From Hyaloraphidium curvatum SAG 235-1 (taxonomy: Eukaryota > Fungi > Monoblepharomycota): a stretch of 64,000 nucleotides of DNA. The stretch spans positions 248,001 through 312,000 of the forward strand of contig JAIVFI010000032.1 in assembly GCA_025558095.1 (NCBI GenBank). Reading direction: 5' to 3'. The translations under genes were made by a program, and so were the position numbers. Positions 1-64,000 of the stretch are shown in pieces. The notes below the pieces were generated by a model, which saw nothing but the letters and a program-made list of their open reading frames with translations, searched no databases and was not told the origin of the DNA. How positions within the stretch are numbered: the first letter of the stretch is position 1; each line of letters starts with the position of its first letter.

Positions 1-337
1 TTTTCCTGTCCTTATTCATGGACTTTGAGATGAAGCTGGCAATGGAGTTGAGGGCCTTCTCCTTCTGCCGCCTCGCTTTGATCGTGGGCTCGAACTCCTT
101 GATGCTAAGAGCCCAGAGCCAGGTCTCCATGTTCCACTCGCGGCCTAGTGCTTCCAATCTAGTCTGCAGCTGCTGGCGCCGCTCCGCATTTGCTGAACAG
201 TCTGCCACACAGGAGAAGGCCCTCAACTCCATTGCCAGCTTCATCTCAAAGTCCATGAAGGACAGGAAAACTGGGAAAATGAAAAAGACACACGACGACG
301 ATGAACTTTGCAATTAGCAGCAAACTCATGGTGTAAC
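1..337. mobile_element. Fold-back (inverted) fragment of a non-LTR retrotransposon 3' end
   Basis: 1-201 is the reverse complement of ~11812-12008 and 211-337 matches ~11950-12072 forward. 1-63 and 211-270 form an inverted repeat with a 3-nt indel. Confidence 0.8.
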
Positions 338-687
338 AGCGGCCAAGCCAGGGGCAGGTCCGGGTCACCAATACTATTCTATTCAAGACCTATATCAACG
401 GGACCATGGTGTTCCCACCTGGCAATGGATACACAGAGAGGTCTAGGCCATTGTGAGGACATGACAGAGGAGCAGTTCCCTGGTGTTAGACCACTGGACT
501 AAAGAGAAGGTACCACGTTTCTGGCCCAAGTGGTCTGACGTCTAAGAGCATGCCACACATAGGGAGCCATCACCTGGCATGTTGCGTGACCTACAGCTGG
601 TGGTTCAGTGGTTGCCCTAGGCTACGTGTCTTGCATCCGAGACCTCCAACCAAACGACTAGGATTCTTGCGGCGGGTGTGTGGCTCT

Positions 688-911
688 TGTTGGAATGGAT
701 CGTTGCTACGATTCTGTATCAATAGGGAGTCTATTGGCGTGTGGGGATACTTGGGTACGACCGGAGGGGTCATCTAGGGACTTGTCATCGCAAGGGAATG
801 GACAACGGGTCAACGTGAAACTGTCCCTCTCCCCATCCCGTCCATCTGAGTTCTGACCCGGTTCAGACCACTGGGGCTACGTCTTCCCCACGCCCCATAG
901 CCACTCCAACA
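688..911 (+). repeat. 5' LTR of the Copia element
   Basis: Identical by eye to 6039-6262; 7-bp terminal inverted repeats. Confidence 0.97.
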
Positions 912-924
912 GGTCTATGAGCCC
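912..924 (+). promoter_or_regulatory. Primer-binding site, half-tRNAiMet (anticodon-arm) type
   Basis: GGTCTATGAGCCC directly after the LTR resembles the copia/Ty5-type GGTTATGAGCCC with one extra C. Confidence 0.75.
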
Positions 925-1085
925 AAAGGGTGTCCAGAACACTTTTGCGCGGCTTTGAAGTTGCGTGTGGCGCAACCAGCCGAGGGGACCGCATCCAGCT
1001 GAGTCTGGTCTCCAGGACCGCCTGGGTGGACTCAGTGGGCGCTAGAAAGAGCGCGTGAAGCACTAGAGGTGCTGCGGCGGCCGGG

Positions 1086-4000
1086 ATGGAGATTTCGGTC
1101 GGAGGAACCCGTGTGGCATTGTTTGGGGGGGCCAAGCTCGAGGAAACCGGATCACAAACCAATTACCAGGATTGGTTAATTGACATCAAGGCCAAGCTCC
1201 AGAGGGAGAGTGACTGGCAAATTGTGACTGGAAAGGTGGCAAAGCCCGTGGTAGGGCAGGGAGGAAAGACGGAAGATGATTTGTCAGCCTGGAACACGAA
1301 GGACCAGAAAGCTCAAGGGATCCTGGTAGGATCACTCTCTATTGGTCTCAAAAGGATCTGCAGCAGGATGGACACTGCTAAGGACATCTGGGACTACCTA
1401 GAGAAGCGTTTCGTGACGGAAAATGTGGCGCAGCAAGGGAACGCCGAGGTCCAGTACTACAGCTTTGAGTTCATCAAAACCGACCGGGTGGCTCCGAATT
1501 TTACCCGCTTCATGCAGAAAAAGATGGAAGTTGAAGCACTGGGAAAGCTGAAGGGAGATGACGATGATATGAGCATCTGGAGGAAAGTCCTGAAGGACCT
1601 ACCTGAGTTCGATCAAGTTCGGGCCGAGATTGACGGCATTTGGCTGGGAGCACAGACCAAACACGAGTGGAAGACTGAAAATGGAGTGAAGAAACACCCT
1701 ATCTTGAACGTTGCATACCTTCAGAAGAGGATGGAGATGGAAGAGGAGACTATGATCAAGCGAGCTGAGCAAAATGGTGATACGTACTCACCTGGGGCAG
1801 CCAACATAACCGTGAATCCCGCTCCAAACACGTTGATGTACGCTCTAAACCGTGGCAGGGGTCGCGGAGGATCACGGGGTGGCCATGGAGGTGACCGCGG
1901 GGGTTCAAGGGGTCGCGGGCGAGGGTTCGGAAATCGCGGGGGTCGGCAGGCCACGGCGGAGGGCGAAAACGGCTCGGGAATCACGTGCCTCTGCTGCGGG
2001 AAGGGTGGACACGTCAAGAAGGACTGCACCCATCGTGACAAAACCTGCAACAAGTGCGGAAAGGACGGTCATCTCGAGGCCGTGTGCTGGAGGAAGGACG
2101 ATGGGAAAACGGCACGAGAGCAGCAGAACACGCTCACCCTGGGCGATCTCCCCGATCTGGAAGATCGATTCGGCGCGTTCCTGTTCATGATGGAGGGCGG
2201 AATCGAGGGAAACGATGGGGAGACGACGGGGGACGGTGGATACGAAAAACCCCCGGAACACGTCGTGCACGCGGCGAAGACGGGCCAGGAGATGCGCGGC
2301 AGGCTGATGGGGGATAGCGGCGCGTCCGTGCACGCGACGGGAATCAGGGAACTGCTCTACGGCATCAAGCCGTGCGATGCAGTTGATGTTCGAATGGGAA
2401 AAGGGATCGCGCGTGCGATCGAAGTCGGAAAGCTCAAGATCAAGCTCACCAATTCTGGCGACATCGTCACCCTGGAAGATGTGCTTTTCATCAAAGATCT
2501 TCCTGCAACGCTCATTTCGATTGGGAGACTAGGGCAGATGGGATACTACACGCTTCTGGGTCCGGATGGAGGGGCCATCACCAAGGGCGGCGACGTGCGG
2601 GGCACTTGCCGCATAGATCGTCACGTTTACTATCTCAACGCGGAAATCCTCAACGAGCATGACGAACAGATCATGCTGAGTGCTCAGGAAGGGGATTTGA
2701 GCGCGGAGATTGCGCATGGGCGCTGCGGGCACTACCCGATCGCGGCACTCAGGAAGGTTCAACAGGCTGGGATTGTGGATGGATTGGAGGAGTACGTGTT
2801 TGCTGGAAACCACAACAACTTCTGTAAGGAGTGCGTGATGGGGAAGATGCATCAGTTGCCCTATCCGGAGTCGGAGCGGAAAGTCTCGCGGCCGTTTGAG
2901 CTGACTCACTGGGACCTGATACAATCGGACGTTGCAACGGTGCATGGAGAACGCTGGGCATTGCATGCAGTCGACGAGTACACTTCTGCGGAGTTTGCGT
3001 TCCTATTGAAGCACAAATCGGAGGCGGAGGACTGGATGATGCACTTTGCCGAGTGGGTGAAGAACCAGTTCAGCCTAAAGGTCGGATGCATGCGGGTCGA
3101 TCCCGGAGGTGAATTCTCGTCAAAACGGCTCGAAGCGTACTGCAAGAACGAGGGAATCAAGTTGGAATCGTCGGTAACGAATCGGCCTGCGCAGAACGGA
3201 GTCATTGAGCGGCGGAACCGGACGGCTGAGGAAGGGACCCGGACCATCCTGATCGACTCGAAAGCGCCGAAGTCGTTATGGGGATACGCACTGCATCATC
3301 ACATCAACACACGGAATCGTTTGCCGAACACAAAGACGTGGCAGAAAGGGTCTACGCCGTTTCAACTGCTGACTGGGAGACGGGCGAACATTAGCCACAT
3401 CCGACGTTTCGGAGAAACGTGTTACGCGATCGTCGACAAGGATAAGCGCGGCAAATGGGATGCTAAGGCGGTACAATGCCGCTACCTGGGAATGAGCTCG
3501 CGATCGAAGGCATTTACGGTCCAGAATCTTGAGACCGGGCGGATTTTTGACTCACGTGATGTCGTTTTCGAGGAACGCTGGTCAAACAAGACGCTCAAGA
3601 GCTACATGCAGGTTCTGGAAAGCAGAGTTTCGGTCGAAAAACTACCTGAGGACGCGGACCCGAGCGCTGTATTGAACCGTCGACTTGCAGTGGAGGAGTC
3701 GGCGCAGCCTGAGGAATTGGAGGCGTCACCGGAGACGCCACGGCGGGTCCGTTCCGCAGATCCAATCGACGACGGCAACCAGGAGCATCGTGGGACACAG
3801 GGAGACCGTGTGCAGCGTCAACCTGAGCGCCAGGAGGCCGGGGGAGGAGGTCAAAGACTGGAAGTTGGAGGTACTCAACATCAATCTTCAAGTTCCGGCA
3901 GCCGAGGCGCGGATTTACGTCTGTCACGCGATCAACGAGCTCAGAGCGAAAGTGAGGACGAGCTGGTGGCTCGTGGAAGAGGCTCTGGGAACAGTGGAAG

Positions 4001-5990
4001 TGGCAATCCAGGGGGAGGAAAGGCAGTTGGTGGATCGCAACTTTCTGGTGATCGTGCGGCTAGGGAAGCCACAGACCAACGTGGGGAGCCTGGAGGAGCA
4101 TCTTCATCAAGCAGCGGAGCTCAGGGAGGCGCTGGGGCGGCTGGAACGGGCTCTAAGATACCTTTACCTACAAGGTCATCCAGCAGAGCTCCAAGACCTC
4201 CTGGGGAGTGGTGGAAAGCCCCCAACACGAGCAACGAGAAGGAGATCAACGTGATCACGCTGGAATCGATCAATTTCCTGATGGAGGAGGTCCAGGACCA
4301 CCTGGACTGGCAGGGACACCTACCAACTTGGGAGGACATGGCACACATGGATGGAATCTTTGCTGCAAGCACTGGAGCACGTGTACCACGGAACTATGCA
4401 GAGGCAATGCGTTCAGAGGATCGTGAGATGTGGGCCAAGGCAATGGAACGTGAGATTGGCAACTTCAAGAGCAGAGATGCGTACAACATCATGGGCTTGC
4501 CTGAGGGCAAGGAAAAATTCGCGGTTGGAAGCCAATTTGTATTTGACCTCAAACCTGGAGCTGATGGCAGCATTGTGGGGGAGGAAAACTACAAGGCTCG
4601 ATGGGTGGCAAGGGGTGATTGGCAGGATCCATCTTCTTTTGGTCAATCCTTTGCACCTGTACCTTCTGCTGCTGCTGTACGGCTTTTCTTTTGGCTTTCT
4701 GCTCAGAACAACATGATTGTACATCAGGCAGATGCAAACGCGGCATTCCTACAGGCTAAGCTCCAGGAGAACGAGGAAGTTTACTTGTATCCAGCTCAAG
4801 GGATGGATTTACCTGAGTTTACTGATGGAAGACCTACTGTAATTCGACCTGGAGTCGCGGTTTATGGACTTGTGCAAGCTGCACGTGCTTGGCACAGACA
4901 CCTGCACGAGATACTCACGGAGATGGGGCTTATACGTTGCTCAAAGGAGTACTGCATCTACTTTCTGCGGCAAGATGATTGGTTTCTTTTGATGATTATT
5001 CATGTGGACGACTTTGGATGTAGCTCAACGGACGAAAAACGGACGATTGCATTTCTTGAGGAGCTGGGAAAGCGGATTAAGATACGTTATATGGGTCGCA
5101 TGAAAAAGTTCCTGGCTTTGGAAATCAAGCAGGACGAGAAGGCTGGAACAATCACAATCAAGCAGTCCAACTACATCAAGAAAGCCTTGGAGGACTTCGG
5201 AATGGACACTTGCAATGCAGTTTCTGTACCTATGGACGTTGGGGTGAAGCTCAGGAAACGGAAGACGGAGTTGTCTGCTGCTGAGGAGCAGGAAATCGGA
5301 CGTTTTCCGTTCAGATCAATGGTGGGAAGTTGGATGTATGCTATGAACTTCACCAGGCCAGACATTGCCTTACCTATTATCACGGAGAGCCGTCATGGGA
5401 TGGCACCTACTCGTGAAGCAGTGGAGCAAGTCAAGAAGACAACCAGATACTTGAAGGGAACAGCTGATTTTGGCTTGGTTTACAAGAGGGATCCGAATCT
5501 GGACATGACCAAAGCATTGCATGGATATGCAGACGCCAGTTTTGCTGGGGATCTTGACACTGGGAAGTCAACAACTGGGGTTGTAGTGATGATGGGGAAC
5601 GGTCTTATCATCTACAAGTCGCAACTGCAACCAGTGGTGGCTCTTTCAACAACAGAGGCCGAGTACATGGCTCTATCTTATGCTGGACGTCAAGTTGCGT
5701 GGCTAAGGAGTTTATTGGAGGAATTGGGATTTCCTCAGCAAGGGCCAACAGTCATCAAGGAGGACAATGAGGGGGCTATCAAGCTGGCGCAGAATCCTGT
5801 CTTTCATGAACGTACCAAGCACATTGGAGTGCAGTACCATTTTGTGAGGGAGAAAATTGATAGTGGAGAGATACAGCTGGAGTACATCAACACAGAGGAC
5901 CAGCTTGCGGATCTGCTCACCAAACAGCTACCAAGGGAGAAGTTTCAACGTTTCAGGGCACTTATGGGAATTGTAGAGATTCGTGACTAA
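1086..5990 (+). CDS. Copia Gag-Pol polyprotein (Gag, two CCHC knuckles, PR, IN, RT, RNase H), 1634 aa
   Basis: CLCCGKGGHVKKDC and CNKCGKDGHLEAVC knuckles; PR DSGAS; IN HGRCGH..CKEC, HWD, DPGGEF, QNGVIER; RT YKARWVARG, HVDD; RNase H YADASFA, STTEAEY, EDN, DQLADLLTK. PR-IN-RT-RH order is diagnostic of Copia. Confidence 0.98.
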   Translation: MEISVGGTRVALFGGAKLEETGSQTNYQDWLIDIKAKLQRESDWQIVTGKVAKPVVGQGGKTEDDLSAWNTKDQKAQGILVGSLSIGLKRICSRMDTAKDIWDYLEKRFVTENVAQQGNAEVQYYSFEFIKTDRVAPNFTRFMQKKMEVEALGKLKGDDDDMSIWRKVLKDLPEFDQVRAEIDGIWLGAQTKHEWKTENGVKKHPILNVAYLQKRMEMEEETMIKRAEQNGDTYSPGAANITVNPAPNTLMYALNRGRGRGGSRGGHGGDRGGSRGRGRGFGNRGGRQATAEGENGSGITCLCCGKGGHVKKDCTHRDKTCNKCGKDGHLEAVCWRKDDGKTAREQQNTLTLGDLPDLEDRFGAFLFMMEGGIEGNDGETTGDGGYEKPPEHVVHAAKTGQEMRGRLMGDSGASVHATGIRELLYGIKPCDAVDVRMGKGIARAIEVGKLKIKLTNSGDIVTLEDVLFIKDLPATLISIGRLGQMGYYTLLGPDGGAITKGGDVRGTCRIDRHVYYLNAEILNEHDEQIMLSAQEGDLSAEIAHGRCGHYPIAALRKVQQAGIVDGLEEYVFAGNHNNFCKECVMGKMHQLPYPESERKVSRPFELTHWDLIQSDVATVHGERWALHAVDEYTSAEFAFLLKHKSEAEDWMMHFAEWVKNQFSLKVGCMRVDPGGEFSSKRLEAYCKNEGIKLESSVTNRPAQNGVIERRNRTAEEGTRTILIDSKAPKSLWGYALHHHINTRNRLPNTKTWQKGSTPFQLLTGRRANISHIRRFGETCYAIVDKDKRGKWDAKAVQCRYLGMSSRSKAFTVQNLETGRIFDSRDVVFEERWSNKTLKSYMQVLESRVSVEKLPEDADPSAVLNRRLAVEESAQPEELEASPETPRRVRSADPIDDGNQEHRGTQGDRVQRQPERQEAGGGGQRLEVGGTQHQSSSSGSRGADLRLSRDQRAQSESEDELVARGRGSGNSGSGNPGGGKAVGGSQLSGDRAAREATDQRGEPGGASSSSSGAQGGAGAAGTGSKIPLPTRSSSRAPRPPGEWWKAPNTSNEKEINVITLESINFLMEEVQDHLDWQGHLPTWEDMAHMDGIFAASTGARVPRNYAEAMRSEDREMWAKAMEREIGNFKSRDAYNIMGLPEGKEKFAVGSQFVFDLKPGADGSIVGEENYKARWVARGDWQDPSSFGQSFAPVPSAAAVRLFFWLSAQNNMIVHQADANAAFLQAKLQENEEVYLYPAQGMDLPEFTDGRPTVIRPGVAVYGLVQAARAWHRHLHEILTEMGLIRCSKEYCIYFLRQDDWFLLMIIHVDDFGCSSTDEKRTIAFLEELGKRIKIRYMGRMKKFLALEIKQDEKAGTITIKQSNYIKKALEDFGMDTCNAVSVPMDVGVKLRKRKTELSAAEEQEIGRFPFRSMVGSWMYAMNFTRPDIALPIITESRHGMAPTREAVEQVKKTTRYLKGTADFGLVYKRDPNLDMTKALHGYADASFAGDLDTGKSTTGVVVMMGNGLIIYKSQLQPVVALSTTEAEYMALSYAGRQVAWLRSLLEELGFPQQGPTVIKEDNEGAIKLAQNPVFHERTKHIGVQYHFVREKIDSGEIQLEYINTEDQLADLLTKQLPREKFQRFRALMGIVEIRD

Positions 5991-6038
5991 CTTTGGGGAT
6001 TTCTGGACACTTCTTGGGAATCTTGCAACGAGGGGGAG

Positions 6039-6262
6039 TGTTGGAATGGATCGTTGCTACGATTCTGTATCAATAGGGAGTCTATTGGCGTGTGGGGATA
6101 CTTGGGTACGACCGGAGGGGTCATCTAGGGACTTGTCATCGCAAGGGAATGGACAACGGGTCAACGTGAAACTGTCCCTCTCCCCATCCCGTCCATCTGA
6201 GTTCTGACCCGGTTCAGACCACTGGGGCTACGTCTTCCCCACGCCCCATAGCCACTCCAACA
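6039..6262 (+). repeat. 3' LTR of the Copia element
   Basis: Follows the PPT, identical to the 5' LTR, followed by TSD GCTCT. Confidence 0.97.
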
Positions 6263-6494
6263 GCTCTGTCTCAATGCATGATCGCTGTGGCATGCCAGCA
6301 TGCTTCAGGCTAGGATTTTGGGAGTGATTGTGCTGCTCTGGTCTTCAAGCGGTGTTGGTTTGTTGGCCGACATGCCACATGCCTTGAGCCACGCTCTGGC
6401 TACGAACGACAATATGAGATGCATATCGTCCCATGAAGGGAGGAGATGTCACCTGTGCGGTCAGGTCGTGCTATACGGTCGAGGACCGGAAAAG

Positions 6495-6718
6495 TGTTGG
6501 AGTGGCTATGGGGCGTGGGGAAGACGTAGCCCCAGTGGTCTGAACCGGGTCAGAACTCAGATGGACGGGATGGGGAGAGGGACAGTTTCACGTTTACCCG
6601 TTGCCCATTCCCTTGCGATGACAAGTCCCTAGATGACCCCTCCGGTCGTACCCAAGTATCCCCACACGCCAATAGACTCCCTATTGAGATAGAATTGTAG
6701 CAACAATCCATTCCAACA
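6495..6718 (-). repeat. LTR (3' LTR of the minus-strand element)
   Basis: Reverse complement of the 224-bp LTR; 6 substitutions versus 688-911 by manual comparison. Confidence 0.95.
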
Positions 6719-7102
6719 CTCCCCCTTGTTGCAAGATTCCCTCCAGTGCATATCAATCCCAACAACGTAGCAATGCATAGGTTCCAACACTCCCCCTCGT
6801 TGCAAAGTTGTCTCCCAGTTATGTTCTCCAGTTGCTATCCAGTTGCAATTATCAAGTCACTTTCAATACTCCCCTCCTGTCAAGAATCCCTGAGAAATCT
6901 CCAGTTTCACTTTCAAATCTCCACAAATCCCCGAAGTGCTTTGAAATGCTCAAACTTAGCTATCCATTTTTGGTCCTTCAAGTCCAGTCATTTGCATCAC
7001 AGTGTTATGCACCTCTTGCTAGTTTCCTGCACACAGACTGGTTCTGCCTCGTTGCACATTGCACAGATCCTTCACGTAAGGTCTGCTGATCTAAATCAAA
7101 GC

Positions 7103-9121
7103 TCAACAGTCCCATTGCATGCGTGGTTTCTCCAGGTCCTTCCACCTGGTCAGTTTCCACCATTCCAGAGTCTTCCTAGAGTATCTGGCTCTTCCATTGG
7201 TCACATGCTCTCCTCCTTTAGAGTCCATCCAGTTGTCCTTCAAGCTTGTTGGCAAAGCACTCTGATGATGTCCTTGCAACACCTCCTCCACGTGTCCCGT
7301 GTTGACTGGATCAAAAGCACATCTCCCAGAAAGTGATTCACCAACAGCAAGTCTCCCAGAAAGTGAGTCACCCTTCATCACTCCCCCTGAATCGCTTTCT
7401 TCTGCTCCTTCCAGGAATGGGTCGTTTCCTGTACAGTGCCCAAGAACATCTGTATCACCAATACCCTTTGTCTCTGGTTCACCACCCTCAGGATCCAGTT
7501 TGTTGCAAGCATCAGATCTCACAGACTCTCCATGCAGCTCCACCTCCTCCTGAATCATGTCTGGTTCGGAGTGATCTTCCATCAAAATGTCCCTGTCAAG
7601 TTCGCAAAGCAGCTGTTCATTTGCATCTTTAGTCTCCTTTCCCAAGTCAGCAACAAAATCTGTTTCAGCATCTCCATTCTGAACCAAATTCAAATCCCCC
7701 TGGTTGTCCAGCATGATCAAATCGTCTTGCATGAGTGTCTGCTGCATCCCTCCATATGATGCGTCCAATTTCTCAGCTCTGCTGAAGGTACTTCCACTTC
7801 CACAGTCAGGCCCTCCTCTGGTCAAGTCACACACCTCATGTCCTTCGAAATCCGAGCCTCTAGCTCCCTCTGCAAGGTAGGGATCATCCTCCACGATCTC
7901 TGCGTTCATCTGATACGAGCCGTTGTGCAAACTCAGTGTTCCCATGAGTTCACCCTCTGGGGAAAGAATATTGCCACCCTCTGGGCCCAACAGCACCAGG
8001 AATCCCATCTTCACCACGCTCTCAATCGATGGCAATGCTCCACATCGATCTCCAATGTTTGCATCCTCCATCAAAGTGATGATCTTCCCTGTCAAGAACC
8101 TCAGTTGTGTCTTCTGAATACCGCCCGCCATCGCCGATCCCTTCGTGGTCCCAAAGTCACGTAGGCCACAAACATCCTCTCCAAAAAGTGGTTCCTCGAC
8201 CTCCAACACGTTCCTAGACGCGTTATTTTCCTCCATGGTCCTGTCCCCGAGAGCATTCACGTGTGCTGCCTTCCTGGAACCCTCCAGCACTTCGCGCCCG
8301 CGCTCCTCCCCGTGGAACGCGTTCTCCTTCCAATCCTTGACTCCCAGTGCCACTACCATATCCACGAGGTTCTCCTTGATCAGATTATCGTCCAAGGTAA
8401 GCTCCATCTGCTTCTCCTCACGCGCATTGGTCTCCGCGATCCTCTTACAGAGTGTCTCCCAGTGTCCAGGTTCCCCGCACCGAAGACACGCGTTTCCGCG
8501 GTGTAAGCAATTCCTGGCGTAATGCCCAACCTCTCCACACATATAGCAAGCGTTTCTCGACGCGTTTCTCGTGCTTCCACGTGATTGATCACCACCTCGC
8601 TCGACACCGCGTCGTTTCTGACCTCTGACACGTTTTCCATCGCCATCTCGGCCTCCCTTGGATGCTCCTCCATCTGATCTTCGAGTTTCCACGGTCGATT
8701 GTGCTCCCTGGCACTCCTCATTGGCGCTCCGTCCCGCTGTGCCTTCAGACGTGTTCCAGAGTTCGTTCTCCCTCGCGAATTTCCTCTCCAGACCGTCCCA
8801 GATCTCCCTGGCAGTGTCCACAGAGAAGAATACACGTTGCAGTGCCCTTGGTAGAGTCTCCAGGATCAATCCCTGGGCCACTTGGTCGTGTGCAATCCAG
8901 TCGTCCATGTCCTTGGTCGTGGCCCCTGCCACACCCACAGTTGGCTTTGCCATTGCTCCTGTCACGTAGGGCAACAGTCCTTCTATCTGGAGCTTCTTTT
9001 CCATCGCAAGCTTCCAGTCTCGGAGGTTCCTTCCGTACTCCCTGAGAATGGTCCCCTGTACCACTCTCCATATTCTGCCTCCCATCGTGAACTCAATTCC
9101 ACGATCCCGCAAGCTCCTCAT
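7103..9121 (-). CDS. Diverged Gag N-terminus, two CCHC knuckles, pseudo-protease and acidic tail (no integrase or RT)
   Basis: Aligns by eye to the neighbouring Gag (DTAREIWDGLERKF vs DTAKDIWDYLEKRF). Knuckles CYMCGEVGHYARNC and CLRCGEPGHWETLC. Protease region has ENNAS in place of DSGAS. Ends near an EWWK motif shared with the IN-RT linker. First ATG at 9121. Confidence 0.85.
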   Translation of the reverse strand: MRSLRDRGIEFTMGGRIWRVVQGTILREYGRNLRDWKLAMEKKLQIEGLLPYVTGAMAKPTVGVAGATTKDMDDWIAHDQVAQGLILETLPRALQRVFFSVDTAREIWDGLERKFARENELWNTSEGTAGRSANEECQGAQSTVETRRSDGGASKGGRDGDGKRVRGQKRRGVERGGDQSRGSTRNASRNACYMCGEVGHYARNCLHRGNACLRCGEPGHWETLCKRIAETNAREEKQMELTLDDNLIKENLVDMVVALGVKDWKENAFHGEERGREVLEGSRKAAHVNALGDRTMEENNASRNVLEVEEPLFGEDVCGLRDFGTTKGSAMAGGIQKTQLRFLTGKIITLMEDANIGDRCGALPSIESVVKMGFLVLLGPEGGNILSPEGELMGTLSLHNGSYQMNAEIVEDDPYLAEGARGSDFEGHEVCDLTRGGPDCGSGSTFSRAEKLDASYGGMQQTLMQDDLIMLDNQGDLNLVQNGDAETDFVADLGKETKDANEQLLCELDRDILMEDHSEPDMIQEEVELHGESVRSDACNKLDPEGGEPETKGIGDTDVLGHCTGNDPFLEGAEESDSGGVMKGDSLSGRLAVGESLSGRCAFDPVNTGHVEEVLQGHHQSALPTSLKDNWMDSKGGEHVTNGRARYSRKTLEWWKLTRWKDLEKPRMQWDC

Positions 9122-9271
9122 CTTGAGCACGCTCTCTTTCAGCGTTCTCCAACCTGTCCAGGCAGTTCCAGAACCAGCGTTGGTAGATTGCGGCTCCCCC
9201 GGCTATGTGCGCCACCCGGCAACTTCACAGCCGCATCTTTCGTCTTTCACAACCCTTTGGGCTCATAGACC

Positions 9272-9344
9272 TGTTGGAGTGGCTATGGGGCGTGGGGAAG
9301 ACGTAGCCCCAGTGGTCTGAACCGGGTCAGAACTCAGATGGACG
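9272..9344 (-). repeat. Partial LTR (73 bp, U5 end) adjacent to the PBS
   Basis: Reverse complement of the last 73 nt of the LTR; breaks at ...CAGATGGACG. Confidence 0.93.
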
Positions 9345-9345
9345 T

Positions 9346-9569
9346 TGTTGGAATGGATTGTTGCTACGATTCTATCTCAATAGGGAGTCTATTGGCGTGT
9401 GGGGATACTTGGGTACGACCGGAGGGGTCATCTAGGGACTTGTCATCGCAAGGGAATGGACAACGGGTAAACGTGAAACTGTCCCTCTCCCCATCCCGTC
9501 CATCTGAGTTCTGACCCGGTTCAGACCACTGGGGCTACGTCTTCCCCACGCCCCATAGCCACTCCAACA
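9346..9569 (+). repeat. Full LTR in inverted orientation forming the right terminus
   Basis: 224 bp. Shares the four diagnostic variants of the 6495-6718 LTR (GATTGTTG, CTATCTCAAT, GGTAAACG) and differs from it at 2 sites. Confidence 0.95.
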
Positions 9570-9574
9570 AAAAG

Positions 9575-10426
9575 AGCGCACCTTGAGCAGAGACCGCTGC
9601 AGAGCATACCACACATGGTGTCAGCGTCTGCCACGTCCGCTGTTGGAACCCACAATGTCCAGAAAACTGCGCCAAAAGTGACGAAAGCGGTGTAGGTGCC
9701 CAGCGCGGTGATGGCGCAGAACGGGAAGAGGGATAGGAGAGACTGGTCCACAAGAAAGAGAAGCGCGGTCCATGTCGGGGTCGTTCCCAGGCATCGAGAT
9801 GCTGGGCACGGGCACAGCGGATCGCCTTCGACGTGCTCGAGGAGGCTGGGGCGCTGCGGTCCAGGCAGCTGCTCGGGGTCCTGCGCCTTGGACGCCGTCT
9901 CGCCGGAGCCGTCGCCCTGGAGCCATCTGACGAGCGGCACCAAGAGGTGCCCAGAAAGGTCCTGCTTCGGCGCGGGTGCGGACGCGCTATTTCCTGTTGC
10001 GGTGATGCGGACGTCCCGGGCCGTCCGGATCTTCGCCAACGCCCACCAAGTGATGTCTCCCACCCATGGGAAGATGGCGGCAATCGTGCCGACAATGATC
10101 TGTCGCCGCCCAAAGAAGTGGCCATAGTCGCTGTTGAGCACAATCACGGCCGCCAAGAGCGCGGCGTGGGAGGCCGCGGCCACGTAGCCCCGCACGACGC
10201 CGGAGGCGAGCCATGGAGCGAAGAACGCGTTGGTGGAGTTCACGGCGCTCAGCAGGCGGAACGGCGCGAGCGTGCGCGCCATGCTCTTCGCGGTCACGGG
10301 GTCCGGCGCGCGCAGTGCTTCCGCGGGGTCGTCCGAGGGCGGCGGGGCCAGCGCCGACCAGGTCGGCACGGGCACCTGCGCCTCAGGGAAGAGGAGAAGG
10401 TAGTCGGACGCGCTGAAAATTGGCAT
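9575..10426 (-). pseudogene. Multi-pass membrane protein gene of unknown family, truncated or interrupted at the LTR element
   Basis: GC-rich ORF with hydrophobic segments and a DPLCPCPASRC motif; the ORF runs into the LTR at 9569. Confidence 0.55.
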
Positions 10427-10899
10427 CCTCGGCGCGTTGTCGCGACAACATTGGCAGACGGACTACGTGCTGGTGCCGGTACGGGAGGCGCACCCGCCCG
10501 CTTTCCACGTTTCTTTCTCCCGAGCACACCAGTTAGCGACACGCCAGATCCAAAGAGGGCAGTCAAGTGCAGCGGTGCAACGGCACAGTGATACCAATAC
10601 AGTGACCGTTTGTACCTTCTACCGTGATCCAGAGTACCGAGTGGCCTCTAACGCACTCCATGCGCCGTTGTAGCCGAAGCATGGACTTCCAGGAGCTTGC
10701 ATCCACGCCACCAATTCATAGTGGCGTGCCAACCTGCGATACCCCACGTAAGCTTGTCACCTCACGGACCCCGCCCTTGGTGGGAAACTTGCGGACAAGG
10801 CGCGTCTGAAGGCATTGGTTGACGTGAGGCTGTAAACTCGTAGATTTGGCCTCTTGCTGCGGGCTGCCTGCTAGCAACGAGGTCAGCAATGGCGACGGA

Positions 10900-12071
10900 G
10901 GACCATGCAAAGGCTGTTGACTAGAAGACGATGACGAAGATATACTGCTGTGCAAATAAGTAAAGCCACATACAGGAGCCAGGAGCTGGAAGAGGGTCAA
11001 CAGCATCAAGCTCCTGGCATATCAACTCACGTCAACCGGGCAGAGCAACGACCGTGTGCACGGCAGGGGGCAAAAAGATGATGCTGCCTACGGAATCTGG
11101 CTCCGGGACATCAGGGAGCAGCCTGGGATGCAGAGTCCTGACTTCCAGCTGAAGCTCTACAGCATGAAGGTCAAGGCAATGGGCCAGTATGGAACCCGTT
11201 CATTGTCGAGATGCCGAAGGAGGAGTACCTTGCCAGGGAAAGCACCAGGGACAAAGTGACATGCATGGCCCTTCGTGCTGTCACTCACCAGCCCAAATCT
11301 ACCTCCCTGACTTGTCTGTACGCGATCACTGGCCAGTCCCTCTTGCAGTTCATGACCATGAGTCGGCTCTCAAGTTCCTCATGCGCATCAAAACAGCTGA
11401 CCCTGCATTGTACCTGCTCTACAAGGAGGTCAAGACCGGGGCGCTGCCTTCCTGAGGGAACTACTTGTATACTATGGTGGAGAGGAGGGGAGGGAGATGT
11501 GGGAGAAGGACACTTCTTCATGGGCCAAAGAGACTGTGGCGAATCTTGTGAAGGGCGAGTTCAGGGAGATCAATGCCCAGAAGCTCAAGGACAATGCCAA
11601 GCTGCACTTCTGGAGGATGTGTGGCATGACCTTTAGCCACATTGCACCATCCCTGATCCGGGTGGAGAAGCACCGGAGGGATTTCCAGAAGCTGCTCTGC
11701 TCCACCCATGACCTGGAGGTGGAGACAGACAGGTACCAGGACTTGAGGTGCAGCAGAGGGTGTGCAAACATGACCCTGAGCACATTGGAGACGAACAACA
11801 TTTTCTGTTCCACTGTTCAGCAAATGAAGAGCGGCGCCAGAAGCTGCAGACCAGACTGGAAGCACTGGGCCACGAGTGGAACATGGAGACCTGGCTCTGG
11901 GCTCTTAGCATAAAGCAGTTCGAGCCCACAATCAAACTGAGGTGGCAGAAGGAGAAGGCCCTTGACTCCATTGCCAGCTTCATCTCAAAGTCCAAGAAGG
12001 ACAGAAAACGGGATAAAGTGAAAAAGGTGCATGACAACGAACTTCAAATTAGCAGCAAACTGATGGTGTAA
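10900..12071 (+). mobile_element. Degenerate, 5'-truncated non-LTR (LINE) retrotransposon ORF2 remnant
   Basis: Frameshifted post-RT motifs ELERVNSIKLLAYQLTSTG, KLYSMKVKAMGQYG, CSTHDLEVETDRY and the C-terminal zinc motif RVCKHDPEHIGDEQHFLFHC; CpG-poor. Confidence 0.75.
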
Positions 12072-12383
12072 CCAGTGGGGCCCTGCATCATGCCTTGATG
12101 TCAGAACCCAAATGGTAGTGCATGAACGGCAGCAGAGAATATGTTGAAATTGCTGTCGATGGCAAGGCAGGCGTATTTTTGCTCAAGGTGAACTCATCGG
12201 TGGTGGCTGGTAATTGAGGATACCATGGGGCCGGCGACAAGATGCCTGGTAAGACTCAAAGGGGAACCAGGAAGCATCTTGTTCCGCAATGTCCTGTACA
12301 TTTCAACCACTGAGTCGCCAGGCACCTTCCCGACGCCACGCATGGTCCGCTGCCGAGCACAGTCCACTCGCCAGGCGCGGCCC

Positions 12384-13049
12384 CTACTCCTTGCCTTGGG
12401 AGACAAGAATGTCCGAGTCCCCAGGGTCCACAATGGAGAGGCAGCCTACCCGGAAGTACCGACCGCACGCGGTTCCGAGGTCGATGTTGTCTGTGAAGCG
12501 GGCTTCCTCAGCACATGCCCCGATTCCGCCTTGACGGGTGGCAACTCACTTCCAGAGTAGTGGTGCACGCCAGTCTTGGACAGCATGGCGTAGTACTCGA
12601 GCTCAGATTTCCGGAGCGGCGGGCAGTTCCCCGAGATGATGACAAGCTTGGCTGGAAGCGCACGGGGCCAAGTCAGACGGCGTGCTCCGCGTCAGCCCTC
12701 CTCCGACCCCGCTGGGGCAGTATCGCTGGGCTGCGCACGGCCACAGGCACATGGACGGCAATGCCACCCTCCACAGGGCCTCCCGATGACCACGGGGCGG
12801 CGCCTGCCTCGCTGGGTCGCCCTGCCGGCCGCGGCCCTCCGACTCCACGGACTGCAAATACCCACCCTTGCCCTGCCGAATGCTCTTCAACGTCGACTTG
12901 TAGCCGAGTGTGTACTTGCCACTCTTCATGACAAGCGCCAGGCGGGAGTTGATGGACTGGCCAGCCGTCGGCGTCAGCGTCGTCCGACCATTTGTCCCGA
13001 GGCATCCCACCTCCATGTTCCGCTTCGACTTCGAAGCCTTCGTGGCCAT
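12384..13049 (-). CDS. RPL30: 60S ribosomal protein L30 (eL30), 4 exons
   Basis: [88 protein letters not shown]. Confidence 0.97.
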
Positions 13050-13578
13050 CGCGACGGTTGCTCTTTGCAGAAGACTGAGCAGAGAGGTGGCGGTTAGCAT
13101 CGGAACTCTCTCTCCTCCCCGAACAGCCGGGTATCCAGGGAAGCAGAACCGCAAGCCAGAGCACAATGCGTCGGTTCCACAGCAACGTCCAACAGCAAGG
13201 CGGCCCGGTAGGCAGGTTCGCTGCACAGCCTGCGGGAGCTACGCCGTTGGCAGGGCTTCCCGAGCTCGCCAGCAGCAGACCGGCCGGGGAATCCAGAACC
13301 GGCCACGTTCTGCCCGCCATGCCAACCCCAGGCCCCAGCGCCCGTCGGTCAAGACCAGACAGAGCTCCCAGATCGCCGCAACGCCATGGTGCCGGCCGGA
13401 GAGGCCTGCGATGCTCACCAGAGGAAGAGTGGAGCGAGCGATGGTCGCGGTGGGGTGGGCTCTCAGAAGGCCACACACCAAAAATCGCCAACCGCGAGGT
13501 TAGATCGATGAAATCCCTTGCCAAAGACCCATGAAGCTAATGCGAAATCAAACATTGATTAATAGAAGCCTACTTGCT

Positions 13579-15244
13579 TCAAGCATCAGCCGCGCCGCCC
13601 TCTCCAGCGTCGTCCGGCTGGGCCTCCGCGGGTTTGGAATCCACCGCCTCGGCATCCCCCGCCTTGGCGTCGTCCGCCTTTCCGTCCTGGGCCACAGCGT
13701 CGTCGGCCTTGGAATCCACCTTCATGGGCTCAGCCGCCGGCTCGGCTTCCTCGGTCGCGTCCGCAGCGGGTTCTGGTGGCGGCGCGGGATCCGCAGCCCC
13801 GTCGGCAGCGGAGGCCCCATCGCCTGCGACGGCCTCGGCCTTGACCGCGTCGCCAGAGGAAGACGGCGCGTCCGCCTCCAGCGGCGTTTCTGCCGCCGGC
13901 CCTTTGCCCGTGGTCGGGGTGCTCTCTCCGGCGGTCGCGTCCCGCCACTTGTGCACCAGAGCCTCGGAGCGGGCCACGAGCTTGTACACGTCGCTCTTTA
14001 TGTCCTTGGCGGCGAGCTTCTTGATGACTTTGGCCAGCTTTGTTTCCTAAGTGCCGTCGTGTGAGCTTCCGAGGCGGCGCGCCGGAGCAACGGCAGCACC
14101 TGGAGCTTCTCCATGGAGAAGTTGCCCGTTTCAACGTCGTTCAAAACTTCGCTCGCCTTTTTCGCCGTCTCCTCGTCCTGCGGGGAACTGTATCAGCCTC
14201 GCAGCCAACCGACCGTCCGACAGGCTGACCTCCAAGTTCTCCGTCAGGTACTTCTGAAGCTTGATGCGGCATTTCATGACCGCTGGCGCGCCGAGTTAGC
14301 GTTTTTGATGCCGAGCAAAGCCTCGAGGGTGGACCCACGGTCCGTTTTGGACATGGGAACCTCGGCCAGTGCCCTCGACTCGTCCGACTTGCCCTTTGAC
14401 TTCTTGGACGACCCCTGTTCCTCTCCGGAGCGACGCTCCTCCTTCTTCCGTTTCTTCTCTTCCTTCTTTTCCTTCTTGAGCCGCTGCCGTCGGAAGGGCG
14501 CAATGTGAGCTCGGCAAAAATCGCTTCCCCGGACCACGCTACCTTCTTCTCGGCTTTGGCCTCGTCGTCCTCGTCACTGCTGCCGTCCTTTCCGCCGGCT
14601 TTCTTTTCCGCCTTCTTCTGGCGCTTGCGCGCCGCCTCGATCTCCTTCTCCTCGGCCTTCCGCTTCTTGGCCTCCCATTGCTGCCGCTTCTGCGCGAGCT
14701 CCTCCTCGATCTTTTCGGGATTGTCGGCGTACTCAAGAGCCGAGCGGAGCTTCTTGTCCGACTTCTTCGTGAACTCCGCCTTGTGCTCCGCGTATGGCTT
14801 CAGCTCGGCCGGCGTGAACCACCCGCTGCGATCGTCCGCGACGCGTCAATCAACTCGCCGACGCGTCCAGGCGATCAGCAACCCACTAGTCCCAAGTCTC
14901 ACACCACAGCACGGGGATCGAGTCCTTCTTGCGCTTCTCCTTGAGCGCCGCGTCGGAAACGTCCTCGAACTTCTCAACCTGCCGTCCAGAGCCCGTCAGC
15001 CCGGGAAACGGAGCCGGAAGCAGGCAGCAAAAGACGCGTCCTCACCCTTCCCGGCCACCACTGCAATCCGGAAGACCGCCCAGGGCGCGTTGAATGCGGG
15101 TCTCAGAGAACGCGTCGAGGTCGAGCCCACCGGGAACCCCTTCAGCTTTCCCCAGACCATGTCGCCGGGCTTCCATGGTGAATACGATGGAGCCTGCTGT
15201 CCGACGGTTTCGGCTCCCTCGCCGTCCGGTGCCGTGTCGGACAT
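13579..15244 (-). CDS. PWWP-domain chromatin protein with C-terminal TFIIS-N/IBD-like helical domain
   Basis: KPGDMVWGKLKGFP|WWPGR; Lys/Glu-rich middle; ETKLAKVIKKLA...ARSEALVHKWR resembles the TFIIS-N fold; acidic tail. Confidence 0.8.
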
Positions 15245-15310
15245 GTTGGTGAACGGTTTCGTCGCGACCGCGCGTGCCAGACATGCAATCACACTTTTCG
15301 CGGGTGGTGT

Positions 15311-19068
<3,758 letters not shown>

Positions 19069-19104
19069 TATGGCCCGGTGGATAGAGATACCCCGCTGTT
19101 AAGC

Positions 19105-20520
19105 TCATCCGAAAACATCTTTCAGGATGCGTTGCTCGTCCTCGATCTCTGGCAACAGAGTATCGCGCCGCTCCCTCCTGCTGTCCTTGGCCACACGCTT
19201 CGCCACGTACTTGGCGCCGTTCGAGGCGCGCTTCAGCGCCCGGCGAATCTGCGGAGACGTGTCAAGGTCCGGGCGCCGTGGGGCAGCATAAGTCGACGAC
19301 CCACGGCAGACGGTGTCTGATAGTCTTCTTCCGCATACAGCGTCGTGCCGCTGAAGGATCCGTCGAAGATCCTAATCAGTTTGAGGACGATCCTCGGCCC
19401 GATCTCCACTAAGGACATCTTGCCAGCGTCATCCCCGGTTTGCTCCACGATCTGTCACGTGGGATCAATCCAGCACAAGGCCCTAGCGCCCAGCCGGGAA
19501 AACCCACCTGGTAGTTCCTGATCCATATGCGACCGTCGAGGATGTGAAACGACATGACGTGATCGACAAAAGGCTTCAGTTTTCGTGATGTCCGCGGGAC
19601 TGAAAAGACCTAAACCGACTGCATGTCAGCTCTGACGAGCCGCACGGCCCGAACAAGCACCGACTTGGGCGAAAAGCTCCTTAAGCAGGACCAAGTGCGG
19701 CTTCTCATCGAAAGCCTTATCGAAGGAAACTATGGGACGCGACCCCTTCAGGCAGTTTCCGGTCATCCTGAGCTCCGTCATGGTGTGCACTACATAAAAC
19801 AGGGTCAGCAACCGCTTCATGCACGGGGAGACGTGCGAGCTACCATTCTGCACGTGAAACTTGGCACTGGGCCCGTTGGGCGTCCGAGAGAGCCACAGAA
19901 AGAGATCGGTAGCGCGGCGAACCTCGAAGAAGAGGCAGTTGTTGCAGTTGTTGAGCTCCGCGAGCTCGTTCAAGAGGTACAGGTTGGACTTGGAGTCGTA
20001 CTTGCTCTCTGAAGAGGCCGCAAACATCAATGATGAAGCTGCGGCACCAGGATATGGCACGCCGGACTCTACCTGATTTCGAATGGGGCATCAGAGCAAC
20101 GAGGTCCTGCAGAAGGTGCCGATATCTTGCGTCGGCACCGTCAGAACCCAACCAAGCCTACTAATCAGGCACCGCCCACCTTTGGGTAATGCCGCGCGAG
20201 GAAAGTGCCATGACCCTTTGTCGGTTCTTGAATCCAGTTGCAGAATCGGACGGCCTCTGCTCCGCCTGCTCCCTCTTCTTGACCTTCCCCGGCTTTTGCT
20301 TCCCGGCCACCGGTTCCTTCAGCAGCAGCCCCTTCCGTCCAAGAGGCTTGGGTGCCTCGACCTCCGCGACCCCGCTCTCCTCCGCGTCCTCAAAATCGTC
20401 GACGAAAGCGTCCCCAGTTGGAAGACCGTCCCCCCGGTCCACATCGTCTTCCCGCTTCTTTCCGTGTGCTCTGGTCTTGGCCTTTGCCTTTGCCTTTGGG
20501 TTCGAGCCTTTGGGCTTCAT
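19105..20520 (-). CDS. BRX1: Ribosome biogenesis Brix-domain protein Brx1
   Basis: KNRQRVMALSSRGITQR, RHLLQDLVALMPHSK, LNELAELNNCNNCLFFE, HTMTELRMTGNCLKGSRP, LVEIGPRIVL. Confidence 0.93.
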
Positions 20521-20616
20521 CGGCGGCTGCGATGGCGTGGGTTCGTGCCGTTGTTTGGGTTCGCGTCGTCGCGGGCGGCGGCGGAAACCGCTGGTGGGCC
20601 AACCGCAACCACTGCG

Positions 20617-23610
20617 ATGTCCTCGGACGACGAGGAAAACGCGCCGCTGGCGCAGCGTCGCACCGTGAAATTGGAACCCCAGTCTCCGAATGGGGCCGAA
20701 GCCGTGAAGCGGAAGGCGGACCGCGACTCGGAGGCCTCGCTGGAATCGTCCGACTCCGAGCGTCCCAAGGTGCGATCCCGACCCCAGCGCCTTCCCCGGG
20801 CAATGAATTGCGGGCTGCGGGATTACATTTGAGGGGTGTGAACCGCCTAATGTTCCTGTGGCATCCGCAGAAGAAGCAGAAGAAGCGGAAGGCTTCGTCG
20901 TCGGAAGACTCGGATTCGGTGAGGACTGCCGGCTCAGACCCAGATCTGGGGCTGACGACACTTCGCACGGCAGGACAAGCCAAAGCCGTCGAAGCGCAAG
21001 GCCTCGAAGGGCAAGAGCTCGAAGCGCAAACGTGAATCCTCAGAGAGCGAGGACTCGGACGGCAGCGCGGCGCCGGCTCGGAAGCCCAGCAAGTCGTCGT
21101 CGTCGCGCAAGACGAAGAAGGAGAAGGGCGCGGAGTCAAAGGACGCGGCGGCGGAACCCCGGAAGAAGGCGTCCTCAAAGGCCAAAGTGAAGGCGGAGGC
21201 CAAGGAAACCCCCAAGACAAAGGGCGGGGCAAAGGGGAAGCAGAAGGATGCCGAAAGCAACGCCTCCGACAATGGCGAGGAGGAAGAGGAGTACAAGTGG
21301 TGGGCGGACCACGAGGGTCTGGACAAGACCGAGAAATGGAAGACCCTGGAGCACAACGGCGTCTACTTCCCCCCGGAGTACGTGCCGCACGGCGTCAAGA
21401 TGAAGTACAAGGGTGCGTCGGCCGCGTTTCGCCACAGATCGGGCTTGATGTGTGCGCTTCAGGGAAAGAAGTGGAGCTGGGACCCGAGCAGGAGGAGGTT
21501 GCCGGCTTCTATGCCCAGCTCCTGGGGACGGACTGGGTGGCGAACCCCATTTTCCAAAAGAACTTCTTCAAGGATTTCCAGGCGGTTCTGCAGAAGCAGA
21601 AGGTCGGGCCCGTGCTGGCGTTGTTGCGGCCCGTGCTCACGGACATCCCAACCCCCGCAGCCGGCCCCTCCGATCAAGACTTTGGAGGACTGCGACTTCA
21701 CTCCCATCGCCGACTACTACGCGCAGCAGAAGGAAGCGAGGAAGAGCGCAACCAAGGAGGAGAAGGAGGTGGCAAAGAAGGAGAAGAAGGAGCTTGAGGA
21801 TCGGTACGGCTGGGCGCTCGTCGATGGGAGGAAGGAGAAGGTCGGCAATTTCCGCGTCGAACCTCCCGGCCTGTTCCGCGGCCGCGGGGCCCATCCAAAA
21901 GCAGGATGCCTGAAGGTGGGTTCATCGTCGCCGGTCCCTGCAGTGCCGCTCCTTCGGCGTGCTGAACGCAGTGCCGCTCCTTCGGCGTGCTGAACATGCC
22001 CGTCCCAGCTTCGTGTGCGTCCGGAACAAATCACGATCAACGTGGCAAAAGGCGCCAAGGTCCCGGACCCGCCGGCGGGTCACAAATGGGGAAGCGTCGT
22101 GCACGACAACACCGTCACGTGGCTCGCTTACTGGAAAGAGAACGTCAACGACAACTTCAAGTACGTCTTTCTGGCGGCTGGTTCCAGCCTGAAAGGCCAG
22201 AGCGACCTCAAGAAGTTCGAGAAGGCGAGAGAGCTCAAGGTTGGTGCGTTCCCGCTTCTCCGTGCGCCAACCTGACGCTCCTGGGCGCAGAAACACGTGC
22301 ACCGCATTCGCGAGGACTACACCTCCGATCTGAAGAGCGAAGTCATGGCCGATAGGCAGCGCGCCACCGCCATGTACTTCATCGATCGTCTGGCCCTGCG
22401 TGCTGGCAACGAGAAGGGCGAAGACGAGGCGGACACCGTCGGTTGCTGCTCGTTGCGGTTCGAACACGTGACGCTGGAGAAGCCCAACAAGGTTGTCTTC
22501 GACTTTCTCGGCAAGGACAGCATCCGGTACTACAACGAGGTGCCCGTGGAGGACCAAGTGTTCAAGAACATCAAGATCTTCAAGCGGGAACCGAAGAAGG
22601 AAGGGGATCCGCTCTTCGACCGCCTCGACGTCTGTTTCCTCGCGATCCGTTTGGTGGCCCGGGGCTCACGTCCTTTGCAGACGACCAAGCTCAACAAGCA
22701 CCTCCAGAACTACATGAAGGGGCTCAGTGCCAAGGTCTTCCGTACCTACAACGCATCGCACACCTTCCAAGAGGAACTGAAGAAGACGCCCGAGGACGGC
22801 ACGGTGGCGGAGAAAGTGCTCGCGTACAACCGCGCCAACCGTCAGGTCGCCATTCTGTGCAATCACCAGCGGAGTGTCCCCAAGACGCATACGGTCCAGC
22901 TGGAGAAGCTCCAGGACAAGGTCAGATCCCATGCGGCGCTCTGGCTCCCTCTGCGGTTGCTCACTCATGTTGTTATACTGCAGGTCCGCGCCCTCAAGTA
23001 CCAGCGAAAGAAGGTCAAGGAACAGATCGTCGAGCTCGATCCTAAGAAGAAGAAGCTTCTGAAGGAGGAGGAATCCGACCTGGACGAGGAGTGGATTACT
23101 AAGTACGAGGAGCAGCAGAAGGTCAAGGAAGCAGAGGCGCGACAAAAGAAGCTGGACCAGCTCAACGAGGAGCGCAAGAAGGAGGGGGAAAAGCCTCTGG
23201 CGCTCAAGGACCTGCCGTCGCCCAAGAAAGCGAACCCGTCCGTCGAGAAGCTGGAAGCCCAACTCGACACGCTGGCGGACCGAATCAAGGCACAGAAGCT
23301 GACACTGATAGACAAGGTGAGGTGCACTGTTATCGCTCCGCCTTCCGGGCTCCTCACGTGCAATTCCACCGTCAGGACGAGAACAAGACGACGGCTTTGG
23401 GGACTTCGAAGATCAACTACAGCAAGTTTATTGCGTTGCGTCGCCGGCGGCGACTGACCGGCCTCCCTTCCTGCAGTCGATCCACGGATCTCGGTCGCGT
23501 GGTGTCGCAAGTACGACGTTCCCTTGGAGAAGGTTTTCAACAAGTCGCTGCTGACCAAGTTCCGCTGGGCAATCGAAATGGTCGGCGAGAACGGCGACTG
23601 GCAGTTCTGA
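20617..23610 (+). CDS. TOP1: DNA topoisomerase IB
   Basis: [78 protein letters not shown](I)DPR. Confidence 0.98.
21940..21995 (+). repeat. Perfect 28-bp tandem duplication inside a TOP1 intron
   Basis: GCAGTGCCGCTCCTTCGGCGTGCTGAAC occurs twice in tandem. Confidence 0.95.
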
Positions 23611-23967
23611 TTGTCGTCGTGAGTGCTGATTCACCTGTCGTTGACGACGTCTCATGCCACATCCATCAGCCTATACCGCCGGCGCGCTATTCCAGATACC
23701 ACAGAAGATGTAAATTTCTGTCTCGAACACACTTCGTCCCTCTGATTGGTTGATTAGCTGTCAGCTGTAGTCACTCGGTAGTCACTCCTTCCGCCGCACA
23801 CTCCAAATTCCCCCGCTCTCTCGACAAGGACCAACGGGTCCGAACGGCCGGGCCCGGCACTAAAAGCTCTGTTGCGGCGCTATGTTGCAACCGAGAGCTC
23901 TCTGGTGATTTAGGCGTGGCGGACAGGCCGGGCAACACGGACTGCGCGACCGCGGGAGGTCCGCTCC

Positions 23968-26783
<2,816 letters not shown>

Positions 26784-26855
26784 ACGAAATGCGGGAAGTG
26801 CTGCTTGTCGGCGTCGCTCCGGCGGCCCACGCACACCACACGGCGGCCAAGGGAG

Positions 26856-27740
26856 ATGCCCAGCTACCGAGCGTCTTCGGCCAGCGCCTCAGATATCGAC
26901 GAAGATGACGGCTTTGGCATGCCGCGGAGGCGGCTGCGGCCGCGGCGGACAGACTCGGAGCACCAACCGTTCGAACAGGGTTGGCGCGGGACCCTTCCCG
27001 CCGACGGCTCGGGGCCTGACGAGCCTTTGCAGACACACTTGCCGCCCTCATTACGCCTTCCTGCGTCCTGACAATCAAGGACAACGTCGAGGACACGGCC
27101 GTACAGATCGCGCTGCCCGAGAGCATGACCAGTGTCACCGCGTTGCCCGTCCCTGCTATCTCTCAAACGGTCAACGAGAACATTGAGATACCGCATTTTC
27201 GTTTGCTCGGACCGGACGAGTTGGCGGCGCTGGCGACGCGGCAGCGCAAGCCGCGGGAACCGAAGGAGGACAACCAGGTGGGACACAACAAGCGGTTGGA
27301 GCCATATCGCGAGCTCACGAGCTGAATGTGGCAGCCAGAGCAAATGTCGGACGAAGCATTCGAGGCCCGGCATCGGAAGTACGAACGCGAGGAGAAGCGG
27401 CTGAAGAACAGGGAGATGGAGATCGTCCGACACGAGATGTGGAAGAAGCGGGAGGCCGCGGAACGCAAGAAGTATCGGGATTTTTCGCGCACCGCAGTCG
27501 GAGGCCGCAAAGGGAGCGTTCCGCCGGAGGATCGCACCGAGATGGAGGTCATTGGAGGCCAGATGCCTAGGGCAACCCGGGAGCCGTCAGCCGAAGAAGC
27601 CGTGGATCCGAAAGCTCGGGGTTTTGATTCTGCTGCCGGTGGATTGGCAGAACGAGGGCGCAAGGGACGGCCGCCACGTGGGAGCTCTTTTGTTGTGATC
27701 TGGCTTCGGTGCTCATGCTCTCGTCACAGGCGACCGATGA
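26856..27740 (+). CDS. Small PEHE/Sas4-like domain protein (putative MYST acetyltransferase partner)
   Basis: Spliced frame gives IEIPHFR...MSDEAFEARHRKYEREEKRLKNRE, matching the PEHE pattern. Confidence 0.65.
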
Positions 27741-27748
27741 TCGTGCAT

Positions 27749-28290
27749 TCATTGCGGACCGTTCGTCAGCTTGTGGCGAACGTTCTGGCTGACCCTATCC
27801 TGTGTGCACGGTGGTGTTGAGAATGTGGTTTGAGCACCGTCGTTTTAGTGGTACCTTTGTCACTTCCTTGTGGAGTTCGACTGTCTTCGCCGCCAGTGCT
27901 GCAGCTGTTTGCTCGCATTTCAGGATGTTTCTTTCGGCCAGTTCAGCGGGAGGCGGCCGGGTCGAGAGTGCTTTCTGATGGGGTCGGGTGAATGGCTGCG
28001 AATGAAATGCCTGCTTCACCCCACCTTTAGTCCGTCCGATCGCCTGGCTTTCTCAAGCTCCAAGGCGGCGTCTGCGAGGGCGCTGGAGAGGCCCATGGGG
28101 GCCTTCAAAATCTTGGTGCAAGAGCAGTTCAGCGACCCTGGCTCTTGGGCAGATTTCGTCCCGGAACGGATGCCCAACCCCGAATCATGCAACTGTGCTG
28201 CAGATGGGTGCCGCTCGAGTGCTTTAGCTAGGGTTTCCGTTTACCGCCGGCCGGAAAGGATGCGATCGGGAACGATCGCGCCCTCCCACA
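27749..28290 (-). CDS. RPEL-repeat (G-actin-binding) protein; start uncertain
   Basis: KALSTRPPPAELAERNILK plus a degenerate upstream repeat KALERHPSAAQLHDSG..ILK. Confidence 0.65.
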
Positions 28291-28379
28291 CCCAACATCG
28301 TTGCACAAACTCGGCGCCAAGGCCGCGACTGGAGCCGATGCCACGCGGGGCCTCTGTTCCTTAGGCATATTCTGGACGG

Positions 28380-31300
28380 ATGGAACCGTTGTTCCATGTT
28401 CAGCCTCCGCTGAACACGACCACGCTCGCACATCTGAACGAACCGCTCACGGTTCTGGTGCAGCTGGTGTTTCTCGACGGCCGTGCTCCGGAACGCGTCA
28501 CTCGCGTCGAACTTTGGTCGAACTTGCCGCGTGGATACGAGTGGTCCGCGCTAGAGCTCGCGGAGCTGAGCAATGTGGAGGTGTCTGGGTTGCCGGACGG
28601 TGCCGCTGTGTTCTCCTACCGAGGCACCGTAGCTCCACCAAAGATTGGCTTTCATGGTGAGGGTGCTTGCGGCTCGACGCTGGGAGAATGGCTGAATGAA
28701 TGCCTCGACAGAGTTCACCGTACGAGCCTTCTACTACGATCGTGGACGCGACGACGTGTGGTGGGCGGGGACCTTCCAGAAGAACGGGAAGGTTTTCGTC
28801 ACCGATGCCGAGCCGAAGGCGTCGTTGAAGTCAACGGATGTGCTTCTTGGGATCGACCCGGCGTGGTTCGTCCACGACGACCTGCCCCCGGCTCCGGGCC
28901 GCCCCAGTTCCCGTGGGTCTGCCGCCTCGCCCCCACCACCGGAAGCGCTGCCTGCTTCGCCAACGGACTCGAAGCTTTCGACGGGCCGAAGGGGCGGCGT
29001 CGTTGTCCTGTCGGGCTACCTGCAGTTTCCCGTGGAAACGGCGTACTGGGCCCGCATCTTCCCCGTGGGGCTCGTGAACTGTCTCGGACTCATTCGCCGG
29101 AGCGTCTGGTGGTTGGAGCCGAACACATACCTCGGCAGCGAAAAGCCGACCGTTTTCTTTCTCTTCGAAAGATCCGACCACATGTTCGTGCTGCTCATCC
29201 CCCTGACCATGAATGGCGTTTCGGCGGCGATTCTTCCGCAGAAAGACGCTTCTGTCGGCGTGCAGATCACTTTGGAACAGAACAACGATGGCCAGGCGCG
29301 AATTTACGTTCTTGTCGGGGCTGGGAAGCCCCATCAGCTCGTCCACAAGGCCATGGCGAGGATACGTAGGCTGCTGAACGGGCAAGAGCCGCCGTCGGAG
29401 CCGATAGTTCCCATGGAGATGAGGGCTGGGGACAGGGCTCCGGCTTGGTTCGACCGCTTAGGGTTGGTTCGCACCCCGCCCACCCTTGGCGGCACGCTAA
29501 ATGCCGCACGTTCAGGATGTGCACCTGGAACATGTTCTACAAGAATCCTACCCACGAGGGCATCAGCCGCGCGCTCGATATCATGGTTCATCAGCTGAAG
29601 ATACCGGTCGGCTTCCTTGTGCTCGACGACGGGTGGCAACGGACGACGCAGCTGGAGCGGTTGACCTCCTTCGAGCCCGACAAGAACAAGTTCGAGAAGG
29701 GCTTAGGCATCTTCATCCGCGACGTGAAGCAGACTTTCAACGTGGAGCACGTGGGCATATGGTTTCCACTTCAGGGGTCGGACTCGTAGGCTGCGTTCCC
29801 TTTGGTTCGCTCGCTCACGCTCCGTTCGCGCACGACAGGTACTGGAACGGCGTGGAACCCGACTCTGAGCTTGGCCGCACGTATCAGCTGCGGCAAATTG
29901 TCTCGCGTGGCAACGTCTGGCTTGTGGAAGCGAAGGACGTGCGGAGGTTCTTCGCGGACCTGCGCAACTACTTGGTTGGGGAGGGCGTGGACTTTTACAA
30001 AGTCGACAACCAGGCCTCGTTCGACCTCTACGTTGGCGAAGGCTCTTTCGATTCGTTGCCGCTTTGGAAGCATTACCAGGATGCCATCCGGGACACGTTC
30101 AGCTCGAATCTCGTGCTTTCCATGGCACAGTCGCCGAACATCATCTACAACACCCTCATCCACGCGCGAGACGAATCCGTGCCGCGCGCGGTCGCGCGCA
30201 ACTCCGACGATTTCTTTCCCGAGCGTTTGGACATGCATGCTGGCCATGTCTACACCAACGCGGTCAACAACTTGTGGACGTCGACGTTTGGAGTCGGGAT
30301 CCCAGACTGGTGAGCCGAAGGTCCCGTCTACTCTCCGTGCTGTGCTAACGTATTGGTGCTCCGCTGCAGGGACATGTTTCAGTCAGACGGCCCCTACGGC
30401 GGTGAGTTCTGAGTCGCTTACTTTATTGCACTCCTAACGTTGAGCTGCACTAGGTTTCCACGCTGCTTCACGTGCGCTGAACAATGGGCCGGTTTATCTC
30501 GCAGATGAGCCCAACACGCACGACCCGTCCGTCGTTCGCCCCTTGTTTGTGGGCGGCGTTGCGGGTTCCGAGCACCGTGTCTTGCGGCCCGCGTTTCCGG
30601 CGCTTCCCAGCATCGATTCGATTTTTTCGGACTCCAGGGATATCAGGAAGGCTCTGAAGATCTGCAACCAGTCGCCTTTTGGAGGCAGCGCGTCACGGTT
30701 GCGGGATCCGGCGTGCTACGTCGCGGGGCTTTTCAATTGCACAACGTTCTCGCTTTGCGACACGGTTTCGGTGGAAGAGGTCGTCGCGAGTGTTGGTTGG
30801 AGGGCCAGCTTTGCCAGGGACGACACGTCGTCCAGTGACAGGGAAGCGGCGGTGAAGGATCCGGACGATGACGACGGCTCCTACGCAGCATACATTTTCC
30901 ACCGTCGGGTAGTGAGGAAGCTGGACAGGAGACAGGACCTTTCCGTCTTCCTGAGGCCAGCGGGCTTTGAAATCGTCACGTTCGCGCCTCTGCTGGTCTT
31001 TGACCTGCCATCGGGACCCGCGCGCTCGCCCGGAACTGAATCCGCAGCGGAATCCGACGTGGTGCTCGGGGCTGAGGTGGATGCGCCAGCCGTCGTCGCC
31101 GGGTCCGCCGAGGTGGTCCCAGAGCAGGCAAATCCGGTCGATCAAACTTCGCGGGAACCTCTCCCGTCTCCGGGGCCAAAGACCCTGGAGATTGCCTGCG
31201 TGGGACTCATGGACAAGTTCAATGGTTCCGTGGCGCTCTCGGCCGTGGACGTCTTGAACGAAGAGGGGAACGGCGACACGCCGATCGGCTACCGCGCGAC

Positions 31301-31496
31301 CCTGTGGGCTCGCGGGCGGACAGCGTTCTACGTGGCAGGCCCGGAAGATCCGACATCGGTGCTGCGGCTGAAGGTGGACGGCGAGGACATTCCTGGGCAC
31401 CTGGTATCCTGGGAGTCGAACCTGCTGATGGTAGACGCGCGCTTAGACGGGAACGAGGTAGTGATGCCGGTAATTCTTGACGTAATCTGGGGCTGA
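28380..31496 (+). CDS. Raffinose synthase/seed-imbibition protein (Sip1, GH36-related alpha-galactosidase)
   Basis: CTWNMFY, LVLDDGWQ, GVDFYKVDNQ, RNSDDFFP, PDWDMFQS, FHAASRAL, GLFNC. Confidence 0.9.
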
Positions 31497-31518
31497 ACTA
31501 GCAGAACATGTTCTTGTG

Positions 31519-32892
31519 CTATGTCGACATGCTGCAGTACGCCCGGTAGAAGGTCGCACCGCTGCCACGGTCCAAACGGAATCCCACGGGACAACCCGCC
31601 CCGACGAAGAAGATGTGTCCCTTTGCGGCCGGCACATCCGCGCCTCCGGCCGACAACACCGCCTCTCCCTCTGTGCAGATCAGTATGCTCGGCCCCGCGA
31701 GCTCGGCAAACTCGTCCGTGGGCACCTTTGGCGTCAGCGTCGTCCGCACGATCGAGAACTCGTCGATCGGGGGGTCGTACAGCCTCGACGCCCCAGTCTT
31801 CCCGACCGGATCGCCCTCCAGCACTTGGTCGCGCGCCGGACCGTAGTTGTAGGTCAGCATCGCGACGAGGGTCTCGACGTCCTTGTGCTTCGGGGTGAGG
31901 CCGGCGCGCACGACGTTGTCGGACGCGGCCATGCACTCGACGCAATCTGGCGGGAGTCGGTCGGTGAGCGTTCCTGGGTCCGCCGGGCACGGGTGACGGC
32001 GAACCTCCGGACAGGTAGGCATGCGGCTCGTTGGCGCCCAGATAGATGGCCTGGTCCGGCGCGAGGCGGATGTAGTTGAGCATCATGACGGCGAAGCAGC
32101 CAATGTCGCCGCCGGGAAACTGCGAGTCCAGCCGCACGACGAGCTCCTCGACGGAACCCGGCAAGGCGGGTTTGCCCGCCTTGAGCCGGGCCACCAGGGC
32201 GGCGAGCTGCTTGGCCACGACCGAGGCGTCCGCCTCCATCATGGCGGCAAACAGGGTCCGCAGGGCTTCCTTGCCCTTGGCGTCCTTGGCGGGCCCCTCG
32301 ACGGCGACGGCGCTGCGGAACGCCTGGGCAGCGTCGCCCACGACGGCGGCAAACTCGGGGAAGGCGGCCAGGTTCGCGGCGATCTCGTCCAGCGGCCGGA
32401 AGCCGCACAGGGCCTCGAACTCCGTGAGTGCGATGGCCATCTCCGGCTTGTGGTTCGGGTCCTTGTACAGGTCCGGGCGCGAGGCGTGCAGGCGCTGCGC
32501 GAGCGCCTTGTCGGGGTGCGCCTGGATGCTCAGGGCCTTGCGGATCGACAGCACCTTGAACAGGAACGGCAGGTCGTTGCCGTATGCGCGCGCGATGTCG
32601 GGGCCCAGGGCGGCGGCGGGGTCGGCGCGCACGAGGTCCGCGAGCGAGCCGGCGTGGGGACCGACGACCCGCGCCGGCGCCGACGGGTGCGTGCCCATCC
32701 ACAGCTGGCGGGGGCCGGCCGGCGTGAGCATGCAACGCAGCGGGAGCGGGGCGCCGCGCGCACCTCGGCGTACGGCGTCGCGGCGTCGAGTGGCGGGCCG
32801 GGCGTCGCGGCGGCGAGCTCGGCGACCTTCGACTCGCCGCCCAGCTTGCCCCAGTCGTACGACTGCGTGGCGCCGGCGATGCGCACCGCCAT
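31519..32892 (-). CDS. PMI40: Mannose-6-phosphate isomerase (type I)
   Basis: QSYDWGK, PYAE|LWMGTHPS, LPFLFKVLSIRKALSIQAHP, YKDPNHKPEM, ANEPHAY, ECMAASDNVVRAGLTPK. Confidence 0.96.
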
Positions 32893-33040
32893 GGCGGAGG
32901 GGCGGAGGGGCGCGGAGGGCGCTGGCGGGGGAGGCGGCTGCGGAGACTGCGTCCGGAGATGGAGACCCCAACGGACCCCTCGCACCGCGCGTGCGGACCA
33001 ATGGCTTGATCACATTCTCCCCCCCCCATAGTGCGCAGCG

Positions 33041-36000
33041 ATGGACGAAGGTGGGTCCGCCGCCGATCCCGCCGCCGCCGCTGACGCCTCGGCAGACGTT
33101 GACGCTCAGATTAAGGAGGCGCAACAACGGCGAGAAGTCGCCCGTGCTGCCGCGCAAGCCAAGGCCGCGAACCGGGCGACGTTCGACGACGAGCTCTACT
33201 CGCGCAAGGAGAGCCGCTTCGAGGGCTACGACACGTCGATCGCCGCCGGCCCGGCCGCGGACGACGACGACGGCGATGCGCCGATGGAGGACGCCGGCTA
33301 CGGCCGCCGCGCAAACATCACCGCCCCGAAGGAGCTGCTGCGCGAGCTGGAGGAGTCGGGCGCCGACTCGGACCCGCTGGCTGGCCGCGTCGAGTCGCGC
33401 CGCATCGCGGACCGCGAGGATGACTACCACAAGCGGCGGCTCAACCGCGTGCTGTCGCCGCAGCGCGTCGACGCCTTCCAGGGCGGCGCCGCAGACCACG
33501 CCGAGGCGCGCTCGTACAAGGAGGTCATGATGGAGGCCGACATGGAGAAGGAGCGCGCTCGTCTGATGGCAAAGATCGAGGCGGATCGCAAGGCGGGCGC
33601 CGATTCGGGCGACCGCAAGGCGCTGCCTGCCGCCGAGGCCGCACAGCCGGCGGCAAAGAAACGGCGGTGGGACGTTGCCGTGCCGGCCGAGGAGGAGGCA
33701 CCGAAGAAAAAATCGGAATGGGAGGAGGACGAGCAGCCGAAGGAGGTCAAGCGGCGCAACCGGTGGGACGAGACCCCGGTCGCCGCCCCCTCGGGCGGCT
33801 CGGCGTGGGACGCCCCCACGCCGCGGGCCGACGGCTCGGGGGACTTTGGTGCGACGCCATCGGGCCGGAAGAGGTCCCGCTGGGACGAGACCCCGGTCGG
33901 CGTCAACGTGATGGCCACGCCGGTGGGCGGCTACGGCCTGGTCACCCCGACCCCGGGCCAGATCTCCGTGCCCATGACCCCGGACGTTGCCAACGCGCTG
34001 CGCTGGGAGCGCGAGCTCGACTACCGGAACCGGCCCTGGACGGACGAGGAGCTGGACGCCATCTTCCCGACCGAGGGCTACAAGATCCTCGACCCCCCGT
34101 CGAGTTACGTGCCCATCCGCACACCGGCCCGCAAGCTCATGGCCACCCCGACCCCCATGGCGGGCCAGGCCGGGGCGGGGTACATGCTGCCGGAGGAGAA
34201 CCGGGTGGCCATGTTCGACATGCCTACCGAGATCCCCGGCGTCGGCAGCCTGTCCTTCTTCAAGCCTGAGGACATGCAGCACTTTGGCAAGCTGCTCGAC
34301 GACAAGGACGAGGAGTCGCTGCCGCTCGACGAGCTTAAAGAGCGCAAGATCATGCGGCTGCTCCTCAAGATCAAGAACGGGACCCCGCCGATGCGCAAGG
34401 CCGCGCTGCGGCAGATCACGGACAAGGCGCGCGAGTTTGGCGCCGGCCCACTCTTCAACCAGATTCTGCCCCTGCTCATGTCGCCGACGCTCGAGGACCA
34501 GGAGCGCCACCTGCTCGTCAAGGTCATTGACCGCGTGCTCTACAAGCTCGACGACCTCGTGCGTCCCTTCGTGCACAAGATCCTGGTCGTCATCGAGCCC
34601 CTGCTCATCGACGAGGACTACTACGCGCGCGTCGAGGGCCGCGAGATCATCAGCAACCTCGCCAAGGCCGCCGGCCTAGCGACCATGATCGCCACGATGC
34701 GTCCCGACATTGACCACGTGGACGAGTACGTCCGCAACACGACTGCGCGCGCCTTCTCCGTCGTCGCATCCGCTCTCGGCATCCCCGCGCTCCTGCCGTT
34801 CCTCAAGGCGGTTTGCAAGAGCAAGAAGTCTTGGCAGGCCCGCCACACGGGCATCAAGATCGTGCAGCAGATCGCCATCCTCATGGGCTGCGCCATCCTG
34901 CCGCACCTCAAGCAGCTGGTCGAGTGCATCGGCCACGGACTGGAGGACGAGCAGCAGAAGGTCCGCACCATCACGGCGCTGGCCATCGCCGCGCTGGCCG
35001 AGGCCGCCGCGCCCTACGGCATCGAGTCGTTCGACAGCGTGCTCAAGCCGCTGTGGACGGGCATCAAGAAGCACCGCGGCAAGGGCCTCGCCGCTTTCCT
35101 CAAGGCCATCGGCTACATCATCCCGCTCATGGACGCCGAGTACGCCAACTACTACACCAAGGAGGTCGTCGTGATCCTCATCCGCGAGTTCCAGTCGCCG
35201 GACGAGGAGATGAAGAAGATCGTTCTCAAGGTCGTCAAGCAGTGCGCCGCGACCGAGGGCGTGACCCCGCAGTACATCAAGGAGGAGATCCTGCCCGAGT
35301 TCTTCAAGCACTTCTGGGTGCGCCGCATGGCCCTCGACCGCCGCAACTACAAGCAGCTCGTCGAGACGACGGTGGAGCTGGCCAACAAGGTCGGCGCCTC
35401 CGAGATCGTCACCAAGGTCGTCGACGACCTCAAGGACGAGTCGGAGCCGTACCGCAAGATGGTCATGGAGACCATCGACAAGGTCGTCAGCGCGCTCGGG
35501 TCCTCGGACATCGACGACCGGCTAGAGGAGCGTCTCATCGACGGCATCCTGTACTCGTTCCAGGAGCAGACCGTCGAGGACGTCGTCATGCTGAACGGCT
35601 TCGGCACCGTTGTCAACGCGCTCGGCGGCCGCGTCAAGCCGTACCTGCCCCAGATCACCTCCACGATCCTCTGGCGGCTCAACAACAAGTCGGCCAAGGT
35701 GCGCCAGCAGGCTGCCGATCTCATCTCGCGCATCGCCGTGGTCATGAAGACGTGCGGCGAGGAGAAGCTCATGGGGCACCTCGGCGTGGTGCTGTACGAG
35801 TACCTGGGCGAGGAGTACCCCGAAGTGCTCGGGTCCATCCTGGGCGGGCTCAAGGCCATCGTCAACGTCATCGGCATGCAGAACATGACGCCCCCGATCA
35901 AGGACCTGCTTCCGCGGCTGACGCCCATCCTCAAGAACCGGCACGAGAAGGTGCAGGAGAACACGATCGATCTCGTGGGGCGCATCGCCGACAGGGGTGC

Positions 36001-36956
36001 AGAGTTTGTCAGCGCGAGGGAGTGGATGCGGATCTGTTTCGGTGGGTTCACGATGCGTGCCCTGCCGGGACCTTTCATAGTTCTAACTTTCGTTGCGTGC
36101 CGCAGAGCTGCTCGACATGCTCAAAGCGCACAAGAAGGCCATCCGGCGTGCCGCCGTCAACACTTTCGGGTACATCGCCAAGGCCATCGGTCCCCAGGAT
36201 GTGCTCGCGACGCTCCTCAACAACCTCAAGGTCCAGGAGCGCCAGAACCGTGTCTGCACGACCGTCGCCATCGCTATCGTCGCGGAGACGTGCTCGCCTT
36301 TCACGGTGCTTCCGGCCCTCATGAACGAGTACCGGGTGCCCGAGCTCAACGTGCAGAACGGCGTCTTGAAGTCTTTGTCGTTCCTGTTCGAGTACATTGG
36401 CGAAATGGGCAAGGACTACATCTACGCCGTCACCCCGCTGCTTGAGGACGCGCTGATGGATCGGGACCTTGTGCACCGGCAGACTGCATGCACGACCGTC
36501 AAGCGTGAGTGTTTGGAAGCGCTCTCTTTGTTTGCCGAATTACTAACAGCTTTGGCCTTCAGACATGGCTCTCGGCGTCGTGGGCCTCGGGTGCGAAGAT
36601 GCCCTGATCCACCTGCTCAACTACGTCTGGCCCAACATCTTCGAGACGAGCCCGCACGTCATCAACGCGGTCATGGACGCCGTGGATGGGATCCGCATGG
36701 CCGTCGGACCGGCGCTTATCCTCAACTACGTGCTTCAGGGTCTATTCCACCCGGCACGGCGGGTCCGCGAGGTCTACTGGAAGGTGGGTTGCCGTTTGCG
36801 AAGCGAGACCCGCTCAGCATGCTGACTGAGCTACCTTCCCAGATCTACAACAACATCTACATGGCCCACGCAGATGCGCTGGTGTCCTACTATCCTCGGG
36901 TGGATGACGACGAGAGGAACATCTACACCCGATACGAGCTGGACTTGATCGTTTGA
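33041..36956 (+). CDS. SF3B1: Splicing factor 3B subunit 1
   Basis: RWDETP ULM motifs, [11 protein letters not shown], and HEAT repeats ([40 protein letters not shown]). Confidence 0.98.
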
Positions 36957-37192
36957 TCTGAATAGAGGGGAGACACGAGTCTCGGACCATCGCCAACGCG
37001 ATTCTGATCGTCCGGCGCTGCTTCAGAAGGAGTTGCGTGTTGACCTGGCGTCCCCGGCAGGGCTCGCTCAGCGCGCGTTGGATTCGACCCTGAGAGAAGC
37101 GCCTCCAAACCAGACAAGAGCGCGGTCGCAACCGCTCTGTAGTCGTCGGCTCCGGCCCAGGAAAAAGGCATCGCACGTCCACGCACGTCCAC

Positions 37193-37545
37193 CTAGACGG
37201 AGCCCTTCGGGATGACGACACTGTTCCCACCACGAGTCAGCTTCGACCAATGTGCTTCGGGATAGAATCCTACCTCAGCTTATCTCCTGTTGGTCCCAAA
37301 GATGATCCGTTTAGCAGGAACCAAGTGAACCAGGTCGTGAGCGCCACAAAGAAGATCAATGACAGGGACAGAGAGGCGAACGCGTAGTGCTTGATGGCGG
37401 GCTTCAAGTTCGGCCGCTTGATGATCGGCAGCACGTAGAGGAAGTTGAATAGCCACAGCCATGGCAGCAAAGCGAAGCCTCCGTAGAAGTAACGCTTCAC
37501 GGTAACGAGCACCACGTCCTCCGTTTCATGCTGGATGCTCGGCAT
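37193..37545 (-). CDS. PEN2: Gamma-secretase subunit PEN-2, 2 exons
   Basis: KRYFYGGFALLPWLWLFN, second TM segment, and spliced C-terminus GPTGDKLSVVIPKG resembling PEN-2 GALGDYLSFTIPLG. Confidence 0.88.
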
Positions 37546-37826
37546 TGCCTAGGCGAGTCCAAGGGCCTAGGAGGAGCGGTGGTCCCCAGAAATATCTTGG
37601 AGAAGTCTAGGCCTCCGGATTGTCCCGGACGAGACGCGCTTCCGTCTTGGGGTCGCGCGGTTTGAGGGTGATGTTGGAGGACTACTTCTCCGCGCGGCCG
37701 CGCCGCCCTGCCCACGGTGACCGCAGCAATGAGCTGAACAGCCAAAGTCCCCGAGCCGAGCAGCGGATCTCATTCTGCGTCGTCGCGAGTAGCTGACGCG
37801 GCCCGCGGCCGCTCGGTGTCGCAACG

Positions 37827-40491
37827 ATGAGCGCGGCGGGGCCGCCCCGGAAGACCGCTGCCAGCAAGATAATAAAGCCTCCACGGAAGCCGGGACTCAA
37901 CGACGCGAGCTTCGAAGAGGCGTGGAGGAAGCTGAGCCAGGCATTGAAGGAGATTTTCCGGAGGAACAATGGCCAGCTCAGCTACGAGGAGCTCTACCGG
38001 TGGGGACCGCTTCAAGCTCCGTCCACGGCTCCCAGGGCCTGACACCGAGGATGCGTGCTCCAGGAATGCATACAACATGGTGCTCCACAAGACGGGGGCT
38101 CAGCTGTACAACGGAGTCCGGAACGAGATCTCCGATCACCTCGTGGAGCTCGCGCAGGACAAGATTGTCCCCCTGTTCCCGCAGGAGGACGACGCGAACC
38201 AGCGAGCTGCCTTCCTCAAGGCCGTGAAGGAGACCTGGGAGCACCACACGGTCTGCATGGGTATGATCAGGGACATTCTCATGTACATGGTGGGTTCCAG
38301 CTCCGCCGAGCACTTCTTCAGGCCTTAGATGATTATCGGCTCGCCCGGCAGGACCGTGTCTACGTGAAGACGGCTACTCCTCCGGTGCCGGAGGTCTACA
38401 ATCTCGGAATGGACCTCTTCCGCGACCTCATCCTGCGCTCGGACAACATCTCCCCGCGGATCATCTCATCCATGCTGGAACTGATTCGGCTCGAAAGGGA
38501 TGGAGACACGATTGACCGAATGATTCTCACCGGAATCAGCGCCATGATGTCGAAACTGGAGATGCCGGCGGACGGCGACAACGTCGGCTCCTCCGTCTAC
38601 GAAATGGACTTCGAGGGCGTCTTTGTCGAAAAGAGCAGCGAGTACTACGGCCTCGAGAGCGAACGGTACCTCGCACTCAACGACGTGGTGCAGTACTTGA
38701 AGAAGGTGAGGCAGAAGCCGAGAAACCAGAGCTTCGGTGACCAACGTTGGGCTGCTCCTAGGTTGAACAGCGGCTCGCGGAGGAAGACCAGAGGGTCCAG
38801 ATGTATCTGCAGAGCAGCACGCGGGACAAGATCAGGAAGGTGGTCGAATCGCAGATGCTGGAGCAGCGGATTGGCCGCATTATCGAGGTGCGTTGGGTTG
38901 GCTAATTTGAGGCACAGTCTTGACCATGGTGTCCTTTGAGCAGACGGAGAACACGGGTCTCGTACCTCAGTTGCGGGACGACAAGTTCGACGACCTTCTG
39001 AGAATGTATCGCCTCCTTGGGCTCGTTAAGGAAGGGCACAACGAGATGCGGAAAGTGCTTTCGGACTACATCAAGGAGCTCGGGCGCGAGATCAACGAGA
39101 CCTTCGCCGGAGCTCCGCGAGCCGGGGATTCGGGCTCTGCACCAAAAATCTCGGCGGCAGATGGGGCCGGCGACGGCGAAGATGAGCCTAAGGGCGGCCC
39201 CGCAACGGATTGGGCCAAGTGGGTCGAGGCCATCCTCACACTGAAGGACAAATTTGAGCGTATCTTGGAGCGCTCCTTTGCGAAGGACAAGCTGTTCCAG
39301 ACGATTATGAACTCTGCCATGGAGACTGTCGTGAACCGGAACCCGAAAGCTCCCGAGTTTGTCAGCCTGTTCATCGACGAGAACCTGCGGAAGGGCATCA
39401 AAGGCAAATCGGAGGAGGAGGTCGAGCTGCTCCTGGACAAGACGGTCGGGCTTTTCCGCTTCCTGCAGGACAAGGATGTGTTCGAGCGCTACTACAAGCA
39501 GCACCTTGCCAAACGCCTTCTCCTGGGCCGCAGCCTGAGCGAGGATGCGGAAAAGAGCTTTGTCGCGAAGCTCAAGGTCGAGTGCGGTTACCAGTTCACC
39601 AGCAAGCTCGAAGGCATGTTCAACGACATGCGCGTCTCGGGCGACCTGTCGAACGAGTTCAAGAACTACCTGGGCAACCTCGTCTCGTCCAACGCGCCGA
39701 ACCTCGCCGAGTTCAACGTGAACGTACTCACTTCGACATACTGGCCCATGACGATCAGCAATCCCGCCGTCGTCACGTGCCCGCCATCGATTGAGAGCTT
39801 GATGCGGAAGTTCAGCGACTTCTACCTCGGACGTCACTCTGGGCGTCGGCTCACCTGGGTGACATCGATGGGCTCGGCGGATCTCCGCGCTTCGTTCGAC
39901 AAGGGAAAGAAGGACATAAACCTCACCACCTACGGCATGGTTGTGCTGTGCGGGGTTTTCAACTCGGAAGAGGCCTGCGACGGTCAGCCCGTCTCTTTTG
40001 CGCGAATCCGCGAGGTCACTTCGATTCCCGATGCGGACCTGAAACGGACGCTGCAATCCCTGTCACTGGGGAAGTACCGCATCCTTTTGAAGGCCCCCAT
40101 GACGCGGGAGGTTGCCGAGACGGACGAGTTTCGGCTCAACACGGCCTTCACCGCCCCGCTGCTCAAGATCCGGATACCCAACATCCTTCCGTCGCAATCG
40201 GCGGCCGCCACCGGGTCGGGCAACGTGGTGGAGGACGACCAGGAGAGGGCCGAAACGATGGAGAAGGTCGAGCAGGCCCGGGGACACCAGGTCGAGGCTG
40301 CGATCGTGCGCATCATGAAGTCGCGGAAGGCCATGACGCACAACGAGCTGCTGTCAGAGGTCATCCGGCAGCTGTCGTCGCGCTTCAATCCCAGCCCTGC
40401 GCTGATCAAGAAGCGCATCGAGAGCCTGATTGAACGCGACTACCTCGAGCGCGGGACCCAGGATCGGCGGACGATTCACTACAGGGCGTAA
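37827..40491 (+). CDS. CUL3: Cullin-3
   Basis: LSYEELYRNAYNMVLHK, MIRDILMYMDRVY, DKDVFERYYKQHLAKRLL, KLKVECGYQFTSKLEGMF, neddylation motif EAAIVRIMKSRK. Confidence 0.96.
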
Positions 40492-40598
40492 AGAGGAAGG
40501 ACTCGCAGCGATTACCACAGTACCCACGCTTGTACATACCACGGCTTCGTCGGGCGGAACGATGGAAATGTATTTGTGCTTCTTTGCACCTTCGAGTC

Positions 40599-41225
40599 CT
40601 ACATCTCCTCGTCAGCGTCACCGGGTTCGGAGCCCTCGCGCGAACCCTCGTCCTCGCTCGACGTCTCGAAATCCGCGAGCACGCTGTTGAACCGCGCGTT
40701 CAAAAAGACGTTGGCGGCCTCGAGAGCTTTCACGTAGTTGGCCGTCGGCTTCCTCCGCGGTGCCTCGCCACCGTCCGCGGGTCCGTCCGCTACCCCCGCA
40801 GCCAACGAGATCGATTCCTCCAGCGACAGCGCCTTTGCTCCTTTGTACTCCACCAGTCTCGGCCAAGGCACCATCGGCGACCCCGGCGACGGCTGCGGTG
40901 CAGTCTCCATAATCCGTTTCAAGCCTCGCTCGCCCCGCGGTGCCCCTCTGTCCGGGCTGCCCTTTAGCGACAAGGCCGCCAGATCCTCCGCAATGTCCGA
41001 TGCGCTGCTTTCGCCCTTTTGTGGCGGCTCATTCCGGGAGTCCGAGCTGATCTGAGGTTCGGTCCGTTCCTCCGTCCGTTGTGGGGCCGCGGACGTGCCG
41101 CTCCCGCCCGCAGTCCCCCTGGGCACCGGCGCAGGGAACTTAAACCGGCGCCGTGTGCTCGTCAAGAAGCTCGGCGGTGCTTCCTTTTGCCGCGGTGGGC
41201 CGGTTTCGGGGGACGCGGTGGTCAT
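40599..41225 (-). CDS. Hypothetical low-complexity protein
   Basis: 208-aa ORF in the gap between CUL3 and RPS6; no recognised domain; a short upstream exon is possible. Confidence 0.45.
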   Translation of the reverse strand: MTTASPETGPPRQKEAPPSFLTSTRRRFKFPAPVPRGTAGGSGTSAAPQRTEERTEPQISSDSRNEPPQKGESSASDIAEDLAALSLKGSPDRGAPRGERGLKRIMETAPQPSPGSPMVPWPRLVEYKGAKALSLEESISLAAGVADGPADGGEAPRRKPTANYVKALEAANVFLNARFNSVLADFETSSEDEGSREGSEPGDADEEM

Positions 41226-41593
41226 CTTGTTTCTGAGACCGCTTTAACCCAGACCTGACCTTCATTTTACGAGTCCCGACTGAGGCCCCTTCATCGACTC
41301 TCGCCGCTGGTTCGCTCGGCGCAGGTAAGGCGGCAGCCTGGCCGCTTCCGTGTGTGAACGGGTTGCCGACGAGCTGCTCCCTCCCCGCTGCTTCCCCTCT
41401 GCCCGCTGTGTGCCCTGCATTCGCGGCCGCTGCCATCGCGCGCTCGACTCGCCCCCGCGCGCTCCTCCCTCCTCGGAATCTCTCCATTGCGGACTCTTGG
41501 GCTCTTCTTGGACTCTTTTCTACCGCCCTCGCGCCTCCTGGCTGCTCTGGAACCCCCTGTGGACGCTGCTGTTGCGGACGTAGCTAGTCGAAG

Positions 41594-42497
41594 ATGAAGC
41601 TCAACATCGCCTTCCCGGTTTCGGGAGCGCAGAAGTGCCTCGAGGTGGATGACGAGAGGAAGCTGTGGGTCTTCCCGGGCGACGTCACATCCTGCTCGGC
41701 TCACCCCCGCCCCCGCTCCCAGCCGCATCTTCTACGACAAGAGGATCTCGGCGGAGGTCCCGGCGGACGCTCTTGGCGATGAGTACAAGGGCTACGTCTT
41801 CAAAATCATGGGCGGCAACGACAAGCAGGGCTTCCCCATGAAGCAGGGTGTGCTGAGCGCGCAGCGCGTCAAGCTCTTGCTCGCCAAGGGCCACTCGTGC
41901 TACCGCCCCCGCCGCACCGGAGAGAGGAAGCGGAAGTCCGTCAGGGGTTGCATCGTCGGCCCTGACATTGCTGCTCTGTCGCTGGTGGTGGTCAAGAAGG
42001 GCGAGGAGGACATCCCCGGGCTGACGGACCGCAACGTGCCGAAGCGCCTCGGCCCGAAGCGTGCGAGCAAGATCCGGAAGATGTTTGTGAGTACAGCAGC
42101 GGCATCGGGGAGGCACGGACCGGAGCTGACGGGCCTCCTTCCAGAACCTGACCAAGGAGGACGACGTGCGCAAGTTCGTCATCCGGAGAGAGCTCCCGGC
42201 CAAGGAGGGAAAAAAGCCTACCACCAAGGCCGCCAAGATCCAGCGTCTCGTTACCCCCCTCACCCTGCAGAGGAAGAGGCACCGGAAGGCGCTCAAGCGC
42301 AAGGCCGCCGAGAAGTCGAAGGAGGCCGCTGCCGAGTTGGTATCCGATGCACCGAGGTGGCGCTCCCAGCTCACCGACCTTGCAACAGGTACGCCGCCCT
42401 GCTGCAGAAGCGGTTCAAGGAGGCGCGCGACAAGAAGGAGAGCCAGCGCCGCCGGCGGTCCTCGTCGCTCCGCAAGACCAGCAGCGTCGATGCTTAG
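41594..42497 (+). CDS. RPS6: 40S ribosomal protein S6 (eS6)
   Basis: [47 protein letters not shown]-terminal RRRRSSSLR phosphosites. Confidence 0.98.
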
Positions 42498-42833
42498 ATT
42501 TGAGCTCTGTACAACCACTGACAAAAAGCGTCTACCACTATCTTGCATCCATCCGGCCAGTTAGCATTGGTTGGACCATCCGGCGGACAGCCGCGATTGA
42601 GGGTGATGGAGACCGGAGAGCCCGCAGCGCCGCGGATCGACTAAACGCGCTGAGGCCGCCCAAACCTGGTCCTCGCGAAACCAACAACGACGCGGCGCAG
42701 TTGTCCGGGAACGCGGGAGGAAAGAGGGGATTCACCACCGTTTGCCGTCGGGCCGCGCCGGTTCGTCGCGTCGAGGACGGCGGGAGCGACGCGTCCGGAC
42801 TGAGCACGCGACGCTGGCAGGCCATCGTGCACC

Positions 42834-44602
42834 ATGAGCGGGAATCCGCCAACGATCGTGATCGACAATGGCACAGGGGTGGGCATTTCTCTGAACGCCG
42901 TCCGGCGGCGTCGTGAGCTCCTGGAGGCGCGCTGACGGGGTTCCGTCTCTTCCCTCGGACTCCCGGAACGCCAACCCGTGGACATCGCGTCGCTGCAGTA
43001 CACGAAAATGGGCTACTCGGGGAACAATGACCCGTCCTTTATCATTCCCACGGAGATCGCGATCAACGAGAAGCCGGGAACTAAGGGCGGGCTCGCCATT
43101 GCGGGGAAGCGGGGCATCGAGGACATGGACTTCTACATCGGCGACGATGCCAAGGCCGTCAGCAAGACGTACTCTATCCTTTCTCCGGTCAAGCAGGGGC
43201 AGGTCGACAACTGGGACTTGATGGAGAAGTTCCACCAAGCCTCGCTGTTCGAGTATCTGCGCGTCGAGCCCGAAGACCACTACTTCCTGATGGTGAGATT
43301 CGACGGCCGCGTCTAAACGCGTAGACCGGGCTCATCTTGGTTCTCGCGTCGCGCTCAGACGGAACCGCCGATGAACACCCCGGAGAACCGCGAGTACCTG
43401 GCAGAGATCATGTTTGAATCGTTCGGCGTCAAGGGCCTGTATATTGCGGTGCAGGCCGTGCTTGCGTTGGCAGCTTCGTGGGCGGACAAGACCGTCAAGG
43501 ACCAGACGCTGACCGGCACGGTCGTCGACTCGGGCGACGGCCTCACCCACGTCATCCCCGTGGTAAGGCCTCTTGTCACGCGTTGCGCCCGTCGTCGTTT
43601 GTTCACCAAGCTTTCTTTTGAATCACAGGCCGAAGGCTACGTCATTGGCTCCTCCATCAAGAACATCCCTATCGCCGGCAAGGACATCACCTCCTTTGTC
43701 CAAGGCCTGCTCCGGGACCGGGAAACGCAGATTCCTCCGGATGAGTCGCTCGAGCTGGCCAAGGCCATCAAGGAGCAGTACTCGTACGTGTGCCCCGACA
43801 TCGTGAAGGAGTACAAGAAGTACGAGCAGGAAGGGGACCGTTACATCAAGCAGCACCAAGCTCGGAACAAGATCACGGGACAGGTGAAGGCATTGCAAAC
43901 GCATCTTGCTTGCATTTGCTGAAGATGTTGCCAACGCTTTTCTCCAGCCCTACACCGTCGACGTTGGCTTCGAGCGCTTCCTTGGTCCGGAAATCTTCTT
44001 CAACCCCGAAATCTATTCCTCCGATTTCCTCGTTCCCCTGCCCGAGGTCGTCGACAACGCCATCCAGAGCTGCCCCATCGATACCCGCAGGGGTCTGTAC
44101 AAGGTGGGTCGTTTCTTCCCCCATTCCTTCCCGGTCTTACCTGCCCCGTGCCAGAACATCGTCCTTTCCGGTGGCTCCACGATGTTCAAGGACTTTGGCA
44201 AGCGGTTGCAGCGCGATATCAAGCGCTTCGTGACGGAGCGGACCGAGGCGTCCGAGCGCCTGGCGCAGAAGCGGATGGGGACGGCGGTCAAGGCCGCCGA
44301 GGTGGAGGTGAACGTGTTGAGCCACAAGTACCAGCGCTATGCGGTGTGGTTCGGCGGCAGTTTGTTGGCGGACACGGTGGGTTCTACGTCCGGGTGTGGT
44401 GAGGGGGCTGCACTTGCTGACATCCTTGGTTTGGATCAGCCCGACTTCCACACCTACTGCCATACCAAGGCAGAGTACGAGGAGCAGGGACCGCGCATTG
44501 CAAGATACAACCGTGTCTTTGTTCGTATCGTGTTTCGGGTATCGGTGGGGCTGGAACTGACGCTTCCTCCCGCTCTCGTGATTACAGGGCACTATCCTCT
44601 AG
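42834..44602 (+). CDS. ARP3: Actin-related protein 3 (Arp2/3 complex)
   Basis: [75 protein letters not shown]. Confidence 0.97.
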
Positions 44603-44675
44603 GCGGTGTAACCGTGCAATGGTATCGTTATCCCTCCCTCTGCTCTTCTCCCTGCCCCTTTCCAGTGTGCCATGC

Positions 44676-45739
44676 TCAGAAGCTGAAGAAGCCCCGGCGT
44701 TCGTCCTTGTCGCGCTGCTCCTGCAGCGCCTGCTTCAGGTCCCTGATCTCATCCTCCATGGACCGAATCCTGTCCTTGTAGGCGGCCAGCTCGCGCTCGT
44801 CCGTCCGATGGGTGGCGCGCTCCGTCTCGAGCTCGCCAGCGAGCGCGTCGACCTGGGCACGGAGCCTCGCCGTCTCGTCCATCTGCGAGGCCAGCTCGCC
44901 CTCCATCCGTCCCTTTTCCTCGTCCTGCTTTTCGACTGTCGCCTGGAGGTCCCGCACGTTGGCCTCCAGGGCGACGACGTCGGCCTGCGCGGCACCCAAA
45001 GCAACGTTCACGGCGTCGTTCTGGAGAAAGAGGCCGTGATTGAGCAGCATGAGCCTCTTGACCTCGGCCGCCTGCGAGTCGTTCTCGGAGCGCAGCGCCA
45101 GGAGGTCCGCGCCCTGGCGCTGCACGGTCTCCTGAGCCGCCTTCAGCTGATCGAGCACCGAGGCGTAGTCGGCCGCGACGGCCTCGAGCTCCTTGAGCCT
45201 GGAGGCCAGCTCCTCGTTTTCCGCCCGCAGCTGCTTCACGAGCTCCGGGTCCTCGGTCCGGCCCAGCTCCAGCTCCTGCTCGGCGAGCGCCTGCGGTGTT
45301 TGTGTTTAGCCCCCCGGCATCCCGGGCGCCGCGGCCTGCAACGCACCCGGCGGCCCTCCTGGACGGTCTCGACGATCGCCGCGTGCAATTCCTCGACCTC
45401 GTCCGCGCCCTCGAGGTCGATCGAGGCGCCCGAAGCCCGATCGTCCTGCGCGGCGGACTGCCCGACCGCAAGCCCGTTCTTGAGCTTGAGCGTGAGCGCA
45501 TCGAGCAGGGAGAAGGAGCCCTGGGCATTCAGTGTGCGTGTGAATGCGCCGTGCTCCCCGAATGCGGATAGAGGAGAAGGAACGGCCGTCTGGGCCGAGT
45601 TGGGGGACGCCGCGGACAGCTTTGCCCTGGCGAACAGGTCGCCCCCGGCGCGCACGAGGCTCAACGCCGAAAGCAGCGACGGCCTCGGACCGGAAGTCTC
45701 GGTCGCGGGCCGGGCGAGGACGGGGGCGTGAACCTGCAT
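44676..45739 (-). CDS. Hypothetical coiled-coil protein
   Basis: Heptad-rich C-terminal exon ([16 protein letters not shown]...[11 protein letters not shown]); probable single intron near 45300-45350. Confidence 0.6.
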
Positions 45740-45854
45740 GTTGACAGCTGAGGTGTGTTTGGTCGGGCGGATTCTCGCCGGCGCGGGCGCGGCTTGCCGG
45801 CTCGGGGGCGGGCCGCGTCGAGACCACCCAATGGACGCCTCCGCCTGACGATCG

Positions 45855-47179
45855 ATGGAAGAAACCGGCGGCGACGCGTCCGCGGCGGCCCCGGCGGCGG
45901 CAGCGGCCCCGGCGCCCCGCGAGAGGCGAAGGCGAAATCGCGACAAGGAACGAGAGCAGCCGCCGACGAAGGTCGTCGTGAGGCGGCTGCCGCCCGCGCT
46001 GCCGGAAGATGTGCTGCGGACCTCGCTGGAAAAGTGGCTGCCGGCGACGGACTGGTGGCTGTTTGTTCCGGGGAAGCTGTCCAAGACGTGGGCTCGCCTC
46101 TCGCAGGCCCGGTTCGCGCCTCAACGCGCCCATCGTCCCCAGCAAGGCAAAGGAGTCGCAGTTCGCGCGCGCCTACATGCACTTTAGGTCGCCGGACGCC
46201 GTGGTCGAGTTTTCTAGGGCCTACGACGGCCACGCGTTCGTCGACTCGCGCGGCAACGAGTACCGCGCCGTGGTGGAGCTGGCGCCGTCGCAGCGCATGC
46301 CCAAGCCCAAGAAGAAGAGGGATCCGAAGCAGGGGAGCATCGAGACCGGTGGGCCCTGCCGTTGACGGGCTGCAGGACGCGCGGAACTGACCGGACGCGG
46401 CAGACCCCGACTACGTCGCCTTCCTCGAGGCCTTCAACAACCCCGCCCTGCCGATGCCCAGCCTCCTGGGCATCCCCCAGCCCGCGGACGCCCCGCAGCC
46501 CGACACGGGGCCGTCGGTGGCCCCGCTGGTCGCCTACCTCCGCGAGAAGCGGGCCAACGCGGCGGCCAGGCGGGCCAGGAAGGAGGCCGAGATGGCCAAG
46601 GTGCAGGTCCTGCAGCGGGGCAAGGGCGGGCAGGTGAAAGCGGCTCCGCCCGCGGCCCCTGCCGAGGGGAAGAAGGGTAAGGGCGGCAAGGCGCCCGAGG
46701 CGGGGAAGGGGCCGGACGGCGGCAGGCAGAAGCAGGCCAAGCAGGGGGTCGCACCCAAGCCGACCGCGGCCGAGCAGGGCGGGCCGGCTGGCTCCGCACC
46801 GGGACAGGTGGGAATGGCCGAAGGGACGTCAGGCGGCAGGCGCCGCCGCGGGGGCAAACCCGCCGCCGCCCCGCCGGCGGTGGCGGGCGACTCCCCCGCG
46901 CCGCCGTCCCCCTCCGCCCCCAAGCCCACAAACAACCCCGCGCCAAGCAAGGGCCAGGGCCCAGCCATCGTCATCCGCAAGGCCGACGGGAGCACGTCGT
47001 CCTTCAACGTGCCCGAGCAGCCCGCCAAGCCGGAACAGGCGATCGACGCCTCGGTGCGCGGGGTCCTGGCCGTCGATCCCGCTTCCCTGTCTTCCGGACG
47101 CGGAGGGAGGAGCGGACGGAGGTCCAGGGGCAGGAAGGCAGCCGGGGAGGGCGGCGAGGGTGCGGGGGCGGTGACGTGA
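45855..47179 (+). CDS. UPF3: Nonsense-mediated decay factor UPF3
   Basis: TKVVVRRLPP, FVPGK, ARAYMHF, DGHAFVDSRGNEYRAVVELAPSQRMP (Smg4/UPF3 RRM). Confidence 0.92.
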
Positions 47180-47649
47180 GCGCGATCGGGCCACCGCACC
47201 TGCTTGCCCCTGCCCATTCGACGGATCCGTGCGTGATGGCACGACATATCACACCCAGCGATGCACGACTCACCGCTGACTCGGAGCTGTCCCTGATGAG
47301 GACGCCGATGACTAACTTCTTCCCGTCGGTCGGTCTGGCTGTGTCGAGGGATGCCGCCTCCGAGAGCGCGGCGCTCCGGCTCCGCGAGCGGGATCTTGGA
47401 AGCGAACTGGAGCTCCAGTCGGCCGAGCGGTCGATTTTTGTACTTTTCGAACGCGAAACGAGGATGACGGTCTGATTTGGGACTTGGGACGCCGCCAAAT
47501 CCCCTGCCGCAACACCGCCCGCGGGATCACCCGCCCTGCGGCGAAGCGAGCGGCGTCACGCCGGCCCCGAGGCTGAGCCGGATCCGCCTGTGGCGAGCGC
47601 CGCACCCCCGCTCCACCCCTCGGGAACCGTTGCCTGCCTCAGCCTCGCA

Positions 47650-48542
47650 ATGGCGGCGACCCACGACGGAACGATTGCGGCACACGCCGTCCTTTGTGCC
47701 GTCGGGACGGCGCTCCTCCTGCCCTCCATCATGTTCACCGCCCGCTACGGGCGCCACTTCCTCTCCGACCGGGCCCAGCGGTGGGGCCTCCATGCCGGCC
47801 TGGGCGCGCTGGCGCTGGCCATGCTCGCCATCGGTTGCGGGCTTGGCTACGTTCACCGCTTCGGGCAGCCGCACTGGATCGCGACGCACGGGATAATCGG
47901 ACTCGTGGTGCCGGTGGTGCTCGGCGTCCAGGTGAGCTCGACAGCAGGGGTCGGCACGAGGGTCACACGCCGGGGACTTGGCACCCACGATGTGAACGAG
48001 GACGGGCGACGAGCTGGTCCGGCAGAGGGCACCGTGACTCAGGGGCTGACTCCTCTCCCTCCCCGCAGTACCTCCTCGGCTTCGTCATCTACCACCTGTA
48101 CGATCCTGCCCGCACCTCGCGGCCCTGGCGCAATCAGGTGCACCGGATCCTCGGGCCGGCCATCGCCGCGCTCGCGATCGCGGACTGCGTGCTGGGGTTC
48201 GTGCGGTGGGGCACGATCCTGCCCGCGTCGTCGTCGACGGCCATGGTCAGCTGCTGGGTGTTCCTGGCGGTCTCGGTGGGGGCGTTCGTGGCTTTCATCG
48301 CCGCGGGGGAGCACATCAAGACACGGGACATGGAGCGGAAGGCGGCCGCGCAGGTGGCCGCGGACATTGCCGCCGCGGACGTGAAGGAGAAGGGGGGGAA
48401 GGAGATGGAGGAGGGCGGGAAGGCCCTGCCTGACGGGGACGGGGAACGCACGGAGGGCACCACGACGCCCCCTGCGGAGGAGGAGGGGACGCTGTGGGGG
48501 AGCGATTCGGACCGCTCGGAGAACGGGGATGCCGGGGCGTAG
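47650..48542 (+). CDS. Cytochrome b561-domain membrane protein
   Basis: Four His ligands in TM context: AHAVL, LHAGL, THGIIGL, VHRILG; one intron. Confidence 0.8.
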
Positions 48543-48697
48543 CGTGCGCTTGCTGGACTTGGACCGAATACCACTTCTAAGCGAGAGGGTGTGGGGCGGC
48601 TTCCAATCGCGGCTTTTCCCGCCGTTCAGCCCCAGCAAACAGAGAACACGGCGTCACGGCGACCGGGCCCACCCGGGCCCCTGGCCGCGAGTCCGCG

Positions 48698-50682
48698 ATG
48701 GAGGCGAGCGAGACGGGTGTTGCCGAGCGGCATGCGCTGCACCGGCGGGACTCTGACAGCGATGCGGACTCGGGCGACACGCTGGGGGGGCCGGCGACCC
48801 TGCTGCTGCCGCGGCGCACGCCGTCGCCCCCGCGGTCGCCGCCGCGGTCGCCGCCGCGCGGTCGCCATGTGCCGCACCCGGCAGGACAATTGGGCGGCCA
48901 CCTCGGGCAGCTGGGCGGACCACTGCGAGTGTGCGCGCCGAGGTGCCGCGGGCTGCTCTCGCTGCCGGGCCGCGCGGCGGTGGCGCAGTTCGCGCTGCTG
49001 CTGCTGCTCGCAAACGCCGCGTGGCGCTTCCGCTTCTACGTGCTGCCGGTCGTGCCGGGCGACGGCTCGTCGGCCGCGCGGCTGGCGGACTTCGGCGCGG
49101 ACGACTACCGCCGGCCCGACGGCGCGTGGGCGCCCGGCTTCTGCGCCCGCATCGCCGGGCCGGGCGAGCGGGAGGCGCCGCGGCTGGCCTCGGCGGACCA
49201 GGAGCCGGCGGAACCGCGCCGCCTGCCGGGGCTGCGGACAAAGGGCGGGCGCGGCAGGGGCTCGTCGCGCCGCAGAAAGCCCCGGCTGGCCCGCCGCGCC
49301 TCCCGGACCCGCCCAAAGCCCGAGCCGCCGCCCGACGCCCTCGCCTCCCCGTGGAACGCGAACCGCGACGTGGCCCCCGGCGACCTCACCGGCCTCTCGC
49401 AGGAGGTCCACTCGCTCACAGAGTCGCGCGGCGTGTCGCTGCCAAACCGCCACCACTGGCAGTCCCTCTCCCTCGTCGCCATGCTGGAGCACCGCTGGGC
49501 ATGGCAGGACCACCTCCGCGCGCGCGCGCTCCCCTACGCCGACGCCGCCGACGCCTTCGGCTTCCGCCCCGGCTCGCGCGGCATCGTCACCACGCTCGAG
49601 GGAAAGAGCCTCAAGTACTCGCTGGCCGCGCTGCGCGTGCTGCGGCGGATGAACGTGTCGCTGGACGTCGAGGCCTGGTGCTACCGCGGCGAGCTGACGG
49701 CCAGGCAGAAGGCCCTCGTGGCGCGGTTCGGCGCGGGGAACGGCGGCTCCATCGTCGTCAAGGAGGCAGAGGAGCAGGCGCAGCGGCTGGCAGGGAGGAT
49801 CGACTCGGAGGCCGCGGGCGGCTTCTTCTCGGAAAGGAAGTCGGGGAGGAACTACCAGCTCAAGGTCGAGGCGATCATGGCGAGCGCCTTTGAGGAGGTC
49901 ATGTGGTTGGACTCGGACAACATCGTCGCGAAGGACGTGACGTTCCTGTTCGACGAGCCGGCGTACGTCGAGACGGGGGCGCTGTTCTGGCCCGACTACT
50001 GGTGGGTTGCCATCTCATGGCTGGCATTGAGATCATCGGCTCACCGTCGGGTGATGGCAGGCGCACCGCCCTCGACAACCCGATCTGGACCGTCATGGGC
50101 GTCCCCTACCGCTTCGAATGGGAGTTCGAAGCCGGCCAGCTCCTCGTCTCCAAGCCGCGCTCGTGGTGCGCCCTCTCGCTGGCGCTGCAGCTCGTGCACG
50201 ACCCCTTCTACCAGGACCGCCTGCTGTGGGGCGACAAGGACGCCTTCCGCTTCGCATGGAAGGCCACCGGCACCCCGTACCACGTTGTGCGCTTCCCCGT
50301 TCAGCCCGCCGGCGAGCGCTCCGGCAGCCCCGCGCCGGACCCCTCCGCCTCGGGCTTCTGCGCCACCACCATGGTCCAATCCCACCCCTCGCGCCGCTCC
50401 GAACCGCTCTTCTTCCACGCCAACGCGCTCAAGTACGCCGGCACCCCCGAGCTGCGGCCCTCGCGCGGCGCGCCGGGCCCGTTCCCGTGGATCCTCAGGT
50501 ACCCCGCGGGCACCGACGTGCGGAGGATGAGGGCGGTGGGGTACCACGGCAGGGGGAGGAGGTGGTGCGTCACGCTCGGTGGGGACGGGGAGGTGGAGTG
50601 GGAGTGGGCGAGGACGGATCCGGGGGTGGCCGAGGTGTGGGGGGAGGGCTACGCCGAGGCGGTCAAGGCGCTGGGCGGGTAG
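48698..50682 (+). CDS. GT71 alpha-mannosyltransferase (MNN2/MNN5-like)
   Basis: FEEVMWLDSDN, TGALFWPDYW, EFEAGQLLVSK, WGDKDAFRFAW; N-terminal TM anchor. Confidence 0.88.
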
Positions 50683-50842
50683 ACGGCCCGGTGCGGCGGC
50701 GCGTGTAGACGCACCGGGTCTTGGGACATGGGAGGAAGCTGCTTCTTGGAACCATGGAAGTCTTTAAGCGCGATAGAGTGCAAGAAGTTCTTGATTGAAG
50801 TTTCTCAATCTGCTCTAGATCGACGATTCGTGCTGCGCCCGG

Positions 50843-53490
50843 CTATGGCTGCCCAGGGAAGATGCTGCTGTACACCGCATGCAGCACGTCTCCGTCCCAG
50901 CCCTCCTCGGACGAGCCTCCCACCAGCTTGGCCACGATCCCCTCCACCGCGCCGTCAAACTCCCACACAAGCGAATACAGCACCACCCGCCGCAGGACGT
51001 CGGGCCTGTCCGCCGCGGCAACACCGTCGGCCTCCAGAAATGCGTCCACCCTCTCGGGGTCAAAGAAGAGCACGCTGCCGAAAACCGGCACAAAGTCCCA
51101 CGCCGCATCAAACCACGCGTCCTCGCCCGGCAGAACGTGGAAAGCGTCTCCGAAATCGAGCACCTGCCGCGGTTCCCAAAACCCTTCCGCCGACGGCTCG
51201 CCAAACACGTTGCCGGCATGCAGATCGCAGTGCAGCAGCGAGACGCGCATCCCGGCCGGCACGCCGGCGAGCAGTTCCTCCGCTGAAGATTCCCTGCGCA
51301 GCGCGCGGACCGCCGGCCTCAGGTTTTCGGGCAGCCTCGCCAGCCTGGCCTCCCAGACGTCCCCGAAAAGCCGGTCGAACAGACCCCGCCAATCCGCATG
51401 TCGGCGCGGCTCCCAGCTCTCCACCATCGGTGCCGTCGGCAGCGAATGCAGGCCCCGCGTCGTGAGCGCGATCCACCGCACGAGCGCATCGTCCGCTATC
51501 GGTGGCAGCCCCTTCTCCAGCAACACTCTCCTGTGCGCCTCCAGGCTCTCGCCCCCGGCGCGCTCCATAACCATGAATGGCCACAGCCACCCTTCATCCT
51601 GCAGCTTGCCCCTCGCAACGAGCGCCGGCGCCAGCCTCTCCCGTCCACCAAGCCGCATCCGCTCCCTGGCCAGCATCTCGGAGCCGAACCCCTTGCCCTC
51701 CGCCGCGAGGTGCGGAAACAGCTTGGCCACGCGGCCCGAGGCGTCCGCAAACACGGGGCTCGAGCCGCCGAGGGGCGTCCACCTCCCCGCGAGCCCGGGG
51801 ACCAGCTCGCGGAGGCGGTCCAGGCGCGCCTTTTGCGCTTCGGGGGAGCGGAACGAGGCCATGAACGAGGCGCGGGTCCGGTGGCTCTCGGCGAGGACGT
51901 GCGGGTCGTCGGTGGGTTGGAAGGTGCGTGCGGCTGCCGAGAAGGATTCGGCGAGGTAGGAGCGGTGCGAGGTCATGGTCGCAGAGATCTTGGACCACCT
52001 CTGGCAGAGAGTTTGGCGTTAGGCAAATCGAGCGGGCCATGGAGTGCCATCTCACCTCGGGAGGAAACCTGACGGCAGCTTCCGCGGCAAAGGTTCGCAC
52101 GTTGCGCTCGTCGAGGAAGTTCTGTGTCACGGCGACGTTCACTTCGTCCAGGTTGAGTATCATGTGCCACCTGCGACGTCGCATGGTCAGCAAACTGGCG
52201 CTGCCCGAATGATGCGACCACCCACCATCCCGCCGGCACGAAGATGGTCTCCCCGGGCATCTGCACGCACTCGATCGGCAGCGCCTCTGGCGGCAGGTGC
52301 GGGTACACGTCCAGGTACCACTCGAGCGAGCTGGGCGCCTCGATCCTCCCCTCCTCGAAAAACACCCCCACGCCCGGCGGCGGGTGACCGGGCGGGTACA
52401 GCGCCCACCTCTTCCTGCCCCCGATAAGGGCGTTCCACGCGCCCGTGCCCAGCGGATCTTCGGCGGGACGTCACGCACCCCCTACAGCGCCCCAACAATG
52501 GTGCCCGGCTCACCGACGTGCCATCCCGCGCCGCTGCGCATGGGGCCGATGACGAGCCAGCGGAAGTCCATGGGGCGCTCGGCGGGGGGGAAGGCGTCCA
52601 GGAGGTCGGGGCCGAAAACGCCCGGGGGCTCGTAGTCGGAGAGCAGTGCGGGGGCTTTTTCGGCGAAGCGGGGGTCGAAGATGTAGAGCGGCGACTCGTC
52701 GTTCTGGCGGGAGCAGTAGTCGAGGTAGGACTCGAGGGTCATGTCGGCGTAGCGCAGAGCCTGTGACGTGTTGTTTTCGTTCCCGGCTCCGGTGCGGAAG
52801 CGCACATCGGGGAAGTCACGCAGGAGCCGAGATACGGACCACGCGCCGCGCGCAGCCGGCCACGAGGCCGTCGCGGAAGCGGGCAGTAAGAAGGGCCGCG
52901 AAGCTCCAATGTTCCTGGCGACGGCCGACGCGTCGACCACCGGGTCGAGCGTGGGCAACGGCGGCAGGCAGTCAATCCGCAGCCTGTCAAATTGCTGGAT
53001 GTTCATGCATGAGCGCTGGTGGGGCGGAGTCTGTCAGGGCTCTCCACAAGCTTTGTGCGACTCGACGCCCCACCTGCCACTTGCGGTGTAGGTGGTGTGA
53101 GCGCACGTTCCACGCTGAAACATCGAGCCTGCGCGTCTGCCGCCGCGCGCGTTCGGGGCTGTCGGGTTCCCAGCCCGCGTCCTCGTCCCCGCCTGACGAC
53201 GGCCGAGTGGCCAGGGCGACGAACGTCTCGCGCCAGGACGCCCCAAAGACCAGCGGCTGCTTCAGCGACAGGCAATGCGCGCGCCACAGCGCGTCGTCAC
53301 GTGCAAAGAGGAAAAGCACGCGCGAACACGCCGAGGCCGTGTCGAGGTCGCGGGGGGACAACCGCGCGAGCACCGCCGACACGAGCTCGTCCGCCAAGAC
53401 GGCCATGTTGCCGAGCCCGGCGTCGCGCGCAGAAAGCGGAGGCGGCGCTTCCGGCGGCGGCGGAGGAGGAGGAGGCGGGAGCGCCGCCAT
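50843..53490 (-). CDS. F-box + JmjC (JMJD6-like) + aminoglycoside-phosphotransferase/kinase-like fusion protein
   Basis: F-box LADELVSAVLARLSPRDL; JmjC DESPLYIFD, RWLVIGPMRSGAGWHV|DP, GETIFVPAGWWH; APH motifs LHCDLHAGNV and LDFGDA. Confidence 0.88.
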
Positions 53491-53923
53491 GTTTGTTGTG
53501 GTCGACGCGGAATCGGAGCGCGCCTGGGCGCGAACTCCGACGTAGCGCCAAGCACAGCAACGAACCAGCAAGCAGGTTCAGCGAGATTTGGAAGGCTCCG
53601 TACTTCACTCAAGAAGACCTACTCATTTAATCCACCCGTTTGTTTGCCTGCCTAAGCACCTCCTTTGGCCAAGCACCGAAGAACCAGGTTGCTCGGCGTG
53701 CTATCACTTCAGCAACCTGCGCGAGCAGCGGATCTGGGTCACCATCGAAGAGGTATGGAAGCTTTCTGATTCAGGCCGGGGCAGGCTAGGAGCTCAGTGC
53801 GCCGAGCAACCAAGCGGAGGCAATTTTGCAGGAATGGACCGGAAGCGGAAGACGGGCAATCCAAGCATCAGGCGTGGTGATGGGTAAATCTCGACATCCT
53901 TGCACAGTTCTAAGTCTGTCCTT

Positions 53924-54547
53924 TTACGTTGCATCAAGACTGGGCCGAGTTGGGCACCGTTTCGGATTGCAGCCGACGCTGGGCCCTGGACTGGATCGCG
54001 GCCGCCTCGCCAGATTCGACGGCATGGCGCATGCCAGCGAACCAGCCCCCGCCAGTTTTGCAACCGCCGCCAGCCATCCCATTCTCCCTTTCTCCCGGGC
54101 ATCCTCGGCAAGGGTGACGTGTCCGATCAGGCGAAAGGCGTACAGAAGCCCGCGTTCGTAGGCACCCTGGGACTCATCGCCGCGCAGTTTGGCGGACGAG
54201 ATACAGTGCGCCGCATACATCGCCGCTTCGTACTCGTCGCCGAAGTTCTCGAACAGGAGGTTCCAGGCTTCCGCGGTGCCGACGAACGTCTCGCGCGGGG
54301 ACGCGCCAAGCACGATTGGCTCCTTCAGTGACAGACTGTGAGGTTGCCACAGCGATTCCTCGCGCGCAAAGAGAAAGAGAACCCGCGAGCACGCCGCCAC
54401 GGTGTCGAGGTCGCGAGGAGGCAGCAGGGCAAGCACCGAAGGCACGAGCTCGTCGGCCAGCACTGCCATGTGACCGAGCCCAGCATCGCGCGGAAAAATG
54501 TTTTGGGGCTCTGCGGGCGACGTGGGTGGAGCCGGAGGACCCGCCAT
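53924..54547 (-). CDS. Partial tandem duplicate of the F-box N-terminus fused to an unrelated C-terminus (gene or pseudogene)
   Basis: RDAGLGHMAVLADELVPSVLALLPPRDLDTVAACSRVLFLFAREESLW...GASPRETFV closely matches the neighbour's N-terminus. Confidence 0.7.
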   Translation of the reverse strand: MAGPPAPPTSPAEPQNIFPRDAGLGHMAVLADELVPSVLALLPPRDLDTVAACSRVLFLFAREESLWQPHSLSLKEPIVLGASPRETFVGTAEAWNLLFENFGDEYEAAMYAAHCISSAKLRGDESQGAYERGLLYAFRLIGHVTLAEDAREKGRMGWLAAVAKLAGAGSLACAMPSNLARRPRSSPGPSVGCNPKRCPTRPSLDAT

Positions 54548-54971
54548 GTTGTTGCGGAGCTGGGTGGTGAATCGCTCTCCCGCCCCCAGATCAGATCAGG
54601 CAGGTGCGGGCTCACACAGACAAGCCCAGAGTCCGGTCCATCGACAATATCGAGAGCAGCGAATCGGGACAAGACGAAGACTCAGATGCAATCTGGTTCA
54701 GATTCAGAGCTCAACGGTGCCGACAAGCTGAAGCTGGAGTAACGCCTCGGGAAGGAGGAGAATCACTTGAACCCAACAACCACGTGCCATCCGCAGCAAA
54801 GGAGGGATGATGGATCATCTCAACTCTTCTTCTACAGTCCCATTCCACCATCTGCCTCCCATGTTGCGTCACGGACAATCTCGGGGAGTTGGGATCGGGT
54901 CGGCACCTCACTCTGCTTCCGCCACCCGGGCGGCCATTTTCGTTCCCGCACCTGCCTGTGATCGCCTCGCG

Positions 54972-56329
54972 ATGAGCCTTCCTGCCGCGGCGCGTGTGAC
55001 ACGCGCGCTCTCCGCGGTCGCATCGCTGCCGCTCGCCGCGCCGGCGCCCCGCGTCGCCGCGCTTCCTCGCCCCGCGCCGTCCCCCGCCCGCGCTCGCCGG
55101 TTCGCAGCGGCCGCCGCACAAACGGTCGAGGCGCCGCAACCGCCTGCGCAGGCCGCACCGCAGCCCGCTCCCGCTCCCGCTCCCGCGTTTGGCGCCGTGC
55201 CGGTGGGTGCTCGCCCGGCGCTCTTTCCTTCCAACCCGCTCACCCCCGTGGTAGACCTTCGTTTCGAGCGAATGGCTCGATCGCAACATCGGCCTCGTCG
55301 TGCCCGTCGACGCGACCTACCACCTTCCCAACGCCAACCGCAACGCCCACGGTGGGGGCATTCCGATCCCCGTCTCGCCTGGGCTCTGATCCCCTTCCCA
55401 CCCAGAGGAGTACCGAAAATGCCACCTCAAGAACGCACGCTTCTTCGACATCGACCGGGTCTCCCTCCCCGGCCCCCTGCCGCACATGCTCCCCACCCCC
55501 GAGGAGTTTTCGAAGCAGATGGGCGCGCTGGGCATCTCGGACACGGACCACGTGGTGATTTACGACTCGCACGGGCTGTTTTCGGCGCCGCGGGCGTGGT
55601 GGATGTTCAAGTGGTTTGGACACGCGAAGGTGTCGATCCTTGAGGGGGGGCTGCCGCAGTGGGTCAAGGAGGAGCGGGCCGTGATGGACTCGGAGGTCAA
55701 GCCGAAGGTGGGCGCACTCGGGACCGTCTACTTGTGCAGCAAGTTGACGCCTGTTCCGTATGTCTCCACAGCCAAAGTTCTACAAGGCGCGTCGGCCGGA
55801 CATGGCGATGGTGCGCAACTTTCAACAAATGATCGCGAACGTGGACAAGGCGGACCAGAACCCCGCCCAGGCCGAACAAGTGATCGACGGGCGCCCGGCG
55901 GACAGGTGGGCTTCGATAGGGAGGCAGATGACATTCCTTTGCTCATCTCTCTTCTCGGATGACGCCCACAGGTTTAACGGCGAGGCACCCGAACCGCGCA
56001 AGGTCCCCTCCGGCTCCATGCCCTTCAGCACCAACCTCCCCACCTCCCTCCTCGTCACCCCTACCGGCTCCCTCATCTCCCGCGCGGACCTCCTCGCCCT
56101 CCTCAAGGAGCGCTCCGTGGACCCCTCCCGCCCCGTCGTTGCCACCTGCGGCTCGGGCGTTTCGGCGGCGGTCATCATCCTCGCGCTGCACGAGCGCCTG
56201 GGGATCCCGCTCGAGAAGCTGGCGCTGTACGACGGGAGCTGGACCGAGTGGGCGGGGGGGGAGAGCAGGGGCGCGGTGATTGTGAACCGCGGGCCGAAGG
56301 TGCAGATCTCCGGAGGGTGGCTCGGGTGA
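54972..56329 (+). CDS. TUM1: 3-mercaptopyruvate/thiosulfate sulfurtransferase (tandem rhodanese) with mitochondrial-type presequence
   Basis: ARFFDID, LPHMLP, SAPRAWWMF, ILEGGLP, active-site TCGSGVSA, LYDGSWTEW. Confidence 0.92.
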
Positions 56330-56636
56330 CGGCGGTCGTGTGGACTGGTCGGCAGATGGGGCATTGGATTGGACCAAGTTGGATCTTGATTGGACGGTCG
56401 TTTGGAGGTGGAAGGGTGTGCGAGCGCGGAGATCGCGGACTGTGGACGCGTTCTGCGGCATGGCGCGGGTTGGAACATCTTGGAAGAGTTAATGCCAGAG
56501 ATATGTACAAGGGGATATCCGATGGAGGGATGTTCCGGCCCGGATGCCTCTCATGTCGGCGCGGGCCCGAGGAGAGAAGAGAGTCCCCGATGGGGAGACG
56601 AGTCCAGTAGTCCGAGACCGCCGCCGGCCACGCCGC

Positions 56637-57019
56637 CTAGCTCGTCGACGTCGGCTCCGATGGTGCCGCCGGCCGCGACTTCATCGCCTCGTAGGTCAGC
56701 GAGACGCCCAGCGCGCCAAAGGCCACGGCCTGCGCGACGACCCTGTCGGACACAACAGGCCCCGATGAGCCGGACCAGAGGAGCCGATGGCGATGTGGGA
56801 TTCCCACCTGACGCGCATGCTCTTCTGCAGCCCCTTCGAGTCGCGCGCAAACAGCCGCCTGCTGCCGACGAGCACCGAGCCGAGGGCGACGAGAGTCGCG
56901 ATGGGGATCACCGGGTTCTCCTTCGTGCGCCGCACCGCCCGCGCCAGAATGGTCTCGTCGCTCAGCTTCACCACGGGCTTCTGCCGCGCGGGCGGGTCGG
57001 GCGCCGCCGGAGCCGACAT
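56637..57019 (-). CDS. HIG1-domain protein (Rcf1/HIGD-like)
   Basis: KENPVIPIA...QKSMRVR|VVAQA, the HIG1 QxxMRxRxxAQ motif. Confidence 0.8.
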
Positions 57020-57419
57020 CGGTGTGGTGAGGGGCGGGGAAGTGGGAACGATCATCGATTGCCCGCCCCTGTGGATCAAACGACGGGGGTGATTCTGACA
57101 TTGAAACGGTACGTCCCCGGCGGCCTTCCCGTCAGCAAAGAAGTTACGGGTCTGTGGATGGTGGCCGATGTGAGAGCCTGGTCCTATGGCGGGGTGCGCG
57201 GCCGCCCCGGCGATCCGCGACGCCGAGGCCCGCGGAGCAGCGATAAAATGCAATAGCCCTGCCCGGCGGCAATGATCCGTGCTTGACACGACGACTGCGG
57301 GCACCGGCCGATGACAGATCGGGGTATGTGCTGACGGCGGTACCCGATCCGCCTGCCGCGGTCCGGACCCTTCTTCGTATCGGCGTCCCTGCCTCCCTCC
57401 CCTCCCCCGCGGGCGCCCG

Positions 57420-59625
57420 ATGCCGCCGGCGTCCGAGGGCTTCGACGCGGGCGGCTCGGGAGTGCTCTCAGCGCCGCCGTGGGTCACCGCGCTGCAGCAG
57501 GCGGTGCTGGAGCAGCAGGCGCTCGAGGGCATCGACCTCTTCCCGGCCGTGGACTCGGCGGCAAACGCCCTGAACATCGCCGGCTTCGCGCCGCAGCGGC
57601 TGTCGCTGTCGATCATCACGCGGCACCCCGGCCTCAGCGGGCTGGCCTACGTGTACAATGCCGCCGACGGCCGCGTGGTCTTCCTCGAGCGCCCGCCCGG
57701 CTTCCTCGAGGACAAGGAGCACCTCGAGAGCCCGCTGCACCATGTCATGACGACGAAAAAGACGCTGTTCATCGACGAGCCCGGGCTGACCACCGACCGG
57801 CGCTTCCCGATCATCGAGAACTTCGTCAAGGCAGGGGCCACCTCGTACGTCGCCCTGCCGCTGCACACCGCCCGCGGCGACACGCACGTGCTCGCGACGT
57901 GGACCGCCCGCCCCGGGGGCTGGTCGCGCGCGGATGTTCGTCAGATCGAGCTGGTCATCCCGCTCTTCACGCTCCTCGTCGAGGTCACGGAGAACCGCCG
58001 GCTGCTGGGCATCATTGGCACCGCCCACGAGGTCACCCAGCGTGCCCTGGCCGAGCAGGCCCTGCGGAGCGCCGACGAGCTGCTGAAGCAGCAGTCCATC
58101 GCCATGGAGCGGCTCAAGGCCGAGCGGGACGCGCGGTTCGAAGCCGAGAGGCTCCTCGCCGAGCGCAACGCCGAGCTGGCCGCGCTGGCCGTCTCTCTCG
58201 AGGCAAAAGTGTCGGAACGGACGAGGGAGCTCGAGGAGGCGCTGACGCGGGCAAACGCCGCCACCATGGCCAGGTCGAGGGTGGGTGCTCCGTTCCTCGC
58301 CCCGCTGATCCATTTCCTGATCCCGGCTCCTATCCCCGCCCGCCATCCAGTTCCTCGCTATGATGAGCCACGAGATCCGCACCCCTATGCACGGCGTCCT
58401 GGGCCTCGCGGAGCTTCTCTCCAAGACGGAACTCGACGCCTCCCAGGTGCGCTACGTCGACACCATCCAAACCACCGGCCGCGCGCTGCTCTCCCTCCTC
58501 AACTCCATCCTCGACTTTTCCAAGATCGAAGCCGGCCGCGTGGAGCTGGAACGCTTCGCCGTGGACCCCGCGCGGATCCTGGAGGAGGTCACCGCGCTGC
58601 TGGGCATCTCGGCCCGCGACCGTGGCATCCGCCTCGACGTCCGCGTGGCCGACGACGTGCCGCACCACGTCGAAGCCGACCCCACGCGGCTCCGGCAGGT
58701 GTGGGTCAACCTGATTGGGAACGCGGTCAAGTTCACGGAGCGGGGGAGCGTGGAGGCGTCGCTGGAGGTCGCCTCGCGCGCGGAGGGGAACTGCGTGCTC
58801 CGGGGTACAGTGCGGGACACGGGGCCCGGGATCGGGCCGGAAGCGCTGGAGAGGTTGTTCGAACCATTCACCCAGGCGGATGGTTCCATGGCGCGGCGGT
58901 TCGGCGGCACCGGGCTTGGCTTGACGATCTGCAAGGGCCTGCTGGAGCAAATGGGCGGGTCTCTGACGGTCGAGAGTACCTTGGACGTGGGCTCCACCTT
59001 TTCCTTCACCATCCCCGTGGCCACACCGGCCGCGGCACCGCCCCCGGCACCGGCCGAGGCGCCGCACGAGCCCGAAAACGTGGAAGGGCTGAGGGTCCTG
59101 GTGGTTGACGACAACCCCGTCAACAGGCTGGTTGCGGAGCGACAGCTCCGGATGATTGGTGTGCCAACGATCGCCGTGGCGTCTGGGGGCGCCGAGGCGC
59201 TCGACGCGCTGGCCTCGCGGACTTTCGACGTCGTGCTGATGGACGTGCAGATGCCCGGCATGGACGGGCTGACGTGCACCAGGGAGCTGCGGAAAATGCC
59301 GCTGGCGGTACAGCCGAGGGTGATTGCCATGACGGCCAACGCTTTCGAGGCGGACAGGAGGGCGTGCCAGGAGGCGGGGATGGACGGCTTTCTGGCGAAA
59401 CCGACCGGAATCGCGGCGCTGAAGGAGGCGCTCGCGGGGCCCCCGCACGAACCCCGGCCAGAGCCCCGGGACGAGCCCCGGCGCGACGTCGCCCGGATCG
59501 AAGCCCGGCTTGACGTCCTGGGGCGCGCCGCGTCGGGGCGTGTGGAGCACACGTACGTCAACGGGGCGGTGCATCCGGGTGCTGTCACCGCGGCAATTGG
59601 GTTCCGGAAGCACCAGACGATGTGA
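57420..59625 (+). CDS. Hybrid sensor histidine kinase (GAF-like, coiled coil, HisKA, HATPase_c, receiver); one intron 58281-58350
   Basis: RFLAMMSHEIRTPMHG, NLIGNAVKFT, DTGPGI, GGTGLGL; receiver VVDDN, LMDVQMPGMDG, FLAKP. Confidence 0.93.
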
Positions 59626-59788
59626 TTCATTACGATGATGTGGTTATTGATGGTGAAGCGCTTGTTGCCACGGAAGCAGAGCGATTAGAGAATGATGGAC
59701 GGACACTTGGCACTTGAACCAGTCAGGCAATCTATAGCGCGGCTCCAAAACAGCGAATGCTCTATGCATCTGACGTATGTAGTTGCGC

Positions 59789-61896
59789 TTAGGCGAGGTT
59801 GATCTTGACCGACTTGACCTGGCACCAGAGCTGGGGGGAGCTCGGATCAGCGTCGGAGCCCAAGCGAAACCGTACCCTTTCCCACCTCGAGGGCGTACTC
59901 GCCAAGCTCGCGACCTTGCCCGCTCTCTTTGTACCCTCCAAACGGTGTGGAGTTCTGTAGAACGTTGTAGCTGAAAGATGGATGGACAATGACGGGACGT
60001 GCTGGATGAGCGCCGCCCCTCCGGAGCCAACGCCCACACGGCACTCACCAGTTGACCCAAACGGTGCCCGCCTGCAGGGCGTTCGAGACGCGGATGGCAC
60101 GGTTCAGGTCCTTGGTGAAGACGGCGGCGGCGAGTCCGTAGGTGGTGTCGTTGGCGCGCTTGATGATCTCGGCCTCGTCCTTGAAGGTGTTCACCGCCAC
60201 GACGGGTCCGAAGATTTCCTCGCGCATGATCTTTGCGCTGTCGGGGACGTCCGTGAAGATGGTGGGCTCGATGAAGTAGCCCTTGTCGCCGTGGCGGTTT
60301 CCGCCCGTGACAAGCTTTCCCTCGGTCTTGCCAGTCTGTCGGCAAAGTCAGGCGACCATCGCGATCGCCGAGGACTGCGGATGCCTACCTCAATGTACTT
60401 CATAATCGAGTTGAACTGGATCTCGTCGACCTGCGGGCCCTGGTTGGTGGCGGGGTCGAACTGGTCGCCGACCTTGATAGACTTGGCGGCGGCCGTGTAC
60501 TTCTCGAGGAACTTTTCCTTGATGGCCTCGTGGACGTAGACCCTGGACGAGGCGCAGCACACCTGGCCGTGGCTGGGAAGCAGATGGGACAAGGTGAGCG
60601 AGGGTCGCCGTCGGGAAATCGACTCGCCTACTTGAAGAAGATGCCCATGTGGCACCACTGCACGGCCTGGTCGATGTCGCAGTCGTCGAAAACGATAGCG
60701 GGCGATTTGCCGCCGAGCTCGAGAGAGACCTTCTTGAGGTTGGTCTTGCTAGCGCTCTGGATGAGCAGACGGCCAGTGCGGGCGGAGCCGGTGAAGGCGA
60801 CTGCGGAGCAACGGGTCAGCCAAGATCACGGTGAGCGCGTTCAGAGGGCGCACCCTTGTAGATGTCGGGATGCTCAATTATGGCCGAGCCGGTGGTCGGG
60901 CCGTACCCGCTGACAACCTGGAGGACGCCGGGCGGGAGCACCTGGGCTGCGAGCTTGGCGAAGGCGAGGGCCGACAACGGGGTCTTTTCAGAGGACTTGA
61001 GGACGAGGCAGTTGCCGCATGCCAGAGCAGGGCCGACTTTCCAGGCCAGCATGAGCAGGGGGAAGTTCTGCGCGAGAATGCGAACGTGAGCAGGGATTCA
61101 ACGTGCATGGCCTGCAATGGTTCTCACCCAGGGGATGATGGCACCGCACACGCCGTAGGGCTCGTGACGGGTGTAGTTGAAGAAGTTGGGCTCGTCCATC
61201 ATGACCTGGGACGCACAATCAGCAAAGCATGCAAGTAGAGGGAGAGCCAGACGCAGCACACACCTTGCCGTGAATCTTGTCAGCGAAGCCGGCGTAGTAG
61301 CGCAGGCAGCTGGCGAGGCCGGGAACGTCCATTGCCCCAGCCATGGCAGCGGTCTTGCCCATGTCGAGCGCCTCGAGGTTGGCGAGCTCCTGCACGTTCT
61401 GGTCGACAAGCTCGCCGAGCTTCCAGAGCATCTTGCCGCGCTCGGCCGCCGGCGTCTTGGACCAGACATTGTCGAAGGCCTCCTGCGCGGTCTTGATGGC
61501 GAGGTCGACGTCCTCCTTGCCGGCCTCCTCGACCTCGCAGATGACCTCGCCCGTGGCCTGGGATGCAGTGAGCGACCACTCGCCGGCAGTCGAGGGACGC
61601 GGGTGCAAAACATTACTCACGGGGTTCACGGTGGGGAACTTCTTGCCGCTCTTAGCTTTCACAAACTGGTTGTTGATGAAGAGGCCCGTCTCTGTCAGCC
61701 GCGGATGCTGCGTGTGAGTCGGAGATACCAGCATGTCCTCGCACAGACAACCAACCGACGGTCTTCTTCTGACCAGCGACGATGATTTCGACTTCAGTCT
61801 GAGGTGGCGCACATCCCGAATGCGCCACGAGGTGAGCGATTCCGAGCGCTGGTTGCTTCCGCACGACCGTCGCGGCACGAAACTCACTGCAGACAT
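59789..61896 (-). CDS. Aldehyde dehydrogenase (ALDH1/2 family), multi-exon
   Basis: [26 protein letters not shown]|[41 protein letters not shown]. Confidence 0.95.
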
Positions 61897-62540
61897 GTTA
61901 TGTGCCTATGTTGCGGATCAAGGGGGTTGGGAAGGAGAGCGTTGACGAAAGCGCTGGAGACCTGGAGGCGAAGTGTGGCGTTGCCGTGGCCCCGCCGAGA
62001 GTTCCGCGCCGTAACGGAAGCGGCGTGCGGGAGCCAGCGGTCAGAGCGAGTCCCTCAGGCGTTCCGCAATGCCGCGCACACAGAGGTCCGAGAAGCTCGC
62101 GAGGGGAGACGTTTCGGAGGCTGCGATGAGCAATCGTGAGCCTCGAATTTATCTCATGGCGGGAATCGGCGGCCCAGACCGTGTGCGGCTCCGAAGCCGC
62201 TCCGGGCGGCTTCAAACTCGGACTGCCCCGCTTCCCCGCCATCCCTATGCCACACGCAAACCGCATTATGTGAGCCCGCAACTAGCCGGCGATGTCAGAA
62301 ATGTTTCTTCGGTAGCTGCCGCCGGATTAAGAGAGCGAATTCATGCACTCCCAGCCCTAAAGGCGCCGGGAGACGGAATAGACTCTTTTTTTTGGGATCT
62401 GGTTGGGATCGGCCGTCGGTGAGCCGTTAGTCATTGCCGCTTGCTGCGGGAGGCAAGGAGTCCCGACTACAAAGCTTCCCGTGTCCGCTCCGCCGCAGCG
62501 CACTTTCACCCAGTCTCCCGCACCTCAACGACTCGCAGCA

Positions 62541-63446
62541 ATGAGCGAAAAGGTCGACATCGTCTCCGGTCCTGCCGCTGCCCAAGCTGCGCATCGCATG
62601 ACCGCCAAGGTTCGTGCAGGGCGGACCAACAGTCTTGTGCCCCTACGTCATGGCCACTTCCGTCTCTGATACGTGCCGCTGGTGACCTCCAGGACTTCGG
62701 CGAGGTCACCCTTCGCGTGGACAGCGCCGCCGCCATCGGCACCCCGACTCCCGTCGGCCTGTTCGCCTTCGGCCTGACCTTGATCCAGCTTTCCTTCTTC
62801 TATGCCGGCTTTGTCGAGCCTGCCTTCGGTGGCATCGTTTTCGCGTTCGCATTCGCTCTCGGCGGCATCGTTCTCCTGATGGTCGGACAATGTGGGTCCT
62901 CCGAACCGCATAGCATACGATACTGACGGATGCTTCTCCAGGGGAGATGTACAAGAAGAACACTTTTGCTGCCACCGCATTCACCGTCTTCGGCGGCTTC
63001 TGGCTCGGTCTCGCCGTGTGGTTCCACGCCGGCCTAGCATGGCCCGCGGCCAACCCCGCCCTCACCAAAGGCTTCACGGCCTTCCTCTCCATCTGGGGCA
63101 TCTTCTCCTTTGTCCTGTTCCTGCTCACCCTTGTCACCAACTTTGCTCTGTGCTTCACCTTCTTCACTCTCGTGCGTCCCCCTACGCCCCGCACAGCTGC
63201 CGTGCCCCGCTGACCAGTGCGCTCCACCAATCGACTCAGACCCTCACGTTCTTCCTACTCGTTGGCGGGCAGTACACTCCTGGCGCGCTGACCGCCGGCG
63301 GCTACGTTGGCATCATCTGCTCCCTGGCTGCGATGTATACCGGAGCCGCCGTCCTGGCTGCCGAGATGCTGGGGAGGGAGGTGCTCCCCGTGGGTCCCAT
63401 GGCCGGCCTGTGGTCGCGCAAGGTGGATGAGGAGAAGATGGTGTGA
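62541..63446 (+). CDS. GPR1/FUN34/YaaH (Ady2/SatP) acetate transporter family protein
   Basis: GTPTPVGLFAFGLT (variant of NPAPLGL), GEMYKKNTFAATAFTVFGGFW, AGGYVGII; multiple TM segments. Confidence 0.88.
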
Positions 63447-64000
63447 TTCTTCCGCCCTCGGCCATGGAAGTCCTCGGGGAAACGGGCATGTTCGACGTCA
63501 AGAGTGCAAGATGTAACCAGCTTTGGAGAGTAGTCATAGAGTAGCCCTGCAATCGGAATAGCCTGCAACAAACCGCCTCCATTGTGGTCAAGGAACTACC
63601 TCCGTCGAGCTTGAACAATCCTATTTGAAGGGCGCGTTGGCGCGCACGCCCGCAACAACATAAGTCAACAAAGAACGACACTCAACGGCGACCGCGATGT
63701 TCGTTACTACGATCCTCCAGATCCTCGTGCAATTGATCAGGTGCGCGTTCCGCGGCGGAGAGGCCGCATCGCGCCAGCTCGCGTCCCAGTGCTCACTCCG
63801 CCTCCCTGCCCTGTGCGCGACGTCGTGGCCTGCTTTGCCGCTGGCCCATGTCGCCACGATCCACCCTTGGGAACCTTTTCGCGCGCCTGCACCCAGCGTG
63901 CCCTTCGAGCTCGTGATTCTCCTCCTCGATGTCCTCGGGCTCGGCGCGAAGCGGCTAAGGCCCAAGAAGCCCAAGAGCATATTGATTACCGGCGCGACGT

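What the first reader, a model, noticed from the sequence alone, without database searches (positions are those of the whole stretch)
6495..9569. Non-autonomous Copia partner with a preserved Gag and dead-protease ORF that uses the autonomous element's LTRs
Seen: the LTRs differ from the autonomous neighbour at only 4-6 of 224 sites. Identity extends 20 nt into the PBS/leader (GGTCTATGAGCCCAAAGGGT) and ~22 nt around the PPT, then drops sharply. The ~670-aa internal ORF is deeply diverged yet has no stop. It keeps the Gag N-terminal half but lacks the second half of the capsid region, and keeps both CCHC knuckles. It has a protease-like region with DSGAS replaced by ENNAS, no IN or RT, and a KFEHFKALRGFVEI RNase H tail remnant (6913-6957). 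Inference: an old lineage of parasite or modulator elements that periodically adopts the helper's LTRs while selection keeps its own protein. That protein could self-package the RNA or act as a dominant-negative Gag/protease, by analogy with Ty1 p22 copy-number control or TR-GAG elements.
Basis: partly seen in the sequence, partly recalled or inferred. Interest (0 to 1): 0.85.

Follow-up and report, generated by a model that had tools for sequence, protein, structure and literature searches.

The report
Defective Copia element borrowing neighbour's LTRs
A 3.1-kb crippled Copia retrotransposon in the fungus Hyaloraphidium curvatum keeps a half-capsid, RNA-binding, dead-protease protein. It carries almost exact copies of its intact neighbour's end repeats, a kind of hitch-hiker already described in plants, and this copy was inserted in an abnormal form.

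Summary
Element B (6495-9569, minus strand) has LTRs 97-98% identical to the intact Copia element A (688-6262). Identity stops 20 nt into the PBS and 23 nt upstream of the PPT side. B has a 675-codon open frame with a Gag N-terminal domain, two CCHC knuckles and a protease homologue reading ENNAS instead of DSGAS. It has no IN or RT, and an out-of-frame RNase H tail remnant.

New points:
- The two "LTRs" are inverted relative to each other. The real 5' LTR is only its last 73 nt, then one extra base, then a full inverted LTR. The whole unit has a 5-bp duplication (AAAAG), so it was integrated as an aberrant cDNA with two U5 ends.
- Two fossil PPT+LTR-start units lie upstream of the active PPT, consistent with repeated 3'-end replacement.
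- A relative-rate test shows B's protease decaying (23 vs 7 unique changes, p=0.005). Its Gag N-domain and knuckles evolve no faster than A's.

No other copy could be reached, so family size and dN/dS remain untested. The kind is known from plants (TR-GAG, Sabrina GAG-Pro, Quinta/Cereba, soybean LTR swapping). I score it as a moderately interesting new member in an early-diverging fungus.

The parts
6490..6494 (.). Target-site duplication AAAAG, lower copy
   Evidence: Read directly. The same pentamer lies at 9570-9574.
6495..6718 (-). B 3' LTR (224 nt, TGTTGG..CCAACA), minus orientation
   Evidence: 97.3% identical to A's LTR, with 6 differences.
6719..6741 (-). Active PPT block (GGGAATCTTGCAACAAGGGGGAG), near-identical to A 6016-6038
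   Evidence: The inverted-repeat arm extends to 6741. 95.7% identity over 23 nt.
6742..6818 (-). Fossil unit u2: an older PPT plus the first ~23 nt of an LTR start (TTGCAACGAGGGGGAG|TGTTGGAAC...)
   Evidence: Matches A 6023-6061. None of 2000 shuffles reaches the observed score.
6819..6912 (-). Fossil unit u1: the oldest PPT-like site plus a degenerate LTR start (GGAGGGGAG|TATTGAAAG), in the position of A's PPT just after the polyprotein stop
   Evidence: Matches A 6003-6046. None of 2000 shuffles reaches the observed score.
6913..6957 (-). Remnant of the polyprotein C-terminus (KFEHFKALRGFVEI plus stop), out of frame with the ORF
   Evidence: tblastn A 1619-1632, 64% identity. DNA 72% identical over 65 nt, E 7e-5. 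Sequence read.
7103..9130 (-). B open reading frame, 675 codons (first ATG at 9121, 672 aa; stop 7103-7105)
8729..9097 (-). Gag capsid N-terminal domain (aa 12-134); the capsid C-terminal half is absent
   Evidence: 40% identity to A 1-113. Pfam PF14223 positions 4-77 of 172. AF2 pLDDT above 90. Foldseek best match is the Drosophila copia capsid 8vvw_A over 95 columns, about half of the target.
8447..8548 (-). Two CCHC zinc knuckles (aa 195-228)
   Evidence: Pfam zf-CCHC and zf-CCHC_2. The conserved C, C, H, C residues are kept.
7871..8260 (-). Protease homologue without catalytic residues (aa 291-420; ENNAS at 8216-8230)
   Evidence: 33% identity to A's protease, E 6e-16. Keeps 4 of 18 conserved Copia protease columns, against 12 for A. 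No Pfam hit even at E<=10. Foldseek second match is XMRV protease, probability 0.8.
7106..7885 (-). Acidic C-terminal 260 aa of unknown origin (net charge -31), containing a 10-aa tandem repeat (7312-7371)
   Evidence: No Pfam hit, no homology to A by shuffle test, AF2 mean pLDDT 41.
9131..9251 (-). 5' leader with blocks conserved against A's leader
   Evidence: Alignment. blastn 75% identity over 84 nt, which includes the PBS.
9252..9271 (-). Primer-binding site, identical to A 912-931
9272..9344 (-). Only remaining part of a correctly oriented 5' LTR: its last 73 nt (LTR positions 152-224, inferred to be R-U5)
   Evidence: blastn LTR 152-224 matches 9344-9272 at 100%. Repeats D2 and I5-I7.
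9345..9345 (.). Single extra base (T) at the junction, not templated by LTR position 151
9346..9569 (+). Full LTR in inverted orientation relative to B; its U5 end faces outward and it carries the four B-type variants
   Evidence: 98.2% identical to A's LTR, plus orientation.
9570..9574 (.). Target-site duplication AAAAG, upper copy
688..6262 (+). Autonomous Copia element A: identical LTRs 688-911 and 6039-6262, PBS 912-931, ORF 1086-5990 (1634 aa; gag, PR, IN, RT), TSD GCTCT at 683-687 and 6263-6267

Best explanation
B is a semi-autonomous 'Gag plus dead protease' derivative of a Copia lineage distantly related to A. It has lost the capsid C-terminal half, integrase and RT/RNase H, so it must be copied and inserted by the enzymes of an A-type element.

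It qualifies for that help because it carries A-type cis signals: the whole LTR (promoter, R, integrase-binding ends), the PBS and the PPT. These were most likely acquired by copy-choice recombination inside a particle that co-packaged an A-type RNA and a B RNA. Minus-strand synthesis copied A's U5-R-U3-PPT, then switched onto B RNA inside B's old U3. The second strand transfer through the shared PBS then fixed the 5' boundary. That single switch explains both sharp identity boundaries. Two stacked fossil PPT+LTR-start units suggest it happened more than once.

B's protein keeps a constrained capsid N-domain and nucleocapsid knuckles. I infer that it binds its own RNA and enters or modulates A-type particles. 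Its protease fold is no longer an enzyme.

The copy in this window is an aberrant product. A cDNA that began at R (LTR position 152) was joined, with one extra base, to the U3 start of an inverted LTR. This gave a molecule with two U5 ends, which integrase inserted with a 5-bp duplication. Lacking a sense-oriented U3, this copy is probably a dead end.

Shown: the anatomy, the homologies, the TSD, the rate asymmetry. Inferred: trans-mobilisation, the recombination route, the protein's role, R starting at position 152.
For: - LTRs are 97-98% identical to A. Identity ends exactly at the PBS end and 23 nt before the LTR.
- The internal protein is only 28-40% identical to A, yet A is its closest relative among 1.84 billion representatives.
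- There are no IN or RT matches, and an out-of-frame RNase H tail remnant remains.
- Fossil PPT+LTR-start units u1 and u2 exceed all 2000 shuffles and occur only in B.
- TSD AAAAG lies at both ends of 6495-9569. A's own TSD is GCTCT.
- The junction joins LTR position 152 and LTR position 1, separated by a single T.
- Protease: 4 of 18 conserved columns kept, against 12 in A. Unique changes are 23 on B's branch and 7 on A's (p=0.005), with B ahead for all 43 outgroups. For Gag-NTD the counts are 13 vs 11, and for the knuckles 1 vs 4.
- The chance that the ORF stays open under neutral drift is 2% at 0.05 substitutions per site and 0.08% at 0.1.
- Codon-position GC pattern matches A's.
- AF2/Foldseek: a confident half copia capsid and a retropepsin-like beta domain.
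- Precedents: TR-GAG (PMC4350172), Sabrina_SA GAG-Pro with Wilma (PMC9744471), Quinta/Cereba (PMC11302176), RT-linked recombination and LTR swapping (PMC6894440).
Against: - Only one copy is available. No family, no dN/dS and no canonical B copy with direct LTRs have been seen.
- B's LTRs differ from this A copy at four shared sites, so the actual donor or helper may be another A variant.
- B's capsid N-domain is only about 37-40% identical to A's, so co-assembly is uncertain.
- The stacked PPT units could instead be tandem duplications made by RT slippage within B.
- The relative-rate test rests on a low-identity alignment (mean column identity 23%).
- There are no expression data.
- The inverted LTR could in principle be an assembly error.
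Confidence: 0.6

Rival explanations
1. One-off relic. B is a single, dead recombinant between an A-type element and a decayed distant Copia. It founds no family, and its ORF is open only because the last events were recent.
For: No second copy was found in the window, the protein libraries or metagenomes. This copy is structurally aberrant.
Against: The catalytic motif and 14 of 18 conserved protease columns have changed on B's lineage while 2 kb stayed open. Neutral drift of only 0.05-0.1 substitutions per site would almost always introduce stops. Gag-NTD and the knuckles show no rate acceleration. The protein libraries hold no A-like protein either, although A sits in the window with identical LTRs, so they do not sample this genome's transposons. 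The lack of B hits therefore says little.
Confidence: 0.15
2. Regulator. B's truncated Gag (N-domain plus nucleocapsid, no C-domain) acts mainly as a poison subunit or copy-number brake on A. This is functionally like Ty1 p22, and B might even be retained for the host's benefit.
For: The capsid lacks its C-terminal half but keeps a constrained N-domain and RNA-binding knuckles. It shares A's promoter and so would be co-expressed.
Against: There is no functional data. p22 is the opposite half of Gag. B sits inside LTRs with a TSD, so it behaves as a mobile element and not as a fixed host gene. This copy lacks a sense-oriented promoter.
Confidence: 0.1
3. RNA-level selection. The long frame is kept open because translation protects the RNA from nonsense-mediated decay or couples it to packaging. 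The protein beyond the knuckles has no function of its own.
For: The 260-aa acidic tail has no homologue, no Pfam hit and no predicted fold. The protease part is decaying yet remains open.
Against: Gag-NTD and the knuckles evolve at the same rate as in the autonomous A, which indicates constraint on the protein itself.
Confidence: 0.1
4. The inverted upper LTR is not an integration product. It would be an assembly error or a later chromosomal rearrangement of a normal B insertion.
For: The 73-nt inverted repeat with a 152-nt loop is the type of structure that can confuse assemblers.
Against: The 5-bp AAAAG duplication matches only if 6495 and 9569 are the two ends of one insertion. The plus-oriented LTR has no TSD of its own: GACGT at 9341-9345 against AAAAG at 9570-9574. 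No single inversion or deletion converts a normal 5' LTR into the observed order. Both junction partners are natural ends of reverse-transcription intermediates.
Confidence: 0.08

Closest known systems
TR-GAG elements of plants (TR-GAG1 of Coffea; PMC4350172)
   Same: Short (under 4 kb) LTR element with PBS, PPT and a 5-bp TSD. One ORF with a Copia-type gag domain (PF14223) and a zinc knuckle. TR-GAG1 also shows only faint aspartic-protease similarity without the motif.
   Different: B is fungal. Its capsid is truncated. Its protease homology to the partner is clear (E 6e-16). It carries a 260-aa acidic tail. Its LTRs are near-identical to a neighbouring autonomous element. Copy number is unknown.
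RLG_Sabrina_SA 'semi-autonomous' GAG-Pro elements with partner RLG_Wilma in wheat (PMC9744471)
   Same: Encodes Gag plus protease but no RT or IN. Shares PBS, LTR termini and promoter features with an autonomous partner.
   Different: Sabrina_SA is Gypsy, not Copia. It is described as having an intact GAG-Pro ORF, whereas B's protease lacks its catalytic residues. Sabrina and Wilma share hardly any sequence, whereas A and B share the whole LTR.
RLG_Quinta / RLG_Cereba pair in Triticeae (PMC11302176)
   Same: The non-autonomous partner keeps a diverged Gag ORF plus a domain of unknown function. Gag is conserved at protein but barely at DNA level. PBS, PPT and LTR termini are conserved. Recombination by template switching is inferred.
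   Different: Quinta/Cereba is a Gypsy centromeric pair and Quinta has a full Gag. Its status is population-validated with thousands of copies. B is a single copy with a half capsid.
[quoted passage not shown] 2010, Plant Cell 22:48; cited in PMC6894440 and PMC4079214, paper itself not held)
   Same: A non-autonomous family acquires the LTRs of its autonomous partner by recombination.
   Different: I know that study only by title and citation here. In B the swap is inferred from one copy, from sharp identity boundaries and from fossil PPT/LTR starts.
BARE-2 / BARE-1 of barley (as described in PMC4350172)
   Same: A two-component system of a defective Copia element and its autonomous partner.
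   Different: BARE-2 lacks functional Gag and keeps pol. B is the opposite.
Ty1 p22 copy-number-control protein (from my own knowledge)
   Same: A truncated Gag made by the element family that could interfere with particle assembly.
   Different: p22 is the C-terminal capsid part made from an internal start in a full Ty1. B keeps the N-terminal part plus nucleocapsid and is a separate element.

Membership tests
Ty1/Copia LTR retrotransposon (derivative) | Copia-type Gag domain (Pfam PF14223) | tested here: met
   E 1.3e-6, 28.4 bits against a cutoff of 27, but only profile positions 4-77 of 172. Best Foldseek match is the copia capsid 8vvw_A.
Ty1/Copia LTR retrotransposon (derivative) | LTRs ending TG..CA, adjacent PBS and PPT, 5-bp target-site duplication | tested here: met
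   TGTTGG..CCAACA ends, PBS 9252-9271, PPT 6719-6741, TSD AAAAG. Caveat: the upper full LTR is inverted, and only 73 nt of a direct 5' LTR remain.
Ty1/Copia LTR retrotransposon (autonomous) | PR-IN-RT-RNase H coding capacity | tested here: not met
   No IN or RT by Pfam or tblastn. Only a 14-aa RNase H tail remnant, out of frame.
Active retropepsin | Catalytic D-S/T-G motif | tested here: not met
   ENN at the aligned position. 4 of 18 conserved columns kept. No Pfam protease hit at E<=10.
TR-GAG (PMC4350172) | Length under 4 kb with LTR, PBS, PPT and a 5-bp TSD | tested here: met
   3075 bp, 6495-9569.
TR-GAG (PMC4350172) | Similarity to Gag but not to aspartic protease, IN, RT or RNase H | tested here: not met
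   Clear protease homology to A (E 6e-16) and an RNase H tail remnant. No Pfam protease hit, however.
TR-GAG (PMC4350172) | At least two copies in the genome | not testable with these tools
   The H. curvatum genome cannot be scanned here. No second copy in the window, the protein libraries or metagenomes.
Autonomous/non-autonomous partnership (criteria of PMC9744471) | Identical PBS and conserved LTR termini (integrase sites) | tested here: met
   The 20-nt PBS is identical and the LTR ends are identical.
Autonomous/non-autonomous partnership (criteria of PMC9744471) | Conserved promoter region | tested here: met
   Whole LTR 97-98% identical.
Autonomous/non-autonomous partnership (criteria of PMC9744471) | Active at the same time; matching population structure | tested here: inconclusive
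   A's LTR pair differs at 0 of 224 sites and B's at 2 of 224. This is one copy each, and B's two LTRs may come from different templates.
Ty1 p22-type restriction factor | Consists of the C-terminal capsid part of Gag | tested here: not met
   B keeps the N-terminal half and lacks profile positions 78-172.

The most novel reading that the evidence does not exclude
B represents a long-lived lineage in an early-diverging fungus. Its half-capsid/nucleocapsid protein would be an evolved adaptor or antagonist of the helper's particles. The lineage would survive by repeatedly re-synchronising its LTRs with the helper through template switching, a parasite-versus-helper arms race whose past rounds are recorded as stacked fossil PPT/LTR starts.
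Probability: 0.2. Interest if true: 0.65.

Novelty: new member of a known kind. Interest (0 to 1): 0.4.

Why it matters
- It extends the gag-keeping, LTR-sharing hitch-hiker pattern from flowering plants to a Copia pair in Monoblepharomycota. That suggests the strategy arises wherever LTR elements co-package RNAs.
- The stacked fossil PPT/LTR starts give a single-copy record of LTR replacement.
- The two-U5-ended insertion is a natural experiment. It marks the likely R boundary at LTR position 152 and shows that this integrase accepts two U5 ends.
- None of this changes current models. The value is as a clean, compact example that could be tested in a small fungal genome.

Tried and rejected
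Searches for more copies or relatives:
- Relatives of B's ORF: no hit in the search for homologous proteins. In 1.84 billion representatives the hits were CCHC-knuckle matches and weak partial Gag matches, plus one 28% Copia hit.
- Exact look-ups of A's polyprotein and of the host SF3b1 ORF: not on record.
- A's homologues are only about 35% identical plant or algal Copia, so the libraries hold no close relative of A or B.
- Metagenome scan for the U5-end+PBS 25-mer: 0 hits. Phage collection: no match.
- No further LTR, A-like or B-like sequence in the window.

Other tests that led nowhere:
- dN/dS between A and B was not computed. Protein identity of 28-40% with almost no DNA similarity means synonymous sites are saturated.
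- Homology of B's acidic tail to A's IN, linker or RT: not above shuffles. I therefore drop the 'EWWK' linker resemblance seen.
- Single-sequence AF2 of the tail: no fold, mean pLDDT 41.
- Consensus folding of the two leaders: too few sequences to mean anything.
- Removing A and B in silico to restore a host ORF. B sits about 5 codons before the end of a hypothetical ORF, so this gave no independent check of the empty site.
- No tRNA gene in the window to test PBS complementarity.

Rejected: the plus-oriented LTR as an independent solo-LTR insertion, because its flanks GACGT and AAAAG do not match.
Full report
CONTEXT

The window is nuclear DNA of the fungus Hyaloraphidium curvatum (Monoblepharomycota). 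A 1134-aa ORF at 33041-36442 is 100% identical to the NCBI H. curvatum SF3b1 protein. Other ORFs encode topoisomerase I and a fungal-type mannosyltransferase.

THE TWO ELEMENTS

Element A (plus strand) is an intact Copia element.
- Its 224-nt LTRs (688-911 and 6039-6262, TGTTGG...CCAACA) are identical.
- Its TSD is GCTCT and its PBS is 912-931.
- One 1634-aa ORF has gag (PF14223), the protease barrel (PF22936), integrase, the SH3-like domain and RT (PF07727).

Element B lies 232 bp downstream, tail to tail, on the minus strand (6495-9569).

CHECK OF THE OBSERVATION

- B's lower LTR differs from A at 6 of 224 sites and the upper at 4 of 224. Four differences are shared, at positions 14, 29, 31 and 124.
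- Identity with A continues exactly 20 nt into the PBS and 23 nt upstream of the LTR on the PPT side, then collapses.
- The internal ORF (7103-9130, 675 codons, first ATG at 9121) has no stop. The other two sense frames of the internal region carry 34 and 40 stops.
- B 12-122 aligns to A 1-113 at 40% identity. B 182-415 aligns to A 288-524 at 28%.
- Pfam sees only the first half of the Copia gag profile in B (positions 4-77 of 172), against 2-135 in A. It also sees the CCHC knuckles.
- The protease segment alone is 33% identical to A's (E 6e-16), with ENNAS in place of DSGAS.
- There is no integrase or RT.
- The RNase H tail remnant KFEHFKALRGFVEI plus a stop sits at 6913-6957, in another frame and downstream of the ORF stop.

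(1) The two LTRs are inverted relative to each other. In B's own orientation, the only correctly oriented 5' LTR sequence upstream of the PBS is the last 73 nt (LTR 152-224; window 9272-9344). Next comes one extra base (9345), and then a complete LTR in the opposite orientation (9346-9569) with its U5 end facing outward.
- The pentamer AAAAG flanks the unit at 6490-6494 and 9570-9574.
- The plus-oriented LTR has no TSD of its own: GACGT at 9341-9345 against AAAAG at 9570-9574.
- The whole unit, with a U5 end on both sides, was therefore integrated in one event.
- The junction joins LTR position 152 to LTR position 1. Position 1 is the natural 5' end of plus-strand strong-stop DNA. I infer that position 152 is the 5' end of the RNA, that is, the start of R.
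- So the junction looks like a joining of two natural ends of reverse-transcription intermediates, by end-to-end template switching or by end joining. This is inference.
- With no sense-oriented U3 upstream, this copy probably cannot make a proper genomic RNA. Its intact ORF therefore reflects the state of its source element.

(2) B's 3' untranslated region holds three successive PPT+LTR-start units.
- u1 (6819-6912) sits where A's PPT sits, just after the polyprotein stop, and is degenerate.
- u2 (6742-6818) has a perfect A-type PPT plus TGTTGGAA, and then diverges.
- u3 is the active PPT and LTR.
- Both fossils match A's PPT/LTR start better than any of 2000 shuffles.
- A has no such fossils, so B was the recipient of the LTRs.

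HOW THE LTRS WERE ACQUIRED (INFERENCE FROM THE STANDARD REVERSE-TRANSCRIPTION SCHEME; PMC6894440)

In a particle holding one A-type RNA and one B RNA, minus-strand DNA copies A's U5-R, then U3 and PPT. A single template switch then moves synthesis onto B RNA within B's old U3. Plus-strand strong-stop DNA carries A's U3-R-U5 and lands through the shared PBS. The product is LTR(A)-PBS-B internal-old PPT/U3 stub-PPT(A)-LTR(A). That is exactly the observed pattern, including both sharp boundaries. Two stubs suggest two rounds. Tandem duplication by slippage is the alternative.

IS THE PROTEIN MAINTAINED?

No second copy could be obtained, so dN/dS is not available. Three indirect tests were possible.
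- Conserved protease columns. Among 54 Copia proteases, 18 columns are at least 70% conserved. A keeps 12 and B keeps 4, having lost D, S, G, H and the GxG glycine.
- Relative-rate test. This used 43 outgroup Copia sequences on one alignment (mean column identity 23%).
  - Protease: 23 unique changes on B's branch and 7 on A's (p=0.005), with B ahead for all 43 outgroups.
  - Gag N-domain: 13 vs 11 (p=0.84).
  - Knuckles: 1 vs 4.
- Neutral simulation. Substitutions alone close the frame in 98% of runs at 0.05 substitutions per site and in 99.9% at 0.1.

B's codon-position GC pattern (0.59/0.435/0.56) mirrors A's. Together these argue that the protease has been non-functional for a long time. 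Over that time the frame, and specifically the capsid N-domain and nucleocapsid, stayed under constraint.

STRUCTURE

AF2 with a 45-sequence alignment gives:
- a confident helical Gag N-domain (residues 35-134, pLDDT above 90);
- moderately confident knuckles;
- a confident beta-rich C-terminal half of the protease fold (330-420);
- no confidence around the former catalytic loop (290-323).

Foldseek's top PDB matches are the Drosophila copia capsid and XMRV protease.
- The copia capsid 8vvw_A aligns over 95 columns with rmsd 2.3 A, covering about half of the target.
- XMRV protease has probability 0.8.
- E-values are weak (0.06-0.1) because the query has several domains.

The last 260 residues are acidic (net charge -31). 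They have no homologue, no Pfam match and no predicted fold.

COMPARISON WITH WHAT IS KNOWN

The anatomy and the partnership are established in plants.
- TR-GAG elements: Copia-type gag, a zinc finger and faint protease similarity (PMC4350172).
- RLG_Sabrina_SA: a GAG-Pro ORF, with Wilma as partner (PMC9744471).
- Quinta/Cereba: a diverged Gag plus an unknown domain, shared PBS, PPT and LTR termini, and recombination (PMC11302176).
- LTR swapping in soybean (Du et al. 2010, known here only through citations in PMC6894440 and PMC4079214).

B fails the strict TR-GAG filter because of its protease homology. It fails the p22 analogy because it keeps the opposite half of the capsid.

VERDICT

The kind of element is already known. 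The new aspects are:
- the host lineage;
- the catalytically dead but open protease region;
- the fossil record of 3'-end replacement;
- the aberrant two-U5-ended insertion.

I score interest at 0.4.

Noticed in passing
window 6263-6494: A and B sit tail to tail only 232 bp apart, and no other LTR or Copia sequence occurs in the remaining 54 kb. This may reflect a shared integration-site preference or chance. No tRNA gene is nearby.
   Followed up: partly
window 9346-10426: B inserted about 5 codons before the end of a 301-aa hypothetical ORF on the minus strand (no Pfam hit), replacing its C-terminus with LTR-encoded residues. The outward-facing inverted LTR would drive transcription antisense into that ORF.
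   Followed up: partly
window 1-337 and 11812-12072: Host sequence flanking the A+B cluster is repeated. 2-201 matches 11812-12008 in inverted orientation (90%), and 211-337 matches 11950-12072 in direct orientation (84%). 1-63 and 211-270 form a near-perfect palindrome. This looks like a small inverted or rearranged repeat, or a foldback-type element.
   Followed up: no
window 948-995 vs 9187-9235: The untranslated leaders of A and B keep conserved blocks (GCGGCTNTGAAGTTGCCGNGTGGCGCA...AGCCG.GGG..CCGCA) although the coding DNA is unalignable. This is a candidate packaging, dimerisation or extended tRNA-contact signal. Two sequences are too few to test a structure.
   Followed up: partly
window 912-931 and 9252-9271: The PBS contains TATGAGCCC, the complement of GGGCUCAUA, which includes a CAU anticodon. 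From memory, this resembles the internal 'half-tRNA' initiator-Met priming of Drosophila copia and yeast Ty5. It was not tested because no tRNA gene lies in the window.
   Followed up: no
window 7312-7371: A 30-nt tandem duplication (87% identical) inside B's acidic tail encodes GDSLSGRLAV / GESLSGRCAF.
   Followed up: no
window 53217-53475 and 54280-54538: A 259-nt direct repeat at 74% identity, 1063 nt apart. Not examined.
   Followed up: no
window 32001-34000 and 46001-50000: GC content rises to 71-73%, against 50-57% in the two Copia elements and about 60% elsewhere. The elements are markedly AT-richer than their host, and host genes have GC3 of 0.78-0.86 against 0.56-0.59 in A and B.
   Followed up: partly

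Follow-up and report, generated by a model that had tools for sequence, protein, structure and literature searches.

Three PPT/U3-start junctions are stacked one behind the other at the 3' end of a non-autonomous Copia element, and the middle one of the three has provided the left end of integrated LTRs. The arrangement is probably best read as the result of LTR replacement, in the course of which the LTR would have been exchanged for that of an adjoining autonomous Copia while a stub of the previous LTR was left behind. Both elements reside in a window of 64 kb with a G+C content of 62%, which is the whole stretch of DNA that was analysed, in a genome of 31.9 Mb represented by 55 contigs.

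A gag-only element and its autonomous partner

The autonomous partner Copia extends on the plus strand from 688 to 6262, with LTRs of 224 bp each (688-911 and 6039-6262) and the TSD GCTCT. Its ORF (1086-5990, plus strand) encodes 1634 amino acids arranged as gag-PR-IN-RT. Pfam recognizes the gag domain PF14223 followed by Pol_BBD, gag_pre-integrs, rve and RVT_2 in this order, a protease barrel is present and the gene order PR-IN-RT is that of Ty1/Copia. The partner possesses one PPT/U3 junction, at 6038/6039. An earlier note on this DNA had ascribed a single junction to the autonomous element, which is correct for the partner but does not extend to another autonomous Copia family of this genome, where two to three junctions are found.

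The non-autonomous element runs on the minus strand from 9569 down to 6495 and is bordered by the TSD CTTTT (6490-6494 and 9570-9574). Its 3' LTR of 224 bp (6495-6718, TGTTGG...CCAACA) has 97-99% identity to the LTRs of the partner. Beyond the junction region, a relic of the pol 3' end together with the 3' UTR (6891-7040, minus strand) is collinear with the partner in a global alignment to window positions 5860-6038, and the sole ORF of 675 amino acids (7103-9130, minus strand) codes for a Copia gag with a CCHC knuckle and a degenerate protease-like region. Pfam reports in this ORF only PF14223, the Copia-type gag that is contained in the ORFs of both elements, and PF00098, while BLASTP aligns residues 286-415 at low identity with residues 403-524 of the protease region of the partner. 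A PBS-like sequence with the next 7 nt (9252-9271, minus strand) stands directly after the LTR. The 5' end of the window copy is aberrant (9272-9569), with the last 73 nt of the LTR (9344-9272, minus strand) and then an inverted full LTR (9346-9569). As the TSD CTTTT encloses this whole structure, an aberrant fold-back cDNA would have been integrated via the TGTTGG end of the inverted LTR. Intact copies elsewhere are 3,002 bp long, carry a 224-bp LTR on each side and are flanked by the 5-bp TSDs CTTTG, GTGAT, CCCAG and GAAGG. The element displays the Ty1/Copia features of TG...CA LTR ends, a 5-bp TSD, a PBS by the 5' LTR and a PPT by the 3' LTR; equally, with a length below 4 kb, a single gag ORF in which Pfam finds no PR, IN or RT domains and nine copies, it is a TR-GAG-like, gag-only Copia dependent on the adjoining autonomous Copia.

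That this parasite carries the LTR of the autonomous partner by replacement, as had been supposed in the earlier note, agrees with the distribution of similarity between the two elements. The LTRs are about 99% identical, compared with about 75% in the 5' UTR and 28-40% amino-acid identity in gag, so that, as in LTR swapping, LTR identity to the autonomous element lies far above the identity of the internal region. Also identical in both elements are the PBS with its next 7 nt and the 23 nt upstream of the LTR, which in the window (PPT_C, see below, against 6016-6038) deviate at one A/G site that reads G in older copies. Near-identical LTRs and flanks set against a diverged 5' UTR and gag point to an LTR module that was acquired from the partner or remains in continual exchange with it. 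In a set of 24 LTR copies, the sites that are variable among the younger ones fall mostly into LTR positions 1-36 (6718-6683 and 688-723), and outside these positions the LTRs of both elements hardly differ; the same variants occur in both, which suggests ongoing exchange. That the RNAs of the two elements recombine is shown by a chimera (L015, 2001-5731; C25) with the TSD GTGTC, in which the partner 5' LTR and partner positions 1-239 and 1825-4491 are joined to the last 787 bp of the parasite with all three junctions.

The junction region is probably transcribed. In run X3, the contigs of which are guessed to represent RNA, the internal region 6699-9245 is covered at about 1,200-1,460x as compared with 2-3x in the flank, whereby one contig at about 1,460x spans all three junctions (6699-7255). 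The variants in these contigs are those of the C5/C20 subfamily with a 717-aa ORF, not those of the window copy. A piece from a polyA RNA-seq run of a freshwater metagenome (6795-6971) spans junction A and ends inside PPT_B, and parts of the element are present in runs labelled freshwater metagenome. Since contigs cannot show transcript ends, the depth speaks for probable transcription of the region only.

Anatomy and use of the three junctions

When the minus strand is read from 6890 to 6690, three purine tracts ending in GGGGAG become visible, each then followed by an att-like TRTTGRAA, and the three junctions lie exactly where the earlier note had placed them, at 6869/6868 (A), 6790/6789 (B) and 6719/6718 (C). 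The features, all on the minus strand, succeed each other without gaps. PPT_A (6869-6890), unchanged in 9/9 copies, precedes stub A (6806-6868), a presumed remnant of an earlier U3 of 63 nt that starts with the att-like TATTGAAA at 6868. PPT_B (6790-6805), 16 nt identical to those of the partner, precedes stub B (6742-6789), the 48 nt of which start with TGTTGGAA at 6789, read TGTTGGAACC... and equal the first 48 nt of a 295-bp form of the LTR. PPT_C (6719-6741), 23 nt in common with the partner, borders on the 3' LTR, which begins at 6718. Junction C is the one normally used, as the 5' LTRs of intact copies start at C, and with their length of 224 bp identify it as the usual junction of plus-strand priming. 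A 14-nt motif that spans the junction, GGGGAGTRTTGRAA, occurs four times in the 64-kb window as opposed to 0 times in 100 shuffles; its four sites are A, B, C and the lone junction of the partner (6033-6046), all of them Copia 3' ends.

Likeness to the start of the present LTR rises from A to B to C, in agreement with the earlier note, with the likeness of A limited to the PPT and the first 8 nt. Past these 8 nt, no similarity of stub A to the present LTR was detected (P about 0.6-0.8), and A and C agree at 26/33 positions (1/2000 shuffles). Local alignment of B with the PPT/U3 start of the partner gives 35/40 matches, including 24/24 across the junction, and 0/2000 shuffles reach this score. 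The identity covers the 16-nt PPT and the 8-nt att exactly, the next 40 nt are unlike every LTR found and stub B resembles the present LTR through one 8-nt block only, while the similarity between B and A is restricted to 12/14 positions.

In the global alignment, parasite positions 7040-6860 are collinear with the pol end, the 3' UTR, the PPT and the first LTR bases of the partner. As the positional counterpart of the junction of the partner, A is the own ancestral LTR edge of the parasite lineage and not a copy of the current PPT. Because stub A is without similarity to any LTR past its first 8 nt, it is its position that lets it be presumed a former U3.

The 3' region of the element is present in nine genomic copies, 93-100% identical to the window copy, and all nine carry A, B and C, so the arrangement predates all present copies. 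The variation that the earlier note had proposed to look for, with copies carrying one, two or three stubs, is not seen among them. Relatives with only A, or with only A and B, were not found; of the candidates, L024 proved to be an old partner copy, and L023 covers internal sequence only. Further signals within the stack are faint. A possible fourth att-like start in stub B (6764 downwards), which has no PPT, is not significant against the U3 of the partner (P 0.18) and is weakly significant against stub A. Equally, stems of hairpins as in the Pseudoviridae can be drawn at junctions B and C, but the folding is no better than that of shuffles (z -1.4 to +1.0).

The start of stub B occurs at three further loci beyond the nine internal copies, each time abutting unrelated DNA. 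At L021 (4001-4295), a 295-bp solo LTR consisting of stub B, PPT_C and the normal LTR is flanked by the TSD TGCAC, and at L014 a B-started solo LTR of the same kind, with the TSD TGAAG and a 12-nt irregularity at the 3' end, begins at 6468. The predicted empty site, composed of the left flank, one TSD copy and the right flank, was encountered in paralogous LINE copies 79 times for L021 and 51 times for L014, and the reversed pattern, which served as control, 0 times. These empty sites in LINE paralogs indicate that both solo LTRs are precise integrations with their left end at B. The third locus, L022 (7422-7692; C9), contains an insertion of 271 bp with the TSD CTGCC as read from the sequence, the ends of which are the start of C and the inverted start of B. 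It is built from LTR positions 1-162, 90 nt of gag in inverted orientation and, likewise inverted, the first 34 nt of stub B. It looks like another integrated aberrant product of reverse transcription, for which no paralogous empty site was found. B-started insertions in the genome thus number three, two being solo LTRs; insertions starting at A were not found in the genome.

The plus-strand primer determines the left end of the DNA in the standard model of reverse transcription (PMC6894440). Priming at PPT_B would create LTRs that are 71 bp longer (295 bp) at both ends, and as priming at B lengthens the LTRs, only such an element could collapse to a 295-bp solo LTR. The RNA would start within the LTR and be identical whichever primer had made the parent; as transcription begins inside the LTR, the difference in length would not be inherited and the long form would reflect the primer of that one cycle. 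B has kept a complete PPT and an end recognised by integrase and is occasionally used in place of C. The view of B as a dead fossil had to be given up, as two TSD-flanked solo LTRs and one aberrant insertion begin exactly at B.

The surroundings of the insertions show some regularities of their own. Insertions of the Copia pair recur in one LINE family (L014 at about 5003 and about 6468; L020 at about 2000; L021 at about 4001), in which also both long solo LTRs sit, and two non-autonomous copies are located 7 bp apart at CTTTG, in the RT FADD motif of different LINE copies. The LINE insertions represent either a target preference or nested transposon blocks. An apparently clean LTR swap in a third Copia family, seen between L026 and L025, is really an 88-nt LINE 3'-end fragment 7 nt into the LTR (L026, 942-1040; C22); this fragment recurs at many loci, including window positions 295-382.

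Origin of the stacked junctions

In the LTR replacement that we consider the probable origin of the stack, minus-strand DNA would copy a partner-type U3 and PPT and, at a point 16-23 nt upstream of this PPT, would then switch to a co-packaged parasite RNA, where it would land in the old U3 some 50-60 nt after the U3 begins. Each jump would replace the LTR and leave a stub of the previous one, with A as the ancestral edge and B and C as partner-type junctions added later. With helper RNA as the first template a heterogeneous stack would arise, while the same jump within one family would cause a tandem duplication.

Two observations speak for two separate template switches at B and C rather than for one tandem duplication. 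The exact match of B to the partner across the junction, compared with its limited similarity to A, favours a switch onto a partner-type RNA over a local duplication. The breakpoints are unlike each other, as partner-type sequence starts 16 nt upstream of B versus 23 nt upstream of C and the stubs measure 63 versus 48 nt, which favours separate events, and the 7 nt GGGAATC precede C and are absent before B, the reverse of what a tandem duplication predicts. Of the serial template switches with retained stubs that the earlier note had envisaged, the replacement can be upheld, but not the different helpers, as no counterpart of either stub was found at other LTR starts of the genome or the metagenome contigs.

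To trace the source of the stubs, the whole genome was searched for their patterns, allowing up to 3 mismatches, and by BLAST with the 242-nt region, which returned nothing but copies of the element itself and the three insertions that begin at B. No resemblance to the stubs is seen in four other Copia lineages (L025-L034) at their 3' ends, and two exact-pattern scans of metagenome contigs for the stubs gave no match. The expectation that the stubs would match the U3 starts of other Copia subfamilies has thus failed in the genome as well as in the metagenome contigs. As no LTR starts like stub A or stub B, the donor LTRs are hypothetical and distinct helpers unproven; the donor of B, which would be a different or an older variant of the partner, may simply have been an earlier form within the one partner lineage. 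The earlier note had held that stubs which match no other LTR family and are better explained as local tandem duplications would speak against its proposal. The former holds for the genome and the metagenome contigs, but tandem duplication is probably not the better account.

Stacked junctions are present also in an unrelated autonomous Copia family with 35% RT identity, the 3' end of which contains a perfect tandem repeat of 144 bp. Each unit comprises 91 nt of 3' UTR, including the PPT, followed by the first 53 nt of U3, and a GGAG microhomology marks the point, about 53 nt inside U3, at which the units join. One element on C37 (L035, 7716-8017) has two junctions, at 7814 and 7958, and one on C31 (L036, 6338-6783) has three, at 6436, 6580 and 6724; the last junction is where the 5' LTR of either element starts. 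The LTR pairs of these elements are 99-100% identical, so the duplications are recent events. Back-jumps of reverse transcriptase from upstream of the PPT to a point about 50 nt inside U3 would thus be a repeated event in this organism. By analogy, this parallel supports the mechanism of back-jumping and illustrates that autonomous elements can carry stacks too. As a perfect 144-bp duplication demonstrates that stacking is possible without a change of helper, stacking might be a general by-product of back-jumps of reverse transcriptase, which weakens it as a sign of LTR capture.

In addition, a short motif, AACTGGAG (CTGGAG or CTGGGAG after A or C), has five occurrences, which are spread over the stubs and the sequence directly before A (6741-6910, minus strand). 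Stubs A and B both end beside a motif of this type, and the 144-bp repeat of the other Copia family joins at GGAG. The AACTGGAG-type motif may be a preferred landing site for template switches.

Taken further, back-jumps might be a regular error of the Copias of this organism, with tandem units as the outcome within a family and LTR replacement plus a stub as the outcome between the RNAs of parasite and helper. The stack would then constitute a dated record of changes of helper, and, with a working PPT and att retained in the stubs, a single RNA could yield insertions with two LTR lengths, a non-heritable dimorphism by choice of primer. This generalization is plausible, if not quite probable.

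A local tandem duplication, in which the PPT and the first 50-60 nt of U3 were duplicated twice by intramolecular back-jumps, the copies diverged and the terminal LTR was homogenised with the partner via homologous exchange in PPT/att, seems rather unlikely. The perfect 144-bp duplications and triplications document that a like unit is duplicated in this genome, and stubs without an external source are in line with such an origin. The tail of stub B is weakly similar to stub A (shuffle P about 0.001, with 5/218 internal control windows scoring equally), and as the first 36 nt are the most variable part of the LTR, an old copy could have come to look different. The junction itself argues against it, since B agrees at 24/24 positions with the partner and is clearly unlike A, and decay that erased positions 25-48 of stub B should not have spared all 24 positions at the junction. 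Equally, the boundaries of the presumptive units do not repeat, neither in the occurrence of GGGAATC nor in the length of the stubs, and A, being collinear with the single junction of the partner, was not copied from the current PPT. Replacement of the LTR accommodates these observations better than duplication.

Whatever their origin, the junctions might also form a selected array of redundant plus-strand primers, comparable to Sireviruses, that is kept for a benefit in replication or recombination. B and C hold the octamer AGGGGGAG, which is repeated in Sireviruses (PMC2829016), all three junctions are conserved in all copies and B is demonstrably usable. We consider such an array improbable, because the copies are young (93-100% identical) so that their conservation says little on selection, the oldest copy has two changes in the att of B, no insertion with A as LTR end was found in the genome and the use of B yields no heritable change. 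Moreover, the upstream PPTs of Sireviruses are without an att site (PMC2829016), whereas those found here have one. Chance occurrence of purine-rich motifs in a GC-rich 3' UTR, for which only the shortness of the motifs could be adduced, is refuted by the four 14-nt motifs against none in the shuffles, by the shuffle tests of the alignments and by the use of B by integrase.

Significance and comparison with known systems

Tracking of helpers by non-autonomous LTR retrotransposons is usually inferred from shared LTRs only, while the element described here preserves what are probably the breakpoints of the exchange, legible to the single base. The B-started insertions answer, for one element, a question that has been raised for Sireviruses and tested in retroviral vectors, in that a plus strand primed at a second PPT near the LTR can go through transfer to integration. 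Annotated LTR lengths and boundaries may consequently differ among copies of one family for reasons unrelated to descent. Beyond this, the three stacked signals add modestly to the knowledge of the exchange of ends between parasite and helper.

The closest parallel is LTR swapping in soybean, where Du et al. 2010 (Plant Cell 22:48, cited in PMC6894440) reportedly described autonomous and non-autonomous partners and the recombination of their co-packaged RNAs in reverse transcription. In both systems, LTRs are common to the non-autonomous element and its autonomous partner while the internal regions have diverged. In the element analysed here, stubs of earlier PPT/U3 junctions are stacked upstream of the new LTR so that breakpoints are legible, and the host is not a crop plant but has a small (32-Mb), GC-rich genome seen in freshwater metagenome runs.

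Internal or central PPTs such as PPT2 of Ty1 and the cPPT of HIV-1 are situated kilobases upstream in pol and give a discontinuity of the plus strand. A second PPT is said to have been tested in retroviral vectors by Bowman, Hu and Pathak in 1996 (cited in PMC2829016). Common to central PPTs, vector tests and the element analysed here is a second start of the plus strand, with competition between primers deciding which strong-stop DNA is transferred. Unlike central PPTs, the second primer lies here 71 nt upstream, and natural insertions with a lengthened LTR exist.

In Sireviruses, several AGGGGGAG octamers are clustered no more than a few hundred bp from the 3' LTR (Bousios et al. 2010, PMC2829016). 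Among 63 upstream PPTs of Sireviruses, 0 are followed by the TG that a usable attachment site requires, and there is no known instance of their use (PMC2829016). The clustering of AGGGGGAG near a Ty1/Copia 3' LTR and the question of upstream priming are shared with the element presented here. On the other hand, its upstream PPTs are followed by the att-like TGTTGGAA or TATTGAAA, B has yielded integrated LTRs and there are three copies only, which differ in the sequence of the stub. The Sirevirus type of cluster, with many identical octamers and upstream copies that have no attachment site, is therefore not what this 3' end represents. Extra PPTs are also known from single elements, for example Bongo3 (PMC3605345).

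With respect to the element as a whole, TR-GAGs are non-autonomous elements with LTRs and an ORF for gag with a zinc knuckle, and according to its description TR-GAG1 has only one PPT and lacks internal duplicated regions (Chaparro et al. 2015, PMC4350172). As in TR-GAG, less than 4 kb suffice here for LTRs, a PBS, a PPT, a 5-bp TSD and one gag ORF without IN or RT. It departs from TR-GAG1 in retaining degenerate protease-like sequence along with remains of the pol 3' end, and in that its LTR is shared with an identified partner. What sets it apart from these systems is the combination of heterogeneous stubs, in which breakpoints are preserved, with natural insertions as proof that an upstream PPT/att is used.
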